Source: Arenicellales bacterium
Lineage (GTDB): Bacteria > Pseudomonadota > Gammaproteobacteria > Arenicellales > JAJDZL01
NCBI GenBank assembly: GCA_965202855.1
Contig: CBDBBP010000004.1
Coordinates: 807,776 to 871,775, forward strand
DNA length: 64,000 nt
Direction of reading: 5' to 3'
Part shown: positions 1-64,000 of the stretch, piece by piece
Position numbering within the stretch: the first letter of the stretch is position 1
Layout of the letters: every line of letters begins with the position of its first letter
Notes under the pieces: generated by a model
Told to the model about the DNA's origin: nothing
What the model saw: the letters and a program-made list of their open reading frames with translations, nothing else
Databases searched by the model: none
Made by a program: the position numbers and the translations under genes

Positions 1-413
1 TCGCTGTCGGCGTATTGAACTAATTTTGACAGTGCTGCACGAACAAGCCTGTTGCGTGGTGTATTGACGGTCAGTTCTTCAAAGCGGCATGCAATCTCGC
101 CTTTCTTTAAAAGCTCATTCGAAAATGTTCTGAAAACATCTATCCGTCCCCGAACCCGTCGCAGAACGTCTTCTCGATGTCGATATCCGAAGCTAAGATT
201 TCGACGAAGGCGTTTTTCCGTAACATGACACAAAAGCCGTGCAATGAGTGCCTTGTAGTCCGGCGATGAATTCACCTCACCTTTGAAATGATCCCGAAAC
301 TGTGCGAGCTCAAACGCGTAGAGAAAAAGAAGCCAGACGTTTTGTACGGGAATTTTGTCTAGGAGCAATGAATCTGCATTGACTGAGTCATTATTCCTAG
401 TTGGCGAGTTCAC
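1..413 (-). CDS. mcrC: McrC-like restriction subunit, N-terminal part only (gene runs off the window start)
   Basis: Absent from the ORF track because it has no stop in the window. My translation of the minus strand from the GTG at 413-411 (overlapping the upstream stop as GTGA) gives VNSPTRNNDSVNADSLLLDKIPVQNVWLLFLYAFELAQF...LRRNLSFGYRHREDVLRRVRGRIDVFRTFSNELLKKGEIACRFEELTVNTPRNRLVRAALSKLVQYADS. This has the same layout as the E. coli McrC N-terminus (IPVRNIYYMLTYAW..., GRI.., NR..). It sits immediately downstream of a McrB homolog. Confidence 0.7.
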   Translation of the reverse strand, partial: MNSPTRNNDSVNADSLLLDKIPVQNVWLLFLYAFELAQFRDHFKGEVNSSPDYKALIARLLCHVTEKRLRRNLSFGYRHREDVLRRVRGRIDVFRTFSNELLKKGEIACRFEELTVNTPRNRLVRAALSKLVQYADS

Positions 414-1105
414 GAGAAATCTTCAAGCAGCTTCTCTACAGCAGCTTCCGCTTGGTCAGGATTGTCATACCAGTACTCTTCCAGCATTGGACTAATCTCA
501 GTTTCTACGACATGCTGGAACCATCTTTTGGGATCGCCAATTTCCTCGTTCTGTGTCGGAGTAACGTAACTGTGCCCAATTCTAAACTGCTTGCCGAGAG
601 AACGATCTTTCTTGATCTCGTCATTTAGCTCTGTCATCGCCTCTCGAATCTTTTCAACGGTATCGGAATCCAGACCGTATTCCTTACACCAATTTTGCCA
701 GCGTTCGTTGAGCATGGGTTTTAGCGTGATGAAAGCAAATCGCCTTCGCAATGCCAAATCTACAAGCGCTAAGGATCGATCAGCAATGTTCATTGTTCCA
801 ACAATGTATAGATTGCTGGGAATGTACACTCGTTCAATTGGTCGCTTTTTGTATGCAAGCTCAATCGCTTCTTCTTTGCTTCGCTTGTCCTTTTCTAACA
901 AAGTTAGCATCTCGCCAAAAATCTGTGCCGGATTGCCGCGGTTGATTTCTTCGATGACTACCACAAAGGGACGACCCAGTTCATTTTTTGCCTCCTTCAC
1001 CGCTTGTAGGAAAACTCCGTCTTCAAGTGCCAGCCCACCATCACCGTCGGGTCGCCAGCCACATACAAAATCCTCATAAGAAAGGGAAGGATGAAACTGA
1101 ATCAC
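410..1105 (-). CDS. mcrB: McrB-family AAA+ (GTPase) module, C-terminal two thirds only. It has Walker B and the McrB signature but no Walker A, so it is probably a pseudogene fragment.
   Basis: The translation (V)IQFHPSLSYEDFVCGWRP...FVVVIEEINRGNPAQIFGEMLTLLEKDKR...YIPSNLYIVGTMNIADRSLALVDLALRRRFAFITLKP parallels E. coli McrB (MVQFHQSYSYEDFIQGYRP...IIDEINRAN...IIGLMNTADRSLAVVDYALRRRFSF). The start is a GTG with no convincing SD. No GxxGxGK[ST] motif occurs anywhere in this ORF. Confidence 0.8.
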   Translation of the reverse strand: MIQFHPSLSYEDFVCGWRPDGDGGLALEDGVFLQAVKEAKNELGRPFVVVIEEINRGNPAQIFGEMLTLLEKDKRSKEEAIELAYKKRPIERVYIPSNLYIVGTMNIADRSLALVDLALRRRFAFITLKPMLNERWQNWCKEYGLDSDTVEKIREAMTELNDEIKKDRSLGKQFRIGHSYVTPTQNEEIGDPKRWFQHVVETEISPMLEEYWYDNPDQAEAAVEKLLEDFS

Positions 1106-2064
1106 TCGAATTCGCTTCGGGTCTTTTTCTTTGATTCCAGCCGTTTCAACGCCACTTCCACTTCATTTTTCGATAAGAAGCAACCATCTTCAATGATTGA
1201 GTCAATGCTATAGAAAGAACTTCCAGACTCCGAATCTGATGGACTGACTTGATCCTCACCATTGCTTACAAAATCAGCGAAAATCTGATTGCCACCATAA
1301 AACGCGAATTCGACCAGTTTTCGGACATTATCCTTTTTCAAATCAGCTTCATAAATTGTTCTGCTGAAATAGGAGTCAATCCATACTCTCCATTCATCCA
1401 ATGGAGTGTCCCACTTGACTTTTACTGTAACTTTATCTTGCGTTGCTTCTGTAATCGTACCGACTACCTTGATATATAAACAGGGGACGCGTTTTCCCGC
1501 CTCGAACTTGAAGGGTAAATTTATCTTTCTTGTATGCCAAGATTTAATCGCAATTCGGTCGCCGGACTGCATACGCTCGACAAGTTTTACGTTCTTCTCA
1601 ATGTCCAATCCCCATCCGTTCTCCCAAATTCCTTCCTCTAAGAAGCGGTTGATTTGATCATCTTCTCGAAATTTAGCACCGACGAACCAGTATCGTCTAA
1701 GAGCATGATGACCTTGGGCAGGACAATCAAACACGAACTTTCGCTGTTGTTCAACAAATGATTGACCGTCATCAAATTCAAATCCCAAATCCTTTGCTAC
1801 ATCTATAAACCCGCTCGACAAAGGTGGCTTCTCTACATTAACGAATTTTTTTGCAACTACGATGGAACCAATTAATGGCCAGTTGTGTTCAGCACAATAA
1901 CGATTCGCTTCCCTGAGGTGGTTGGGTACTATAGATCTAACCACATACAATGAGGCGTCAAGCCCGAGTTCTTCGGCAACGTCACTATAGCTGACGTACC
2001 GACCCTCGCGAGCTGCTTCTAGGAGTACGCCGAATGTCTTCTTCAAGTCTAAGTCGCCTGCCAT
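1102..2064 (-). CDS. N-terminal (putative DNA/modified-base reader) portion of the McrB-like protein, now a separate 320 aa ORF
   Basis: The ORF ends ...FLSKNEVEVALKRLESKKKTRSEFE* and overlaps the AAA+ ORF by 4 nt (GTGA). In McrB homologs the P-loop follows directly after such a linker. The central segment RRYWFVGAKFREDDQINRFLEEGIWENGW...MQSGDRIAIKSW resembles the small beta-barrel reader domains fused to many McrB proteins; that domain call is inference. No Walker A is present. Confidence 0.6.
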   Translation of the reverse strand: MAGDLDLKKTFGVLLEAAREGRYVSYSDVAEELGLDASLYVVRSIVPNHLREANRYCAEHNWPLIGSIVVAKKFVNVEKPPLSSGFIDVAKDLGFEFDDGQSFVEQQRKFVFDCPAQGHHALRRYWFVGAKFREDDQINRFLEEGIWENGWGLDIEKNVKLVERMQSGDRIAIKSWHTRKINLPFKFEAGKRVPCLYIKVVGTITEATQDKVTVKVKWDTPLDEWRVWIDSYFSRTIYEADLKKDNVRKLVEFAFYGGNQIFADFVSNGEDQVSPSDSESGSSFYSIDSIIEDGCFLSKNEVEVALKRLESKKKTRSEFE

Positions 2065-2495
2065 GAATTAACCTATTGATCTTGTTTTCACCATTCGCAA
2101 ACCGCATTGAGCCAGTGAATACACTTGTTGTTGATCTATGCGCTTGCTTTTTGTTCGTTCAACCCCGACGGAAGCTGCACAATTTGAAATTTGGAACTGT
2201 ATTGATGTTGATTTATCTATGAATTTCTTCGGGCGTTGATCAATGGATGCCAATTACCCAGTGTGAATCCGAGTTAGCTCCATGATGACTTTCTAGACTG
2301 CTTTTCGAACTTTTGAAGTTTCTTCGTATACTGCGACGAACTAATAGTGGGCTTTACGTCTTCGTAATTTACAAAATTGATCGAGAATAATTCACTCGAA
2401 CGAAGACGCTAATCTGCCGTTACAACATTGTCGTTCACTGTGGATGAATGAAAAATTTGAGCTGAGCTGTCTAAAGTCGTGGATGGAGACTGCGA

Positions 2496-4925
2496 TTAGT
2501 GTTTTACAACACCCACACCTTCTCCAGACGCGACATCCGGTTCAATCTCAAGGGGTAATTTCGGTGACTCGGTACGTGCTTTTGGTACAGATTCCAGTGA
2601 CAGGTTCAGGATTTCATCGATCCAGCGAACCGGAACGATATTTAAATCCTCCTTGATTTTGTCAGGTATTTCCGGCAGATCTTTTTTATTTTCTTCTGGA
2701 ATCAAAACTGTCTTTATTCTGCCGCGGTGCGCGGCAAGCAGTTTTTCCTTTAAACCGCCAATTGGCAAAACTTCACCACGCAATGTAATTTCACCTGTCA
2801 TCGCTACGTTGGCAAATACTGGGATTTTCGTTAGGGCAGATATGATGGCAACAGACATTGCAACACCTGCGCTGGGGCCGTCTTTTGGTGTCGCACCTTC
2901 GGGAACATGCACATGAATGTCTTTTTTCTCATGAAAATTAGAATTGATACCGTAAAGACCTGTACGTGATCGAACTACGCTCAATGCAGCTTGAATCGAT
3001 TCCTGCATGACATTTCCAAGCTTGCCTGTATAAAGGTGTTTGCCTTTACCCGGCACAACAACCGCTTCAACGCTGAGCAGGTCTCCACCGGTCTGGGTCC
3101 AGGCCAATCCCGTTACCTGACCGACCTGGTTTACTTTGTCCGCACGTCCATAACGAAATTGTCGAACACCAAGATAATCAGATAAATTGTCAGAATTTAT
3201 TTTGACTGGTGTCTTCTCGCTTCCATTTTGGACGAGTTTGCGAGTAACCTTTCGGCAGATTTTTGATATTTCTCTTTCTAATCCACGTACTCCTGCCTCA
3301 CGGGTATAGTACCTAACAATGTCTTTCAACACATCATCATCAATCTCAATATCACCTTTCTTCAATCCGTTGTTTTTCAACTGTTTTGGAATCAGGTAAA
3401 TTTGGGCAATTTTGATTTTTTCTTCCTCTGTATATCCAGAGATCCGGATGGTCTCCATTCGGTCCAACAGTGGAGGGGGGATATTCAAAGTGTTTGCAGT
3501 CGCGATGAACATGACCTCCGAAAGATCATACTCAACCTCCAAATAGTGATCACTGAACGAGAAATTTTGTTCTGGATCCAAGACCTCCAGCAACGCCGAA
3601 GATGGATCTCCGCGAAAATCCATGGACATCTTATCCACTTCATCCAGCATGAATAACGGATTTTTTCGCTTTACTTTTGCTAAGTTCTGAATGATCTTTC
3701 CAGGCAGCGACCCGATATAAGTTCTGCGATGACCTCGAATCTCGGCCTCATCTCGCACTCCTCCAAGCGACATGCGTACGAACATTCTTTTTGTGGCTCT
3801 GGCGACAGATTGGCCAAGTGAAGTCTTGCCGACTCCAGGAGGACCGACCAAACATAGGATTGGGGCTTTATTCTTTCTGACGCGCTGCTGCACTGCAAGA
3901 TATTCCAGAATGCGCTCCTTGACTTCCTCCAAACCGTAGTGATCATCGTCTAGAATTTTTTCCGCCGCCGTTAGATTTCGGTTCATTCGCGAACGCTTTT
4001 TCCACGGAACAGAAATTAGCCAATCAATGTAATTTCTTACGACAGTTGCTTCTGCTGACATCGGTGACATCATTCGCAGTTTCGCGAGTTCGGTATTCGC
4101 CTTTTCACGCGCTTCGCGGGTCATTCCAGCCTCGCTGATCTTATCTGCCAACTCATCAGTTTCACTGCGGGCTTCTTCGGGATGACCCAGCTCTTTGTTT
4201 ATCGCCTTCAATTGCTCGTTCAAATAGTACTCTCGCTGACTTTTCTCCATCTGCTTCTTGACGCGCCCGCGAATTTTTCGTTCTATTTCCTGCAATTCAA
4301 TGTCAGAAGCCATAATTGATATGACTCGCTCCAGACGCTCCCTTTCGTCTGTCACCTCCAATATCTTTTGACGGTCAGCGACGCTCTGGCTCACTAGGTG
4401 CGCTGCAATAATGTCGGTCAGGTGGCCAGGATTGTCGATTTCAGCGAGCTTCGTAATAATATCCGATGGAATTTTTTGGCTGATCTTGGCATACTGCTCA
4501 AACTGCTTGAGCAAGGAGTGCATGAGGCTGTCAGAAATTGTCTCGTTGAGCGGCTCGCTGTCCAACGGCACAGTTTGCGCCATCATGAAGCCATCGTGAA
4601 TGTGCAAAGTATCCAGTCTCGCTCTCCACAGACCTTTTGCCATAACCTTTCGGTTTTGATTTGGCAATTCCACGGTATGCATAATGTATGCTACGGTTCC
4701 GATTGTATAGATGTCCTCTAATTCCGGCGTTTCTACGCGCTGGTCCTGTTGGGCGACCAGAAACACCAACGGATTTTCTTTGTCAACTCTCTGCAGCGCA
4801 CTGATCGAATTCGGACGCCCTACAAAGAGCGGAATGACGAAATGAGGAAAGACGACTACGTCCCTCAAGGGCAGTAACGGTAAAAACAGAGGCTCAGGCT
4901 CGTTCTCGTATGTAAAATCAACCAT
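2496..4925 (-). CDS. lon: ATP-dependent Lon protease
   Basis: 809 aa. It shows the N-terminal LON substrate-binding layout ([23 protein letters not shown]), Walker [10 protein letters not shown], and the protease Ser motif [11 protein letters not shown] with a downstream Lys. It lies in the tig-clpP-clpX-lon gene order. Confidence 0.97.
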
Positions 4926-5039
4926 TTTTTCTATTGCACATTCTTGTGTCCTTCTTCATTACCCATAAACTTTGACATATATAGCCGACTACAAATTTTT
5001 CAAGTTGTTAAGAACCAGGACTGTCTTACACCCTGGCAA

Positions 5040-6311
5040 TCAAGACGCGCGAAGAGCTTCATCTTCAGCATAGACATAATAAGGCGCATCTCCTTTTTCG
5101 ATGACATTCGCGTCAACAATAACTTTCTTTACGCCTGGTACAGACGGCAATTCAAACATCGTCTCAAGCAGAGCATTTTCAAGAATCGAACGAAGTCCGC
5201 GAGCGCCCGTCTTTCTCTGCGTTGCCTTGCGAGCGACGGCATTCAGCGCATCTTGTCGAATTTCCAAGTCCGCATCTTCCATTTCAAAAAGTTTCTTGTA
5301 CTGCTTCAAAAGCGCATTTTTAGGTTCTACCAAAATTTGTACCAGCGCATCCTCGTCGAGCTCTTCAAGGGTTGCGACAATCGGCAGCCGACCAACGAAT
5401 TCAGGGATTAATCCATATTTGATGAGATCTTCCGGTTCGACTTGCTTCAGCGTATCGGCCAGATTTTCACGGGTGTCATCCAAGATTTCAGCGCCAAAAC
5501 CCATGCCGCTTTGTTCTGTTCTTATACGGATCACTTTTTCAAGTCCTGAAAAAGCGCCGCCGCAGATAAACAATACGTTCGTAGTATCAACTTGCAGAAA
5601 TTCTTGCTGGGGATGTTTGCGCCCGCCTTGTGGTGGCACGGATGCCACGGTGCCCTCAATGAGTTTTAATAATGCCTGTTGAACTCCTTCACCTGAAACG
5701 TCGCGGGTAATTGACGGGTTGTCCGACTTTCTTGAAATTTTGTCGATCTCGTCAATGTAAACAATTCCAACTTGCGCGCGCTCGATCTCGTAATCACATT
5801 TTTGAAGGAGCTTTTGAATGATGTTCTCTACGTCTTCTCCGACATAGCCGGCTTCAGTCAGAGTAGTGGCGTCCGCCATTGTAAAGGGCACATTCAATTC
5901 TCGGGCAAGGGTTTCTGCCAGCAATGTTTTGCCAGACCCCGAAGGGCCGATAAGCAAAATGTTGCTTTTGCCGATATCAACATCGCCGTTGAGAGTGCCT
6001 TCTTTTTCGATTCGCTTGTAGTGATTGTAAACTGCTACCGAAAGAACTTTTTTGGCTTCCGTCTGGCTGATGACGTAGTCATCCAACATCGAACAAATTT
6101 CACGCGGTGTCGGAAAACTGGCACGGACGCTTGTCTGTGCCGAAGCGTCAGCGGAAGTCTCACTTCGAATTATGTCATTGCATAATTCGACACACTCATC
6201 GCAAACAAAGACCGAAGGACCTGCAATCAACTTTTTCACCTCATGTTGACTCTTGCCACAAAAGGAACAATTCAATCCACGATCTTGTCTTCCACCTTTT
6301 CTACTTGGCAT
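5040..6311 (-). CDS. clpX: ATP-dependent Clp protease ATP-binding subunit ClpX
   Basis: 423 aa. It has the N-terminal zinc finger CSFCGK...CDEC, Walker A GPSGSGKT, Walker [10 protein letters not shown] and the pore/IGF-type region. Confidence 0.97.
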
Positions 6312-6370
6312 TCGCGCTGCCTCCCCTTTTTTCGATTAAAGTCACTAGTAGATTAAACCTTGCATCGCAG

Positions 6371-6988
6371 TCATTTTCTGTTTTCAATCACTGAGTCGAT
6401 AATTCCGTACTTGACAGCGTCTTCACTTTCCATGAAGTGATCTCTGTCTGTATCACGTTTGATTTTGCGAAGCGTCTGACCTGTATGTTTTACCATGATT
6501 TGGTTCAGTCGTTCTCGCAAACGTAAAATTTCTTTTGCTTGAATATCAATGTCGGACGCCTGACCTTGAACACCGCCCATTGGTTGATGAATCATAATCC
6601 GAGCGTGAGGCAACGCGTATCGTTTTCCCGGCTCCCCGCCTGCCAGCACGAGAGCTCCCATGCTCGCAGCTTGACCAATGCACACCGTACTGACGTTTGG
6701 TTTCACAAATTGCATCGTATCGTAAATAGCCAACCCTGAACTCACAGCTCCACCAGGGCTGTTGATGTAAAGATGAATGTCTTTTTCGCCACTCTCCGAT
6801 TCTAGATACAGCAACTGAGCCACTATGAGATTCGCCATATGATCTTCGATCGCCCCAACTAAGAAAATCACTCTTTCTTTCAGCATTCGCGAAAAAATAT
6901 CGTACGCTCGCTCGCTTCGACCTGTTGTTTCGACTACCATAGGAATTAAGGCGGCGTTTTCTATCATTTTCGACTTTCCTTGCTTCAA
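6371..6988 (-). CDS. clpP: ATP-dependent Clp protease proteolytic subunit ClpP
   Basis: 205 aa. It has the ClpP core ([25 protein letters not shown], catalytic [14 protein letters not shown]). The true start may be the internal Met (MIENAAL...). Confidence 0.95.
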
Positions 6989-7006
6989 TAATCAATTCAG
7001 CGCTGT

Positions 7007-8620
7007 TCAATTGGGGACGTTTCCCACAGTTATGCCCAAGCGACTATAAATTACAGTTCTCATTTTAATATCGTCGATTCTCCTTTGAAAATCGTTGAGT
7101 CTCCTTTGAAAATCGTCGAGTTCCAGCTCACTTTCCACTTCAGCCGAACTGCTGCTCACTGATGTGTCTTGCACAATTTCGTGTTCCTTATGTTCAGAGT
7201 GTTCGCCTTCATGATGATGGTGATGATGGTGATGTTCGTGATGATGGTGATGTTCGTGACCGTGGATGTGATCGTGATGTCCTTGAACTTCAGGATGATA
7301 CTCTTGTTCCCATAATTTAAACTCGCGCACAGACATTTCAATTTCTTGGCATTCGCTCTTGGAAAGCACAAAATTTACCAAGCTCCCAACACTCGAATCG
7401 TAACCAACAGTCGCAGAGTCATCTGCACCTGAAAAATCCACCTCCATTCTCGGAATGTCCCAAATCGTGCCAATCAGTGGAATCTCCAATTGATCCTTCT
7501 GTTCAGGAGAAATTCTCTGAGTCAAGTTTTGTTCGATTATTGTCCACTTCACGTTAGCGGCTGTTTGGTTTCTCAAGTCCTTGATCCATTCGGAATTCTC
7601 CTCGTCAAGAAACATCATTTCAATTTGATTGCCATCATACTCATTGTGATGAAGAACATTGATCATGCCATAGACAACCAAATAATCCGATGGCTCAAAA
7701 TCGTTCAGATTCATCAACAAATTCCTGACTTGCCCTACCAAACTCCTGTAGATTCGTTCGAGAACTTTTCTCTTCGTTAGAGAGCAGACTTTTTCTCGAA
7801 AATCCTCATCATGAACACTTTCTACATTTAAGCTGTCATACAACTGCTGGTGATATTGGCCTCTCAGCGGTTTTTCAATGCTATCGATATTGATCTGAAA
7901 TTCAAACGTTTGTTTGGGCAGGTCTTCGCTCAACTGTTCTGGTTCACCCGACTTATGCAGCTCAGAAGTCGCTGTTTTCACGGTAACATTGCTTCCAACA
8001 GATTGTCCGATGCACGCATCAACGACCTCGTCCAGAATACGTTGACTTGATAAAACAATCGGAATTGTCTGCTCACCAGAATCATCCACAGGAAAACTCT
8101 TGTCGTTGATCAGCTCCGATAACTTGATTTTTGCTTGAATTCGATCACCCTTTTCGGCCGGACGCTCAACTAATTCCCATTTGCTGTAATGATACTTAAG
8201 TTCGTCCACTTCCTTGTCTATGACTTCGGGTGTGAGCCTCACCTTCGGTCTGACCGTTTTTTGACCAAGCAAATCCGTCACAATCGATTCTGGACTTACT
8301 TCAAGATACAACGAGCATTTCCGACCGTCTGGACTATAGTCTATGATGAATGGCTCAATAGCGGGGGCAATTTCATTTTCTTCCAGTATTGGGTAAAGAC
8401 GCTGCTGAACTAAACTCGTCATTGCTTCTGTACGTAGGTTGGCCCCGTATTTTCTTCGCAATACCGCTTTTGGAACTTTACCCTTGCGAAATCCCGGGAC
8501 AAACGTCGTTTTAGCGAGTGATCGCAATTTCTGATCAATCTCACTTTGCAGATCAGCACTAGGGATATCGAGCTTAATTCGACGTCCGAAAGGGGATACT
8601 TTTTGAATCGTTACTTCCAT
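7007..8620 (-). CDS. tig: Trigger factor, divergent and about 100 aa longer than usual, with a His-rich acidic C-terminal tail
   Basis: 537 aa. The ribosome-binding signature PGFRKGKVP is present near the N-terminus, and the gene sits upstream of clpP. The FKBP-like middle domain is degenerate (GDRIQAKIKL...). The tail is ...GHHDHIHGHEHHHHHEHHHHHHHHEGEHSEHKEHE... followed by the tandem DDFQRRL/NDFQRRI. Confidence 0.85.
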   Translation of the reverse strand: MEVTIQKVSPFGRRIKLDIPSADLQSEIDQKLRSLAKTTFVPGFRKGKVPKAVLRRKYGANLRTEAMTSLVQQRLYPILEENEIAPAIEPFIIDYSPDGRKCSLYLEVSPESIVTDLLGQKTVRPKVRLTPEVIDKEVDELKYHYSKWELVERPAEKGDRIQAKIKLSELINDKSFPVDDSGEQTIPIVLSSQRILDEVVDACIGQSVGSNVTVKTATSELHKSGEPEQLSEDLPKQTFEFQINIDSIEKPLRGQYHQQLYDSLNVESVHDEDFREKVCSLTKRKVLERIYRSLVGQVRNLLMNLNDFEPSDYLVVYGMINVLHHNEYDGNQIEMMFLDEENSEWIKDLRNQTAANVKWTIIEQNLTQRISPEQKDQLEIPLIGTIWDIPRMEVDFSGADDSATVGYDSSVGSLVNFVLSKSECQEIEMSVREFKLWEQEYHPEVQGHHDHIHGHEHHHHHEHHHHHHHHEGEHSEHKEHEIVQDTSVSSSSAEVESELELDDFQRRLNDFQRRIDDIKMRTVIYSRLGITVGNVPN

Positions 8621-8636
8621 GGTGATTAGCGTTTTG

Positions 8637-8721
8637 TGGTGCGAAAGGGGAGACTCGAACTCCCACGGGTTGCCCCACTGGCACCTAAAACCAGCGCGTC
8701 TGCCAATTCCGCCACTTTCGC
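8637..8721 (-). tRNA. tRNA-Leu (anticodon UAG), CCA encoded
   Basis: The reverse complement GCGAAAGTGGCGGAATTGGCAGACGCGCTGGTTTTAGGTGCCAGTGGGGCAACCCGTGGGAGTTCGAGTCTCCCCTTTCGCACCA folds by hand. Acceptor is GCGAAAG/CTTTCGC, anticodon stem CTGGT/GCCAG with loop TTTAGGT, there is a long variable arm, and the T stem is GGGAG/CTCCC. Confidence 0.9.
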
Positions 8722-8880
8722 TTGGCTTTTACTCGGGTTTACAAATAAAATTTTGAGTGCGACTGTGTTGCGAAATCGGAAATCAAGTTATTCTAGCACT
8801 TTGATTTCCGATTCCTTACTTCAAGTTGAAATTATACACAGCGAATTAATCACAAAATTCTAACAAGGAACAGATATTTG

Positions 8881-9597
8881 ATGAAGCTTACTGAATTTTC
8901 CACATTAACCTTTGACTGCTACGGCACGCTCATTGACTGGGAAACCGGCATTTACAACGCATTGCAGCCGCTGTTGCAGATGGTTGAGCCTTCACCCAAT
9001 CGAGATGAAAGCTTGAAAATTTTCTCCGAACTGGAATCAGGCATTCAAACAGAATTTCCAGATCTAGTTTACTCACAAGTTCTTCATAAAGTTCACGTCG
9101 CGATCTCCAGACATTTCGATATTGCGGCAGTTGACGAATTGCACACCTATTTTGGCGAATCAGTCTGCCACTGGCCTGCCTTCTCAGATTCAGCCGAATC
9201 CCTTCAATATTTGAAACGGCATTATCGACTTGTCATTCTTTCGAACGTTGATCAAAACAGCTTCAGCCAAAGCAATCAGCATCTCAAAGTGGAGTTTGAC
9301 GACATCTACACAGCTCAAGATATTGGTACATATAAGCCGTCCATCAATAATTTCAAGTACATGCTATCAAGACTTGAGGAATCAGGAATACCAAAGTCTG
9401 AGATATTACACACCGCGCAGAGCTTGTTTCACGACATGGCGCCAGCAACAGATCTCGGGCTGGCAACATGCTGGATCGACAGACGAGCGGGAAAAACGGG
9501 ATCTGGAGCCACCCCAGAGGTGAATCAGCCAGTAAATATTGACTTTCGCTTTGAGTCTCTTGCCGCGATGGTGTCAGCACACAGATCAAGCAGCTGA
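8881..9597 (+). CDS. HAD-superfamily hydrolase, haloacid dehalogenase type II-like
   Basis: N-terminal nucleophile motif FDCYGTLIDW, LSNV (motif II) and YKPS...(K)...D motifs. I prefer the ATG at 8881, which has AAGGAA 10 nt upstream. The ORF track starts 3 nt earlier at a TTG. Confidence 0.8.
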   Translation: MKLTEFSTLTFDCYGTLIDWETGIYNALQPLLQMVEPSPNRDESLKIFSELESGIQTEFPDLVYSQVLHKVHVAISRHFDIAAVDELHTYFGESVCHWPAFSDSAESLQYLKRHYRLVILSNVDQNSFSQSNQHLKVEFDDIYTAQDIGTYKPSINNFKYMLSRLEESGIPKSEILHTAQSLFHDMAPATDLGLATCWIDRRAGKTGSGATPEVNQPVNIDFRFESLAAMVSAHRSSS

Positions 9598-9636
9598 ACC
9601 GCGAATAGAGAAACCAAGGAAAAAGGGGGCAATTGC

Positions 9637-11697
9637 TCAGACCGCGGGCATTTCACGCAGAAAGGGCACTTCTCGCTCATCCGCTCGCTCACCGAGCTGC
9701 CGCGCCCAGTGATGACCAGAATACACCGCAGCTGCAATCGTTCCAGGAACGAAACAATCACCAATGCAGTCAGCCGAACGAACACTCGAGTCGGAGAATC
9801 TTGAGCTGTCTGCCATTAGTTGCTGATAGAGTTTGTCGTTGGCCAACTGGGCAGTTACCAACACTGCCGAATCACATTCCAGCGCCAGAGAATCTCGGGT
9901 ATAGACACACTGAATCTCAACTCCGCCTTCATGGACAGCTTTCAATGATCGACAGGTATGAATTGAAACTCCCAAATTCAATAGCCGTTCCTGTATCGCA
10001 TGCTGTTCAAGAGTGAAGTGAGTAGAATGTGAAACATCAGCGGCAGGCGTTACGAGGGAAACACTTGCGCCTTGCTGTCGCAGTTTTTCCGCAATCACTC
10101 CTCCCATATAAAAATGATTGTCGTCATAGACGACAATTTTTCCATTCAATTCGGCTCCGTCCAGGATGTCATCCGCTGAAAACACAGAACTCCGATCCGT
10201 TCCGGGTATGGGAAACAAGTGTTCTTGCCCAACTCCATCTTTGCGCCATTTCGCCCCCGTCGCCAGCACTACGCGCTCAGCTCCGAATTCGAAGATGTCA
10301 TCAGCGTTCAAGGCGCTTGCCGGATATAGATCAACATTGACCAATTGCTGCAGCTGCTGCAGTCGATAATCTCGAACTCTAGACCAGGCGCTCAATCCCG
10401 GCAATTGACTTTCTCGACTGACTCGGCCACCGAAACTGTTTTCAGAATCGACCAAAGTCACTTTATGCCCTCGCTTACCTGAACTGACTGCGCATTCTAA
10501 GCCGGCAGGACCTGCGCCAACGATCAAAATTGAGTCTTGATTCCTGGCCGGAGGGATGATTTCCGGGTGCCATCCACGTCGCCACTCTTCACCCATCGTT
10601 GGATTTTGCGTGCAACGAATGGGAGTGATCGTGTAGTCTCCCGAAACACAGATATTGCAGCCGATACACTCGCGAATATCCTCTAATCTCCCCTCTTCAA
10701 TTTTCTTCGGCAAAAATGGATCGGCGATTGAAGGTCGAGCTGCACCGATCATATCGAGTATGCCCCGCCGAACTTGTGAAACCATGGTATCGGGGGAAGT
10801 AAATCGTCCGACTCCCACGACAGGTTTTGTGGTTACCTGCTTTACTCTCTGTACAAAAGGTTCCTGAAATCCTTCCGGTTGAAAGCGGGAAGTCGCAGAA
10901 TCATTACTCCAGTCACTAACATTGACATCCCATATGTCGGGCAATTCAGCGAGCATGCTGACAACTTCAATACCTTCTTCATCGCACTGCAGTCCGTCAG
11001 AACCCATTAGTTCATCCAACATAAAACGAACAGCAATCGCACAAGAAGCGCCCACGGCTTCTTTGGCATCCAATATCAGCTCTTTCATAAATCTCACACG
11101 ATTTTCGAGGGAGCCTCCATACTCATCCGTTCTCTGGTTGGTCCGGCGTGATAGAAACTGAGTTGGCAGTGTGAGCATGTGGGCAGCATAGACGTAAATG
11201 ATGTCATAGCCAATCGCTTGCGCCCGCTTCGCTGCCTTGCAGTAAATTTTGCGCATCTCCCGAATGTCGCGTTTGGTCATGCCGCGAGCATTGATTGTTC
11301 CAAATCCTTCTATAGCAATCGGTGAAGGAGCAAGCGCTGCTGTTCTTGCATAGTGGTTCGAAGCCTGGCCCCCAGAATGAGCAAGTTCGCAGGCAGCAAG
11401 AGAACCGTGCTCATGTACCGCGTCAACCATTAATCGATGTTGGGGAATATCGGCATCATCCCATAGCCGCTGTTCAGAATATGGGGCGATGTCAGAGGAA
11501 TAATGGATATCACACTCTTCAGTAGAGACGACCGCCCAACCTCCCTCTGCTTTCATTCCGCGCATTGCGGCAGCTGTTTTTGGTCTCAGGTGCCCCATCC
11601 CTGCACAGTGAGGAACCTGGTAAAACCGATTGCGCGCGACAACCGGCCCAATCTGAACCGGCTCAAAAAGAATATCGTAACGCGAGTCTCGAGTCAT
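9637..11697 (-). CDS. Trimethylamine/dimethylamine/histamine dehydrogenase-family Fe-S flavoprotein (amine dehydrogenase, paralog 1)
   Basis: 686 aa. DILFEPVQIGPVVARNRFYQVPHC, ARPSIADPFLPKKIEEGRLEDIRECIGCNICVS...CTQNPTMGEEWRRGWHPE and a C-terminal GAGPAG ADP-binding fold are collinear with Methylophilus TMADH as I recall it. Confidence 0.85.
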   Translation of the reverse strand: MTRDSRYDILFEPVQIGPVVARNRFYQVPHCAGMGHLRPKTAAAMRGMKAEGGWAVVSTEECDIHYSSDIAPYSEQRLWDDADIPQHRLMVDAVHEHGSLAACELAHSGGQASNHYARTAALAPSPIAIEGFGTINARGMTKRDIREMRKIYCKAAKRAQAIGYDIIYVYAAHMLTLPTQFLSRRTNQRTDEYGGSLENRVRFMKELILDAKEAVGASCAIAVRFMLDELMGSDGLQCDEEGIEVVSMLAELPDIWDVNVSDWSNDSATSRFQPEGFQEPFVQRVKQVTTKPVVGVGRFTSPDTMVSQVRRGILDMIGAARPSIADPFLPKKIEEGRLEDIRECIGCNICVSGDYTITPIRCTQNPTMGEEWRRGWHPEIIPPARNQDSILIVGAGPAGLECAVSSGKRGHKVTLVDSENSFGGRVSRESQLPGLSAWSRVRDYRLQQLQQLVNVDLYPASALNADDIFEFGAERVVLATGAKWRKDGVGQEHLFPIPGTDRSSVFSADDILDGAELNGKIVVYDDNHFYMGGVIAEKLRQQGASVSLVTPAADVSHSTHFTLEQHAIQERLLNLGVSIHTCRSLKAVHEGGVEIQCVYTRDSLALECDSAVLVTAQLANDKLYQQLMADSSRFSDSSVRSADCIGDCFVPGTIAAAVYSGHHWARQLGERADEREVPFLREMPAV

Positions 11698-11794
11698 GGA
11701 GGATTACCGTGCGAAAGCAAAAATGCAGTTTGTGGCGATTATCTTGTGTCCGATAAGTTTCTGATCGAATTCCGCACTCGATCAATTCAGAACG

Positions 11795-13189
11795 TCAACC
11801 GTTCCAAAGACCTTCTCGAACCAAATCACTCATCGTCATCTCTATCCCTTGTCTCAAAATATCCACAGTTTCATCCACTTGCTCGCGACTTAGAATCAGA
11901 GGAGGCGAAAGCACGTTCAGATGCGCGATGGGGCGTACGATCAGGCCGAGCGTTTGACAGCGGGCAGCAATTCGATCACCAATTCGAACCGATTCGTCAA
12001 ATATTTCTTTGGTTTCAGGGTTCTTGACGTTTTCCACACACATCATGAAACACTTGCCGCGGACGTCTCCCACGATCGGCAATTCTCGGAGCGTATCCAG
12101 CTGTTCCTCGAAATAAGGCCCTACCTCGCGAACATGTTCACAAATCTGATCACGCTCAATGATCTCGATATTTTTTAGAGCAGCTCGGCAACAAACCGGA
12201 TGTCCGGAATAAGTAAACCCATGTGTGAACAATCCATGCTCGCTAGGAGCGCTGATCACTTCATAAATTTCATCCGATAAAAGAGTCGCGGACAGTGGCA
12301 AATAACCTGATGAAAGTCCTTTTGCAGCAGTAATGATGTCAGGTTTAATTCCGAAGACGGGCTCTGACGACAGCATGTGTCCGATTCGACCGAATCCGGT
12401 TACCACTTCGTCGGAAATATACAAAACTCCATACTCTTTACAAACTTCCAACGTTCGTCGATGATAGCCATCGGGAGGGACAATCACACCGCCCGCGCCC
12501 ATAATTGGCTCAGCGATGAAAGCCGCCACATTATCTTCGCCGAGACTGACGATTTCCTGTTCTAATTCATCAATTAGAAAATCACAGAATTCTTCGTTCG
12601 ACATGTCATCAGGTTTGCGATATGGATTTGGACAAGAAACATAGCTTACCAGTCCAGGCGCCAAATCAAATCCAATGTGATCTGCTTCAACTCCAGTAAG
12701 TGTCATCGTTAGATAGGTGCTGCCGTGGTACGCATCACGCCGAGAGATAATTTTCTTCTTGGATGATTTGCCAAGACGGTTAAAGTAGTAGTGAATAATA
12801 CGTACTGCAGTGTCATTTGCCATGGAACCGCCCGAACCGTAGAACACATGGCTCATATTATCGGGAGCGATTTCGGCCAATTTGGCGGCAAGTTCTGCCG
12901 ACGGAGGAGTAGTCAGATGGTTAAAGGATGAGTAATACGGAATCGCACGCACCTGATCTGCAATGGCCTGCGCCATTTCTTCGCTTCCATATCCTATGTT
13001 CACGCACCATAATCCGCCAATTCCATCAATGTAGCGTCCACCATCGCTGTCATAGACATAGGGGCCATTGGCTTCTGCAACAACTAGTGACCCTTCATCG
13101 TGAAAAACTGAAAAATCAGTCCATGGATGGATGTAATGATCCCTGTCTTTGGTCCATAAATCCTGGGTGTCATATTTTTTTTTCAGCAT
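11795..13189 (-). CDS. Class III (omega) PLP-dependent aminotransferase, amine:pyruvate type
   Basis: 464 aa. Motifs: DGIGGLWCVNIGYG, SGGSMANDTA, ISDEVVTGFGRIG, and PLP-Lys context ITAAKGLSSGY. Confidence 0.9.
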   Translation of the reverse strand: MLKKKYDTQDLWTKDRDHYIHPWTDFSVFHDEGSLVVAEANGPYVYDSDGGRYIDGIGGLWCVNIGYGSEEMAQAIADQVRAIPYYSSFNHLTTPPSAELAAKLAEIAPDNMSHVFYGSGGSMANDTAVRIIHYYFNRLGKSSKKKIISRRDAYHGSTYLTMTLTGVEADHIGFDLAPGLVSYVSCPNPYRKPDDMSNEEFCDFLIDELEQEIVSLGEDNVAAFIAEPIMGAGGVIVPPDGYHRRTLEVCKEYGVLYISDEVVTGFGRIGHMLSSEPVFGIKPDIITAAKGLSSGYLPLSATLLSDEIYEVISAPSEHGLFTHGFTYSGHPVCCRAALKNIEIIERDQICEHVREVGPYFEEQLDTLRELPIVGDVRGKCFMMCVENVKNPETKEIFDESVRIGDRIAARCQTLGLIVRPIAHLNVLSPPLILSREQVDETVDILRQGIEMTMSDLVREGLWNG

Positions 13190-13244
13190 ATCTACCTCTT
13201 TCTAACTCTATAAACAAATGTTTTTTGTGTGTTGAGGAACCCGC

Positions 13245-13664
13245 TCAACAGCAATCGGCGGACTTAACAGCAATGACATCAATTTCCATCACCCACTCTG
13301 GTTTTGCCAACCCTTGTACGATTAGGCCCGTCGATACCGGGAATACACCCTTCAGCCAACACCCAATCACTTGGTAAACCGCCTCGCGATAGGCGCGGTC
13401 TGTAATGTAGACGGTAATCTTGCAAATGTCGCTCAGGCTCGAACCTGCCTCGTCCAGCAATTGCTTTACGTTGCGCATGGCTTGGTCCGCTTGCGCGGCG
13501 GGGTCGCCGGCGCCGACTACATTACCGTCAAAATCACTGCCAACCTGACCCCTTAAAAAAACCAAATTGCCAGCGATCACGACCTGGCACAAGTCATTGT
13601 CCAAAACTTGGTCGGAATAGGTATCTTTGGTGTTGAATTTTCTTAGTCTAACGTGCTCGCTCAT
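13245..13664 (-). CDS. RidA/YjgF/UK114-family reactive-intermediate deaminase
   Basis: 139 aa. GNLVFLRGQVG...AQADQAMRNVKQLLDEAGSSLSDICKITVYI...VMEIDVIAV is the typical RidA fold pattern. Confidence 0.85.
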   Translation of the reverse strand: MSEHVRLRKFNTKDTYSDQVLDNDLCQVVIAGNLVFLRGQVGSDFDGNVVGAGDPAAQADQAMRNVKQLLDEAGSSLSDICKITVYITDRAYREAVYQVIGCWLKGVFPVSTGLIVQGLAKPEWVMEIDVIAVKSADCC

Positions 13665-13681
13665 GGTCTTGTCATCAAAAT

Positions 13682-15133
13682 TTAAGAAATGGTAATTCGG
13701 TCGCTTAAATTTGCCGCTTTTTTGACGAACCTCAGCGCCTCTTTAAAATCGAAGTTCATGTAGACGGCATTCAAATGCGCAAATGGAGGGGACTGTGCGA
13801 ACAGCTGAAACGTCAGTTTATGATTAGCGTAATCGGAATTCAAAAGATCCCTGGCCGTAGCCAGCAATTTACGCCGGTCCTCGAACAGCCACTCTTCATT
13901 GATTGAATAGTATTTCTCCAGCCAAGGCTTAATTTCATCTGTCTGAAAATTTACGTAATCAGGTGTCAAACAGATTTGCCCACCACACAGCTCTCGGGCC
14001 AAATGCATCATATTCGGCAGTTGAGAACATGCTAGAACACGCCCTGTGTAAAGCAGAGATTGGTTGGGCATAAGCAGCCCTTTGGGACTTCGTTGCGCAG
14101 TTGCGATGGAGGCCGTAAGATGAGCGTTGATGCCTTCCCTGTAACACACGAGCTGCGCTAGTTTTTCGCGAACCGCCTGCTGCTTGTCCAGTCCGGTCTG
14201 CCGTACATTGAACATGGCAACGCCAATCAGCATATCAGCAATTTTCTGTATCCTCTGAACAAATGCAAACGCACTATAGCGATGCAATGTCGCTCGAATA
14301 AAAGTGGCTGCTCGGGTGTGCTGGTAGAACAGCACATCCTCCCAGGGAATCAACACATCATCAAATATCATCAATGTATCAATTTCGTCAAATCCGTTCG
14401 CCAGAGGATAATCCTCAGCCGCTGACCGACCTTGAAATCCCGTACGACAAAGGTGAGTTAAACCTTTGGCGTTCATTCGCACAATTACTCCAAGTGCGTA
14501 ATCGGATAGTTTCTGATCACCCCAGTTGGCAATGGTCGGTTTCACGAACGCCTGATCGGCATATGCTGCGGCTGTTTCATACTTCGCGCCACGAATGATC
14601 AATCCAGAATCAGTCTCTTTTACAACGTGCAACAGCATATCTGGATCTTGATCCTGGGGCCGTTTCGAACGGTCTCCTTTCGGGTCGGTATTCGCAGATA
14701 CATGAAAAACATCGTTCTGGATGACAGCATCGATGTGATTTTTGATGTTTTCTGCAAAGCGAGGGTCAATTTCCGATAGTACGTCACTGCCGTCATAGAG
14801 GGACCACATCTCACCAACGGTTTCATCGCCGACACGAGTGACGACACCCCCGATATCATCTAAAATCATGTCGACTGCTTTTCTTCGATGGTGCCAATCC
14901 TCCTGAACGTATGGCATCTTGAGAATGATGGCGCTAGGATCTCCGCTGCTGTCTTTGTAGGTGAGGAATTCACGAGTTTTTTCTTCGTGTTGAAGATCAA
15001 AAATTCTCGCCCGGACATCTACAATGGGCTTGAACGATGGATGGGTTGTCACATCGTCAACCCGCTCACCATCAATCCAGACCTCACGACCGTCTTTCAG
15101 CGACTTCCGATATTGATTGCCTGTACGCAACAT
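13682..15133 (-). CDS. HpaB-family (4-hydroxyphenylacetate 3-monooxygenase oxygenase component-like) flavin-dependent monooxygenase
   Basis: 483 aa. The N-terminus MLRTGNQYRKSLKDGREVWIDGERVDDVTTHP and overall length are typical of the HpaB / 4-hydroxybutyryl-CoA dehydratase superfamily. Confidence 0.8.
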   Translation of the reverse strand: MLRTGNQYRKSLKDGREVWIDGERVDDVTTHPSFKPIVDVRARIFDLQHEEKTREFLTYKDSSGDPSAIILKMPYVQEDWHHRRKAVDMILDDIGGVVTRVGDETVGEMWSLYDGSDVLSEIDPRFAENIKNHIDAVIQNDVFHVSANTDPKGDRSKRPQDQDPDMLLHVVKETDSGLIIRGAKYETAAAYADQAFVKPTIANWGDQKLSDYALGVIVRMNAKGLTHLCRTGFQGRSAAEDYPLANGFDEIDTLMIFDDVLIPWEDVLFYQHTRAATFIRATLHRYSAFAFVQRIQKIADMLIGVAMFNVRQTGLDKQQAVREKLAQLVCYREGINAHLTASIATAQRSPKGLLMPNQSLLYTGRVLACSQLPNMMHLARELCGGQICLTPDYVNFQTDEIKPWLEKYYSINEEWLFEDRRKLLATARDLLNSDYANHKLTFQLFAQSPPFAHLNAVYMNFDFKEALRFVKKAANLSDRITIS

Positions 15134-15308
15134 GTTGATGTTCTCCTAGCTAATTTTACAGTCCAGTTTCTTTGCTGCAAATCACTTTGCCAATCGAAAT
15201 TAAAATATTCAACTATACTATATAAATAGGGTTATCAGCAGACCGAACAATGCTTGATCAATCTTTCCAAACTGCGAGACAGAAAATCGACTTGAGGGAC
15301 AAATAGAT

Positions 15309-15337
15309 AAAAAAAAGGCCACCAGAGGCTGGTGGCC
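15309..15337 (-). terminator. Rho-independent terminator after the DUF1127 gene
   Basis: On the minus strand GGCCACCAG-CCT-CTGGTGGCC (9 bp perfect stem) is followed by a run of eight T. It lies 38 nt past the stop at 15375. Confidence 0.85.
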
Positions 15338-15374
15338 ATAATGTAGGAGGATAAAGCTACTAAATGAGAATCGG

Positions 15375-15677
15375 TCAGGCAGCAAGTCGGTCTGTCGGCA
15401 CTGCATGTCCCTCAACCGGAGTGATATTGGTAATTGTTGGTTCGACCACTCTGTTTGTTGCCCTATTTAAGTTTGAGTTGACAACATCCTTTATTGAATG
15501 TCTCGGAATGCCAATGTCGTATAGTTGAGCGTCATTCAAGCTCTCCAGTGTTCGGATTGCTTTTCTTCGTGTTACAGAATTTTTGTACGCAAGCCATACT
15601 CGACTGGTCATGCTTCCGACTTTAATGTATTGGTTAGCACGCCGATATGGGCGGATATCAATGGTGTTGTTTATCAT
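15375..15677 (-). CDS. DUF1127-domain small protein
   Basis: The core ...RRKAIRTLESLNDAQLYDIGIPRHSIKD matches the DUF1127 signature (L..LsD..L.DIGi.R.dI). The real start may be the internal Met (MTSRVWLAYK...). Confidence 0.7.
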   Translation of the reverse strand: MINNTIDIRPYRRANQYIKVGSMTSRVWLAYKNSVTRRKAIRTLESLNDAQLYDIGIPRHSIKDVVNSNLNRATNRVVEPTITNITPVEGHAVPTDRLAA

Positions 15678-15729
15678 TTCTGTATACCCTTTTGTTTACA
15701 GCAAACAGCTGACCTAAGATAAATGTTCG

Positions 15730-15816
15730 TTAAGCGACGATATGGGTGAGTAAAAGTACCACGATTACCGCGCCGATAAATGAGATTCCTACTCGATCAT
15801 GAATATTTTGAAACAT
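15730..15816 (-). CDS. Candidate 28 aa hydrophobic micropeptide
   Basis: My own translation is MFQNIHDRVGISFIGAVIVVLLLTHIVA, with GGAG 7 nt upstream of the ATG. It lies 52 nt upstream of the DUF1127 ORF. It is below the ORF-track cutoff and there is no homology evidence. Confidence 0.3.
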   Translation of the reverse strand: MFQNIHDRVGISFIGAVIVVLLLTHIVA

Positions 15817-16260
15817 TGTTCTACTCCAAATTTCAGGGGACCAATTAATCTGTTCGTTTGAATCAGTGTTAATTTTTTTTCCATAAAAATTGTTCATCTG
15901 ACTACACAATAATTTAATCCATTTTCCAAATTTTTCAAGTGATCAATTTTCCTTTATGCATGAGTATTTATTCATCCAACCGATTTAATATATTTTCTGT
16001 ATACCATTGATTTGTAAGAATTTATATGTTGAGTTGATCATATTATCAAATTTTCATGCAATAAACTCTACTCATAGCGCAATGAATGTTTGAGCTTATC
16101 CTGATAATTCGACTGTTCAAAAAGAAATACGGGCTGATTTCGCAGTGTTCAGCAGCAGTAATTCGCTTTCGAATTTCGGTTTTAAGTACAATGCGCTTGC
16201 TGACATCAGCATATCTTTCGGAAGGTTCATCACATCCACCAACGGCAGTCAATTAAATCC

Positions 16261-17667
16261 ATGGCAAGAGGAACGCTTTATAACAAAATCTGGGATCAAC
16301 ACACTGTGTGCCAGCTCAGAACAGGACAATACCAGCTCTTTATCGGCTTGCATCTGATTCATGAAGTAACCAGTCCGCAGGCCTGCGACATGCTGCGAGA
16401 GCGCAACCTCAAGGTGAGTTTTCCAGATCGAACCATAGCGACCATTGATCACATCATTCCAACCCAAAATTCAGCGCGGCCTTATCAAGACGTTCAGGCT
16501 GAAGCGATGGCGCAGGCTCTGCACGAGAACACATCTGAATTCAAGATCCGCTACTTCGGGCAAGGCTCTGCTGAACAGGGAATCGTGCACGTCATTGGTC
16601 CAGAACTGGGAATGATCCAACCGGGCATGACTGTCGCCTGCGGCGACTCACATACCTCGACGCACGGCGCCTTCGGCACACTTGCCTTTGGAATCGGCAC
16701 CACTCAGGTAGGTGATGTGCTCGCCACACAGTGTTTAGCCATGGACCCGCTGAAAGTACGCAAGATCGTCATCGATGGCGAGCTCGCAAATGGAGTTTTC
16801 GCCAAAGATGTCATCCTTCATGTGATTCGGAAGTTGGGCGTCAAAGGCGGCATCGGTTATGCCTATGAATATGCAGGCTCGACCATTGAAGGCATGACCA
16901 TGGAAGAACGCATGACCGTCTGCAACATGTCCATTGAAGGCGGAGCAAGAGCCGGTTACATCAATCCAGATCAGATCACCTATGATTACCTGCGTGGACG
17001 CAGGTATGCGCCAAGTGCGGATTCGTGGGCGCGAGCGGTCGAGCATTGGGAATCGGTGCGTTCTGACGCGGATGCTCAATATGATGATGTTGTAAAGCTG
17101 AATGCGCAGGACATCGCCCCCTATGTGACATGGGGCATCAATCCAGGTCAGAGTGTCGGCATCAATGAGCATTTGCCCCATCCGAGCTCATTGTCTGCGG
17201 GCGAAGCCCAAACCGCTGAACGGGCCATCCAGCACATGAAGCTAACGCCAGGCCAGTCGATGAATGGCGTCAAAATTGACGTGGTTTTCATCGGCAGCTG
17301 CACCAACTCCCGAATTGAGGACCTGCGAGCGGCCGCCCGCATCGTAAAGGAGCAAAAAGTCGCAAGCGGAGTTCGCGCGATTGTCGTTCCCGGATCGCAG
17401 CAGGTGGCGGCACAGTCGGTCAAAGAAGGACTGGATCAGATTTTCGTCAAAGCCGGTCTGGAATGGCGAGAACCCGGCTGTTCGATGTGTCTTGCCATGA
17501 ACAATGACCGACTTCAAGGGGATGAGATTTGCGCGAGCACCAGCAATCGAAACTTCATCGGCCGTCAAGGCAGTCCAAGCGGAAGAACATTGCTGATGTC
17601 ACCACCGATGGCGGCAGCAGCTGCCATTGCCGGTGAAGTCACTGACATTCGAACTTTAGCGAACTGA
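16261..17667 (+). CDS. leuC: 3-isopropylmalate dehydratase large subunit (aconitase-family)
   Basis: 468 aa. Motifs: [26 protein letters not shown], and Fe-S Cys motifs GSCTNSR and CSMCLAMN. Confidence 0.93.
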
Positions 17668-17681
17668 TATGAACAATCAAC

Positions 17682-18293
17682 ATGGCAGACCTTAGAATTC
17701 AGTCCATTGCCGGCAAGGGCATTGTCGTTGGCGGAGACGATATTGATACTGACCGCATCATTCCCGCTAGGTTTTTGAAGGAGATCACCTTTGCCAATCT
17801 CGGTCGGTTTCCGTTTTACGATGAACGATTCAAACCAGACTTGAGCCAGACCAATCATCCGTTTAACGATCCAAGCCGCCGCGATGCGAAAATTCTTTTT
17901 GTAAACAAGAATTTCGGCTGCGGCTCAAGTCGGGAACATGCTCCCCAGTCACTGAAACGCTGGGGGATCGATGCCATCGTCGGCGAATCATTTGCTGAAA
18001 TCTTTGCCTCCAACTGCATCACTTTGGGGATCCCCGCAGTGACTGTCGGTGAAAATGACGCAAAGAAGGTCCAAAGCTGCGCATCGGCGAATGCAGACCT
18101 CATATGGACTGTCAATCTGAAAACTGCAACTGTCTCCTGTCGGGAACTGACGGTAGATTTTCACATGCAGGATCATCACAGAAACACTCTGATTGATGGC
18201 CTCTGGGACAGTACCTCGCTGCTCTTGGAAAATATGAGCGAGGTTCAAAAAGTGTACCAAAAACTACCGTACACCCAGAACTATCGGACCTAA
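17682..18293 (+). CDS. leuD: 3-isopropylmalate dehydratase small subunit
   Basis: 203 aa. Motifs DIDTDRIIPARFL and NFGCGSSREHAPQSL. It starts 14 nt after leuC. Confidence 0.9.
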   Translation: MADLRIQSIAGKGIVVGGDDIDTDRIIPARFLKEITFANLGRFPFYDERFKPDLSQTNHPFNDPSRRDAKILFVNKNFGCGSSREHAPQSLKRWGIDAIVGESFAEIFASNCITLGIPAVTVGENDAKKVQSCASANADLIWTVNLKTATVSCRELTVDFHMQDHHRNTLIDGLWDSTSLLLENMSEVQKVYQKLPYTQNYRT

Positions 18294-18297
18294 ACTG

Positions 18298-18855
18298 CTA
18301 TGGCAGGCGATGGCCTTGGCGCCATTTCCACGGTGGCATGAAACGGCCAGCCCAAATACCTCTCCTTGCAGCTCGAGCGATATGCTCTTCCAACACATAG
18401 CGATCAGAATATTTTCTAGCAGCCACGGCATGTCCATTTTTAACCAGCCAGGCGGACATATTTACGCCATCACTGAAATAGCAGGTTCCCAGTCTGCGGC
18501 TGTAACGATCGCGATCTTCCTGTAGATCGCATTTGACTGGAAGTCCATAAATTCGTTCGATTAGCGCCTGGGTGGCTGCTTGACCGCATCGGTATGGCTC
18601 ACCGGTGCTTCGACGGCAATATTGCTTCGTTTCAGGCGCATCAATTCCGGTAAAGCGAATGCGTTCTCCTCGAATGCTAATCGTATCAGCGTCGGATACG
18701 CGAGCATGACCGTACACAATTTCGCTTTGTGCTGGCGCAAAATATATGAGGAGCAAAAAGAATAGAATTAAGCTGACTGGACTTCCACTTCGAAAGCGAT
18801 TCGTACCAGGCTGGGAGTATAAAAATCGATTTACTTTGAAATTTTGGTTGTTCAC
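18298..18855 (-). CDS. Secreted/membrane-anchored thermonuclease (staphylococcal nuclease, SNase-like) family protein
   Basis: 185 aa. An N-terminal hydrophobic segment is followed by ARVSDADTISIRGERIRFTGIDAPE...RY.R.LG.C...G.N...LV..G.A. It is convergent with leuD, with only 4 nt between the stops. Confidence 0.8.
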   Translation of the reverse strand: MNNQNFKVNRFLYSQPGTNRFRSGSPVSLILFFLLLIYFAPAQSEIVYGHARVSDADTISIRGERIRFTGIDAPETKQYCRRSTGEPYRCGQAATQALIERIYGLPVKCDLQEDRDRYSRRLGTCYFSDGVNMSAWLVKNGHAVAARKYSDRYVLEEHIARAARRGIWAGRFMPPWKWRQGHRLP

Positions 18856-19320
18856 AAGTTCGCGGATAGATATTAGCTCGCCACATCTAAGTTCTACACA
18901 ATTATTTCCTCTAACTTACAATTCTAAATTTTCTATTGTGTAATTTGAACACGATTATATTTTCGAATTTCTCAGAAGTATAAATACCGAACAACAATCG
19001 AATTGGTGAAAGGGAGAGTAAAATAATAAACTACTTAAGCCGGCCAGAGTACTGGCAGTGGTTCAATTGCTCGTATCCTTTTTCATCTACGAGGATACAT
19101 GCCATAGATTATTTTACTCGGATAGCATCTCCAGCGATTGATACGAAATTGATATGCACAATTGCCCCAATATTGCGTACTAAGGCAAATTTGAAATTTC
19201 GCGGAATATTTTCAGTTGCAATAAACCACTGAATTCCGACTGACGGCTCGGCAGGATAGCTCGAGTTGCACCGTCAAAGCCCCAATCGATCACCGACCTT
19301 ATTACCGCAATACTGAAAAA

Positions 19321-20172
19321 GTGAGCAAAGCATTTGTATGGATGAGTGGAACTCTTGTTAGCTATACCGCTGTCGCAGTCGCTACGAGAGAAGTTACCTT
19401 GGAGCTTGACACTCCGTCGGTCCTGTTTATTCGGTCTATCAGCGCCATCGCATTAGCTCTGATTTTAGTCGCAATTTCGAAACCGGGTTTTGCGCAGATT
19501 CAGACTTTTCGCATCAAGCTTCATATCTTGCGAAACTGCACTCATTTTGTCGGTCAATTCGGATGGTTCTTTTCGATCGCCAGCATTCCACTCGCACATG
19601 TATTTGCATTGGAATTTACGGTGCCAATTTGGATTGCTCTTCTAGCGCCGATATTTCTGAAAGAAAGACTCACTCTTGAACGGGGCCTATATATTGCAGT
19701 CGGTTTTATTGGAATCCTAATTATTGTGCGTCCATTCGGTCTTCGAATCGAAGCTGGTGAGATTGCAATGTTGGTAGGGGCTTTGGGATTTGCATGTGCC
19801 ATGCTGGCAACGCGACGACTGATACTCACCGAAACACCATTGAACATATTGTTTTATATGGCTTTGTTGCAATTGCCTTTATCAGCAACCCTGCTTTTGT
19901 CTACCGGTCCGCTGCAGATTCCCAGTCTTGTCAATCTGATCCTGATCGTTTTTATTACAGCAGGTGTTATGTTTGCGCACTACTGCATGGCACGCGCATT
20001 TTTGATTGCTGACATTATCGCTGTCATCCCAATGGAATACTTGCGATTGCCAATGATTGCAATGGTTGGCGCGTTGCTTTATGCAGAGCCAATTGACACA
20101 GCAACAATTATCGGAGGACTGGCAATTCTCGCTGGAAACTACCTTAACGTCAGACTATCGACACGAGAATAA
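19321..20172 (+). CDS. DMT-superfamily (EamA-like) transporter
   Basis: 283 aa, about 10 hydrophobic segments in a two-EamA-repeat layout. The start is GTG; an alternative ATG lies 21 nt downstream. Confidence 0.8.
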   Translation: MSKAFVWMSGTLVSYTAVAVATREVTLELDTPSVLFIRSISAIALALILVAISKPGFAQIQTFRIKLHILRNCTHFVGQFGWFFSIASIPLAHVFALEFTVPIWIALLAPIFLKERLTLERGLYIAVGFIGILIIVRPFGLRIEAGEIAMLVGALGFACAMLATRRLILTETPLNILFYMALLQLPLSATLLLSTGPLQIPSLVNLILIVFITAGVMFAHYCMARAFLIADIIAVIPMEYLRLPMIAMVGALLYAEPIDTATIIGGLAILAGNYLNVRLSTRE

Positions 20173-20191
20173 TCAAAAAAGAGGGGGAACT

Positions 20192-20266
20192 TGGTGGGCG
20201 ATACTGGGATTGAACCAGTGGCCTCTGCCGTGTGAAGGCAGCGCTCTCCCGCTGAGCTAATCGCCC
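20192..20266 (-). tRNA. tRNA-Val (anticodon CAC), CCA encoded
   Basis: The reverse complement GGGCGATTAGCTCAGCGGGAGAGCGCTGCCTTCACACGGCAGAGGCCACTGGTTCAATCCCAGTATCGCCCACCA folds by hand. Acceptor is GGGCGAT/ATCGCCC, anticodon stem CTGCC/GGCAG with loop TTCACAC, and T stem ACTGG/CCAGT. Confidence 0.9.
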
Positions 20267-20387
20267 TGATTTTTCGAATTATAGGGTATTATCACCGACT
20301 CTCCATGAAAGAAGCTGGTAGTTGTTTTAAACTAGTATCCTCATCATAAAACTCACTTCCGATTCAATATTAAGAGATAACAAATCA

Positions 20388-21092
20388 ATGAAAAATTCGA
20401 TTCGAGTCATAATGTTTGATGTTTTCGGCACCGTTGTTGACTGGCGTTCGAGCATCGCGAAGGAAATAAGACAGGTGCCTGAACTTACTGGCATAAACGG
20501 TGAAGATTTCGCCGATAATTGGCGTGCAAAATATCAGCCTGCGATGGAACGGATTCGCAGCGGTGGACGAAACTGGACGAAACTGGATGATCTGCATTAT
20601 GAAAATTTAATGGAGCTGCTCGATGAATTGGGGATTGAAAACTTGAGTGACAGCGCCAAGCTTCATCTCAATCATGCATGGCACCGACTCGAACCATGGC
20701 CCGATGCAGTTGAAGGCCTGACTCGATTAAAGTCAGAATTTACGATTACAACACTATCAAATGGAAATGTGTCCCTGCTTTTGAACATGGCAAAACGAGC
20801 CAATCTCCCTTGGGACATGATTTTAGGAGCAGAAGTGGTCAAACACTATAAGCCACAGCCGGAATCCTATCTGAAATCAGCCGCATTGATTGATGTGGAC
20901 CCTACGCACTGCATGCTGACGGCGGCGCACAACTCTGATCTGGTTGCCGCTGCAAATTGTGGATTTCGAACGGCCTTTGTCGCCCGTCCTACAGAATATG
21001 GTCCAAATCAGAAAACAGATCTGGAACCAACTGCACAGTATGACTTCGTTGCAAGTGATTTCATTGATCTCGCTGTTCAGCTAGGATGCTGA
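20388..21092 (+). CDS. HAD-superfamily hydrolase, 2-haloacid dehalogenase (type II)-like
   Basis: 234 aa. Motifs: FDVFGTVVDW, TTLSNGN, KHYKPQPESY and TAAHNSDLVAAANCGF. Confidence 0.8.
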   Translation: MKNSIRVIMFDVFGTVVDWRSSIAKEIRQVPELTGINGEDFADNWRAKYQPAMERIRSGGRNWTKLDDLHYENLMELLDELGIENLSDSAKLHLNHAWHRLEPWPDAVEGLTRLKSEFTITTLSNGNVSLLLNMAKRANLPWDMILGAEVVKHYKPQPESYLKSAALIDVDPTHCMLTAAHNSDLVAAANCGFRTAFVARPTEYGPNQKTDLEPTAQYDFVASDFIDLAVQLGC

Positions 21093-21166
21093 GTTACTGA
21101 CAAAATCCACGAAATCGCACGACACACCCAACAGATCATTCTTACCTGTAATCCCACAGCGTCGGT

Positions 21167-22369
21167 ATGAAAATTCTCCATACAGCGATGGGCACTACCT
21201 TAGCCATGATGTTAACCATGGCAGTTGGAAGCTCGGCGATTCTTGCAATCGCTGTCAGCGCTCCCGATGCTGCTCCAGATATTGGCGTGCAAGCGACTTA
21301 TGTTGGGATTTTCACCGGATTCGTCTATTTTGTTTCTATGTTTTCAGGCAGTTTCTGCACTGGATTCATCGTTCGATATGGACCTATAAGACTTCTTCAG
21401 TTTTCAGCTCTTACAACGATTTTGGGATTGGTCGCATTTACAATTGGAAGTCCACTTGCGACGGTAGTCTGTGCCATTTTGCTTGGCATCGCCTACGGCC
21501 CGATCAATCCCGCCAATGCGCCGGTACTGCTTAAAGTCACGAATTCTCAAAACCGAGCATTCATGTTTTCGATTAAACAGTCGGGGGTTACGGTGGGTGG
21601 AGCATGCGCGGCGTTGGTGGTGCCCATCGTAGCGACTTGGTGGAACTGGGAAATGGGGATCCTGTGCATCGCCCTGCTGGGGGTGTTGTCTCTGTTTTTG
21701 CTGTACCCGATGAGACAGCGCTTCGACTCAGAACAAAAATACACCGATCTCAGCTGGTCTCTCACTGCAGTCTTTCGCCCTGTCAAGCAAATTTTGAAAA
21801 TCCCGCTGCTGCGCGGATTTGCATTTGTTGGTTTTACGTTCGCCGGAGTACAGATCAGCGTCAGTAGTTTTTTTGTCGTTTTTCTGGTGGAGAAAGGCTT
21901 CACATTAATTGAAGCCGGCGTGTTCTTTCTCTTCGTAAATTTTGGCGGAATTCTCGGCAGAATTGCCTGGGGGAGCCTATCTGACAGGTGGCTTACTCCA
22001 AAATACACACTGACAGCAATCGGCGTGGTATCTGCGGTATCCCTGAGCATGATGTTCATGATCTCGGTCAGTTGGAATTTATTGCTGCTGTACCTGTTCT
22101 CCTTTATCCTTGGCAGCAGTACGCACGGTTGGAACGGAGTGTTTCTTGCGGAAGTCGCGGACCAAGCTCCCGAGGCAGAAGCGCACAACTGGACAGGCGG
22201 AGTTCAATTTCTGATTTACGGTGGAGTGGCGGTATTACCACCCATTTTTGGGCTGATTGTAAATTCGACGAGTGGTTACACGATCCCATTTTTTCTGATC
22301 GCCCTTTCTTCCCTGCTAGCAAGCTTTTCTTTGTTGTGGCTCTACAAAACCTATTCTGAATTCCGCTAG
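21167..22369 (+). CDS. MFS transporter
   Basis: 400 aa with about 12 hydrophobic helices in a 6+6 arrangement around a central loop. It starts 74 nt after the HAD gene on the same strand. Confidence 0.8.
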   Translation: MKILHTAMGTTLAMMLTMAVGSSAILAIAVSAPDAAPDIGVQATYVGIFTGFVYFVSMFSGSFCTGFIVRYGPIRLLQFSALTTILGLVAFTIGSPLATVVCAILLGIAYGPINPANAPVLLKVTNSQNRAFMFSIKQSGVTVGGACAALVVPIVATWWNWEMGILCIALLGVLSLFLLYPMRQRFDSEQKYTDLSWSLTAVFRPVKQILKIPLLRGFAFVGFTFAGVQISVSSFFVVFLVEKGFTLIEAGVFFLFVNFGGILGRIAWGSLSDRWLTPKYTLTAIGVVSAVSLSMMFMISVSWNLLLLYLFSFILGSSTHGWNGVFLAEVADQAPEAEAHNWTGGVQFLIYGGVAVLPPIFGLIVNSTSGYTIPFFLIALSSLLASFSLLWLYKTYSEFR

Positions 22370-22482
22370 GAGTTCAAGTCTTTCGTCTCGGTTAGGCCTT
22401 CGTCCTAACTGGATAAAATTAAAGGGCGCTCGTAAATTTCGTTTCACAAGAGAAAATCACCACTTCAGAACACAAATTAAAT

Positions 22483-24145
22483 CTAAAGTTTCTGGGTTGA
22501 AAATTGGCTGGAAAACAAGACCTAAGTAATTGATTTAATGTATAAAGTAAGCCTCGAATGGTATATAATGTTGTTTTTGAAAAATCATCAACAAACCAAA
22601 CGAGGCTAAAGCATGAATCATTGTACCAGTAAATCTGAACTGCCACAAAATATTGAACCGACGGTGCAGGATCGACAGTTGCGCATCGACAATCTTTTCG
22701 CCCAGATGTGGGCGGCATTGGGTTTGAACGGACACTTGGGTCGAGCCGGCATGACCAAGCGCAGCGGTCTGAGCGCACGCGAAACGGTGTTTCTGCTGTT
22801 GATGTGGCGTTGGCTGCGAGGCTCTTCGATCGCCATGTTCTGTCGTCACTCCATGCAGGAATTTTTTCAAGCGCGCAAAGATGCGGTGTATGAGTTTTTC
22901 AAGCGTGAAGACCTCAACTGGCGCGGTCTGAACTACCGCGTGGCTCGGGCGGTCTATCAGCGCTGCGGTTTCAAGCGTTCGTCGCAGCGTGCCTTTGTGA
23001 TCGATGACACCATTGTCAGTCGTCGCGGCAAGAAGATGGAAGGGGTATCGGCACACTATGATCACTGCTTGGGGAAAACCGTGATCGGACAGCAGTTGGT
23101 GACCTTGGGGCTGGTGGCAGACGACGGTTTTTTACCGCTGGATTCGGAACTGTTCATCAGTTCCAAGAAAGTGCAGGGATTGAATCACAAGCACCGAGAT
23201 GGGCGCAGCGTGGTGGCTCGGCGGTATCGCTGTGCCAAGCGCCAAAGCAAGCCACAGATGGTCATTGGCATGTTGAAAAAAGCGATGCGCATGGGCTTTG
23301 AGGCACCGTATTTAGTGGCCGATTCGTGGTATGGAACCAAGCGCATCATCCAAGCTGCGCTGGAATTGAAGTTGACGGCGGTGCTGCGCATGAAAAGAGG
23401 GAACTTAAAGTATTGCGTGCTCCAGGCCGATGGCAACGAGGTGTTGCTGGACGTCAAGCAGCTGTATGCCAAGGCTGTACGCAAAAAGTGGCGCAAAGTC
23501 GCAGATCTGCCGTGGCGAGTGGTCTCTTGTACGGTACGGCTGAATCTTGAAGAGGATGAGAGCAAGCCAGAACGGTGGCAGCCGGAGAAGCTGCTGTTCG
23601 TGCGCGGCTTGAATGACAACGATAAAAACCCCAGCAGCAAGAACTGGGCTCTGTTTCTGTCCACTGATCTTCAGTTGAGCGCCGAACAAATGCTGCAGAC
23701 CTATAGTCTGCGTTAAAGCGTGGAGGTTTATTTCAAAGAAGCCAAGCAGCACTTGGGGTTTTTGTCCGAACAGACTCGCAGCTTCGCCTCGTTCATCGCC
23801 TCCATCCATCTGTGTGCGATCCGTCATCTGCTGCTCAGCTATGCGGCTTTAAGCGAGCACGGACACAATGTCCCTGAAGTGCGCGAACAGATCAAAGAAC
23901 AACTCGATTCGATCTGTTTCGCCCGCCGCCTGTGGAACTACTTCCGCAGCTTGGTGTACCATTCTATCCGCGCCAGCAAAACCCTGACCGAGCGCAGCCT
24001 TGACTTCGTGATGCAAGCCATTGACCGAGAAGTCGAACAATTCTTGGAGAGATCACTTCAATTGGATGTCCTCAGCCTACAAGTGGAGGATGATCCAGCT
24101 GTTTTGTCGGGATAATTTAGATGATTTTGAATCCAGAAACTTGAG
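22483..24145 (+). mobile_element. IS4-family insertion sequence (inactive copy)
   Basis: Imperfect terminal inverted repeats: CTAAAGTTTCTGGGTTGAAAAT at 22483-22504, versus the reverse complement of 24124-24145, CTCAAGTTTCTGGATTCAAAAT (19/22). They enclose one transposase reading frame. No target-site duplication is visible. Confidence 0.65.
22613..24115 (+). pseudogene. IS4-family DDE transposase interrupted by one in-frame TAA
   Basis: ORFs 22613-23716 and 23720-24115 are in the same frame, separated by TAA at 23717-23719. The stop falls inside the IS4 Y(2)R(3)E(6)K signature: YSLR*SVEVYFKEAKQ. Confidence 0.8.
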
Positions 24146-24509
24146 GTATGTAGTCTTTGAAATAAGCTCCTTTTACATTTCTGAAATTTTGTAAGCTAGC
24201 GACCTACTTATTTTTGAAATACCCACATCTTTGCTTGATATCCGAGCCTTCGGTAAGGTAACACAGATATCAATAACAAAAAATGTGCTCTCAATTAGTC
24301 GACCTAAAAGAAAGTTTTCGAGTGAAATTGAAGAGATAACAGCGAATACGAGCCATTACAAATTCGGTTTACGAGACACTCAAAACAACCGAAATTGTAT
24401 TTTACACTTGCCGTGCAATATTCCCGCTTCCTTCCGGACGCATCAAACAACGTTGAAATTTCTCGATAATTCTCGTGTTTCAAGTTGCAAGTTTCTATTG
24501 ATCAGAATT

Positions 24510-24881
24510 TCAGACCAATTCTTGTAAATCCACATTCAGTGCTTTAGCAAGTTTAGTCAATGTTTGGGTTGATCCAGTACGTCTACCTGCCTCAATCTTT
24601 GAAAGATAAACAGCATTGATTCCAGCCAGCCCAGCAAGCTGTTTCTGAGTCATACCGCGATAATTGCGGTATACCTTGACACCATTTTCACCAGCAAGCA
24701 AACGGTCAACCACATCAATCGGAAACGACTCCTCATCAGCAAGTTTAGCGCTGTCATATAGTTCTTCATCGCTTAGTTCGATATCCGAATAATATTTGCT
24801 TAATCTTTTGTACAGTCGCCATGGAATAACAGCAAATGCTGGTTGTCCTTTATCGTCGAAAATCACTTGCGGTTCGGTCAT
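24510..24881 (-). CDS. Antitoxin with C-terminal XRE-type HTH (HigA-like position)
   Basis: 123 aa. The C-terminal GMTQKQLAGLAGINAVYLSKIEAGRRTGSTQTLTKLAKALNV is a classical Cro/C1 HTH. It starts 11 nt downstream of the toxin ORF. Confidence 0.8.
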   Translation of the reverse strand: MTEPQVIFDDKGQPAFAVIPWRLYKRLSKYYSDIELSDEELYDSAKLADEESFPIDVVDRLLAGENGVKVYRNYRGMTQKQLAGLAGINAVYLSKIEAGRRTGSTQTLTKLAKALNVDLQELV

Positions 24882-24892
24882 TATTTTCTCTC

Positions 24893-25153
24893 CTATGGAT
24901 TGTAAATATCTCTCCTAAGGACGATGCGCAATACTTCAATTTCGCAGTTCTGGTCGTCTCTATCAAAAATAACACGCCAATCTCCTGATCGCAATCTAAA
25001 ACCTTGTCGGCCTTGTAACTTCACTACATCGATATCGTTCCGTTGTGGGTCTTCGACTAGCTTTGCCAATCTGCTACGTACGCGATTTGCATCTCGTTTA
25101 CGCATTCTTCTGAAAGATTTCAGTGCTTGCTTCCTTACTTTCAGATTGTACAT
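24893..25153 (-). CDS. RelE/ParE-superfamily type II toxin (toxin-first, HigB-like arrangement)
   Basis: 86 aa. LQGRQGFRLRSGDWRVIFDRDDQNCEIEVLRIVLRRDIY matches the RelE/ParE core pattern (.G....R.R.GdyR.i......i.V..i.hR...Y). Confidence 0.8.
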   Translation of the reverse strand: MYNLKVRKQALKSFRRMRKRDANRVRSRLAKLVEDPQRNDIDVVKLQGRQGFRLRSGDWRVIFDRDDQNCEIEVLRIVLRRDIYNP

Positions 25154-25319
25154 AGCGTTAAGCCTTGCTATAAGAAATTCTTACCGCTATACAAAGTCAA
25201 ATGCTAAGGACATGAAAAACGTTAAATCCCTAATCCGAAATTAGCAATGACAATATAGAAAAAAGCCTTGTAATATTAAAGTGTTAAAGCATTCTTCAGG
25301 ATCCTCTAATGTGTGATCA

Positions 25320-25496
25320 ATGGTAACAACCCTAAAAAATACAAGGCGTATGAACATTCTACCCTGTGAAACAGCTGACAGCAATCGCAACTTGACCTCC
25401 CACGCTGGTTTGGTAGTGCTTGCGGATTTATTCAAACGCATGGGATTGAACGAATTGGTGGATCATTTCATGCCCGCGCCAGGCAGCAATCGCGGC
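25320..25496 (+). pseudogene. N-terminal stub of an IS1380-like transposase
   Basis: SNRNLTSHAGLVVLADLFKRMGLNELVDHF..PGSNRG resembles the NLTS.AGL N-terminus of IS1380-family transposases such as ISEcp1. It breaks off after about 59 codons. Confidence 0.4.
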
Positions 25497-25504
25497 TGCC
25501 TGAG

Positions 25505-26326
25505 GTGGAGCTTTTGGTGCGAGCCAAGTATGATCGAAGTCAGGGCAAAGGCAAGCCGAAGATGTTCGCCGCGATCCGGGCACAGCCCGCGCAAGCGCGG
25601 TTGGAAGTGCCGGTCATGGCACAATCCGCGCGGCGCAGCACTCGCAGTCAGAAGGTGCGCCTGAAGCGGCCCAAGCGGATGGCGACGGTCGAGTTGCGCT
25701 GGCGTGCGGTCGAGATTCAGCCGACCAGCGGCTTTGCCAATGAGAAACCGATCCAGATGAATCTGGTACATGTGTATGAACCTGAAGCGCCGGCGGCTTC
25801 AAGCGCACTGGAGTGGCTGCTGCTGACCAGCTTGGCGGTGACCAATGTCGACGAGGCCAAGGCAGTGGTGGAGCGTTATCTTTTGCGTTGGCGCATTGAG
25901 GATTGGCATCGGATTCTGAAGTCCGGCTGCAAAGCGGAGTTTTTGCAATATCGAAAGGGCGAACGCATCGAACGGGCGGTCACCATCAATGCCGTCATCG
26001 CTTGGCGGCTGGCGGCCATGACTTTGCTAGGGCGGGAAACTCCAGAATTGCCGATGCAGGTGCTGTTCAGCAACACTGAAATCGGAGTGTTGGAGGATTT
26101 CGCATGCGAAAATCGCTTGAAAGTGCCGGACAATGCCGCTACCGGTGTGTTGACGATGGCCATGAACGCCGGTTATATGAACCGCAAGAATGATCCACCG
26201 CCCGGTTACAAGAAAATCTGGGAAGGATATATCCGATTGGAAAATATGTCGCAAGCTTATGACTTAGCCTATCACATGATGATACGAAAGCAAGGCTGGT
26301 TACACGATAAGTTAAGTCCTGACTAA
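25505..26326 (+). pseudogene. C-terminal half of a Tn5/IS50-like (IS4-family) transposase
   Basis: LEWLLLTSLAVTNVDEAKAVVERYLLRWRIEDWHRILKSGCKAE...VIAWRL parallels Tn5 Tnp LKWLLLTSEPVESLAQALRVIDIYTHRWRIEEFHKAWKTGAGAE. The N-terminal part carrying the two catalytic Asp residues is missing. Confidence 0.8.
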
Positions 26327-27031
26327 ATTTGTACGTAATAGGTAGCCGGCACCCCTTCGCCGGTTCTTGTCTCAGATGGAAAATACAGGCCCTCCCAGGT
26401 TTCCTGGCAGTCCATCCTGCAACTTTGCGCCGTTCCAAAGACCCCGGACGGCCTCCAAAACTCCTCGCCTCTGTCGGCGCTCAGAGTGCTGCTCCCACTA
26501 ATTAGAAAATGAAAGCACCGACATTTATTCATATCGAGGCTCAATAGGATGCTTCATTGCCTGCTGCGTACGCTTCACGACTAACGTTGCCGTCAGCCAT
26601 GCAACACTCGCTTCCGGCTGGCTGGCTGTGCCTTTGCCGGACGGGAGTTGAACCCGCTGGACTGCTATGAATGGTTTCAGTTATTTCATATCATCCTCCA
26701 TCCCAGAACTTAATCCTGGCGCAACTAATTTCGAACTTGGGCGGTAATCCACAATTCGAATCGGCACAACATATTTTTAAATTCCTTACAAATTTGCTTC
26801 CCGAAGGGATGTAAATATCGTTGATGAAACAATCGCAATTTCGGAAACCTCGGCCTTTGCACCTTTTTTGATCTGTTATCGAGCTTGATTTCTGACATCA
26901 AGCAGCAATTCTCGCATTAATTTGAAAAACAACAGCGGAATCAGCGAAAATCCTCTATGGTGGTTGTGGTATATCGGAAGCACGCCTTTCAAGGTCTTTC
27001 AAGGTGTACACCTGTGGGACAAACAGCCTCG

Positions 27032-29104
27032 TCAATCAGCCAATGATGCCACTTCACGTCGGAAAGGCAGTGAATCGATTTGCCTGGAGCCGTCAAGCTC
27101 TCTAGCGTAACGATGGCCTGCATAGACTGCCCACGCAATGGGACCTGGGGCTTCAGCATCTCCAATCACGCTGATTGACTGAATACCTGCATCCGCCCAA
27201 TCATCTTGTTTAGTTTTAAGTTCTTGCCAAAGTTCGTCTTTAGGCGTACGCGAGGTTACAAGAACCACTGAGTCAGCTGCAAGCTCTGCTTCCCGACCAG
27301 TGTAACTACAAGCAGTAATAACCCGATCATTTCGTATACGGGTGACAGTGCGATTGAGTCGAAGCTCAACACCAAGTTCAACCAGTCGATTGTGTATTGC
27401 TCCCTGTTCAAGAGTATTTCTTGACCAGTCGGAAACATAGGCAGAAGGCGTCACTAAAGTTACTTGATTGCCATTTTGCACCAGCAGTTCCGCCAGCACT
27501 CCGCCCATGTAGTAGTGGTCGTCATCAAAAAGCACAACTTTGCCGCTACCAGGCAGTTGACCCGCCATCAAGTCATCGGGCGTGAAGATTGGCATGGCCG
27601 GGTCAAGCGGCATGGGAGTTACATGAAAGCGAGCAACCCCATCTCTTCGCCAAACTGAACCGGTGGCAACTGCAACATGTTCAAATCCAAATTCGAGGAC
27701 CATTTCCGCTGAAAGCTCACTGTCGAAGAAAATCTCCACATTGGCCATTTGGCTGAGTTGGTATTGTCGATAGTCTTCAACCCGTCCCCACGTAGCCAAG
27801 CCTGGCAGCTTGCACTCACGGGCTACACGTCCACCCAGATGCGTATTGGCTTCGGCTACTATCACTGCATAGCCTCTTAAGCCTAGCACTCTAGCGGCTT
27901 CCATCCCTGCTGGCCCTGAACCGATGATCAGAACGCTATCGCATTCTCCTTTGGGTGGCATATGCTCTGGGTGCCAACCCTTGCGCCATTCCTCCATGAA
28001 TGTGGGATTTTGGGTGCAGCGTGAGATCGACATAGTCATATCGCCAGAGATGCAAATGTTACAGCCGATACATTCACGAATATCCTCAATTCGACCTTCC
28101 TCGATCTTTTTCGGAAGGAAGGGGTCAGCAATAGACGGTCTGGCACAACCGATCAAATCCAGGATTCCGTTCCTTACCTGCTTGGCCATAGTATCCGGCG
28201 AGGTGAACCGCCCTACACCAACAATGGGTTTGGATGTGAGCGATTTTATGCCTTCGACGAGATCTTGTTGGGCAGCTTCCGGTAAAAAGCGCGACGGTCC
28301 GGAACAGTCTTCCCAAGAGCCGTGAGCCAAATCCCAGAGGTCGGGAAGATCACCATGCATCTCAATCATATCTCGGACTTCGGCATTGGAGAATCCCAGG
28401 TTACCTACAGTCTCGTGAAGTGAAATTCGCAGCGAGATTGCACATGAATCGCCTACTTCGTCCTTGCCCACCTCTACCAATTCACGCATCAGACGCGAGC
28501 GGTTTTCCAGACTGCCACCATATTCGTCGCTGCGGTGATTTGTAGCGCGGGAGAGAAAATGCTGAATGATGCCGAATCCATGGGCGCCGTAAAGGCAAAT
28601 CAAGTCGAAGCCTGCCTGTTTAGCCCGACGATAGGCATTGCGGTGCCAGCGCAAAAGATCTTGGATATCTTGCTTGTCCATGGCTCGAGCTTGAACCGGG
28701 TCATTGGTGAAAGTACGAATCGGGAGCGGTGTCGGCGCGCGAGGCACCTCCCGGGTGTAGAAGTTCGGGCCATTTATACCCGAGTAGGCTAGCTGAATGC
28801 CGGCTAGAGCACCATGTTCATGAATTGCGTCGGCCATTCGAGCTAACATTGGGATGTCACCATCATCCCAAAGGCGTAGCTCAATGAAAGGAGTGATTTC
28901 CGAGGTGTGATGCATCTCACACTGCTCGGTGAAAACCACCCCCCAGCCACCCTCAGCTTTGATTCGGCGCATCTCTGCTACTGCCGAGGGATCCCGATAA
29001 CCGCCGCCATTGCAATGTGGCACCTGAAAAAAACGATTACGGGAAGTTACCGGTCCGATCTGGACCGGTTCAAACAGCACATCATACCGTGGGTCACGAG
29101 TCAT
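27032..29104 (-). CDS. Trimethylamine/dimethylamine/histamine dehydrogenase-family Fe-S flavoprotein (amine dehydrogenase, paralog 2)
   Basis: 690 aa. Motifs: DVLFEPVQIGPVTSRNRFFQVPHC, ARPSIADPFLPKKIEEGRIEDIRECIGCNICIS...CTQNPTFMEEWRKGWHPE and GSGPAG. By eye it is roughly 55-60 percent identical to paralog 1. Confidence 0.85.
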   Translation of the reverse strand: MTRDPRYDVLFEPVQIGPVTSRNRFFQVPHCNGGGYRDPSAVAEMRRIKAEGGWGVVFTEQCEMHHTSEITPFIELRLWDDGDIPMLARMADAIHEHGALAGIQLAYSGINGPNFYTREVPRAPTPLPIRTFTNDPVQARAMDKQDIQDLLRWHRNAYRRAKQAGFDLICLYGAHGFGIIQHFLSRATNHRSDEYGGSLENRSRLMRELVEVGKDEVGDSCAISLRISLHETVGNLGFSNAEVRDMIEMHGDLPDLWDLAHGSWEDCSGPSRFLPEAAQQDLVEGIKSLTSKPIVGVGRFTSPDTMAKQVRNGILDLIGCARPSIADPFLPKKIEEGRIEDIRECIGCNICISGDMTMSISRCTQNPTFMEEWRKGWHPEHMPPKGECDSVLIIGSGPAGMEAARVLGLRGYAVIVAEANTHLGGRVARECKLPGLATWGRVEDYRQYQLSQMANVEIFFDSELSAEMVLEFGFEHVAVATGSVWRRDGVARFHVTPMPLDPAMPIFTPDDLMAGQLPGSGKVVLFDDDHYYMGGVLAELLVQNGNQVTLVTPSAYVSDWSRNTLEQGAIHNRLVELGVELRLNRTVTRIRNDRVITACSYTGREAELAADSVVLVTSRTPKDELWQELKTKQDDWADAGIQSISVIGDAEAPGPIAWAVYAGHRYARELDGSRQIDSLPFRREVASLAD

Positions 29105-29332
29105 CTTCTCTTCCTAACTTGACAAAGCCAGAACCTAACGTTTGAGTTTAAAATTGTGATTCAAAAAAACATTTGCAAAGACGACTGTTTGCCCAGCAAT
29201 GCGGAGATTGCACATGTCGAACCCTTCTTTCATGCATCATCAACTCAATAAAAAATTTTGGACCTATAACCCGAAGGGCTCAGTCGGTGAACTAACCAAC
29301 TCAATTTGATAATGAGCACCTTTAGGAACGAA

Positions 29333-37533: not shown

Positions 37534-39906
37534 ATGTTAAACCTGAATTTTTCACCTGAGTTATCCAAACAACCGCTCGAGCCAGGTCTTTTGAATTTTG
37601 GAATTGGTCGAGAACGCTATGTTGTTCTTGGCAATTCAATGGTCGTTATTCCATTGCTACCGGGAGATCAAATTGAAATTGTCGATCCCGAAGGACTCCA
37701 ATGTGCTCATGTTGCTGCTTTCGATTCAAATGGGAACTCCTGCACAGACCAGTTTTCTCCAAAAGTGATGACCACTGGCAAGCAGTTAGCATCAATGCTG
37801 GAACAAAATCGCTCAGGAGCCGAAAGAGTCAAAAGCAAGTTGAAGTTATTTGGAGTAGACTTAGCAAGCGCGCCCGCTGCTGTGCTACTCGGTGGTCAAA
37901 CGGAACCTGGATCTCGAGAATCATTAATTTGCGAAACTGAAAGTATTGCTATTTTCGGAGCGCCAGGCGAATTGATGAGAGTTGATCAGCAAAATCCACC
38001 GACAGAGTTGATAGTCTGGGTCATTCGAGCACATCCGAATCACAATATTTCGAATCCTATTCCAGACCCGATGGCAGACCCGCTTCAGGAATTCACCGTT
38101 AAAGCTGCTACGGCTCAAAGCTATGAAGTCAATGCCGGTGACTATATTCAGATCATTGACATCGATGGTCGTCAATGTTCCGATTTTCAATGTTTTGATC
38201 TTGCGGCATTAGACCGTGGATTGGAACGCTGCCTTGATGCTACGGCCACCCGGTCACTGGTGGGAGCGTCTTATCCAAGTCCTGGACTGTACTCGAAATA
38301 CTTTGACGCTGACTTGGAACCGGTTGTAGAAGTCATTCAAGACACCTGTGGCCGTCACGACACCTTCGGGCTCGCGTGCACTGCAAAATACTATGAGGAC
38401 CAAGGCTATCCAGGACACGAGAATTGTTCTGACAACTTCAATTTAGCACTAAGGGAATATCCGATTGCCCCGCGTAAAGGCTGGATGGCAATCAATCTGT
38501 TTTTTAATACGATCTTGGGCGACGCCAATCAAATTCTTTCGGATGAGCCCTGGTCACGTCCGGGTGACTATATTTTGATGCGAGCGACAAGGGATATGGT
38601 CTGTGTTTCTTCATCATGCCCGGACGATATTGCCGCCACCAATGCTTGGAATCCAACAGATATTCACCTACGCGTTTACAGTAAGAATGAATTGTTCAAA
38701 CGCTCCATTGCAGTTCGAAAAACAACGGATTCAGAACCAATCATGACTCAAGAAACTGGCTTCCATTCAGAAACTTCAAAACTAACACGCAATTTTATTG
38801 AGTATGCTGGATATTGGCTGCCAAACTGTTTTACAAATCAGGGTGCCATCCATGAATATTGGGCGTGTCGGCAAGGTGCCGTTATGATTGATCTTTCTCC
38901 GTTGAGAAAGTATGAAGTTCTTGGACCGGATGCAGAATTGCTGTTGCAAACCTGCGTGACCCGCGATGTCAAGAAAATCGCCACCGGACAAGTCGTCTAC
39001 ACGGCAATGTGCAATCAGTCGGGCGGGATGATCGATGATGGGACAGTATTTCGAATTGGACAGAACAATTTTCGCTGGATTGGCGGCTGCGATGGTTCTG
39101 GTCTTTGGTTGAGAGAGCAAGCCGAAAAGCTGGGTCTGAGAGCCTGGGTCAAGAATTCTACGAGTCAGCTCGCAAACCTGCAAGTTCAGGGACCCAACAG
39201 CCGCGATATTCTAAAAAACCTGATCTGGACAAGACCAGATCAAGCTTCAGTTGAGGAACTGAAATGGTTTCGCTTTTCGGTCGCTCGAATGCTAAATGCC
39301 TCAGGCATACCAATTGTCGTTTCGCGTACTGGCTATACGGGCGAACTTGGTTTTGAAGTCTTCTGTCATCCACAAGATGCAGCGCAAGTGTGGCAGATCA
39401 TACGAAATTACGACGACGGCAAAGCAGTCGTTCCGATGGGGCTGGAAGCATTGGACATGCTTAGAATCGAAGCGGGTTTGATATTCGCAGGGCAAGAATT
39501 CTGTGAACAGACTGATCCATTTGAGGCTGGCATCCCGTTTACAGTGCCCCTAAAATCGAAGCAGGACGACTTTATTGGTCGCAAAGCGTTAGAAAACCGT
39601 AAAATCAATCCCCAGAGAAAACTTGTAGGATTGGAGTTAGTCGGACGTGAAGCTGCAGCTTGCGGCGACGGAGTCTATGATGGAAGGTACAAAGTCGGCG
39701 AAATTACAAGCTCCACTGTGTCCCCAATATTAGGGAAGACAATCGCACTCTGTCGAATGAATATTGAATATGTGGACTTTGGAACCGAGGTTGAAGTTGG
39801 CAAGTTAGACTGCCACCAAAAGAGGATCCCAGCAGTCGTGGTTCGACATCCGCATTTTGATCCTACAAAACTACGTGTTCGAGGATTTTACGACGAATCA
39901 GCCTAA
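37534..39906 (+). CDS. tdm: Trimethylamine N-oxide demethylase (DUF1989 domain fused to a GcvT-type tetrahydrofolate-binding aminomethyltransferase domain)
   Basis: 790 aa. The central DUF1989 block is YEVNAGDYIQIIDIDGRQCSDFQCFD...CGRHDTFGLACTAKYYEDQGYPGHENCSDNF. The C-terminal GcvT block is HEYWACRQGAVMIDLSPLRKYEVLGPDAELLLQ...GGMIDDGTVFR...YTGELGFEVF. This is the same architecture as characterised Tdm, and the gene is in a tmm/gmaS/mgs neighbourhood. Confidence 0.85.
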   Translation: MLNLNFSPELSKQPLEPGLLNFGIGRERYVVLGNSMVVIPLLPGDQIEIVDPEGLQCAHVAAFDSNGNSCTDQFSPKVMTTGKQLASMLEQNRSGAERVKSKLKLFGVDLASAPAAVLLGGQTEPGSRESLICETESIAIFGAPGELMRVDQQNPPTELIVWVIRAHPNHNISNPIPDPMADPLQEFTVKAATAQSYEVNAGDYIQIIDIDGRQCSDFQCFDLAALDRGLERCLDATATRSLVGASYPSPGLYSKYFDADLEPVVEVIQDTCGRHDTFGLACTAKYYEDQGYPGHENCSDNFNLALREYPIAPRKGWMAINLFFNTILGDANQILSDEPWSRPGDYILMRATRDMVCVSSSCPDDIAATNAWNPTDIHLRVYSKNELFKRSIAVRKTTDSEPIMTQETGFHSETSKLTRNFIEYAGYWLPNCFTNQGAIHEYWACRQGAVMIDLSPLRKYEVLGPDAELLLQTCVTRDVKKIATGQVVYTAMCNQSGGMIDDGTVFRIGQNNFRWIGGCDGSGLWLREQAEKLGLRAWVKNSTSQLANLQVQGPNSRDILKNLIWTRPDQASVEELKWFRFSVARMLNASGIPIVVSRTGYTGELGFEVFCHPQDAAQVWQIIRNYDDGKAVVPMGLEALDMLRIEAGLIFAGQEFCEQTDPFEAGIPFTVPLKSKQDDFIGRKALENRKINPQRKLVGLELVGREAAACGDGVYDGRYKVGEITSSTVSPILGKTIALCRMNIEYVDFGTEVEVGKLDCHQKRIPAVVVRHPHFDPTKLRVRGFYDESA

Positions 39907-40610
39907 ATTCCGAGATAGGCTTTTTTGACGTGCTCATTGTCCGCTAGCGCATCAGCCGCGTCTTGCAGCGTAATTCTGCCATTCTCCAGAACGTAGCCAT
40001 AGTCCACCAGCTTGAGCGCTAAATCAGCATTTTGTTCAACCAAGATTACAGTTACGCCTTGGCTGTTGATTTCCTGCATGATTTCACCAATTTCTTGAAC
40101 AATTAGGGGGGCGAGTCCTAGAGAGGGTTCGTCCAACAATAACACTTTCGGCCGCGACATCAGTGCACGACCAATTGATAACATCTGTTGCTCCCCACCG
40201 CTTAAAGTTCGCGCCTCTTGATTCTGACGTTCCTTCAAGACTGGAAAGTGCCTGTATATCTCCTGCAAATCTTGATTGATTCGATTTTGGTCTTTGTATA
40301 TGAAAGCACCCAGCATTAAGTTTTCTATCACTGACAGATCTTTGAATACACGGCGCCCCTCAGGCACATGTGCGATGCCAAGTTTCAAAATCTGGTCGGC
40401 AGGAATATTATTGAGAGGTTGATCATCAACTGAAATTTGCCCAGCACTTGGACGAACAAGTCCTGAAATAGCTCGGAGTGTCGTACTTTTACCGGCTCCG
40501 TTTGATCCAATTAACGTAATAAATCCACCATCCTCGACCGTAAAGCTGATACCTTTTAACGCTGCGACATTGTGATAGTTCACATGCAAATCGGTTACGT
40601 TCAGTTTCAT
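39903..40610 (-). CDS. ABC transporter ATP-binding protein, LivF-like (HAAT family)
   Basis: 235 aa. Walker A GSNGAGKST, signature LSGGEQQML, Walker B LLLDEPSLGL. Confidence 0.9.
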   Translation of the reverse strand: MKLNVTDLHVNYHNVAALKGISFTVEDGGFITLIGSNGAGKSTTLRAISGLVRPSAGQISVDDQPLNNIPADQILKLGIAHVPEGRRVFKDLSVIENLMLGAFIYKDQNRINQDLQEIYRHFPVLKERQNQEARTLSGGEQQMLSIGRALMSRPKVLLLDEPSLGLAPLIVQEIGEIMQEINSQGVTVILVEQNADLALKLVDYGYVLENGRITLQDAADALADNEHVKKAYLGI

Positions 40611-40648
40611 ATCAAGTCTCTTCGTTCGGTCAGCACTGTTTTGTAAAA

Positions 40649-41401
40649 CTAATTTCCACCTAGATACGCCTGAATCACATCTGGATTATTGCGAACACGT
40701 TCGGGTGATCCGTCATCCAAAACCGTACCAAAATTCAATACTGTCAGTCGGTCACAAAGGCCCATCACGGCTTTCATATTATGTTCAACGAGAACAACCG
40801 TGATTCCGGATTCTCGTACATTTTGCGTCAACTCCATCATATGACGAGTTTCTTCTGGATTCATTCCCGCAAACGGTTCGTCTAGCAGTAACAACTTAGG
40901 TTTTGAAGCCAGTGCAATCGCTACCGCCAGAGTTCGCTGGAATCCCAGCGGCAATTCCGATGCCAGCTGATCTCGCCGCTCCCAGAGAGACATAAATTCG
41001 AGTACTTCGCGAGCGGTATCGTGTGCGTCTTTTTGTTTATTTTGATCAAGACCCATCAATGCGGAAAATACGTTGGTTTTGGCCTGATTATGATTACCGA
41101 TAAGAACATTGTCGAACACGCTCAATTCTTGAAACAACGTTGTTTCCTGAAAAGTACGTACTACACCTAAACTAGCGATTCGAGAAGGTTTCTTGCCCCT
41201 TAGACTGACTCCGTTAAACAAAACATCTCCATCGGTAAACGAGAGAAATCCCGCGATCATCTTGAATGTCGTGCTCTTCCCTGCGCCATTTGGTCCGATC
41301 AGTCCATGAATATCGCCTTCATTAACGTGAAAACTCACGTTGTTCACCGCAACCAATCCACCGAACTTTTTTGTTAAGTGATTTACATCAAGTATTGCCA
41401 T
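40649..41401 (-). CDS. ABC transporter ATP-binding protein, LivG-like (HAAT family)
   Basis: 250 aa. Walker A GPNGAGKST, Walker B LLLDEPFAGMNP, and the LivG-type C-terminal extension. Confidence 0.9.
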   Translation of the reverse strand: MAILDVNHLTKKFGGLVAVNNVSFHVNEGDIHGLIGPNGAGKSTTFKMIAGFLSFTDGDVLFNGVSLRGKKPSRIASLGVVRTFQETTLFQELSVFDNVLIGNHNQAKTNVFSALMGLDQNKQKDAHDTAREVLEFMSLWERRDQLASELPLGFQRTLAVAIALASKPKLLLLDEPFAGMNPEETRHMMELTQNVRESGITVVLVEHNMKAVMGLCDRLTVLNFGTVLDDGSPERVRNNPDVIQAYLGGN

Positions 41402-42369
41402 CAGGTAAATCTCTGATTTTTAGCTGGATTAAAAATCTTAATTTTCTGCAATAGACTTTCCAGTCCACCCGGAAGATAAAGAATAAACAAAATTAAAGTC
41501 GCGCCATAAATTGCCGGTCGCAGTTGATCGACACCACGAAAGACTTCATCCAATATTGACAAGATGATTGCACCGAGTATCGCGCCATAAAATGTTCTGT
41601 ATCCACCTACAATGACCCAAATCAAGATAAAAACCATGAAGCCAATATCAAACTGCTTCGGAGCCACAGTGCCAATGTAGTGCACTTTGAGTGCGCCTGC
41701 CAATCCAACAAACAGTGAACCGGTAATAAACGCAAGTGTACGGTAATTCCACGTGTTGACACCAACCGATTCTGCAAGAACAGCTTTCCAATGTACTGCG
41801 TGCAATGTCAGCCCAATTCGAGATTTTTCAATTCTGTAGAGTAGAAATACACATACGCTGACAATGAATAAAACCAAATAAAAGTAGGGAATGGGCTCTA
41901 AAAAATCAATATTTAACAGTTCTGGTGATGGAATTGCGCTGATTCCACCAGTTCCTCCAAAGGGTTGAATGAATTGAATCCAGCACAGACGGATTGCTTC
42001 ACCTGCTGCGAACGAACCAATTAGAAAATAGAATTGGGTCAAGCGAAAAAGAGGATAACTCAACAAGGCAGCCATAGAACCGGCCGCAATACCAGCAAGG
42101 GGGAGAGTGATCCAGAATGATATGCCAAAGCTCTTGCTCAGAATTGCGCTTGTATAGGCCCCTACTCCCATCATCACCGCGTGTATCAGTGACCATTCAC
42201 CCGTCAAGGTAACCAGTCGATAACTGACAACAACTAGAATGTTGATCGTAAGGAATATAAGAAAGTCTTGATGGTGATACTTTAGGAAATGAGGGAGAAC
42301 AATTAGAAAGGCAAACAATCCTCCCAATGCAACGAGCTTCTGTATCGAGGGAGACGAGAACTTATTCAC
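41401..42369 (-). CDS. ABC transporter permease, LivM-like
   Basis: 322 aa polytopic membrane protein. It overlaps livG-like by 1 nt and livH-like by 8 nt. Confidence 0.85.
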   Translation of the reverse strand: MNKFSSPSIQKLVALGGLFAFLIVLPHFLKYHHQDFLIFLTINILVVVSYRLVTLTGEWSLIHAVMMGVGAYTSAILSKSFGISFWITLPLAGIAAGSMAALLSYPLFRLTQFYFLIGSFAAGEAIRLCWIQFIQPFGGTGGISAIPSPELLNIDFLEPIPYFYLVLFIVSVCVFLLYRIEKSRIGLTLHAVHWKAVLAESVGVNTWNYRTLAFITGSLFVGLAGALKVHYIGTVAPKQFDIGFMVFILIWVIVGGYRTFYGAILGAIILSILDEVFRGVDQLRPAIYGATLILFILYLPGGLESLLQKIKIFNPAKNQRFT

Positions 42370-43231
42370 TGAATTTGTGCCCCATGATTCCAGTAGGCCG
42401 AATTATCAAAACCAATACCATGATCAGCAAACCCGAAATGGTGGCGATTGTTCCACTGAAATAAGTAGTGATAAATGTATGGAACAGCGCATACAGAACA
42501 GAAGCGATCACTGCTCCCGGAAGACTGCCAATTCCACCGACGATTGTGACAATAAATGCAGTGATGATCACGTTGTGTCCCATGTGTGGATTGATATTTG
42601 TAAGCGGTGCGATCAAAGCGCCTGAGAGACCCGCCAATGCAGCCCCTACACCAATGGCTATAGCCGAAATTTTTACCGCGCTGATCCCCTGTAAAGTTGC
42701 GGCCTCCCGGTCCAAAGCCACCGCTCGCAATGCCCATCCAAGCTTTGTTCGAGTCAGGAAATACCAGAGAAATATGAGTGCGGCTATCGATATGGCAATG
42801 AGGAATAATCTCTGATATGGGATGCGTATCGCATCCATGATGATCAGCGTCCCTTCATACGGCGGTGGGACTTGCTTGGAAGGCCCCTCACCGCCGACAT
42901 AGGTGGCAATAACCTGGAGAACAAACAGGACTCCAATAGAACAAATCAACCCGCCCAGGGGATTATCAATCATTGGACGAAACAGAAAACGTTCCATCAA
43001 TAAACCAAGCCCAGCAACAATTAGAATTGCCAGAACGACGGAGACTAAATATGGAACGTCATTTTGGGCATGCACAAACCAAACGGTGTAAGCTCCGATC
43101 ATGACGAGCTCACCATGCGCAAAATTAACAACTCGCATAACACCGAAAACCAGAACAAACCCGATTGCTGCCAAAGCAAAAAATCCGCTTTGAATGAATC
43201 CGTTTACGATGGTTTGAATGAGCAGGTCCAA
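42362..43231 (-). CDS. ABC transporter permease, LivH-like
   Basis: 289 aa polytopic. It has the conserved VNFAHGELVMIGAY motif of LivH-type permeases. Confidence 0.85.
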   Translation of the reverse strand: MDLLIQTIVNGFIQSGFFALAAIGFVLVFGVMRVVNFAHGELVMIGAYTVWFVHAQNDVPYLVSVVLAILIVAGLGLLMERFLFRPMIDNPLGGLICSIGVLFVLQVIATYVGGEGPSKQVPPPYEGTLIIMDAIRIPYQRLFLIAISIAALIFLWYFLTRTKLGWALRAVALDREAATLQGISAVKISAIAIGVGAALAGLSGALIAPLTNINPHMGHNVIITAFIVTIVGGIGSLPGAVIASVLYALFHTFITTYFSGTIATISGLLIMVLVLIIRPTGIMGHKFSE

Positions 43232-43321
43232 TGAATAATCCTCAGATCAATTCAATTTACAGCAATACAAAAAGGGGAGAGAAGCTTAGTCTCTCCCCCT
43301 TTCTTAGTTATGCAGGCAGAT

Positions 43322-44602
43322 TTATACGGTTCGTAGGCCCAATTCTTTCATGTGCTTGATCAAAACATCGTTGTTTGCATCAAGCCAAGCAGCAAGATTT
43401 CCGTACTCTTGGATCCGTGCCTTGCCATCTTCTACTACAACAACTGGCCAGCGGCCGATTAGAACATTATCAAGTCCCCAAAGCTGACTGCCCCACCAAG
43501 AACCGCCACCGAAGACGAATTGCTGTTCATTGCCAGTCATATATGCTGCAACATCTTCTGACTCCACGCTGCCAGCGGCTTTCGCGTTTTCAATCCAATT
43601 CAGCAAGATAACAGGATATTCCCAGGCCACGGCAGACCAGTCATTCGGGTGGTCTTTTCGGAACGCCGCGTCGAATCCCGCTGCATCCGGGAAGCTGACA
43701 CCTTCTTGATTTAAAGCCGGATCGTCAAAATCCGGAAATTGGAAAATCGTTCCGTTTACAAAATCAACACTTGTTTTAGCGATGATTTCGTGATAGTAAT
43801 CCAGCGTACACGAAATAATCTTACCTTCAAATCCCTGATGGTAAAGCTGCTCCATAATTGGAGTTACGTAAAAGCTGGTCGCCATACAGAAAATATCTGG
43901 ATTTTTAGCGAGTACGGAACTTACGATTGGTGCGAAGTCTGTCACATCAAAACCGTGGAGGTTAGTGTCCACTACTTCTATTCCCGCAACTTCAAACGCT
44001 GCATTGTAGGTTGCTGTAGACTGTAACCCATATTCAGCATCATTGTTGGTTACGATCACAGCTGTCTTGGCATCCGGGAAGTTTCGCGCAAGCCACTCCA
44101 CTCCCGTAACGTTGTACAGTGGATGCGATTCACACGTCGCAACAAGATACTGTGAGTCGGGGGTAATGTCACTAGGCAGCAAGGTCGTTGTAAGAACTTT
44201 CTTTCGCGTTGCCCAAGGTAGAATCGCACCGACTGTCGCACCCCCCAGCATCATGACCATTTTTGCATCATCTTCGAGTACCAGTTTCTTCATTCCCTGC
44301 ACTGCTTTTTCGGTTTCATAGCCATGATCGTATGTGGCAATCTGAATATCGTAGGTTTCACCTCCGATTTCCACACCGCCAGCTGCATTTACGTTATTCG
44401 CAATAATGTCGCAACCGTAAAATCCTGGCAGGCCCCAGGGTGCTAAATCGCCCGTCATCGGAATATTCATGCCAACAGTCAGAGTCTTGTTGGCAGAAAA
44501 AGCACGGCTGGGAATAATGCTGGCTGCTGTTGCAGTTGTCGCCCCAGCGGCAACTTGTTTCAAGAATTTTCTTCTTGACGGATGTAATAATTTTTTATTC
44601 AT
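43322..44602 (-). CDS. Periplasmic substrate-binding protein, LivK/amide-urea (Peripla_BP_6-like) type, with a twin-arginine signal peptide
   Basis: 426 aa. The N-terminus is MNKKLLHPSRRKFLKQVAAGATTATAASIIPSRAFSA (the SRRxFLK Tat motif). It has a type I PBP two-lobe pattern and a Trp-rich C-terminal lobe (DWSAVAWEY, GGSWWGSQLWG). Confidence 0.85.
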   Translation of the reverse strand: MNKKLLHPSRRKFLKQVAAGATTATAASIIPSRAFSANKTLTVGMNIPMTGDLAPWGLPGFYGCDIIANNVNAAGGVEIGGETYDIQIATYDHGYETEKAVQGMKKLVLEDDAKMVMMLGGATVGAILPWATRKKVLTTTLLPSDITPDSQYLVATCESHPLYNVTGVEWLARNFPDAKTAVIVTNNDAEYGLQSTATYNAAFEVAGIEVVDTNLHGFDVTDFAPIVSSVLAKNPDIFCMATSFYVTPIMEQLYHQGFEGKIISCTLDYYHEIIAKTSVDFVNGTIFQFPDFDDPALNQEGVSFPDAAGFDAAFRKDHPNDWSAVAWEYPVILLNWIENAKAAGSVESEDVAAYMTGNEQQFVFGGGSWWGSQLWGLDNVLIGRWPVVVVEDGKARIQEYGNLAAWLDANNDVLIKHMKELGLRTV

Positions 44603-44702
44603 ATAATTTCACCTTTTACACATTTGTTAATACTTACCTTACTCTTACATAAAATAATACGATATTCTTGATAAATTTTCACTGGTAAGAAATCAAATTT
44701 GT

Positions 44703-44725
44703 GTTGAATTAGCAACAAATTCAAC
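44703..44725. promoter_or_regulatory. Candidate operator palindrome in the divergent tmm / ABC promoter region
   Basis: GTTGAATT-agcaaca-AATTCAAC: perfect 8 bp inverted arms. It lies 101 nt upstream of the binding-protein start and 149 nt upstream of the tmm start. Confidence 0.35.
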
Positions 44726-44873
44726 GAGTCGGAATCCATCGTTATAATTGAATGACGGATGAATTTAAGTTGATTGGCATTTCTAAGATGAACTGTCAGG
44801 AACCAAATCTAATTCATAATGAAAATAACTTGTCATTTTAAAAAGGAAACAAAATAAAAAATGGAGTAGTCAC

Positions 44874-46211
44874 ATGACACGAGTAGCAGTTATTGGGGCT
44901 GGACCTTGTGGTACAGCGCAGTTGCAGGCATTTGCATCAGCAGAAAAAAAAGGAGCGAAAATTCCAGAAGTTGTGTGCTATGAAAAGCAAAGCGACTGGG
45001 GAGGTTTGTGGAACTATACATGGCGTACCGGCACAGATGAATATGGAGAGCCTGTGCACTGCAGCATGTATAGATACTTATGGTCGAATGGACCAAAGGA
45101 ATGCTTGGAGTTTGCAGATTACACATTTGAAAAACATTTCGGGAGAGCGATCCCTTCCTATCCGCCTCGTGCGGTGTTAACCGACTATATCAAGGGCCGT
45201 GTTGAAGCTTCGGGAGCTCGTAAATTCTGTAAGTTTCTACATTCGGCTCACTGGGTTGCCTACAACGAAAGCAAAGACAACTTTTCTGTCACGATGAGAG
45301 ATCTGTCCAACGCTTCGCTGGTTACTGAAGAGTTTGATTATGTTGTCGTGGCAACAGGGCACTTTTCAGTACCCAACGTTCCGCACTTCGACGGATTTGA
45401 CACATATAACGGCCGTCTTTTACATGCTCACGATTTTCGAGATGCTCGGGAATTTACCGACATGGACGTCCTTATCATCGGTACCAGCTACTCTGCAGAA
45501 GACATTGCCTCTCAATGCCATAAGTATGGCGCTAAGTCGCTTACGATCAGTCACAGAACAGCGCCAACTGGATTTCATTGGCCAAAATCATTTGAGGAAG
45601 TCCCCCTGTTGACCCATGTAGATGGAAAACAAGCGTATTTCAAAGATGGCAGTTCGAAGCATATAGACGCGATTATTCTCTGTACGGGTTATCTTCATCA
45701 TTTCCCATTTATGGATGAAGACCTGAGACTAAAAACCACAAACCGAATGTGGACTCCTGATTTATATCAAGGTGTCGTTTGGCAGAAAAATCCGAAAGTG
45801 ATGTATCTCGGCATGCAGGATCAGTACTACACATTCAATATGTTTGATGTTCAAGCCTGGTATGTTCGAGATGTCATTATGGGACGCATTGAATTGCCGT
45901 CCTACGAAGAAATGCAAAAAGACAGTCAAGCTTGGCTGGACCGAGAAGCAACCCTTGAAAATTATGAAGATGAAATTTGGTTTCAGGGGGATTACGTCCA
46001 AACGCTGCTGGACCAAAGCGATTACCCGAAGTTCGATGTCCAAGGCATCAACAATACGTTTATGGAGTGGGAACACCATAAGCATGACGATATCATGGGA
46101 TATCGAAACAATGGATATCGCTCACTCATGACGAGCACCAAGCAGCCCGTTCATCATACAGTTTGGCTGGAAGCAATGGACGATAGTATGGAGTCCTACC
46201 TAGGAACTTAG
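44874..46211 (+). CDS. tmm: Trimethylamine monooxygenase (bacterial flavin-containing monooxygenase)
   Basis: 445 aa. AVIGAGPCG, FEKQSDWGGLWNYTWRTG...EPVHCSMYRYLWSNGPKECLEFADYTF, ATGHFSVPNVP and ILCTGYLHHFPF are near-collinear with the Methylophaga FMO sequence as I recall it. Confidence 0.9.
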   Translation: MTRVAVIGAGPCGTAQLQAFASAEKKGAKIPEVVCYEKQSDWGGLWNYTWRTGTDEYGEPVHCSMYRYLWSNGPKECLEFADYTFEKHFGRAIPSYPPRAVLTDYIKGRVEASGARKFCKFLHSAHWVAYNESKDNFSVTMRDLSNASLVTEEFDYVVVATGHFSVPNVPHFDGFDTYNGRLLHAHDFRDAREFTDMDVLIIGTSYSAEDIASQCHKYGAKSLTISHRTAPTGFHWPKSFEEVPLLTHVDGKQAYFKDGSSKHIDAIILCTGYLHHFPFMDEDLRLKTTNRMWTPDLYQGVVWQKNPKVMYLGMQDQYYTFNMFDVQAWYVRDVIMGRIELPSYEEMQKDSQAWLDREATLENYEDEIWFQGDYVQTLLDQSDYPKFDVQGINNTFMEWEHHKHDDIMGYRNNGYRSLMTSTKQPVHHTVWLEAMDDSMESYLGT

Positions 46212-46271
46212 CGGATTCTCTGGCAGGGATGTTGGCCTCCTGTTAGAAACCACTACTAAGTACAGCAAAAA

Positions 46272-46310
46272 CTGCCACGATCGTTTTTCGTCGATCGTGG
46301 CAGTAATTTT
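46272..46310. terminator. Bidirectional rho-independent terminator between convergent tmm and orf132
   Basis: CTGCCACGATCG-tttttcgt-CGATCGTGGCAG (12 bp perfect stem) followed by TAATTTTT. A-rich sequence sits on the other side. Confidence 0.8.
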
Positions 46311-46330
46311 TGGTTCGGCAATAATTGAGA

Positions 46331-46729
46331 CTAAGAATCCGGTTTTACTTTTCCGTACTCATGATCAAGTTCAATCAACGGATGCGTTTCCGAACATTGA
46401 AACTTAACTAAAAGCTCTCGAGCGATCATATCTCGGTCTTGTTGATTGTCCGGCAATTCCATAGATTCAGGCACCTGCACCCAGCCATTGATGTTTCGAT
46501 CAAAAACAGCAGGCCGATCTTCTTCATAACCCAAATGAACATCTTCCAGCCAGTTCAGATCCTGCCACCCCATAAATTCCATGTACTTTCTGAGAAACGG
46601 GGTTAGCCGAGTGTAATCGGGTACCAGGTTCACATCATATCGATAACCAATGTGCTGACCAATCTCCTTGATGCGTTCAGCTGTCGAAACACTTATCACT
46701 TGTTGACTAATATTTGTGACTTTTTCCAT
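46331..46729 (-). CDS. Hypothetical acidic 132 aa protein, last gene of the gmaS-mgsABC operon
   Basis: The ORF starts 10 nt after the mgsC stop on the same strand and is followed by the strong terminator. I recognise no family motif. Confidence 0.6.
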   Translation of the reverse strand: MEKVTNISQQVISVSTAERIKEIGQHIGYRYDVNLVPDYTRLTPFLRKYMEFMGWQDLNWLEDVHLGYEEDRPAVFDRNINGWVQVPESMELPDNQQDRDMIARELLVKFQCSETHPLIELDHEYGKVKPDS

Positions 46730-46739
46730 ATCTATTCTC

Positions 46740-48113
46740 TCAATACCGAGTCATGTCAGGTCTGCCGACGGTGTGCTGAGTTCCCGCCAAAGGTACCATC
46801 GCCATTGCAGATGCCTCCATGGTCAATGCTGCCAAATCTTCTGGCTCCAACGAATGCACGTCGGTTTTGCCACAGGCGCGAGCCATCATTTGACATTCTA
46901 TTGCTAGTGTGTGCAAAAAGTTATAGACACGTTCTGCTGCATCATCTGGATTTAACCGTTCTCTGAGTATCGGGTCCTGTGTAGCAACGCCGACCGGACA
47001 GCGGCCGGTATGACAGTGGTAGCAATAGCCAGCTTCAACACCAACTTCTTTTTCGTAGTCCGCTTCCGGTATCGCTTTGTTGCAATTCAACGCCATGAGC
47101 GCGGCGTGACCGATCGCAACTGCATCGGCGCCAAGAGCCAATGCCTTCGCTAAGTCTCCGCCATTGCGAACACCGCCTGCGTAAATTAGAGAAATTTCAC
47201 CGGTCTTATCAACGTCATCAAGAGCTTTTCTAGCCTGCCGTATGGCTGCGATGCCGGGTACTCCGGTTTCTTCGGTTGCCAAATGCGGGCCAGCGCCAGT
47301 CGAACCTTCCATGCCGTCAATGTAAATCATGTCAGGGCCAGTTTTGGCCGCCATTCGAACATCGTCGTAGACTCGGGCTGCGCCTAACTTAAGCTGAATG
47401 GGAATTTGCCAATCGGTGGCTTCCCGAATCTCTTCAATCTTGAGAGCCAAGTCATCAGGGCCTAGCCAGTCTGGATGTCGAGCAGGAGATCTTTGGTCAA
47501 TTCCTGCAGGAAGAGATCTCATTTCTGCAACTTGATCGGTAACTTTTTGGCCCATCAAGTGTCCGCCTAAGCCGACCTTGCAACCCTGCCCGATGAAGAA
47601 TTCACAAGCATCCGCTAATCTCAAATGATGAGGGTTGAATCCATATCGAGACTGGATGCACTGATAGAACCACTTTGTCGAATAGCGCCTCTCGTCCGGA
47701 ATCATGCCGCCTTCACCGGAACATGTTGCTGTCCCTGCCATAGTGGCGCCTCGAGCCAGAGCGGTTTTTGCCTCATAGGATAATGCTCCGAAACTCATGC
47801 CGGTAATATAGATCGGTATATCCAGGACCAATGGATTCTTGGCTCGAGGGCCAAGCACTGTTTTTGTCACACAGCGCTCTCGGTACCCTTCAATGACAAA
47901 TCTTGTCAGAGTGCCCGGGAGAAATGTCAAATCGTCAAAAGTAGGAATTTTCTTGAACAGCGAAAATCCCCGCATTCTATAACGTCCCAACTCCGACTTG
48001 ATATGGATGTCATCAATGACTTCCGGGGAGAAAATTGAACTTCGACCTAAATTGCTCGTGTCTCGAGTCGGGCCAGGTGGATTGGGCGGCGTGCTTTTTG
48101 GTTTTGGTTCCAT
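46740..48113 (-). CDS. mgsC: N-methylglutamate synthase subunit C (glutamate synthase FMN/central-domain-like)
   Basis: 457 aa. GMSFGALS and GEGG motifs of the GltB FMN domain, plus a Cys-rich C-terminal CYHCHTGRCPVG (Fe-S). It lies in gmaS-mgsA-mgsB-mgsC order. Confidence 0.85.
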   Translation of the reverse strand: MEPKPKSTPPNPPGPTRDTSNLGRSSIFSPEVIDDIHIKSELGRYRMRGFSLFKKIPTFDDLTFLPGTLTRFVIEGYRERCVTKTVLGPRAKNPLVLDIPIYITGMSFGALSYEAKTALARGATMAGTATCSGEGGMIPDERRYSTKWFYQCIQSRYGFNPHHLRLADACEFFIGQGCKVGLGGHLMGQKVTDQVAEMRSLPAGIDQRSPARHPDWLGPDDLALKIEEIREATDWQIPIQLKLGAARVYDDVRMAAKTGPDMIYIDGMEGSTGAGPHLATEETGVPGIAAIRQARKALDDVDKTGEISLIYAGGVRNGGDLAKALALGADAVAIGHAALMALNCNKAIPEADYEKEVGVEAGYCYHCHTGRCPVGVATQDPILRERLNPDDAAERVYNFLHTLAIECQMMARACGKTDVHSLEPEDLAALTMEASAMAMVPLAGTQHTVGRPDMTRY

Positions 48114-48127
48114 ATTCTTACTCTCCT

Positions 48128-48958
48128 CTATAGAACGAGCTTCTTCTCAGTCGGTTCTAAATTATCGTAATTCCAAAGTTGCTTTCCAGATTCAATTTTG
48201 ACCATGTTGCTGACGCCGTTGGGGGCTGCGAGCCCATACAAATCCAGCTTGCGCTGAATCCACTCCCGTTCAAGTTCTGTCATCTCAGCGTGAACTGCGT
48301 CAACTCCCAAGCCTTGAATCTTGCCGCCGACGTAGATCACTCCGTCGTACATGGAGTCACCGAGATTTACGCCCGCGTCACCTAGAATTATCATACGTCC
48401 GCGCTGCATCATGAATCCACTAAATGCACCTGTACGGCCGCCTACGATAATGGTGCCGCCTTTCATATCAATACCGGTTCTCGACCCTACGTCGGACTTG
48501 CATACCAGATCACCTCCTCTCATTGCAGCCCCAAAGGTTGATCCGGCATTCTTTTCAATGACAATGGTTCCTGACATCATGTTTTCAGCACATGACCAGC
48601 CAACCCGTCCAGTAATGCGAATGTTTGGACCATCACTCAAACCACAACCGAAATAACCAAGACTGCCTTCGAAAGTCAAGTTCAGGCGATTCAGAAACCC
48701 AACTCCTAGTGAGTGTTTGGCTCCCGGGTTTAATACCTTGATCGTTCCGTAACCTTCTCGCATGAGTCGAGTGATATTCCTGTTAATCTCTCTAGCAGTT
48801 AGCGGACCACCATCGAATTCTGCGCCCTTGTCAAAATCAACATCAATTGCAAGCGGTGACGAAAATCGTTCGGCCTCAACCGCGGAAAAGAAAATTTGCT
48901 GTGTACGGCCCGCCAGCTTCTCCGCATGCATGGACGCTGCATTTTCTAGTTTTGCCAT
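48128..48958 (-). CDS. mgsB: N-methylglutamate synthase subunit B (GXGXG-repeat, GltB C-terminal-domain-like)
   Basis: 276 aa with repeated G.G...G beta-helix motifs (GSLGYFGCG, GRVGWSCAENMMSGTIVIEKNAGS, GGTIIVGGRTG). Confidence 0.85.
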   Translation of the reverse strand: MAKLENAASMHAEKLAGRTQQIFFSAVEAERFSSPLAIDVDFDKGAEFDGGPLTAREINRNITRLMREGYGTIKVLNPGAKHSLGVGFLNRLNLTFEGSLGYFGCGLSDGPNIRITGRVGWSCAENMMSGTIVIEKNAGSTFGAAMRGGDLVCKSDVGSRTGIDMKGGTIIVGGRTGAFSGFMMQRGRMIILGDAGVNLGDSMYDGVIYVGGKIQGLGVDAVHAEMTELEREWIQRKLDLYGLAAPNGVSNMVKIESGKQLWNYDNLEPTEKKLVL

Positions 48959-49890
48959 ACTCGAACCTCGCCTTCATACGGATCAAAAGTATCGATTTCA
49001 TGCGGAAACACACTGCGAATCGCAACTTCTTCTGACGCCAAGGCAACAAATTCTTCTGATTCATACAGCACCATCGGCTTGGCAGCCATGTAATCCTTCG
49101 CCATTCCCAGCTGATCTAGAGAAGCAACAACATAGGTAAAAACACCATCTAAATCCCGCAAAGAACGATTCATGGATTCTTCCAAGTCATCACCCCGATC
49201 CAGAGAATCGGCCAAGTACACAGCGATCAGCTCCGAATCGCAGTTCGACATAAATCGGTGCCCGCGTCGCTCTAGAGCGCGTCGTGAATTCCAATAATTT
49301 GTCAGCTGACCATTGTGCACCACGGATACGTCCAGAAACGGATATGCCCAATACGGATGTGCTGAGCGAATATCGACATCGGACTCCGTTGCCATTCGGG
49401 TGTGTCCGATCGCATGAGTTCCTTTGAAATGACTCAAGTCATATTGAGACCCAACTGTAATCGCATCTCCGAGATCTTTCACGAGTTCCAACCCTTTTCC
49501 GATTGACAGAATCTCAACTCCTTCGATGTCTTCGAGATAATCGGCAAGACGTCTCATATCTCCGTCATAACTAAAACGAAAGCGGAACGCGTACTCTGTC
49601 GCTTCCTCTTCTAACGTAATTTCGGCGTTATATTCAGCCAGCCGAGACTTAACGGCTGCATAACGATCCTTGATTTGCTGATGAATTTTAAATCCAGACT
49701 TTAAGTCCTCACCTTCAGCCACTTTGAATCGCATTACATATTCTGAACCTGCCGCATTGTCCTGCAGCCCATAAAAGGCCAGCCCTGTTGAATCAGGCCC
49801 GCGGTGCTTCAACGCCTGCAGCATCGACAGCAGTTCGCTACCGATCTCGGAAGTCTTGCCGCGATGAATCAATCCTGCAATTCCACACAT
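48946..49890 (-). CDS. mgsA: N-methylglutamate synthase subunit A (class II, Ntn-type glutamine amidotransferase-like)
   Basis: The ORF track starts at 49917, but class II amidotransferases need Cys directly after the initiator Met. MCGIAGLIHRGK begins at 49890, so I place the start there. Confidence 0.85.
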   Translation of the reverse strand: MCGIAGLIHRGKTSEIGSELLSMLQALKHRGPDSTGLAFYGLQDNAAGSEYVMRFKVAEGEDLKSGFKIHQQIKDRYAAVKSRLAEYNAEITLEEEATEYAFRFRFSYDGDMRRLADYLEDIEGVEILSIGKGLELVKDLGDAITVGSQYDLSHFKGTHAIGHTRMATESDVDIRSAHPYWAYPFLDVSVVHNGQLTNYWNSRRALERRGHRFMSNCDSELIAVYLADSLDRGDDLEESMNRSLRDLDGVFTYVVASLDQLGMAKDYMAAKPMVLYESEEFVALASEEVAIRSVFPHEIDTFDPYEGEVRVWQN

Positions 49891-49904
49891 TAAACTCTCT
49901 CCTC

Positions 49905-51392
49905 TTAAGGTAAACAATCAATATAGGTTTCCATATCCCATTCAGTTACCGTCGCCATAAATTTTGCCCATTCATCTTCTTTATAGTGCATGAATACTTT
50001 TCCCATTTCATCGGGCAAAGCTTCCATAATCGTTTCGTCCTTTTTCAAAGCATCAATGGCCTCACCGAGTGACATCGGCAATTTGGTAACCTCTTTCCCT
50101 GCTTCCATGGCTTCATAAATGTTACGATTCTCAGGTTCGCCTGGGTCAAGGTCATTTGAAATTCCATCGTCAAAAGCTTTGAGAAGTCCGCCACACAATA
50201 GATAGGGATTCACCATCGAATCTACAGCTCTAAACTCAAAACGTCCAGGCGCTGAAATTCTCAAAGCTGTTGTTCGATTTTGGAATCCCCAGTCTTTGTA
50301 CACTGGCGCCCAGAAACCGGTATCCCATAAGCGACGGTAGGAGTTTACAGTTGAACAGCCCAAAGCTGTCAATGCATCAAGATGTTTCATGACTCCAGCA
50401 ATGGATTGAAGGCCGATTTTGCCGGGCAGCTGTAAATCATCGGTTTCCGGCATGAACTTGTTATCGCCGCCGCTACGGTATGAATAGACATCGTCCGACC
50501 CCTTCAGCGTATCATTTCCAAGCCTATTGAGTGTTTCTTCGCCGCCGGTCCACAACGACATGTTGGTGTGACAGCCGTTCGCCGATACACCCATGAAAGG
50601 TTTGGTCATAAAACACGCAATCAGATTGTTTTCGCGTGCGACTTGGGCGCAAATTTGACGATAGGTCGACAACCGATCACAAGTTCGAAGGGCGTCATCA
50701 AAAGTGAAATTCAATTCCAATTGCCCTGGAGCATCTTCATGATCTCCCTGGATCATATCCAAACCCATAAATCTGGAATACTCGATCACTTTCATAAATA
50801 CGGGTCGAAGACTCTCAAACTGATCGATGTGATAACAGAACGGCTTGGAAAAACCGCCATCTGGCATGCCATCATCGCCTCTTTTCAACCACATCATTTC
50901 TGGTTCCATGCCGTGGCGCAAATGCAAGCCACCATGCTTGGCCTGAAATTCATCATGCAAGATTCGAAGATTTCCTCGGCAATCTGAAGTTAGGTGCCCG
51001 CCTGGATTTACTCGCTCTTCTCGGTTGCGAAAGCAGGTACAGTAGACGCGCGCGACACGTTTGTCCCAAGGCAGCTGACAGAATGTTTCCGGGTCTGGAA
51101 TACCAACCAACTCCATCGCTTCGGGACCGTAACCAATGTAGTCACCATGTCGGTCGATGAACAGGTTCGCGGTTGAACCATAAACAAGCTGGAATCCTCG
51201 TGCGGCAATTTGCTCCCAATGATCGGCGGGTACTCCTTTTCCGACTATACGGCCCGTAACCGAAATAAACTGATAGTAGATATAGTCGATATTGAGTTCG
51301 TTAATTTTTTCTCGAACTTGCTTTACCAGGTCTGCTCGCCCCGGTGTATTTACGTGTCTCTCAAGATCAGTAGAATCCATGAAACTCCTCAA
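49905..51392 (-). CDS. gmaS: Gamma-glutamylmethylamide synthetase (glutamine synthetase-like)
   Basis: 495 aa. A GS catalytic-domain pattern (MEPEMMW, DHEDAPGQLELNF, GVSANGCHTNMSLW, NSYRRL) sits upstream of mgsABC. The start may be the Met 4 codons in. Confidence 0.85.
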   Translation of the reverse strand: MRSFMDSTDLERHVNTPGRADLVKQVREKINELNIDYIYYQFISVTGRIVGKGVPADHWEQIAARGFQLVYGSTANLFIDRHGDYIGYGPEAMELVGIPDPETFCQLPWDKRVARVYCTCFRNREERVNPGGHLTSDCRGNLRILHDEFQAKHGGLHLRHGMEPEMMWLKRGDDGMPDGGFSKPFCYHIDQFESLRPVFMKVIEYSRFMGLDMIQGDHEDAPGQLELNFTFDDALRTCDRLSTYRQICAQVARENNLIACFMTKPFMGVSANGCHTNMSLWTGGEETLNRLGNDTLKGSDDVYSYRSGGDNKFMPETDDLQLPGKIGLQSIAGVMKHLDALTALGCSTVNSYRRLWDTGFWAPVYKDWGFQNRTTALRISAPGRFEFRAVDSMVNPYLLCGGLLKAFDDGISNDLDPGEPENRNIYEAMEAGKEVTKLPMSLGEAIDALKKDETIMEALPDEMGKVFMHYKEDEWAKFMATVTEWDMETYIDCLP

Positions 51393-51725
51393 TTTAAAAA
51401 TATTTAACTGGTTATAGAAATTTTATGCACGAATGTGCAAACACCTCTCAAATTATACATACTCACTCATACAAACCTATTTTACACTTGAAGTGAAGAG
51501 AGTGATATTGTGCCTAAAATAGCCTAAGTAGCTCAAATGCCCAAGAGTACGAATTATGCGCAATATTTTTCACTGAATCATTCTGTTTGAAGTGCGTTTT
51601 TCAATTGCTAGACCATATTTGGATTTCCGAAGCTCATTTTACTTGCGACATACAGCACAATTGCTCGTGAAACGCTACCGAAACAGATTTAATGAGACCT
51701 GAAATCGAGAACGGTCTGTTGCAGA

Positions 51726-52571
51726 CTAAGATTCTAATCTGCGGTCATTTTCCACGGTTACACGATGCATGACGCGCTGGGCCATCCCGTAATCCCCAAG
51801 AGCATAGTGAATGGTACACTGGTTGTCCCAAATAGCGACCGCATTCTCACTCCACCTAAACCTTATCTGAAACTCCGGCTGAGTCATATGATCAAACAGA
51901 TATGCCAATAGTCTGCGCGAGTCAGCAGATGACAGGCCTTCGACATGCATCGTAAATCCTGGGTTGCAGAATAAGTGCGGACGACCCGTTGCGGGATGGT
52001 ATTTGACTAAAGGATGGATCGCGCTTCCCATTCGCTTATGAGCTTCATTTAATCTAGCAGCGTCACCTTCGGGCTCGCCAACCGTGAAGTTGTTACGAAA
52101 ATCGCTCATGTCGTGAACGGCGCGAAGCTCGTTAATTTCCGATTTCACACCATCCGGCAGCGCATCATAGGCCGCAGTCATTGATGCCCACAGGGTATCG
52201 CCTCCTACTTTCGGAACCACTCGACTATAAAGAACAGAAGCAAACGGTGGTGAGCCTCGAAAAGTCAGGTCTGTATGCCATACATTGGTATCCTGCTGTT
52301 CACCGCCGTTAAAATCAAGGACGACAACCGATGGGAAATCAGGGAGATGCGGGTAAATTGCGTGCGGCGGCGCGACCTCACCGAAAGATTCAGCAAGCGC
52401 AACATGTTTCTCTGGACTCATTTCCTGATCGCGAAAGAAAATGACTTGATGGTCCAGCAACAGCTTGTAAATAGAATCACGAGCAAAAGCATCAGGAGGT
52501 GTCCTAAAATCGAAACCGGCAATTTCTGCCCCTAGCGCTGGCGTTAACCGTGTGACAAAAATTTTCTGCAT
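51726..52571 (-). CDS. TauD/TfdA-family Fe(II)/2-oxoglutarate dioxygenase
   Basis: 281 aa. It has the facial-triad context WHTDLTF ... H near the C-terminus, and the N-terminal LTPALGAEIAGFD is typical of TauD. Confidence 0.85.
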   Translation of the reverse strand: MQKIFVTRLTPALGAEIAGFDFRTPPDAFARDSIYKLLLDHQVIFFRDQEMSPEKHVALAESFGEVAPPHAIYPHLPDFPSVVVLDFNGGEQQDTNVWHTDLTFRGSPPFASVLYSRVVPKVGGDTLWASMTAAYDALPDGVKSEINELRAVHDMSDFRNNFTVGEPEGDAARLNEAHKRMGSAIHPLVKYHPATGRPHLFCNPGFTMHVEGLSSADSRRLLAYLFDHMTQPEFQIRFRWSENAVAIWDNQCTIHYALGDYGMAQRVMHRVTVENDRRLES

Positions 52572-53363
52572 TTGAGATTCCCTCTAATTTTCTTATCTCT
52601 GAAAATGTTCTTTTCCCGTTTCTTTCGAGCCTGCGACTCGCCAAAATCTCCTTTCCGATTACGCTAGTTGGCGCACTCACACAACTCCCTAGCTAATCGG
52701 CAGTGCGTATCATCGCCGGCGGCACACGCAACCCTGAACCACTCAACAACATCGTTTTCAAATTGACACAGCCCAATTATCATGCGAATGATAAAATTTC
52801 ATTTGGCCTCCTGCATCAAGTGTATCCTGTTGATAGGGTATTGGTTTATGGCTGTTGTTGTTGCTGTATGAAAGAAACATGATTTTAACGAGCTGACTCA
52901 ACCCGAAATCAGGAATATATTATGAGATCAGTCATAAGTCTGTTCGATACGCTTTCTTTGTCATCCGATTGGGTGCAAAAGACAACATTAACATTCGGGG
53001 AGCATGTCTGGTCTAAGCGATGTCATCGACGAAAGTGATGTGAGCGGAAAAAATTTTAAGCTTGTGTCTGAGGCAAGGGTAGTATTGCAACTTCTCACCG
53101 TGCACGACAATAAATTTCACTGCAAGTATGAAATAGAGAGTCATTTTAAAGTTGCCTTGGCGCAAGATGCAGGCTAATGATGCCCGGGCGATACCCATGA
53201 ATTTTTCGAGAACGAAAGACATTGAAATGATAGGCTTCATTCGGTGGTCGACGAGTCATTCTTCCACTTTCAGGCAAGTAATAATCACTCTCACAAACAT
53301 CAATAGTCAATCACTATTCGGAAAGTTTCCGAAAAGTCAAGCACATTACCAGTCTTCGAAACG

Positions 53364-55217
53364 ATGAATCCACATGCTGCATTTTCCAATTTCAATCTAT
53401 CGGACGCCCTCTTCGCGCTGACAGTGCCGGAGCTGCGACCGATGATGAACTGGTTTTCTGTTCCCAATCCCAAGCCGACTAGAAAGGCTGACATAATAAG
53501 GACTATCGAAGGCCGTCTCACTTCTATAAGGCATCTCCATCAACTATGGGGAGACTTGAGTGAGATTGAACAATTGGCGGTTCGCGAAGTTCTTTATTCC
53601 CCAAAGGGGATTCATATTCCAAATCAGTTCAATGCGAAGTACCGTTCGTTGCCTGCCGTTAACGTCAAAAATTTTCGTAAATCGACTCTTCCAGTGGGAT
53701 TTTTTCTGTATCAATCGGGGCGCTATGTTGATTCAGAGCTGACCATCCCCGAGGATTTGAGGCAAAGTCTGCTTAAGTTCGTACCTCCCCCGCCCGCAAC
53801 GACATTAAGCAGCGAAAAAGAGTTGCCAAAGTCGATCACCCGCGGGTCGAAGACTTACACTTTCGAAGGCGAAACAGCAGAGACAGAAAAAGCGCAACTA
53901 GTACGACGCGATATGGAGCGTGCTGCGTCAAAGGATCTGCTCTCAGTATTGCGTTTGATTGACATGGGGCGGATTTCAGCGAGCGCCAAGACCCGACGTC
54001 CTTCGGCGGTGTCTGTAAAGCGCGTTGCCGAGGAATTATACGGGGGAGATTTTTTTGAACCCGAAGTAAAAGAAGATAGATGGGATCAGGTCGTGGGGCC
54101 AATCAGGGCCTTTGCTTGGCCGTTGTTGGTGCAAGCCGGCAAACTCGTCCAGCTCCGAGGCTCAAAGCTCACATTGACAAAAGCAGGCTATGCTGCTCTC
54201 GGCGCACCCGCAGCGAAGACGTTGCGCCGCTTGTGGCAACAGTGGGTGAAAAACAGAATGCTGGATGAATTCAGCCGCATTGATGTTATCAAGGGGCAAA
54301 CTCGCGGCAAGGGGCGACGTGCAATGACAGCGGCTCCAGGGCGCCGGAAGGTGATAGCCGAAGCACTCGAGAGTTGTCCTGTCGGCGAGTGGGTACGCTT
54401 CGATGAGTTTTCTCGCTTCATGGAAGCTGCAGGCTTCGAGTTCAGCGTCACGCGCGATCCATGGAGACTATATGCAGTCGACTCGCAATATGGCACTTTG
54501 GGATATAGTAGTAACGAGTGGGGAATACTCCAAGGACGCTACCTTCTTTGTCTGCTCTTTGAATACATCTCCACACTGGGCATGATTGACATTGTTTACA
54601 TCCATCCCTCGTATGCAAAGTATGACTACGGCGATCTGTGGGCTGCGGAATCCCTGAGTTGGATCAGTCAATATGACGGTTTGGAGTACTTTCGGCTGAA
54701 CCCACTTGGTGCTTATTGCCTGGGGATCGCGGAAGATTACGAACCAAGCCTGCCATCCGATCTTACTCCGTTAACTGTGTTTCCAGACTTGCGGGTGTGT
54801 TCAGAACATCCGCTGTCCACGGATGAACGATTAACACTGGAAACATTCGCAAATACCGAATCGGAAGGAGTGTGGCGACTTGTGCTCGACAAAACATTGA
54901 CCGCCGTCGCAAGCGGAAATGATGTGGACAGCTTACGTAAGTTTCTAGCGGCTAGGGACTACGGTCAACCGTTGCCTGAGAAGGTCGAGGGGTTTTTGCG
55001 AAATGTTGAACGCAACGCATCCGCTCTCAAAGTGCTCGGAAGCGCGATACTAATCGAATGCGCCGACGAGAAAATCGCTGCTAAACTTGTAACCAACAAG
55101 CAGACATCCAAGCTGTGCCTGCCAGCAGGGAAGAAGCATCTTGCAGTTCGGATAGAATCAGAGAAGGCGTTCCGAAGGGCTGTCCTCAATCTGGGTTATG
55201 GAATATCCCAGCCCTGA
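53364..55217 (+). CDS. Orphan 617 aa protein with a C-terminal XPB-N-terminal (damage-recognition/'helicase-associated')-like domain
   Basis: The C-terminus reads LTVFPDLRVCSEHPLS..ERLTLETFANTESEGVWRLVLDKTLTAVASGNDVDSLRKFLAARDYGQPLPEKVEGFLRNVERNASALKVLGSAILIECADEKIAAKL...LAVRIESEKAFRRAVLNLGYG. This follows the pattern of the XPB helicase N-terminal domain (vq.D.tvL......l..fAe.e.....yriT..sl..A...G.....v...L......plPq.l...i.d...r.g.l.......l.......l...........f...l...GyP). No helicase core is present in this protein or next to it. Confidence 0.6.
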   Translation: MNPHAAFSNFNLSDALFALTVPELRPMMNWFSVPNPKPTRKADIIRTIEGRLTSIRHLHQLWGDLSEIEQLAVREVLYSPKGIHIPNQFNAKYRSLPAVNVKNFRKSTLPVGFFLYQSGRYVDSELTIPEDLRQSLLKFVPPPPATTLSSEKELPKSITRGSKTYTFEGETAETEKAQLVRRDMERAASKDLLSVLRLIDMGRISASAKTRRPSAVSVKRVAEELYGGDFFEPEVKEDRWDQVVGPIRAFAWPLLVQAGKLVQLRGSKLTLTKAGYAALGAPAAKTLRRLWQQWVKNRMLDEFSRIDVIKGQTRGKGRRAMTAAPGRRKVIAEALESCPVGEWVRFDEFSRFMEAAGFEFSVTRDPWRLYAVDSQYGTLGYSSNEWGILQGRYLLCLLFEYISTLGMIDIVYIHPSYAKYDYGDLWAAESLSWISQYDGLEYFRLNPLGAYCLGIAEDYEPSLPSDLTPLTVFPDLRVCSEHPLSTDERLTLETFANTESEGVWRLVLDKTLTAVASGNDVDSLRKFLAARDYGQPLPEKVEGFLRNVERNASALKVLGSAILIECADEKIAAKLVTNKQTSKLCLPAGKKHLAVRIESEKAFRRAVLNLGYGISQP

Positions 55218-55429
55218 CTTTGTTTTCACATCCCAGAGTTGCTGCGCTATTTGCCGCAAATGGTTTGTATAGGTGTCGATACGGAAGTCAGCCTTTCATT
55301 TTCGGGTCTACACCCATTAGTGTGGGTCAATGAAATATTGAGATAACCTTGCTGCTTCGTGATTTGTGTTATTTTTGATTCAGTATGGTAATGGGGCTGA
55401 ATTCAAGCGTTTCTATAATCGTCGACGAC

Positions 55430-55551
55430 AGTTATGCCAAGGGCATGAACAGCCACATTAAGACAGTGAACACGCTCGCTGGTTCCGCAACAAAATACGG
55501 TTTCTCAATGCAATTTACTTTCGTCGCGAGAGTCTAGATCTGTATCCACCA
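55430..55551 (+). pseudogene. C-terminal stub of an ISL3-family (IS1001-like) transposase
   Basis: Across two frames it reads ...AKGMNSHIKTV / ARWFRNKIRFLNAIYFRRESLDLYPP. This matches the EG.N.kIK...R.arGFRN...f..aIyf..GgLDLYP transposase terminus. Confidence 0.5.
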
Positions 55552-56403
55552 GATGCGGTGTTCATCGTCCACACTGCAATTCTTCAAATGTGCTAATTGG
55601 TACGAAACACAAGTCCATGCCTTATCGCTGTCGAAAAAAGGATGCAGAAAACGATTTAGCGTGAGAACTAAATCTGTAATAGAGTGCTCCAGACTGGGCT
55701 ATCAGGCATGGGCAACTGCGATCTTTCTTTTGACTACAAATCTGAAAGGTGTATCTTCAATGAAGTTGCACAGAGATTTGGATATTACTCAAAAGTCTGC
55801 TTGGAAATTGGCTCACAGACTGCGAGATACTTGGGATGCCGATAAAGAATTTTTTTCAGGTGTTGTCGAAGCGGACGAAACTTATGTAGGCGGACTGGAA
55901 AAGAACAAACACAAAGACAAGAAAGATAAATGCTGGACGTGGCGGAGTTGGTAAATCCATAGTTGCTGGAATCAAAGATCGAGAAACCAATCAAGTGAAA
56001 GCAAAAGTTATTGAAAACACCAAGTGGAAAACTCTTCACAAAATCATTCAGGACAACGTAGAACCTGGTTCAAATTTATTCACTGATGACTTTAAAAGTT
56101 ACAGGAACTTAAAAGATTATTTTCACCAGTATGTCAAGCATAGTGCGGGTGAATGTGTAAATGAAATGACCCACATCAATGGGATTGAATCCTTTTGGTC
56201 TATGTTGAAAAGAGCCCATAAAAGGAACTTATCACAAATTCAGCGTAAAGCATTTGGATAAATATGTATTGGAATTTTCAGGAAGGCATAATATTAGAGA
56301 AGTCGATACCATTGATCAAATGGAATCCATAGTTAAAAACATGGAAGGGAATCGGCTAAAATTTGAAGAATTGGTACCTGGTGAAGATAACAGATTGTTC
56401 TGA
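55548..56403 (+). pseudogene. IS1595-family (ISXO2-like) transposase, 5'-truncated with at least three frameshifts
   Basis: Pieced together across three frames it reads GVHRPHCNSSNV..KHKSMPYRCRKK / CRKRFSVRT...LGYQAWATAIFLLTTNLKGVSSMKLHRDLDITQKSAWKLAHRLR...VEADETYVGG / GRGGVGKSIVAGIKDRETNQVKAKV...TDDFKSYRNL...HINGIESFWSMLKRA / GTYHKFSVKHLDKYVLEFSGRHN. Frame changes occur near 55634-55639 (A6 run), about 55928, and 56220-56223 (A4 run). Confidence 0.8.
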
Positions 56404-56446
56404 TCATGTAAACATGAACGATAAATACTCTTAAAGGTATCGAAAA

Positions 56447-56623
56447 ATGACGAAATCATTTGCAGAATTTATAGAAGAAAAGAAAATGCCTACTCTTAAA
56501 GAGATTGAGGCATTGGAAGAGAAAATTGACATAGAGGATACAAAGAAAGTACTAAAAATTTATGAGAAACATCCAGAAAGATTTTTACAATTTGAAGACT
56601 TTGTAAAGATTTGGCGGGGCTAA
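56447..56623 (+). CDS. Candidate antitoxin (58 aa) of a RelE/ParE-type pair
   Basis: My translation is MTKSFAEFIEEKKMPTLKEIEALEEKIDIEDTKKVLKIYEKHPERFLQFEDFVKIWRG. It is below the ORF-track cutoff and ends 64 nt upstream of the toxin-like ORF. The call rests on position only. Confidence 0.4.
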   Translation: MTKSFAEFIEEKKMPTLKEIEALEEKIDIEDTKKVLKIYEKHPERFLQFEDFVKIWRG

Positions 56624-56687
56624 ACAAATTGGCAAGAAAAAACGAAAAACACAGTCAAATTGGAAGCACAATATTTATGAAAATGTA

Positions 56688-56987
56688 ATGAATCAAATTG
56701 ATTCTTATGATTTTTCAAAAGATGAAAAAGATGATATTGAAGAAATATTAAACGGCATAATTAACGCCCCATTAGAAAACGCAACAAAAAGATTAAAAGG
56801 ATTTCGACATACTTATTGTGCTTATTATGTTCGAACAATATTTGTAAACATAGATGGAATGCGCAGAACTAAAGATGATCACTACAGATTAATCTTTAAA
56901 GTCTATCCAATTAGAAAACTAGTTATAGTTACTAAATTTGGAGAGAGAGTGACTGTATATGACGGTCTTACTGAGCGTTATGAATGA
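56688..56987 (+). CDS. RelE/ParE-like toxin candidate
   Basis: 99 aa. LKGFRHTYCAYYVRT.......DHYRLIFKVYPIRKLVIVTKFGERVTVY follows the RelE/ParE C-terminal pattern (L.g....y.......dYRiiy.v......i..ig.R..vY). The match is weaker than for the 24893 toxin. Confidence 0.5.
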   Translation: MNQIDSYDFSKDEKDDIEEILNGIINAPLENATKRLKGFRHTYCAYYVRTIFVNIDGMRRTKDDHYRLIFKVYPIRKLVIVTKFGERVTVYDGLTERYE

Positions 56988-57090
56988 TATGAAAAATACA
57001 TTCACGAATAATAAGAATTTGAATTTATTGACATTTTCATAGCTAGAAAGCTCAAACAAGAATTACCGAATTCGTAAATTTTGTTCTAAA

Positions 57091-57147
57091 ATGGGAGTTC
57101 CAAACTGGGGAAATCGCACCTTAATTCATGGTGATAATCTAGATTGA
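57091..57147 (+). pseudogene. 17-codon N-terminal stub of a DNA methyltransferase (N6/N4 type)
   Basis: My translation is MGVPNWGNRTLIHGDNLD*. N(R/K)LI.GDNL is the hallmark N-terminus of many adenine/cytosine-N DNA methylases (type II and type III Mod). The frame ends where the sequence character changes abruptly. Confidence 0.5.
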
Positions 57148-57166
57148 ACGAAGCCGCTTCGCGGCA

Positions 57167-57179
57167 GGGGGGGGGGGGG
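57167..57179. repeat. Homopolymeric G13 tract
   Basis: Counted directly: gcggca + 13 G + tcaagcc. A GCCGCttcGCGGC hairpin lies upstream, and overlapping hairpins (TCAAGCC..GGtCTTGA and CAGAGG..CCTCTG) lie downstream. Confidence 0.9.
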
Positions 57180-57314
57180 TCAAGCCAGAGGTCTTGATTT
57201 GCCTCTGAATCTGATTTCAATCTTCAAAAGACTCTGCCACACATGAGCCGATAGTGGTCTACTGTATAGGTGGTGTTCATAAGAACATCATCAACCTTTT
57301 TACGGGAGACTGTG

Positions 57315-58110
57315 ATGACAAATATTGTTGGCTCAAAGCCTACCTCCCCTTTACGGCAACGCACTATCGACTGCATGACCCTGAGCGGACTCGCAGACAG
57401 CACCTAAAAAACCTATATGTGGGAGTTGACGCAACTGCCCCCGATACTACGGGCATTCGCCAGAGCAGCTGGATGCCGAGCAAATTCAGGACTATGTGCT
57501 ACAGCGGATCCATTCCGAATGCGCACCCGCGTCAACCAATGTGACTGTAGCCGCATTGTGATTATTCCACATCAAAGCGCTCGGCGAACCCGAGCGGATT
57601 GCACAATTGAGCTGCCGCCCGGTCAAGGATCGTTTGCCCCGGCCCATCAGTGAAGCCGATGTCATGCGCCTGTTCAAGGCCACTTTCGATGTGCGCTATC
57701 GCACCGCTTTCGAACTGGCCTATAGCACCGGGCTTCGCATCTCTGAAGTGCTGGAGCTCAAGCTCGATGATCTGAACCGGGCCCAACAATTGGTGTGAGT
57801 GCGCCGCGGCAAAAACGGCCATGAACGTCGGGTGTTTGTGCCGCCGGCACTGTTTGAGAAACTCGACCGTTACTGGCGCCAGATTTAACCGAAACCGCAA
57901 TCTTGGCTGTTCTATGGCAAGTCGCCCGAGCAACCGCTTAAAGCGCCTACTCTGCGACAGGCTTTCTGTTGATCTCCGACTTTCTTCGCAGCCCTGCCTT
58001 CCAGCATCAAGACTGCGGCAGCGGCTATTTTTGATCTTGGAAGCAACGGTTTCATCGCTCTTGAACACGTTGTTCCCTTTGGGAACTGAGTTCGATGAAA
58101 TGGCGCGGAT
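57315..58110 (+). pseudogene. Tyrosine recombinase / integrase (XerC/D-like) pseudogene
   Basis: Across frames it reads PLRQRTIDCMTLSGLADST*KTYMWELTQL / SPEQLDAEQIQDYVLQRIHSECAPASTNVTVAAL / ALGEPERIAQLSCRPVKDRLPRPISEADVMRLFKATFDVRYRTAFELAYSTGLRISEVLELKLDDLN...RRGKNGHERRVFVPPALFEKLDRYWRQI*. It then degenerates into (H)SRLRQRLFLILEAT, a decayed H.LRHsfAtHLLE box. There are several stops and frameshifts. Confidence 0.75.
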
Positions 58111-58153
58111 CGTGAAACTCAACAACAATCGCAGGACGGCGAACCGGCTTGGC

Positions 58154-59422
58154 TCAGCCTGGCGGCCGCCCATAGGTCAATCTCCGCCAGAGCCATTCCA
58201 GCGGTCCGCTTCGAAATCGCCGAAGCCAGAGCGGAGACCACCACAGCTGTGCCGCACACACGGCTCCGACAATGAGCGCCTGCTGCCAGCGCGGCGCGCT
58301 GCCGAAAAGCCCGAGCCCGTGCCCATAGAAGATGGCCGTGCAGACCAGGGTCTGCGCGATGTAGTTGGTGAATGCCATCCGCCCCACTGCTGCGAGACGC
58401 GCCTGCAGGCCGGGCAGCCAGCCGCGGCGAAGCGCGAGCATCATCGCGCCGACGTAGCCGAGCGCCATCACCACTCCTCCCCAGTAGTTCAGCTGGCTCC
58501 AGAAAGCAACCGAGTGCGGCCAGTTCCAGCCAGTGGCGAAATCGAGCCATGTTCCGGCCAAGATCGGCACCGATCCTCCGACGATTCCCATCGCAGCCAG
58601 TCGCCAGTAGAAACGGTCGCCGCGGGCGGCGCTCAGAACCCCCCATTTGTACAGAGCCATTCCCACAAGCATCATGCCGGCGCAGCGCCACAGCAGGAGC
58701 AACGGAAACGCGTAAAGGTGCATGCCCAGCGAACCCTTCACACGCAGCGGCTGCTGCTCGAGCCATCCTCCCCGGTAGGCTTCCACTTCGGACAGGCGCT
58801 GGGCTTCCGAAGGCGCCCACGAGCTGGCCCGCAGTTCGGCGACGATCTCCTGCGGCACAACCTCCTTCAGCATGGCAATGCCAATGAAGAGATAGAGCAG
58901 AGTGGACACTGAGAAAACAGCCACCCCGGCGCACGCCAGTGTTCGGGCTTGACTGTTCCGAAGCATGAAGACGAAACAGCCGCACAGGGCGTACGGCACG
59001 AGGATGTCGCCGATCCACAGCAGATAGGCATGGGCGAGCCCGAAACCGAACAGCCAGAACATGCGCCTGTAGTGCAAGGAGGCAGCTCTCCCGCCTCGGG
59101 CTTCGACCCGATCTGCGAACAGGCATACACCGGCCCCGAACAGCATGGAGAAAATGGTAATGAACTTGGTGTCAGCCAAAAGATGGCTAAGGAACCAGAC
59201 TGCGAAATTGATTCCGGTCAGGTCTCCCCACATCGTAGGATTGAGGTAGGCCGCTTCCGGCATCGAGAACACCTGAATGTTCATGACCAGGATGCCCAGC
59301 ACGGCGAAACCGCGCAGGACGTCCAAACTGGCGATGCGGCCGCCTGTCGAGGGACTCGGATAGCTGGATGCCTTGAGTGGCGTCGAGCCTTGCGTCTTTC
59401 TCATTTCGCGAACGTCAGGCAT
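58154..59422 (-). CDS. DUF418 / YeiB-like inner-membrane protein
   Basis: 422 aa. RIASLDVLRGFAVLGILVMN near the N-terminus and the C-terminal FRSGPLEWLWRRLTYG are both family hallmarks. It is visibly much more GC-rich than the backbone. The many overlapping antisense ORFs in this region are composition artefacts. Confidence 0.8.
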   Translation of the reverse strand: MPDVREMRKTQGSTPLKASSYPSPSTGGRIASLDVLRGFAVLGILVMNIQVFSMPEAAYLNPTMWGDLTGINFAVWFLSHLLADTKFITIFSMLFGAGVCLFADRVEARGGRAASLHYRRMFWLFGFGLAHAYLLWIGDILVPYALCGCFVFMLRNSQARTLACAGVAVFSVSTLLYLFIGIAMLKEVVPQEIVAELRASSWAPSEAQRLSEVEAYRGGWLEQQPLRVKGSLGMHLYAFPLLLLWRCAGMMLVGMALYKWGVLSAARGDRFYWRLAAMGIVGGSVPILAGTWLDFATGWNWPHSVAFWSQLNYWGGVVMALGYVGAMMLALRRGWLPGLQARLAAVGRMAFTNYIAQTLVCTAIFYGHGLGLFGSAPRWQQALIVGAVCAAQLWWSPLWLRRFRSGPLEWLWRRLTYGRPPG

Positions 59423-59554
59423 GATCGCTCCATCGCTGCCCCAAGATCCGCGCCGGCAGTCAACTCATCACCGAGTACAAAGAAAAGGCACAGAACATGA
59501 AATCTGACAACGCGGCTGAAAATATGAAATTTGGACTGGCTTTCGAGGCTGCTG

Positions 59555-60748
59555 CTATTCGATGCCTGCTCGAACGCCTTTCATGATGTCGGCTTCAGCC
59601 CAGGTCAGCGCCAGCGCAAATTCAATCCGTCTCATTTCATAGTATGCGAAAAGCAGCTCCGCCTGCGCATTGCCCAGGTCCGATTTTTCCTCAAGCTCAT
59701 ACAATGCCCGGCTTCTGTCCATATATTGATCCCGAAAATCCGATCGCACTTTCGCTGCAGCCAGTTCCACCTGCAGCAGCTTGAGTTTCTTCCAAAGCTC
59801 AAACGCGCGCCTGCGATGATCATCCTTCATCAAATTCAATTCGGACTGTGCCCGCTCAACCTCGATTCCGCCTAGCTTCAGAGCTTGCGATTTCGTCTTT
59901 CCCGCAATCAGCGGAAACCTCAACTGAAGCCCTACGGATGAGCTGTTGCGACTTCCGGTTTCCATTTCCCATGCCGCTGCTCCAATCACTGCTTCTAATT
60001 TTGGAGCATATTGCTTTTCAGTCGCTTTCAATGCGTCTTTTGCCGACTGCAGCTTCATTTCCGCATCGGCTATCTCAAAACTGTTCCCCGAAACTTCAGC
60101 CAGAAAGTCCTCATATTCAGGAATTGGGCGTTCGACATAGCCGCTTACGTCAGGTTCAGCCAAATCACGCGGAATGTAGTCTGGAATCCCGAGAGCCTGT
60201 CCCAAATCCCGACGCGAGCTGATCTGATTCATGGCAGCTGCCTCTCGAACATGAAACCGCTCCCGATAAATGGTTTCCAATGCGAGAACATCAACTTCAG
60301 CATGCGCGTCGTACATTTCCATTTCTTCGCGCAGGCGGTTGTAACGCAAAAATGCTAAAGTCATTTTCTCGTTTTTCACGGCGTAGTCGAGATCTGCAAG
60401 CAACACGTTAAAAAATTTGTGCATGATCTCAAAACGATGCAACTGCCGCTGGCGCTCTAGAGAACGTTCTGCTCTATCCGTGTCAGCCCGCGCCCGATTC
60501 ACATGTGGGTCGACTGCTGCCTCCGGCCGCAGACTACGGCCAGCTTCATAATGTTCGAAGTTAACGCGTGCGGCTTCAACATCCAGTTCTTTTTGTCGAA
60601 CCAAATGATTTGATTTTCCGGCGTAAGCGAGAGCTTCAGCGAGAGAAAGAGGTTCAGTAGGAAATTCGACATCAGCGAATGCGCTAACCGCTAGTGAAGC
60701 CGCGAAAACAGCGCCAATTACCTTGAGAAATTTGGGCATGAAGCTCAT
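59555..60748 (-). CDS. TolC-family outer-membrane efflux protein (short form)
   Basis: 397 aa. It has a signal peptide (MSFMPKFLKVIGAVFAASLAVSAFA) and two coiled-coil/beta repeats with an alternating helical heptad character, as in outer-membrane factors. Confidence 0.7.
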   Translation of the reverse strand: MSFMPKFLKVIGAVFAASLAVSAFADVEFPTEPLSLAEALAYAGKSNHLVRQKELDVEAARVNFEHYEAGRSLRPEAAVDPHVNRARADTDRAERSLERQRQLHRFEIMHKFFNVLLADLDYAVKNEKMTLAFLRYNRLREEMEMYDAHAEVDVLALETIYRERFHVREAAAMNQISSRRDLGQALGIPDYIPRDLAEPDVSGYVERPIPEYEDFLAEVSGNSFEIADAEMKLQSAKDALKATEKQYAPKLEAVIGAAAWEMETGSRNSSSVGLQLRFPLIAGKTKSQALKLGGIEVERAQSELNLMKDDHRRRAFELWKKLKLLQVELAAAKVRSDFRDQYMDRSRALYELEEKSDLGNAQAELLFAYYEMRRIEFALALTWAEADIMKGVRAGIE

Positions 60749-60781
60749 GCAATTTAGAAGAATCCTACGATTCTTATGAGC

Positions 60782-61360
60782 TTATTCGACACTAGCTGAT
60801 TTTCTGACGCTTCTTTTATATTTGACAAAATTGGTCGTCTTGTAATGCTGCTCTACGACAAAATTCCCGAGCAGCATAAACTCCTCCGCATTCTTGGTCG
60901 CGCCAGTGTAGCGCATCACCCGATTTCCTTGAAGGTCTAAGAACAAAAATACTGGAGTCGCACGAACTCGGTTGTGTTTCAGAGCAAAATCTTTTTCGGA
61001 AATTTCCTGGCCATTGAAGTCTACGATCAGATTATCTCCTTCAACGTTCATCATCAGCACTCGAAAATGTTCCCGATAGTAATCTTGGATTTCCGACTGA
61101 TTGAAAACCGTAACTTTCATGCGCTCGCACCAAGGACAGTCATTTAACTCAAACATTACCATAATGTTGGTTTGTCCTTCTTCCCGTGCAAGCTCAGCCT
61201 CTTCCTGCAGATCTCCAAATGTCTGATGAAAAAAATACTCATCCGGATCTCGCAATTCTGCATAGGTTACTGCGACACCTGAACAAAAAACAGCCAGCGT
61301 AACAATGAATATATCTCTGAGATACGCAAGTAATTTTTGATAATGCTTTAATAGTTTCAT
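60782..61360 (-). CDS. Periplasmic/membrane-anchored thioredoxin-fold protein (SoxW/SoxS-like position)
   Basis: 192 aa. It has an N-terminal hydrophobic anchor and a redox motif CPWC (NDCPWCERMK). It lies directly downstream of soxB (10 nt gap). Confidence 0.75.
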   Translation of the reverse strand: MKLLKHYQKLLAYLRDIFIVTLAVFCSGVAVTYAELRDPDEYFFHQTFGDLQEEAELAREEGQTNIMVMFELNDCPWCERMKVTVFNQSEIQDYYREHFRVLMMNVEGDNLIVDFNGQEISEKDFALKHNRVRATPVFLFLDLQGNRVMRYTGATKNAEEFMLLGNFVVEQHYKTTNFVKYKRSVRKSASVE

Positions 61361-61370
61361 CGATGTAGTT

Positions 61371-63116
61371 TTAAACTTTCCAATCTCCGATACCTGGATT
61401 TCCAGCTCTTAACTTTATATTAGGTTGGTTCGTTTGGTCAACTTGTATCGATTCTTTCGAGCGCAGGAATTCAGCAACGACTTCCCACACAGGGGGACCG
61501 GAAGAAACTTCACCCACTGTCGCCCACCCCGAAACCAAATAGTTTTTGTTAGCCAAAATCGGATTTCCATTCACTTGTCGAAGATCAGATATTCGATTAC
61601 CCATGGCTTGAGTTGGATCAATGCTGTAAGTCATGCCTGAAACTCGGACCATATCACCACCTTGCTGGTAAAACGGATCTGGATTAAACGCGTTGTCAGC
61701 AACGTCTTCAAGTATCAATTTTAAGGCCTCACCATTGATCTCGCGAACATAAGTTTCCGGATAAGTTATCGCGGTTTGGGCAAGAACATCTTCCATTGTA
61801 ATGGCTTGACCCGGGACTACAGAAGTTCCCCACCGAAAACCTGGAGACAAAGCGATCTCCGATTGCAAAACATTGCGCAAAGCATCACCGATAATCTCGT
61901 CAAACGTACCATTGAAATTTCCCCGCCGAAACAGTAAAGATTCCGTCACCGCGAGTTCTTCATCCAAAACACTTGCATATCGCATTCTGGATTTCTGAAT
62001 AAATCTCTGCATATCTGTGTCGGCATCGAGGTAATTTCCGAAGACAGGCAACAAGCGATAACGAAATTCCTCAATTCCTGAGGAACCCAATTTTAGATCC
62101 AATACTCCCACAAACTTTCCATTGGAACCTGCGTTCGTGACTAAAGTTGTTCCTCCGGGATTTATTACCTGAACTGGACTGGGTACGGCGTCGTGTGTAT
62201 GACCTCCCAGAATCGCATCGACTCCGCTGATTAAACTCGCTAGTTTTTGGTCAACATCCATACCATTGTGGGAAAGTAGAATCACCGCATCGGGACTATG
62301 ACTGTCTCGAATTTGGTCAACTAGCTCTTGTAATTCATCCAATCGAATTCCGAACGTCCAGTCCGGAATATTGCGTCGTGGATTCGCGATAGGTGTATAC
62401 GGAAACGCTTGCCCGATGACAGCAATATCGAAACCTCCCATAGTTTTGATTGTAAAAGGTCGAAAAGCATGCCCGGTAAACTCATCGAATGCTGGTTTTT
62501 CATCGAACAAGGCATCTTCGGTCAAGTAAACATTGTGAGCAATGAATTCTCCTTGAAACGCTTCCAAATTAGCCTGTAATTCAGAGGGTTGATAGGTAAA
62601 TTCCCAATGGCCGGTTGCGACGTCAACTCCGAGCAAATTGTTAGCTTGCACCATTTCCATTCCCCGCGTCCACAGCGCTGTTCCGCTGCCTTGCCAACTG
62701 TCACCGCCATCAAGCAGCAAGGTTCGTTCCGGTCCATAACTTTGTCTTAGCTGATCGATGAGTGATTTCATATACGCATACCCACCTACTTTGCCATATT
62801 TCTCGGCCAACTCGGCAAAATTCTTGTAGGTAAAAGCGTAGGCTTCGGGTGAAGCATCTGCAATTCCGTAAAATTCCAGAAATGCATCACCCACAATATG
62901 CGGTGGTTTGCCCCAAGCGCCAGCGACGCCGACATTCACATGAGGCTCACGATAATAGACTGGATTTAATTGAGCATGGGTATCTGTAATGTGAAGCAGA
63001 CGAACTTGTCCAAAGGATGGAATATCGTAGGCATCGGCACCCGCGATTGAAACCGCGGGTATGAATCCAGCGACACTCGCTGCCGATAGCGTTTTTAAAA
63101 ATGCTCTCCGGTCCAC
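61371..63116 (-). CDS. soxB: Thiosulfohydrolase SoxB
   Basis: 581 aa. Tat signal (V)DRRAFLKTLSAASVAG, then a 5'-nucleotidase/metallophosphatase core (LLHITDTHAQ, GGDSWQGS, LLSHNGMDVD, GGHTHD). The start codon is GTG. Confidence 0.9.
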   Translation of the reverse strand: MDRRAFLKTLSAASVAGFIPAVSIAGADAYDIPSFGQVRLLHITDTHAQLNPVYYREPHVNVGVAGAWGKPPHIVGDAFLEFYGIADASPEAYAFTYKNFAELAEKYGKVGGYAYMKSLIDQLRQSYGPERTLLLDGGDSWQGSGTALWTRGMEMVQANNLLGVDVATGHWEFTYQPSELQANLEAFQGEFIAHNVYLTEDALFDEKPAFDEFTGHAFRPFTIKTMGGFDIAVIGQAFPYTPIANPRRNIPDWTFGIRLDELQELVDQIRDSHSPDAVILLSHNGMDVDQKLASLISGVDAILGGHTHDAVPSPVQVINPGGTTLVTNAGSNGKFVGVLDLKLGSSGIEEFRYRLLPVFGNYLDADTDMQRFIQKSRMRYASVLDEELAVTESLLFRRGNFNGTFDEIIGDALRNVLQSEIALSPGFRWGTSVVPGQAITMEDVLAQTAITYPETYVREINGEALKLILEDVADNAFNPDPFYQQGGDMVRVSGMTYSIDPTQAMGNRISDLRQVNGNPILANKNYLVSGWATVGEVSSGPPVWEVVAEFLRSKESIQVDQTNQPNIKLRAGNPGIGDWKV

Positions 63117-63238
63117 TTCGTTGTTGCACCTAGCTTCAATCTAGGTGCCAGCGGTCGAATTGAAGGTAAATCTGCGATCGCAAGCAAGACTTATTCAATC
63201 GGTTTCGCAAGAGAAGAAAGAAATATTCAATTGCTAAT

Positions 63239-63568
63239 TTAGCGAATTACGCGACCTTCCCATAGCTTTTGTTCACGATTCGCTTGAAAGATCGCAGCCT
63301 CGCTTTGCTTTTTGGCTTCAGCAACAAGTTTCATTGCTTTCTCCAACTCACCTTCTTGAGCCAATTTCTGAGCTTGCCTTAGAAGCTTTGCGGTGTCTCG
63401 CCATTCGTGTTTGAGTTGCCTGGATTGTTTGCGGAGATCATTCGCCTCAACAAAAGCGGCATTGAATTCTGCGACACTCGCTGACTGAGATACCGATACT
63501 GCGCTAAAACTCAAAAAAAGACTGATTAATGACAAAATTGCATAATTTCGAAAAGTCGTTAATTTCAT
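63239..63568 (-). CDS. Small secreted coiled-coil protein between soxA and soxB
   Basis: 109 aa. A signal peptide (MKLTTFRNYAILSLISLFLSFSAVSVSQSA) is followed by Lys/Glu/Ala/Gln-rich helices. I cannot assign a family. SoxK-like SoxAX-binding subunits are of similar size, but that is only an idea. Confidence 0.6.
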   Translation of the reverse strand: MKLTTFRNYAILSLISLFLSFSAVSVSQSASVAEFNAAFVEANDLRKQSRQLKHEWRDTAKLLRQAQKLAQEGELEKAMKLVAEAKKQSEAAIFQANREQKLWEGRVIR

Positions 63569-63586
63569 GATCTTGTCTCCGTTCGA

Positions 63587-64000
63587 TTACTTGCGGACAC
63601 CTGGTCCATTGAATTTCAAACCGTTGCTCATGAAAGTCATGAAATATTCTAGATTTCGGTACTCAGGACTTTGTGCTTTAAAGGGCTTGGCCCGCACTTG
63701 TTGATTACAGCCGCTGAAGCGACGATGCAAAGTGCCAACTGCACCCCACTCCGAACGATAAACTGGAAAATGGCTGGGATGTCCCAAACCCGGACTGAGA
63801 GTTTCAGTGCGAAGTCTTCCACCGGAAGCGCCAACGTGACAGTCCGAACAAGAAAAATTGAGCTGACCGCGCTTGGTGTAATAAAACTGTTTGCCCGCTT
63901 CATAGGCGGCCAGTGCACGAGGGTCATCGGGAACAACCACATTGATGGTTTGACCGCGAGAGGTAAACGCCATGTAAGCCGAAATTGCCGCGAGATCACC
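63587..64000 (-). CDS. soxA: SoxA cytochrome c subunit, C-terminal part (ORF open to the window end)
   Basis: Haem motif CSDCH and the conserved LHRRFSGCNQQVRAKPF...EYRNLEYFMTFMSNGLKFNGPGVRK (the active-site Cys region). The frame stays open upstream of the listed Met (..GDLAAISAYMAFTSRG), so the gene continues beyond 64000. Confidence 0.85.
   Translation of the reverse strand, partial: GDLAAISAYMAFTSRGQTINVVVPDDPRALAAYEAGKQFYYTKRGQLNFSCSDCHVGASGGRLRTETLSPGLGHPSHFPVYRSEWGAVGTLHRRFSGCNQQVRAKPFKAQSPEYRNLEYFMTFMSNGLKFNGPGVRK

Follow-up and report, generated by a model that had tools for sequence, protein, structure and literature searches.

An HpaB-superfamily oxygenase at the position of HinF in a four-gene Arenicellales operon: a candidate variant of bacterial histamine catabolism

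A four-gene operon in the 64-kb stretch of Arenicellales DNA analyzed here (the window) encodes an HpaB-superfamily oxygenase, an ortholog of the Hin-pathway protein HinL, a class-III transaminase and an Fe-S flavoprotein amine dehydrogenase (Table 1). On balance this locus is probably a clade-specific rearrangement of the bacterial histamine/imidazole-4-acetate (Hin) catabolic pathway. It does not look like a wholly new pathway but like the known one with an HpaB-like oxygenase in the place of HinF.

Table 1. Features of the operon and of related genes in the window (positions are those of the window)
Feature	Position	Strand	Length or basis
HpaB-superfamily flavin-dependent oxygenase component	13682..15133	-	483 aa
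Rid-family protein, HinL ortholog	13245..13664	-	139 aa
Class-III (omega) amine transaminase	11795..13189	-	464 aa
TMADH/histamine-dehydrogenase-family Fe-S flavoprotein amine dehydrogenase	9637..11697	-	686 aa
Intrinsic terminator of upstream 100-aa ORF	15307..15337	-	stem GGCCACCAG/CTGGTGGCC, then T8 run
Sigma-70-like promoter candidate, 5' of first gene	15153..15181	-	TTTGCA-17-TAAAAT, 9/12 matches (consensus match only)
Convergent HAD-superfamily hydrolase	8878..9597	+	Pfam HAD_2; TIGR01428
Canonical histamine dehydrogenase ortholog	27032..29104	-	1162 bits to 6de6 (Rhizobium), 875 to 3k30
APC-family permease	29333..30727	-	TIGR00909 amino-acid transporter; ethanolamine-permease-like matches
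FMO-type HinF ortholog, single-component imidazoleacetate monooxygenase type	35597..36880	-	Pfam Pyr_redox_3 / Lys_Orn_oxgnase / FMO-like

Gene order and boundaries of the operon

A preliminary description of this DNA, made from the sequence alone, had proposed four same-strand ORFs with gaps of 17, 55 and 97 nt, and the ORF listing reproduces coordinates and gaps exactly; all four start with ATG. These ORFs are not chance ones since they are long, have very strong profile matches and show conserved synteny, and the four genes are presumably co-transcribed. The ATG of the HpaB-like gene has an AGGAG ribosome-binding site ahead of it, with the promoter candidate further upstream. The upstream terminator that had been placed at 15309-15337 is confirmed: a 9-bp stem with seven G-C pairs (15337-15317) and a T8 run form a strong, intrinsic-terminator-like structure just past a 100-aa ORF (15375-15677). 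This terminator of the 100-aa ORF insulates the operon. No terminator separates the oxygenase-HinL pair from the transaminase-dehydrogenase pair in the window. Downstream, the convergent gene described earlier proved to be a HAD-superfamily hydrolase that narrowly exceeds the TIGR01428 cut-off (126.9 against 125.4 bits); a homolog lies within 10 kb of the operon in all 11 clade genomes and is convergently adjacent in nine.

The four family assignments of the preliminary description were borne out at full length by profile searches. The synteny that it had proposed to look for was observed as well: all 11 close Arenicellales relatives have the same gene order, with HpaB identities of 77-90% and gaps of about 13-120 nt (the one exception is a transaminase-dehydrogenase gap of 414 nt in L005). 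None of 69 genome loci outside the clade has this four-gene order. Because the operon sits in a fixed housekeeping neighborhood (tig-clpPX / leuCD) of a single clade, the order could reflect inheritance rather than selection for co-function. The earlier list of genes absent from the operon is accurate, and in the whole window tblastn (E<0.01) found no aldehyde dehydrogenase, flavin reductase, DUF1028 protein (HinH), M20 deacylase (HinG), LysR or HinK-like regulator, or HutD.

The HpaB-like oxygenase and its association with HinL

The HpaB-like protein matches Pfam HpaB_N (E 4e-83) and HpaB (E 5e-53) over its full length and shares with HpaBC and other group-D two-component flavin monooxygenases their fold, domains and Arg100. 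The earlier label of HpaB-type oxygenase thus holds at the superfamily level, but not beyond it: the protein falls below both HpaB equivalog cut-offs (238 against 480 bits and 158 against 885 bits), and its top PDB match, Thermus thermophilus HpaB, scores only 183 bits. Tyr104 is replaced by Glu and His142 by Ser, and all 83 family members have these residues, as well as the retained Arg100. Judged from the alignment, the active site is not of the phenol type, the phenol-binding Tyr104 and His142 being gone. The family spans Proteobacteria, Gaiellales, Thermomicrobiales, Bryobacterales and SAR11 at 70% identity or more. The Arenicellales clade fully retains 184 of the 205 near-invariant HpaB columns and shows no radical clade-wide changes, so that the alignment gives no sign of neofunctionalization. 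As in HpaBC, an HpaC/RutF-type flavin reductase adjoins the HpaB-like gene in most related loci, and an aryl-acetate is the proposed substrate; unlike in HpaBC, the reductase is unlinked in the Arenicellales clade, and C-N hydrolases take the place of catechol-cleavage enzymes as partners.

The second gene encodes a full-length Ribonuc_L-PSP protein (E 4.6e-22). Its previous designation as RidA is too specific, since it scores 60 bits against a TIGR00004 cut-off of 106 and has Ser at the equivalent of Arg105, as does the whole HinL group in our alignment; canonical RidA structures score at most 48 bits. It shares 67% identity with the proteins that Pseudomonas knackmussii and P. maumuensis encode at the HinL position, the Rid position of FMO-Rid-DUF1028-M20 operons, and by these comparisons is a HinL ortholog, not a RidA in the strict sense. 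HinL is the enamine deaminase of the Hin pathway (PMC6467879, Table 3).

The HpaB-like gene lies immediately upstream of a HinL ortholog in 74 of 80 genome loci (63 of the 69 outside the clade). Neighbors in the 69 non-clade loci include DUF1028 (55 loci), LysR (37), flavin reductase (32) and M20 (25) genes. The LysR proteins are HinK-like, more than 40 loci showing identities of 35-47%; for the Paracoccus one HinK is by far the top PDB match (199 bits, the runner-up having 85). HutD-family genes occur in six HpaB-type loci, and in two (L015 and L016) an arginase (formiminoglutamase)-family gene adjoins DUF1028.

Pseudomonas offers the most direct comparison. In P. putida U and P. aeruginosa PAO1 the Hin pathway comprises hinK, hinD, hinA, hinC, hinFLHG (PA5393-PA5390) and hinI. 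Histamine raises the expression of PA5393-PA5390 240- to 2200-fold, and hinG is annotated as 'probable peptidic bond hydrolase' (PMC8231116); HinF is an FAD-monooxygenase (EC 1.14.13.5), HinH an amidase and HinG an EC 3.5.1.8 amidase (PMC6467879). In typical Pseudomonas loci (L087, L089) an FMO-type HinF precedes HinL-HinH-HinG, and the gene content fits the published hinFLHG. In Pseudomonas sp. UMAB-08 (L055), an HpaB-type gene and a flavin reductase take the place of the FMO, and the genes that follow are 90-93% (HinL), 75% (HinH) and 74% (HinG) identical to those of the FMO-type operons. The adjoining LysR aligns with PDB 6M5F/3FZV over 299 aa at 585 bits and is near-identical to HinK, the protein of 6M5F (PMC11495319) and an imidazole-4-acetate (ImAA)-responsive regulator (PMC8231116). 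On the other side lie an aldehyde dehydrogenase and a class-III transaminase, arranged like hinD and hinC beside hinK in PAO1. HinF thus appears to have undergone non-orthologous displacement by the HpaB type within one genus.

Since it replaces FMO-type HinF ahead of HinL-HinH-HinG, we propose that the HpaB-like enzyme is a putative two-component ImAA monooxygenase, a functional analog of HinF that displaces it. Literature searches found neither an experimental test of any HpaB-type family member nor a paper describing such an enzyme as a HinF-displacing ImAA monooxygenase. The preliminary description's view of the cluster as a biogenic-amine catabolic module is upheld; its statement that there is no match to the histamine (Hin) route fails, the Rid-family protein being a HinL ortholog and the HpaB-like gene standing where hinF does in a hinFLHG-like module that is very widespread.

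The window operon resembles Hin in its entry step (amine to aldehyde via a class-III transaminase) and in having HinL directly after the ring oxygenase, and the wider HpaB-type modules carry HinH, HinG and a HinK-like LysR in the order of hinFLHG. It differs in using a two-component HpaB-superfamily oxygenase where Hin has the single-component HinF, in the added TMADH-family dehydrogenase, in having HinH, HinG, HinD and HinK unlinked, and in forming one operon whereas Hin genes are spread over four loci.

The amine-processing enzymes and other histamine-type genes

Class-III transaminases and histamine-type dehydrogenases are known entry enzymes to the Hin pathway. The transaminase (Aminotran_3, E 3.4e-88; NCBIfam PRK07036 at 733 bits, cut-off 618) has amine/putrescine:pyruvate transaminases as its nearest solved structures (3i5t, 6gwi, 5ti8, 9j4z), and it is only 33-36% identical to its Pseudomonas hin-linked counterparts. 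Homologs with 61-70% identity lie in or beside HpaB-HinL-DUF1028 clusters in two independent architectures, L070 having two such genes directly upstream of the module and L059 one downstream, making the enzyme a candidate for a HinC-like role.

The dehydrogenase has full-length Oxidored_FMN and Pyr_redox_2 domains and the three-domain architecture of the histamine dehydrogenases of Rhizobium sp. 4-9 (6de6, 760 bits) and Nocardioides simplex (3k30, 756 bits), its best PDB matches; 6l6j scores 689 bits and TMADH 561 bits. Like them it has Cys35 (6-S-cysteinyl-FMN), the CxxCxxC...C cluster motif for 4Fe-4S, the Tyr176/His179/Asp270 triad, Ile74, Glu79, Trp267 and Asp358. Unlike them it has Glu for Gln65, Tyr for Phe77, Leu for Tyr/Phe181 and Gln for Asn115 (a position variable within the clade), so that four of the eight proposed histamine-binding residues differ. 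This signature is present in most of 80 metagenomic relatives, and by its residues the enzyme belongs to a separate, large and uncharacterized 'Glu65/Leu181/Asn269' subfamily. HpaB, HinL, HinH and HinF never adjoin these relatives in the 80 metagenomic loci, where the neighbors resemble genes of polyamine, guanidino or quaternary-amine catabolism.

Further histamine-type genes, namely a canonical histamine dehydrogenase with its permease and an FMO-type HinF, lie 12-22 kb from the operon. At each of the twelve pocket and catalytic positions scored, the canonical dehydrogenase has the residue of 6de6; though encoded outside the operon, it probably belongs to one physiological system with it. 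Immediately upstream is the APC permease; HinA (PA0220), which transports histamine in P. aeruginosa, is an APC-family permease too (PMC2542419). The FMO-type HinF shares 70% identity across 421 aa with the product of the leading gene in the P. knackmussii FMO-Rid-DUF1028-M20 operon, and its gene is solitary, with IS remnants on its flanks. From these three genes the organism clearly handles histamine-type compounds. The presence of the canonical enzyme also suggests that the operon dehydrogenase takes a different amine, probably not plain histamine, given its altered pocket and a canonical enzyme 15 kb away.

Proposed pathway and alternatives

In the pathway that we favor, an imidazole-ethylamine (histamine or a close derivative) would be converted to imidazole-4-acetaldehyde, either by the transaminase, with pyruvate or 2-oxoglutarate accepting the amino group, or by oxidative C-N cleavage by the Fe-S flavoprotein, with electrons passing to a respiratory acceptor. 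An unlinked aldehyde dehydrogenase would give ImAA, whose ring the HpaB-superfamily protein would hydroxylate to imidazolone-acetate, the job of HinF in Pseudomonas, using reduced flavin from an unlinked reductase. HinL would then process a reactive C=N intermediate, the candidate steps being imidazolone tautomerization or hydrolysis and N-formimino-L-aspartate deimination. HinH (DUF1028 amidase) and HinG (M20 formyl-aspartate deformylase), encoded elsewhere in the genome or replaced, would yield aspartate, formate and ammonia. Counting against this pathway are the missing Hin partner genes and flavin reductase in the window, the altered pocket of the operon dehydrogenase beside a canonical paralog, the non-Hin neighbors of its metagenomic relatives and the co-occurrence of HpaB-type and FMO-type oxygenases. 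The analogy to Rut (RutA, RutF, RutC, RutB) drawn earlier is fair: a reduced-flavin oxygenase acts on an N-heterocycle, a Rid protein and amidohydrolases follow, and loci related to the operon have a RutF-like reductase. However, the proteins are not orthologous (the Rid protein scores 48 bits against a RutC cut-off of 169), an HpaB-fold oxygenase stands against a luciferase-like monooxygenase, and the heterocycle differs.

A less probable reading is that the operon belongs to a parallel pathway whose substrate is another imidazole or heteroaryl amine, for example a histamine methylated at N-alpha or on the ring, or some other marine imidazole amine, leaving histamine to the canonical dehydrogenase, APC permease and FMO-type HinF. 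The TMADH-family enzyme would then dealkylate secondary or tertiary amines beyond the transaminase's reach, and its Glu65 and Leu181 are common to 6l6j, an N-methyl secondary-amine dehydrogenase. The window does hold two oxygenase types, 20 kb apart, and two dehydrogenase types; in L015, L016 and L060 the two oxygenases share an operon, which often includes a potential demethylase (PhyH or a GbcA-like Rieske oxygenase), and this coexistence argues that they are not strictly redundant. Yet the HpaB type is the sole oxygenase beside HinL-HinH-HinG in at least 60 loci and in L055 adjoins the ImAA sensor HinK, which points to ImAA itself, and HinL identities of 55-67% across HpaB-type and FMO-type modules imply the same downstream intermediates. 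Moreover, sequence cannot name the substrate of such a pathway.

The preliminary description reasoned that two amine-removing enzymes imply two amines, which is possible; a transaminase with a dehydrogenase of this subfamily directly after it recurs by itself in metagenomes. In a reading that we consider unlikelier still, these two enzymes form a self-contained diamine or polyamine unit (for putrescine, agmatine, 1,3-diaminopropane or spermidine), with HpaB-HinL an ancestral Hin-like remnant upstream. Metagenomic loci such as L093-L095 have the transaminase followed by the dehydrogenase without any hin gene, and 19-23 of 80 loci have a class-III transaminase close to the dehydrogenase, among neighbors that include PotD-type ABC transporters, PuuA-like Gln-synt_C, arginase-family proteins and BetI-type regulators. 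The pocket has three acidic residues (Glu65, Glu79, Asp358), and known histamine dehydrogenases accept agmatine, putrescine and 1,3-diaminopropane (PMC10180351). Against this unit are the tight gaps uninterrupted by a terminator, an order kept by all 11 relatives although their HpaB proteins diverge by 10-23%, and the independent joining of HpaB modules by window-type transaminases (L059, L070) and by a Gln65 (histamine-type) dehydrogenase, divergently adjacent in L062. HpaB and HinL are moreover under strong purifying selection in the clade, and so are not decaying remnants.

Finally, a tyramine/4-hydroxyphenylacetate (4-HPA) route, with tyramine converted to 4-hydroxyphenylacetaldehyde by the dehydrogenase or transaminase and 4-HPA hydroxylated by a true HpaB, would fit the Pfam matches and the closest solved homolog (a 4-HPA 3-hydroxylase), but is most improbable given the failed equivalog cut-offs, the lost Tyr104 and His142, the absence of hpaC, ring-cleavage and other hpa genes both here and in 80 related loci, and the presence in those loci of Rid, DUF1028 and M20 proteins together with a HinK-like regulator as partners.

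Layout and conservation of the operon

The four genes lie on the minus strand between housekeeping genes, with a tRNA gene, tig, clpP and clpX on one side and leuC and leuD on the other. ORF calling recovered exactly the four coordinates and the 17-, 55- and 97-nt gaps given in the preliminary description, and the terminator upstream and convergent gene downstream that it reported are both present. On this layout the four genes would be co-transcribed. The convergent gene encodes a HAD-superfamily protein, and a further HAD hydrolase occurs in the window at 20388-21092.

Features of the operon, its flanks and the other histamine-related genes of the window
Feature	Position	Strand	Remarks
HpaB-like oxygenase gene	13682-15133	-	483-aa ORF; HpaB_N + HpaB, full length
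Rid-family gene	13245-13664	-	139-aa ORF; Ribonuc_L-PSP, full length
Class-III transaminase gene	11795-13189	-	464-aa ORF; Aminotran_3, full length
TMADH-family dehydrogenase gene	9637-11697	-	686-aa ORF; Oxidored_FMN + Pyr_redox_2, full length
Terminator hairpin	15337-15307	-	9-bp, G+C-rich, T8 tail; just 3' of upstream 100-aa ORF
Sigma-70-like site	15181-15153	-	Ahead of first operon gene
HAD-superfamily gene	8878-9597	+	HAD type-II (haloacid-dehalogenase-like); convergent on last operon gene
Canonical histamine dehydrogenase ortholog	27032-29104	-	1162 bits to Rhizobium 6DE6; every scored pocket position identical
APC-family permease gene	29333-30727	-	Directly upstream of 27032-29104, same strand
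FMO-type HinF ortholog	35597-36880	-	70% identical to P. knackmussii HinF; ~20 kb from operon

Profile searches upheld the four family labels of that description at the superfamily level, but not as HpaB in the strict sense, RidA or canonical histamine dehydrogenase. Its remark that the operon carries no aldehyde dehydrogenase, flavin reductase or regulator extends to the whole 64-kb window, in which none was found (tblastn, E<0.01).

Is the arrangement conserved? A synteny scan with the HpaB-like protein of the window as query, taking one genome per species, found 80 loci, none below 70% identity; the contig index had no exact copy of the query protein. The closest are in eleven Arenicellales (Gammaproteobacteria) MAGs, referred to here as the clade, whose HpaB-like protein is 77-90% identical to that of the window. 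All eleven have the order HpaB - Rid - transaminase - dehydrogenase, with gaps of ~13-120 nt and one of 414 nt. They also have the tig/clpPX neighborhood in common, and in each a HAD homolog lies no more than 10 kb from the operon, in nine of them as its convergent neighbor. The four-gene order is absent from all 69 other loci, so that the synteny which the preliminary description named as possible support for a functional unit holds throughout the clade but not outside it. An alignment of the sequences preceding the operon in 12 clade genomes is, at 34% column identity, too divergent for an operator motif to be recognized.

The oxygenase-Rid pair and the Pseudomonas Hin pathway

The closest known system to the operon is Hin, the histamine breakdown pathway of Pseudomonas. 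The entry part of this pathway consists of hinK (PA0218; its product, a LysR regulator, senses imidazole-4-acetate, ImAA), the aldehyde dehydrogenase gene hinD, the APC permease gene hinA and the class-III transaminase gene hinC, and hinFLHG (PA5393-PA5390) takes ImAA to aspartate, hinG being annotated as "probable peptidic bond hydrolase" (PMC8231116, PMC2542419). Another source, which quotes the original Hin paper, describes HinF as an FAD-monooxygenase (EC 1.14.13.5) and HinL as an enamine deaminase; HinH and HinG are both amidases there, the latter of EC 3.5.1.8 (PMC6467879). Pseudomonas gene contexts were found with the M20 protein of Pseudomonas sp. UMAB-08 (locus L055) as query, which has many Pseudomonas orthologs at 74-77% identity. 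P. knackmussii B13 has an operon encoding FMO-like (445 aa), Ribonuc_L-PSP, DUF1028 and M20 proteins that adjoins LysR, Aminotran_3 and Aldedh genes, and in P. maumuensis these four genes are split into two divergent pairs. Because the Pseudomonas operons fit the order and annotation of hinFLHG, we identify HinL as the Rid protein, HinH as the DUF1028 protein and HinG as the M20 deacylase.

In L055 an HpaB-like gene, accompanied by a divergent flavin reductase gene, stands at the HinF position. The HinL, HinH and HinG proteins of this locus are respectively 90-93%, 75% and 74% identical to those of the Pseudomonas FMO-type operons. Directly beyond HinG is a LysR protein that matches PDB 3FZV/6M5F with 585 bits over 299 residues; 6M5F is HinK (PMC11495319). 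The LysR gene is divergent from genes for a PuuC-like aldehyde dehydrogenase and a class-III transaminase, which is the hinK/hinD/hinC layout of PAO1. Within one genus, then, unrelated oxygenases occupy the same position, with orthologous downstream genes and the same regulator, and this bears the signature of a non-orthologous displacement of HinF by the HpaB-like protein. The first gene of the Arenicellales operon is accordingly predicted, by sequence comparison, to encode a two-component ImAA monooxygenase and the second to encode HinL. In the literature searched, whose coverage is incomplete, we found no paper on an HpaB-type ImAA oxygenase.

Among the 69 non-clade loci, the Rid gene is directly downstream of the HpaB-like gene in 63, and further neighbors are DUF1028 (55 loci), LysR (37), an HpaC/RutF-type flavin reductase (32) and an ArgE-like M20 deacylase (25); 17 loci have a GbcA-like Rieske oxygenase, or about 10 a PhyH dioxygenase. 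LysR proteins adjoining HpaB modules are HinK-like in more than 40 loci (35-47% identity), and HinK is the best PDB match of the Paracoccus regulator (199 bits vs 85 for the next). The modules on Paracoccus plasmids are annotated as an ABC transporter, "4-hydroxyphenylacetate 3-hydroxylase family", "RidA family", "DUF1028", "argE" and LysR, and also carry a flavin-reductase fusion and a HutD-family protein. In one locus (L085, 16950-18122) a fusion of 390 aa joins a RutF/HpaC-type flavin reductase to a LysR-type substrate-binding domain and adjoins an HpaB-HinL-HinH-HinG module; the same fusion is found in L086, L042, L045, L069 and L073. The presence of this domain on a reductase suggests effector-gated supply of reduced flavin. 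Something similar is the substrate-stimulated reductase of Acinetobacter p-hydroxyphenylacetate hydroxylase.

The HpaB-like protein itself has T. thermophilus HpaB as its best solved structure (183 bits) and falls below both NCBIfam equivalog cut-offs (TIGR02309, 238.5 vs 480.2 bits; TIGR02310, 157.8 vs 885.2). Of the phenol-binding residues of HpaB (Arg100, Tyr104 and His142, T. thermophilus numbering), Arg100 is retained, Tyr104 is replaced by Glu and His142 by Ser, a pattern invariant in 83 of 83 family members. Together with the failed cut-offs, this argues that the protein is not a phenol hydroxylase. Identity within the family stays at 70% or more across SAR11, Arenicellales, Gaiellales, Thermomicrobiales and Bryobacterales. 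Of its 205 near-invariant columns the Arenicellales clade keeps 184, and no radical change runs through the whole clade, which gives no sign of a changed function.

The Rid protein is 67% identical to the HinL-position proteins of P. knackmussii and P. maumuensis, is encoded directly downstream of the oxygenase (gap 17 nt) and is the only HinL in the window. It scores at most 48 bits against generic Rid structures and 60.3 bits against TIGR00004 (RidA, 2-iminobutanoate/2-iminopropanoate deaminase; cut-off 106.25), and is thus not a RidA in the strict sense. Arg105 of E. coli RidA, which binds the imino-acid carboxylate, aligns with Ser in all HinL-type proteins.

The operon has HinL in common with Hin, and probably also the entry logic and the downstream chemistry; it differs in having an HpaB-fold oxygenase in place of HinF, a single-component enzyme of the FMO/Pyr_redox_3 type, and in that HinH, HinG, HinD and HinK are unlinked. 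HinH, HinG, HinK and HutD had no match in the 64-kb window (tblastn, E<0.01), and in the 11 clade genomes neither HinH nor HinG is encoded in the 10 kb around the operon. The preliminary description had proposed an undescribed module that does not match Hin; the operon now appears less exotic. The logic of the Rut pathway, also invoked there, survives only as an analogy. Rut employs RutA, an LLM oxygenase, with RutB, RutC and RutD/E/F/G, but the operon oxygenase has the HpaB fold, the Rid protein scores 48.1 bits against RutC (cut-off 169.1) and there are no other rut genes, so we rejected a pyrimidine pathway of this type.

Other substrates were considered for the oxygenase. Pyrrole-2-carboxylate, homarine, trigonelline and other N-heterocycles found no support in the literature as substrates of an HpaB-Rid-DUF1028-M20 module, and were set aside because the module is linked to HinK, HinL, HinH and HinG. 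A 4-hydroxybutyryl-CoA dehydratase (AbfD) working with a GABA transaminase was rejected: AbfD-type structures score lower (86-102 bits) than HpaB, and the partner genes of the family encode C-N hydrolases. We also rejected a tyramine/4-HPA route, since the protein scores below the equivalog cut-offs, its active-site residues differ and hpa partner genes are lacking: compared with HpaBC, the operon has no linked reductase or homoprotocatechuate meta-cleavage genes, tblastn found no flavin reductase in the 64-kb window, and ring-cleavage genes are never beside the HpaB-like loci that have a reductase (32/69).

The transaminase and the dehydrogenase

The transaminase scores 733 bits against NCBIfam PRK07036 (cut-off 618); its nearest solved structures are amine/putrescine:pyruvate omega-transaminases (~400 bits), and it is only 33-36% identical to the hin-linked transaminases of Pseudomonas. 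Two other architectures also combine HpaB-HinL-DUF1028 clusters with homologs of it (61-70% identity): an alphaproteobacterial MAG (L070) has two copies directly upstream of the cluster, and another Arenicellales MAG (L059) has one copy downstream. These associations support an entry role like that of HinC, a histamine:pyruvate transaminase.

The dehydrogenase matches histamine dehydrogenases 6DE6 and 3K30 with 760 and 756 bits, and retains the TMADH-family architecture, the FMN-linking Cys, the four 4Fe-4S cysteines and the Tyr-His-Asp triad. Is it then a histamine dehydrogenase? The proposed histamine contacts are Gln65, Ile74, Phe77, Glu79, Asn115, Tyr/Phe181, Trp267 and Asp358 (PMC10180351). 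Ile74, Glu79, Trp267 and Asp358 are retained, and the other four of the eight are changed (Gln65 to Glu, Phe77 to Tyr, Asn115 to Gln, Tyr/Phe181 to Leu). Changes at four of eight positions are found throughout the clade, position 115 being variable within it. Judged by these residues, the enzyme is not a canonical histamine dehydrogenase (EC 1.4.9.1).

A metagenome search with the dehydrogenase gave 80 relatives at 55-62% identity (best ≤62%), most of which have a Glu65/Leu181/Asn269 signature. A class-III transaminase gene is nearby in 19-23 of the 80 loci, in some directly upstream as in the window; other neighbors are tandem dehydrogenase paralogs, PotD-type ABC transporters, PuuA-like Gln-synt_C, arginase-family and MttB proteins and BetI-type regulators. 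No hin genes were found beside the 80 relatives. These neighborhoods indicate that the last two operon genes are a recurrent transaminase-dehydrogenase pair, which in the Arenicellales clade is joined to HpaB-HinL. At one locus of the synteny scan (L062), a dehydrogenase of the Gln65 (histamine) type is divergently adjacent to the HpaB module. The literature searched, again incomplete in coverage, yielded no paper on the Glu65 subfamily.

Several metagenome loci (L117, L125, L131-L146, L170) have two or three TMADH-family paralogs in tandem with differing pocket signatures, a Glu65 type beside a Tyr65/Asp74 TMADH-like type, often with a class-III transaminase. They look like multi-amine dehydrogenase arrays.

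Other histamine-related genes of the window and a possible route

Elsewhere the window encodes a canonical histamine dehydrogenase ortholog with an APC-family permease, the family to which the HinA transporter belongs (PMC2542419). This segment (27032-30727, minus strand) looks like a HinA-like uptake and oxidation unit separate from the operon. The FMO-type HinF gene is solitary, having no HinL, HinH or HinG gene beside it, and next to it lies a fragment with a TnpB/Cas12f-like TNB domain (35095-35514, +). The ~4.7 kb between the permease and HinF-type genes (30800-35500) contain no ORF longer than 185 aa, and the ORFs tested had no Pfam match; they may be decayed genes or non-coding sequence. 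By tblastn, no decayed hinH, hinG, hinD or flavin reductase genes were found at 30.8-35.5 kb.

FMO-type and HpaB-type oxygenases also occur in one operon in three other loci, L015, L016 (both Arenicellales) and L060. Their co-occurrence there and in the window is the main caveat to simple isofunctionality of the two types. The HpaB type, and with it the variant dehydrogenase of the operon, may act on a different, though related, imidazole compound. The L016 locus (5449-18714) reads LysR / FMO - PhyH - DUF2390 - HpaB - HinL - ABC transporter - HDAC-like amidohydrolase / DUF1028 - arginase family. In both L016 and L015 the transporter is of the PotD type, the HDAC-like amidohydrolase replaces M20, and the DUF1028 and arginase/formiminoglutamase-family genes lie alongside on the opposite strand; this is an alternative downstream hydrolase set for the same chemistry.

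In the route that we propose, the amine would be converted to imidazole-acetaldehyde by the operon transaminase or dehydrogenase. An unlinked aldehyde dehydrogenase would then yield ImAA, which the HpaB-type oxygenase, drawing on a reductase that is likewise unlinked, would convert to imidazolone-acetate. HinL would act on a C=N intermediate or, alternatively, in deimination of a formimino group; that HinL invariably adjoins the oxygenase in both module types suggests that it acts early. The amidase HinH and the formyl-aspartate deformylase HinG, encoded elsewhere, would then carry out ring amide hydrolysis and deformylation, giving aspartate, formate and ammonia. A wider reading, which we offer as speculative and on balance improbable, is that the HpaB clade is an unrecognized, global two-component imidazole-ring monooxygenase and that the Arenicellales operon is not a second histamine pathway but is devoted to another marine imidazole amine, such as N-methylated histamines. 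The Glu65-type dehydrogenase and the transaminase would together provide the entry step, with plain histamine left to the canonical dehydrogenase, the permease and the FMO-type HinF in the window.

If the main reading, a Hin variant with an HpaB-type ImAA oxygenase, is right, three common but uninformatively named families ("4-hydroxyphenylacetate 3-hydroxylase family protein", "RidA family protein" / DUF1028 and "acetylornithine deacetylase") would be reannotated as parts of ImAA/histamine catabolism. Members of these families are known from hundreds of species, among them soil Caballeronia, carriers of Paracoccus plasmids, and marine SAR11 and Arenicellales, so that a very widespread gene set would receive a concrete, testable reannotation. 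Nothing is overturned, the pathway chemistry being the known Hin chemistry. The replacement of a single-component FMO by a two-component HpaB-fold enzyme at what would be the same pathway step, both within the genus Pseudomonas, is a clean case of non-orthologous displacement. The analysis also points to a large histamine-dehydrogenase-like subfamily with an altered, more acidic pocket, which bears on marine amine turnover and on the use of such enzymes as histamine biosensors.

The window has several other features. A cluster for methylated-amine metabolism (37534-48113) includes a 790-aa DUF1989+GCV_T fusion with the architecture of Tdm, the TMAO demethylase. It further holds a BCAA-type ABC transporter (39903-44602), an FMO-like, Tmm-like protein (44874-46211) and a protein with a Glu_synthase domain (46740-48113). 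The organism appears to be specialized in scavenging amines. Just downstream of the canonical histamine dehydrogenase is a segment rich in mobile elements (22613-26650), with a DDE_5 transposase (22613-23716), a truncated Tn5-type transposase (25505-26326) and a match to the group II intron D1-D4 RNA (RF02005, 127 bits, 26432-26650, minus strand) that has no obvious intron-encoded protein adjoining it. Finally, G+C content peaks at 57500-59500 (58.6% vs ~47% for the window), where long ORFs overlap on both strands and a 422-aa minus-strand ORF is the only one with a Pfam match (DUF418); this may be a foreign insert.

What the first reader, a model, noticed from the sequence alone, without database searches (positions are those of the whole stretch)
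9637..11697. Both TMADH-family paralogs keep the cofactor sites but have lost the trimethylamine 'aromatic bowl'
I aligned both paralogs by eye to Methylophilus methylotrophus TMADH. The sequence and numbering are recalled from memory and should be verified.

Conserved in both paralogs:
- Cys30 (QVPHC), the 6-S-cysteinyl-FMN site.
- Tyr169/His172 (YVYAAH in paralog 1, CLYGAH in paralog 2).
- Trp264 (DWSND / SWEDC).
- The 4Fe-4S ligands CIGCNIC...C(TQN).

Changed:
- Tyr60 becomes Glu in paralog 1 (STEEC) and Gln in paralog 2 (FTEQC).
- Trp355 becomes Asp in both (C[VI]SGD).
- Trp105 becomes Ala in both (ELAH / QLAY).

Two of the three cation-pi residues that cradle trimethylammonium are therefore replaced by polar or acidic residues. 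As I recall, Gln plus Asp at these positions is the pattern in Nocardioides histamine dehydrogenase, whereas dimethylamine dehydrogenase keeps both Trp residues. Although they sit in a genome region rich in methylamine genes, these enzymes probably act on primary or charged amines rather than TMA or DMA. The Glu/Asp combination in paralog 1 is one I cannot assign to any characterised member.
Basis: partly seen in the sequence, partly recalled or inferred. Interest (0 to 1): 0.6.

Follow-up and report, generated by a model that had tools for sequence, protein, structure and literature searches.

The report
Two histamine-dehydrogenase-type enzymes, not trimethylamine dehydrogenases
Two genes that look like trimethylamine dehydrogenase keep the enzyme's cofactor sites but lack its trimethylamine pocket: one is a clear histamine dehydrogenase, and the other belongs to a common, untested sister group found here with histamine-breakdown-type genes.

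Summary

- **Kept in both proteins:** the FMN-linking cysteine, the four [4Fe-4S] cysteines, the Tyr/His catalytic pair and TMADH Trp264.
- **Changed in both:** Tyr60 becomes Glu (paralog 1) or Gln (paralog 2). Trp355 becomes Asp and Trp105 becomes Ala. Tyr442, the ETF-contact residue, becomes Arg.

**Paralog 2** (27032-29104) is a histamine dehydrogenase (HADH) orthologue. It is 72% identical to the Rhizobium enzyme and has the same pocket residues. It lies on an IS-scarred, probably acquired island with a HinA-like permease and a HinF-like monooxygenase.

**Paralog 1** (9637-11697) falls outside the HADH clade.
- Its Glu/Asp signature is the majority pattern among its nearest relatives (109 of 120).
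- I found no characterised member with this pair. The solved enzyme HisD has Glu but Val.
- In Arenicellales it sits in a conserved operon: HpaB-like monooxygenase, RidA, class-III aminotransferase, paralog 1. Elsewhere the same monooxygenase and RidA lie in modules that mirror hinFLHG.
- One orthologue in the same operon has Gln instead of Glu.

Paralog 1 therefore most likely oxidises histamine or a close analogue; a polyamine or agmatine is the main alternative. TMA is handled here by Tmm and Tdm. This is a moderately interesting refinement, not a new kind of system.

The parts
9637..11697 (-). Paralog 1: FMN/[4Fe-4S] amine dehydrogenase of the TMADH/HADH family (686 aa). Pocket residues: E61, I70, Y73, E75, Q111, M174, L175, W263, N265, D266, D354, Y355.
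   Evidence: It is 51-52% identical to the HADHs, 50% to HisD and 42% to TMADH. It lies outside the HADH clade, in an Arenicellales subclade with bootstrap 100.
11515..11517 (-). Codon GAG = Glu61 of paralog 1, at the TMADH Tyr60 / HADH Gln65 position.
   Evidence: At least 90% conserved among 60 relatives. It is Gln in orthologue P0035.
10636..10638 (-). Codon GAC = Asp354 of paralog 1, at the HADH Asp358 / TMADH Trp355 site.
   Evidence: Invariant in the 60-sequence alignment.
11605..11607 (-). Codon TGT = Cys31 of paralog 1, the predicted 6-S-cysteinyl-FMN attachment site.
10612..10668 (-). The four [4Fe-4S] ligand cysteines of paralog 1: C344, C347, C350, C362.
11795..13189 (-). Class-III omega-amine:pyruvate-type aminotransferase (464 aa), 97 bp upstream of paralog 1. 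Same class as HinC.
   Evidence: NCBIfam NF005447, 733 bits against a cutoff of 618. Best solved relatives include putrescine and polyamine:pyruvate transaminases. The same model also hits the aminotransferase next to a paralog-1-type gene in SAR324 locus L012; BLAST shows similar aminotransferases at 48-49% identity next to those genes in L012 and L018.
13245..13664 (-). RidA/YjgF-family protein (139 aa), HinL-like.
   Evidence: It is 64% identical to the RidA of the Caballeronia HpaB-RidA-DUF1028-M20 module, and 51% to the RidA of the Mesorhizobium hin-type cluster.
13682..15133 (-). HpaB-family flavin-dependent monooxygenase, oxygenase component (483 aa). It is the first gene of the paralog 1 operon and a probable functional stand-in for HinF.
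   Evidence: It is 72.5% identical by tblastn to the Caballeronia homologue and 74% to the Rhodoligotrophos one. Both homologues sit in flavin reductase-HpaB-RidA-DUF1028-M20 modules. It has no Cys pair of the AbfD type at the corresponding position (read from the sequence).
8878..9597 (+). HAD type II hydrolase, convergent with paralog 1 and conserved beside it in every Arenicellales locus examined. Role unknown.
27032..29104 (-). Paralog 2: histamine dehydrogenase orthologue (690 aa). Pocket residues: Q61, I70, F73, E75, N111, Y172, H175, G176, F177, W264, D266, C267, D355, M356.
   Evidence: It gives 1162 bits and 72% identity to 6de6. It lies in the HADH clade with bootstrap 98.
29333..30727 (-). 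APC-family amine/amino-acid permease (HinA-like), upstream of and co-directional with paralog 2.
   Evidence: It is 89% identical to the permease next to the paralog-2-like gene in L086. HinA is described as an APC permease in PMC8231116.
30728..35596 (.). ORF-poor, IS-scarred spacer separating the permease and paralog 2 from the HinF-like gene. It contains a TnpB fragment at 34468-35025.
   Evidence: tblastn found no remnants of RidA, DUF1028, ALDH or M20 genes here.
35597..36880 (-). Flavin-dependent monooxygenase (427 aa), HinF-like.
   Evidence: It matches the MSMEG_0569 family in NCBIfam. It is 75% identical to the monooxygenase of the Mesorhizobium hin-type cluster, and 79% to the one beside the paralog-2-like gene in L086.
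22613..26326 (+). IS701/IS4-family transposase ORFs (22613-23716 and 25505-26326) flanking the paralog 2 island.
37534..51392 (.). Methylated-amine route that makes a TMADH unnecessary here: Tdm 37534-39906 (+), Liv/Urt-type ABC transporter 39903-44602 (-), Tmm 44874-46211 (+), N-methylglutamate-synthase-like subunits 46740-49917 (-), GmaS-like type III glutamine synthetase 49905-51392 (-).
   Evidence: Tdm scores 1132 bits (cutoff 1100). Tmm scores 793 bits (cutoff 675).

Best explanation
Both genes encode three-domain FMN/[4Fe-4S]/ADP amine dehydrogenases of the histamine-dehydrogenase branch of the TMADH family. Neither is a trimethylamine or dimethylamine dehydrogenase.

**Predicted chemistry (inferred from the family).** The substrate amine is oxidised at covalently bound 6-S-cysteinyl-FMN. 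The resulting imine hydrolyses to an aldehyde plus ammonia. Electrons leave through the [4Fe-4S] cluster to an unidentified acceptor.

**Paralog 2** is a histamine dehydrogenase. It converts histamine to imidazole acetaldehyde. It is carried on an IS-scrambled, probably acquired, fragment of a hin-type histamine cluster, together with a HinA-like permease and a HinF-like imidazoleacetate-type monooxygenase.

**Paralog 1** is the native enzyme conserved across Arenicellales. It is the last gene of the operon HpaB-like monooxygenase, HinL-like RidA, class-III aminotransferase, paralog 1. It most likely oxidises histamine or a close imidazole-alkylamine analogue, feeding a hin-like lower pathway in which a two-component HpaB-type monooxygenase replaces HinF.

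**Paralog 1 pocket.** It differs from the characterised HADHs at Glu61, Tyr73, Gln111, Met174, Leu175 and Tyr355. Its exact substrate or kinetics probably differ as well.

**What is shown and what is inferred.**
- Shown: residue identities, clade placement, gene neighbourhoods.
- Inferred: substrates, the role of the HpaB-like enzyme, the electron acceptor.
For: **Family and cofactor sites**
- The best solved relatives of both proteins are the HADHs 6de6 and 3k30, then HisD, then TMADH.
- Cofactor residues are all kept; the TMA bowl residues Tyr60 and Trp355 are replaced.

**Paralog 2**
- It is 72% identical to the Rhizobium HADH and matches it at 14 of the 15 pocket positions examined.
- The HADH clade has bootstrap 98.
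- A 77%-identical homologue in Mesorhizobium australicum lies in the cluster FMO-RidA-DUF1028-ALDH-LysR-M20-HADH-MFS. That matches the gene content of hinF-L-H-D-K-G as described in PMC8231116 and PMC6467879.
- The window's monooxygenase at 35597-36880 is 75-79% identical to the one in those clusters. The permease is 89% identical to the one beside an 85%-identical paralog 2 relative.

**Paralog 1**
- The operon has 17, 55 and 97 bp gaps between genes.
- It is conserved in every Arenicellales locus examined, down to 61% identity.
- Its HpaB-like protein is 72-74% identical to proteins sitting in flavin reductase-HpaB-RidA-DUF1028-M20(+LysR) modules in Caballeronia and Rhodoligotrophos.
- The RidA, DUF1028 and M20 proteins of those modules are 47-62% identical to those of the Mesorhizobium hin-type cluster.
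- Paralog 1 keeps HADH binding-site residues Ile74, Glu79, Trp267 and Asp358.
- Orthologue P0035, in the same operon, carries the HADH-type Gln at position 61.

**TMA is handled otherwise.** The window encodes Tmm, Tdm and GmaS.
Against: **Paralog 1 pocket.**
- It differs from both HADHs at four of the eight proposed histamine-binding residues: Q65E, F77Y, N115Q, Y181L.
- In the Rhizobium enzyme, saturation mutagenesis at Phe176 gave no active variants. Variants at Gln60 were much less active on histamine (PMC10180351). Paralog 1 has Leu and Glu at those sites.
- It lies outside the HADH clade.

**Incomplete pathway in the window.**
- The window has no aldehyde dehydrogenase, flavin reductase, DUF1028 or M20 gene.
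- The operon already has an aminotransferase that could perform the same step on histamine.

**Untested assumptions.**
- That the HpaB-type module acts on imidazole acetate is inferred from gene content only.
- Paralog-1-type genes in other phyla sit next to Pot-type ABC transporters, agmatinase and PuuC-like aldehyde dehydrogenase. That points to polyamines or agmatine.
- No structure-based view of the pocket was possible. In the AlphaFold model, residues 265-269 and 345-368 have pLDDT below 50.
Confidence: 0.6

Rival explanations
1. Paralog 1 is a dehydrogenase for aliphatic, doubly cationic amines such as putrescine, cadaverine, 1,3-diaminopropane, agmatine or spermidine. The extra carboxylate (Glu61, alongside Glu75, Asp266 and Asp354) binds the second positive charge. 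The adjacent aminotransferase handles the second amino group after aldehyde oxidation.
For: - The pocket is more acidic than in HADH, and the aromatic residue Tyr181/Phe176 is replaced by Leu.
- Of 56 non-Arenicellales loci with the same C-E-E-W-D-D signature, 24 have at least one of the following within 8 kb: two or more Pot-type ABC components (8 loci), a class-III aminotransferase (11), a PuuC-like aldehyde dehydrogenase (10) or an agmatinase-family gene (8).
- The aminotransferase's best solved relatives include putrescine and polyamine:pyruvate transaminases.
- The pairing of a similar class-III aminotransferase with a paralog-1-type dehydrogenase recurs in SAR324.
- Both characterised HADHs have side activity on agmatine and diamines (PMC10180351).
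Against: - Those neighbourhoods belong to proteins only 55-62% identical to paralog 1, outside its bootstrap-100 subclade.
- The broad Glu/Asp group is not supported as one clade (bootstrap 5).
- Paralog 1's own conserved operon contains hin-like genes, not polyamine genes.
- Pot-family transporters also flank a hin-like module in Caballeronia, so they are not specific to polyamines.
- A Gln61 orthologue exists in the same operon.
Confidence: 0.25
2. Paralog 1 acts on a secondary N-methylamine, as HisD/Pno does. An example would be an N-methylated histamine or polyamine. It would release methylamine or formaldehyde, and the primary amine product would pass to the neighbouring aminotransferase.
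For: - Paralog 1 shares with HisD the Glu at the Tyr60 site, Leu175 and the VNVSDW motif, at 50% identity.
- This would explain why a dehydrogenase and an aminotransferase coexist in one operon.
- The window also encodes methylamine assimilation genes, GmaS and N-methylglutamate synthase.
Against: - HisD lacks the FMN cysteine and the Asp354 equivalent.
- No direct evidence exists for such substrates.
- The methylamine genes lie about 35 kb away, in a separate cluster.
Confidence: 0.1
3. One or both proteins are true trimethylamine or dimethylamine dehydrogenases, as automatic annotation of their relatives says ('dimethylamine/trimethylamine dehydrogenase').
For: - Their relatives carry that JGI name.
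- Overall architecture and cofactor sites are shared with TMADH.
- The surrounding region is rich in methylated-amine genes.
Against: - They are only 41-42% identical to TMADH, against 51-72% to the HADHs.
- Tyr60, Trp355, Trp105 and Tyr442 are all replaced.
- The organism has the Tmm/Tdm route for TMA.
- Paralog 2 nests inside the HADH clade.
Confidence: 0.03

Closest known systems
Histamine dehydrogenase, Rhizobium sp. 4-9 (PDB 6DE6) and Nocardioides simplex (PDB 3K30)
   Same: - Same three-domain architecture, FMN cysteine and [4Fe-4S] ligands.
- Gln/Asp in place of TMADH Tyr60/Trp355, Ala at Trp105, Arg at Tyr442.
- Paralog 2 is 72% identical to the Rhizobium enzyme and 57% to the Nocardioides enzyme. 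It matches the Rhizobium enzyme at 14 of the 15 pocket positions examined.
- Paralog 1 shares the equivalents of Ile74, Glu79, Trp267, Asp270 and Asp358.
   Different: - Paralog 1 is only 51-52% identical and lies outside the clade.
- It has Glu61 for Gln, Tyr73 for Phe, Gln111 for Asn, Met174-Leu175 for Gly-Tyr/Phe, and Tyr355 for Leu/Met.
HisD/Pno, 6-hydroxypseudooxynicotine dehydrogenase (PDB 6L6J, Pseudomonas geniculata N1)
   Same: It is the only solved member with Glu at the Tyr60 position. It shares Leu175 and the VNVSDW motif with paralog 1, at 50% identity.
   Different: - HisD has Ala instead of the FMN cysteine; its FMN is non-covalent (PMC7688666).
- It has Val instead of Asp354 and Asp instead of Glu75.
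- It acts on a secondary N-methylamine in nicotine degradation.
Trimethylamine dehydrogenase, Methylophilus methylotrophus W3A1 (PDB 1DJN / 2TMD)
   Same: Fold, domain order, Cys30, Tyr169/His172, Arg222, Trp264 and the four Cys ligands.
   Different: - Identity is only 41-42%.
- The aromatic bowl residues Tyr60 and Trp355, plus Trp105 and the ETF-contact Tyr442, are all replaced.
Pseudomonas hin histamine pathway (HinA permease, HinC aminotransferase, HinD ALDH, HinF monooxygenase, HinL enamine deaminase, HinH/HinG amidases, HinK LysR)
   Same: - Around paralog 2: an APC permease and a HinF-like monooxygenase.
- Around paralog 1: a class-III aminotransferase and a HinL-like RidA.
- Relatives of the HpaB-like gene sit with RidA, DUF1028, M20 and LysR genes in the hinFLHG order (PMC8231116, PMC6467879).
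   Different: - An FMN/Fe-S dehydrogenase stands beside or in place of HinC.
- In the paralog 1 operon a two-component HpaB-type monooxygenase replaces HinF.
- No HinD, HinH or HinG equivalents lie in this window.

Membership tests
TMADH/HADH superfamily (FMN + [4Fe-4S] + ADP amine dehydrogenases) | Three-domain architecture: an N-terminal OYE-like FMN barrel followed by two nucleotide-binding-type domains, about 690 aa in total. | tested here: met
   Full-length alignments to 6de6, 3k30, 6l6j and 1djn. Pfam PF00724 plus PF07992/PF13450 on the proteins. Foldseek top hits are the same four enzymes.
TMADH/HADH superfamily (FMN + [4Fe-4S] + ADP amine dehydrogenases) | A cysteine for the 6-S-cysteinyl-FMN link (TMADH Cys30) and four [4Fe-4S] ligand cysteines. 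| tested here: met
   C31 in both. Ligands are C344, C347, C350, C362 in paralog 1 and C345, C348, C351, C363 in paralog 2.
TMADH/HADH superfamily (FMN + [4Fe-4S] + ADP amine dehydrogenases) | Catalytic Tyr169-His172-Asp267 triad and Arg222. | tested here: met
   - Paralog 1 has Y170, H173, D266 and R224.
- Paralog 2 has Y172, H175 and R226, with Cys267 at the aligned Asp position and Asp266 next to it.
- The Rhizobium HADH has the same arrangement (TWEDC). PMC10180351 takes the neighbouring Asp as the triad member.
Trimethylamine dehydrogenase (EC 1.5.8.2) | Aromatic bowl Tyr60 / Trp264 / Trp355, which binds trimethylammonium by cation-pi contacts. | tested here: not met
   Only Trp264 is kept. 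Tyr60 becomes Glu or Gln, and the Trp355 site is Asp.
Trimethylamine dehydrogenase (EC 1.5.8.2) | Surface Tyr442 used for electron transfer to ETF. The role of this residue is recalled from the TMADH literature. | tested here: not met
   It is Arg in both paralogs, in both HADHs, in HisD and in all 120 relatives of paralog 1.
Trimethylamine dehydrogenase (EC 1.5.8.2) | Oxidative demethylation of TMA. | not testable with these tools
   Needs an enzyme assay.
Dimethylamine dehydrogenase (EC 1.5.8.1) | Gln60 / Thr74 / Phe105 with Trp264 and Trp355 retained. This pattern is recalled from Basran et al. 1997; no DMADH sequence was reachable with these tools. | tested here: not met
   Both paralogs have Asp at the Trp355 site, Glu at position 74 and Ala at position 105. 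The DMADH pattern itself was not verified here.
Histamine dehydrogenase (EC 1.4.9.1): paralog 2 | Proposed histamine-binding residues Gln65, Ile74, Phe77, Glu79, Asn115, Tyr181, Trp267 and Asp358 (N. simplex numbering, listed in PMC10180351). | tested here: met
   Paralog 2 has Q61, I70, F73, E75, N111, F177, W264 and D355. This is identical to the Rhizobium HADH and differs from the Nocardioides enzyme only by Tyr181 to Phe.
Histamine dehydrogenase (EC 1.4.9.1): paralog 2 | Falls within the clade of characterised HADHs. | tested here: met
   In the neighbour-joining tree, paralog 2 groups with the Rhizobium HADH at bootstrap 89. The clade that also includes the Nocardioides HADH has bootstrap 98.
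Histamine dehydrogenase (EC 1.4.9.1): paralog 1 | The same eight proposed histamine-binding residues. | tested here: not met
   Four of eight are kept (I70, E75, W263, D354). Four are changed (E61, Y73, Q111, L175). In Rhizobium HADH mutagenesis, the Phe176 site tolerated no substitution and Gln60 variants were weak.
Histamine dehydrogenase (EC 1.4.9.1): paralog 1 | Falls within the clade of characterised HADHs. | tested here: not met
   Paralog 1 lies in a separate subclade with bootstrap 100, outside the bootstrap-98 HADH clade.
Histamine dehydrogenase (EC 1.4.9.1): both | Oxidation of histamine to imidazole acetaldehyde. | not testable with these tools
   Needs an enzyme assay.
HisD/Pno (6-hydroxypseudooxynicotine dehydrogenase) | Non-covalent FMN (Ala at the Cys30 site), with Glu60, Asp74 and Val354. 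| tested here: not met
   Paralog 1 shares only Glu at position 60. Both paralogs keep the cysteine and the Asp.
hin-type histamine catabolic cluster | Co-location of a permease, an amine-to-aldehyde enzyme, an ALDH, a monooxygenase, a RidA-type deaminase, two amidases and a LysR regulator. | tested here: inconclusive
   - The window holds parts of two such sets: permease, monooxygenase and paralog 2; and HpaB-like, RidA, aminotransferase and paralog 1.
- It holds no ALDH, DUF1028, M20, LysR or flavin reductase gene.
- Complete sets exist in relatives' genomes.

The most novel reading that the evidence does not exclude
The Glu61/Asp354 group, the commonest pattern among paralog 1's nearest relatives (Alpha- and Gammaproteobacteria, SAR324), may be a functionally distinct, uncharacterised set of FMN/[4Fe-4S] amine dehydrogenases rather than iso-functional histamine dehydrogenases.

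- In Arenicellales it would serve an undescribed variant of imidazole-amine catabolism, built on a two-component HpaB-type monooxygenase. The substrate might be methylated histamines.
- In other marine and soil bacteria it would act as an agmatine or polyamine dehydrogenase linked to Pot-type uptake systems.
Probability: 0.3. Interest if true: 0.6.

Novelty: new variant of a known kind. Interest (0 to 1): 0.42.

Why it matters
**Annotation.** Relatives of both genes are named 'dimethylamine/trimethylamine dehydrogenase' in JGI annotations, or carry generic oxidoreductase names. That would wrongly add a TMADH route to the methylated-amine budget of an abundant marine lineage that in fact uses Tmm and Tdm.

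**A large untested group.** Recognising paralog 2 as a histamine dehydrogenase and paralog 1 as a separate clade corrects that. It also flags a widespread group with a defined pocket signature and no tested member.

**Possible new pathways.** If the clade proves to act on histamine analogues, agmatine or polyamines, it would add a cofactor-distinct entry step to biogenic-amine and polyamine catabolism. It would also reveal a two-component replacement for the imidazoleacetate monooxygenase HinF.

**Engineering.** The natural Glu/Gln toggle at position 61 and the Leu at the Phe176 site are ready-made tests of specificity determinants in enzymes already used as histamine biosensors.

Tried and rejected
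1. **Structure-based pocket inspection.** AlphaFold2 on a 60-sequence alignment gave mean pLDDT 84. The Fe-S loop (345-368, which holds Asp354) and residues 265-269 are below 50, and no coordinates are exposed. Foldseek global superpositions had rmsd of about 22 Å, probably from domain placement. The model only confirms the fold family.
2. **50%-identity representative library.** It collapsed the whole HADH and paralog 1 group into a few representatives. It served only as a source of outgroups.
3. **Literature.** Reed et al. 2010 (the HADH structure paper) could not be opened by DOI or PMC id. Full-text searches for the PDB code 6L6J, for putrescine/agmatine/polyamine dehydrogenases of this type and for Tyr60/Trp355 gave nothing useful.
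4. **AbfD-type dehydratase reading of the HpaB-like protein.** Rejected. The Fe-S ligand cysteines are absent, and the best solved hits are HpaB-type oxygenases.
5. **Polyamine neighbourhood as the main clue for paralog 1.** Downgraded after finding that those neighbourhoods belong to proteins outside its subclade. An early count was also inflated by unrelated short ABC ATPases; the strict recount is.
6. **Exact look-up of paralog 1's contig.** This failed. Cluster look-ups returned no names. The organism is inferred only as Arenicellales-like, from relatives 69-72% identical.
7. **Remnants of missing hin genes near paralog 2.** A tblastn search for RidA, DUF1028, ALDH, M20 and LysR found none.

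Full report
**1. What is at the coordinates**

The span 9637-11697 is exactly one minus-strand ORF of 686 aa, 'paralog 1'. The second family member is the 690-aa ORF at 27032-29104, also on the minus strand, 'paralog 2'.

Both give full-length matches to solved structures in the same order:
- histamine dehydrogenase (HADH) from Rhizobium sp. 4-9 (6DE6)
- HADH from Nocardioides simplex (3K30)
- 6L6J
- trimethylamine dehydrogenase (TMADH; 1DJN, 2TMD)

6L6J is HisD/Pno, the 6-hydroxypseudooxynicotine dehydrogenase of nicotine degradation (PMC11759058, PMC7688666).

Pairwise identities:

| | Rhizobium HADH | Nocardioides HADH | HisD | TMADH |
|---|---|---|---|---|
| Paralog 1 | 51% | 52% | 50% | 42% |
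| Paralog 2 | 72% | 57% | 47% | 41% |

The two window proteins share only 51% identity with each other.

**2. Checking the register**

I rebuilt the four reference sequences from the HMMER alignments. They reproduce the published residue numbers.

| TMADH residue | Paralog 1 | Paralog 2 |
|---|---|---|
| Cys30 | C31 | C31 |
| Tyr60 | E61 | Q61 |
| Ser74 | E75 | E75 |
| Trp105 | A106 | A106 |
| Tyr169 / His172 | Y170 / H173 | Y172 / H175 |
| Arg222 | R224 | R226 |
| Trp264 | W263 | W264 |
| Four Fe-S cysteines | kept | kept |
| Trp355 region | SGD, Asp354 | SGD, Asp355 |

- The alignment at Trp355 is ambiguous by one residue between methods. No Trp is present in either register. The Asp is the same residue as HADH Asp358.
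- Tyr442, recalled from the TMADH literature as the ETF-contact residue, is Arg in both proteins and in all 120 nearest relatives of paralog 1.
- The changes are not noise. In 60 relatives of paralog 1, C31, E75, Y170, H173, W263, D354 and the ligand cysteines are invariant. E61, L175 and D266 are at least 90% conserved.

**3. Paralog 2 is a histamine dehydrogenase orthologue on an acquired island**

*Pocket and phylogeny.*
- PMC10180351 lists the proposed histamine-binding residues of the Nocardioides enzyme: Gln65, Ile74, Phe77, Glu79, Asn115, Tyr181, Trp267, Asp358. It also lists their Rhizobium equivalents.
- Paralog 2 matches the Rhizobium enzyme at 14 of the 15 pocket positions examined.
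- In a neighbour-joining tree it pairs with that enzyme at bootstrap 89, inside an HADH clade with bootstrap 98.

*Evidence for acquisition.*
- Its closest database relatives, at 76-80% identity, are from Labrys, Mesorhizobium and Hyphomicrobium, all Alphaproteobacteria.
- The host is Arenicellales-like, a gammaproteobacterial order.
- Its 90% cluster has a single member. Paralog 1's cluster has five members, from several assemblies.
- The gene is flanked by IS701/IS4 transposase ORFs and a TnpB fragment.

*Genomic context.*
- In Mesorhizobium australicum a 77%-identical homologue lies in the cluster FMO-type monooxygenase, RidA, DUF1028, aldehyde dehydrogenase, LysR, M20 peptidase, HADH, MFS.
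- That gene content matches the Pseudomonas hin histamine pathway, with the dehydrogenase taking HinC's place. The pathway comprises HinF monooxygenase, HinL enamine deaminase, HinH and HinG amidases, HinD ALDH and HinK LysR regulator (PMC8231116, PMC6467879).
- The window's monooxygenase at 35597-36880 is 75% identical to the Mesorhizobium one. It is 79% identical to the one beside an 85%-identical paralog 2 relative in locus L086.
- The APC permease at 29333-30727 is 89% identical to L086's permease.
- A 4.9-kb ORF-poor, IS-scarred stretch now separates the monooxygenase from the permease and paralog 2. No remnants of the other hin genes are detectable.

**4. Paralog 1 belongs to a common but uncharacterised group**

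- The six-site signature covers the Cys30, Tyr60, Ser74, Trp264, Asp267 and Trp355 sites. It reads C-E-E-W-D-D in 109 of the 120 best-scoring cluster representatives.
- It reads the same in 65 of 88 family proteins found in related genome loci. These come from Alpha- and Gammaproteobacteria, SAR324 and others, including cultured Roseovarius, Kiloniella and Pelagibius.
- Glu/Asp is therefore the norm near paralog 1, not a peculiarity.
- No solved structure has this pair. HisD has Glu with Val and lacks the FMN cysteine. My literature searches found no characterised enzyme with it.
- Compared with the HADHs, paralog 1 also changes Phe77 to Tyr, Asn115 to Gln, Gly180-Tyr181 to Met-Leu, and Leu359 to Tyr.
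- In the Rhizobium enzyme the Phe176 site (the equivalent of Tyr181) tolerated no substitution, and Gln60 variants were much less active. A specificity or kinetic difference is therefore likely.
- In the tree, paralog 1 sits in a subclade with bootstrap 100, outside the HADH clade. The wider Glu/Asp group is not resolved as a single clade (bootstrap 5).

**5. Context of paralog 1**

*The operon.*
- The gene order is HpaB-like monooxygenase (13682-15133), RidA (13245-13664), class-III aminotransferase (11795-13189), then paralog 1. All are on the minus strand with gaps of 17, 55 and 97 bp.
- A HAD hydrolase is convergent downstream.
- The block is conserved in every Arenicellales-type locus examined, down to 61% identity, even where one flank differs.

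*The HpaB-like protein.*
- It is unusually conserved, at 72-76% identity across Alpha-, Beta- and Gammaproteobacteria.
- In Caballeronia and Rhodoligotrophos it lies in modules ordered flavin reductase, HpaB-like, RidA, DUF1028, M20, with a LysR regulator nearby.
- The RidA, DUF1028 and M20 proteins of those modules are 47-62% identical to those of the Mesorhizobium hin-type cluster. The window's RidA is 64% identical to the Caballeronia RidA and 51% to the Mesorhizobium RidA.
- The simplest reading is that the HpaB-type two-component monooxygenase replaces HinF in an otherwise hin-like lower pathway. The paralog 1 operon would then combine the first two lower-pathway genes with two amine-to-aldehyde enzymes.

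*The Glu/Gln toggle.* Orthologue P0035, in the same operon in a syntenic locus, carries Gln at position 61, the HADH pattern. Glu and Gln therefore interchange among orthologues.

*Conclusion for paralog 1.* I take histamine or a close imidazole-alkylamine analogue as its most likely substrate, at about 0.45-0.5 probability.

**6. The main alternative**

- Proteins with the same signature but only 55-62% identity, in other phyla, have different neighbours.
- Of 56 such loci, 24 have at least one of these within 8 kb: two or more Pot-type ABC components (8 loci), a class-III aminotransferase (11), a PuuC-like aldehyde dehydrogenase (10) or an agmatinase-family gene (8).
- None has hin-like lower-pathway genes.
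- This points to agmatine or polyamines for those enzymes, and keeps a di-cationic aliphatic substrate open for paralog 1 at about 0.25 probability.
- Several caveats apply:
  - No background rate was measured.
  - Aldehyde dehydrogenases and aminotransferases are expected next to any amine oxidiser.
  - A Pot-family transporter also flanks the hin-like module in Caballeronia.
- A third possibility, at about 0.1, is a secondary N-methylamine substrate, by analogy with HisD.

**7. Why these are not TMA or DMA enzymes**

- Apart from the lost bowl, the window encodes the alternative aerobic route:
  - Tmm (793 bits, cutoff 675)
  - Tdm (1132 bits, cutoff 1100)
  - a GmaS-like type III glutamine synthetase
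  - N-methylglutamate-synthase-like subunits
I could not verify this with the tools.

**8. Limits**

- No coordinates were available, and the AlphaFold model is unreliable exactly at the Fe-S loop and the 265-269 loop. I could not check whether Tyr355 or Tyr73 of paralog 1 supply an aromatic wall.
- Substrates, the electron acceptor and the function of the HpaB-like enzyme are inferences.
- The tree is distance-based and built on 43 sequences.

**9. Verdict**

- Paralog 2 is a new member of a known kind (HADH).
- Paralog 1 is a pocket variant in a large untested clade, embedded in a hin-like operon that uses a different monooxygenase.
- This is useful for annotation and gives clear experiments. 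It is not a new category of system.

Noticed in passing
window 7007-8620 (-): The trigger factor is 537 aa and has a strongly His-rich C-terminal stretch (...HHDHIHGHEHHHHHEHHHHHHHHEGEHSEHKEHE...). The syntenic trigger factors of relatives are 475-490 aa.
   Followed up: no
window 22613-26326 and 30728-35596: IS701/IS4 transposase ORFs and a truncated TnpB (34468-35025) bracket paralog 2. The 4.9-kb stretch between the permease and the HinF-like gene has no ORF over about 185 aa. It looks like decayed or rearranged DNA.
   Followed up: partly
window 37534-52571: A near-complete methylated-amine route is present: Tdm, a Liv/Urt-type ABC transporter, Tmm, N-methylglutamate-synthase-like subunits and a GmaS-like type III glutamine synthetase. 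A TauD-like dioxygenase follows.
   Followed up: partly
L088 7391-11785; L090 7404-12990: Flavin reductase-HpaB-like-RidA-DUF1028-M20(+LysR) modules occur in Caballeronia and Rhodoligotrophos. They mirror hinFLHG with a two-component monooxygenase in place of HinF. The HpaB-like protein is 72-76% identical across three proteobacterial classes. I know of no description of this variant.
   Followed up: partly
L071, L032, L084, L043, L038, L047 (coordinates): Many genomes carry tandem arrays of two to four TMADH-family paralogs with different pocket signatures, for example CE..E..WDD next to CY..S..YED types. Several arrays sit beside Pot-type ABC transporter genes and BetI/TetR regulators.
   Followed up: no
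L091 8001-10070: The paralog 1 orthologue P0035 has Gln rather than Glu at the Tyr60 site, within the same HpaB-RidA-aminotransferase operon. A taurine-type cluster (Xsc-like TPP enzyme, Pta, alanine dehydrogenase, aminotransferase) lies downstream.
   Followed up: partly
window 8878-9597 (+) and 20388-21092 (+): There are two HAD type II (haloacid-dehalogenase-type) paralogs. The first is convergent with paralog 1 and conserved there in all Arenicellales loci. The second precedes an MFS transporter.
   Followed up: no
window 58001-60000: A local GC spike of 58.6%, against about 47% elsewhere, lies over a YeiB-like DUF418 membrane protein gene (58154-59422). Many long overlapping ORFs occur there on both strands.
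   Followed up: no
window 410-1105 (-) and 61371-63116 (-): A 231-aa ORF matches only the C-terminal half of McrB and may be a truncated restriction subunit. SoxB thiosulfohydrolase (800 bits) lies at the other end of the window, which fits a sulfur-oxidising lineage.
   Followed up: no
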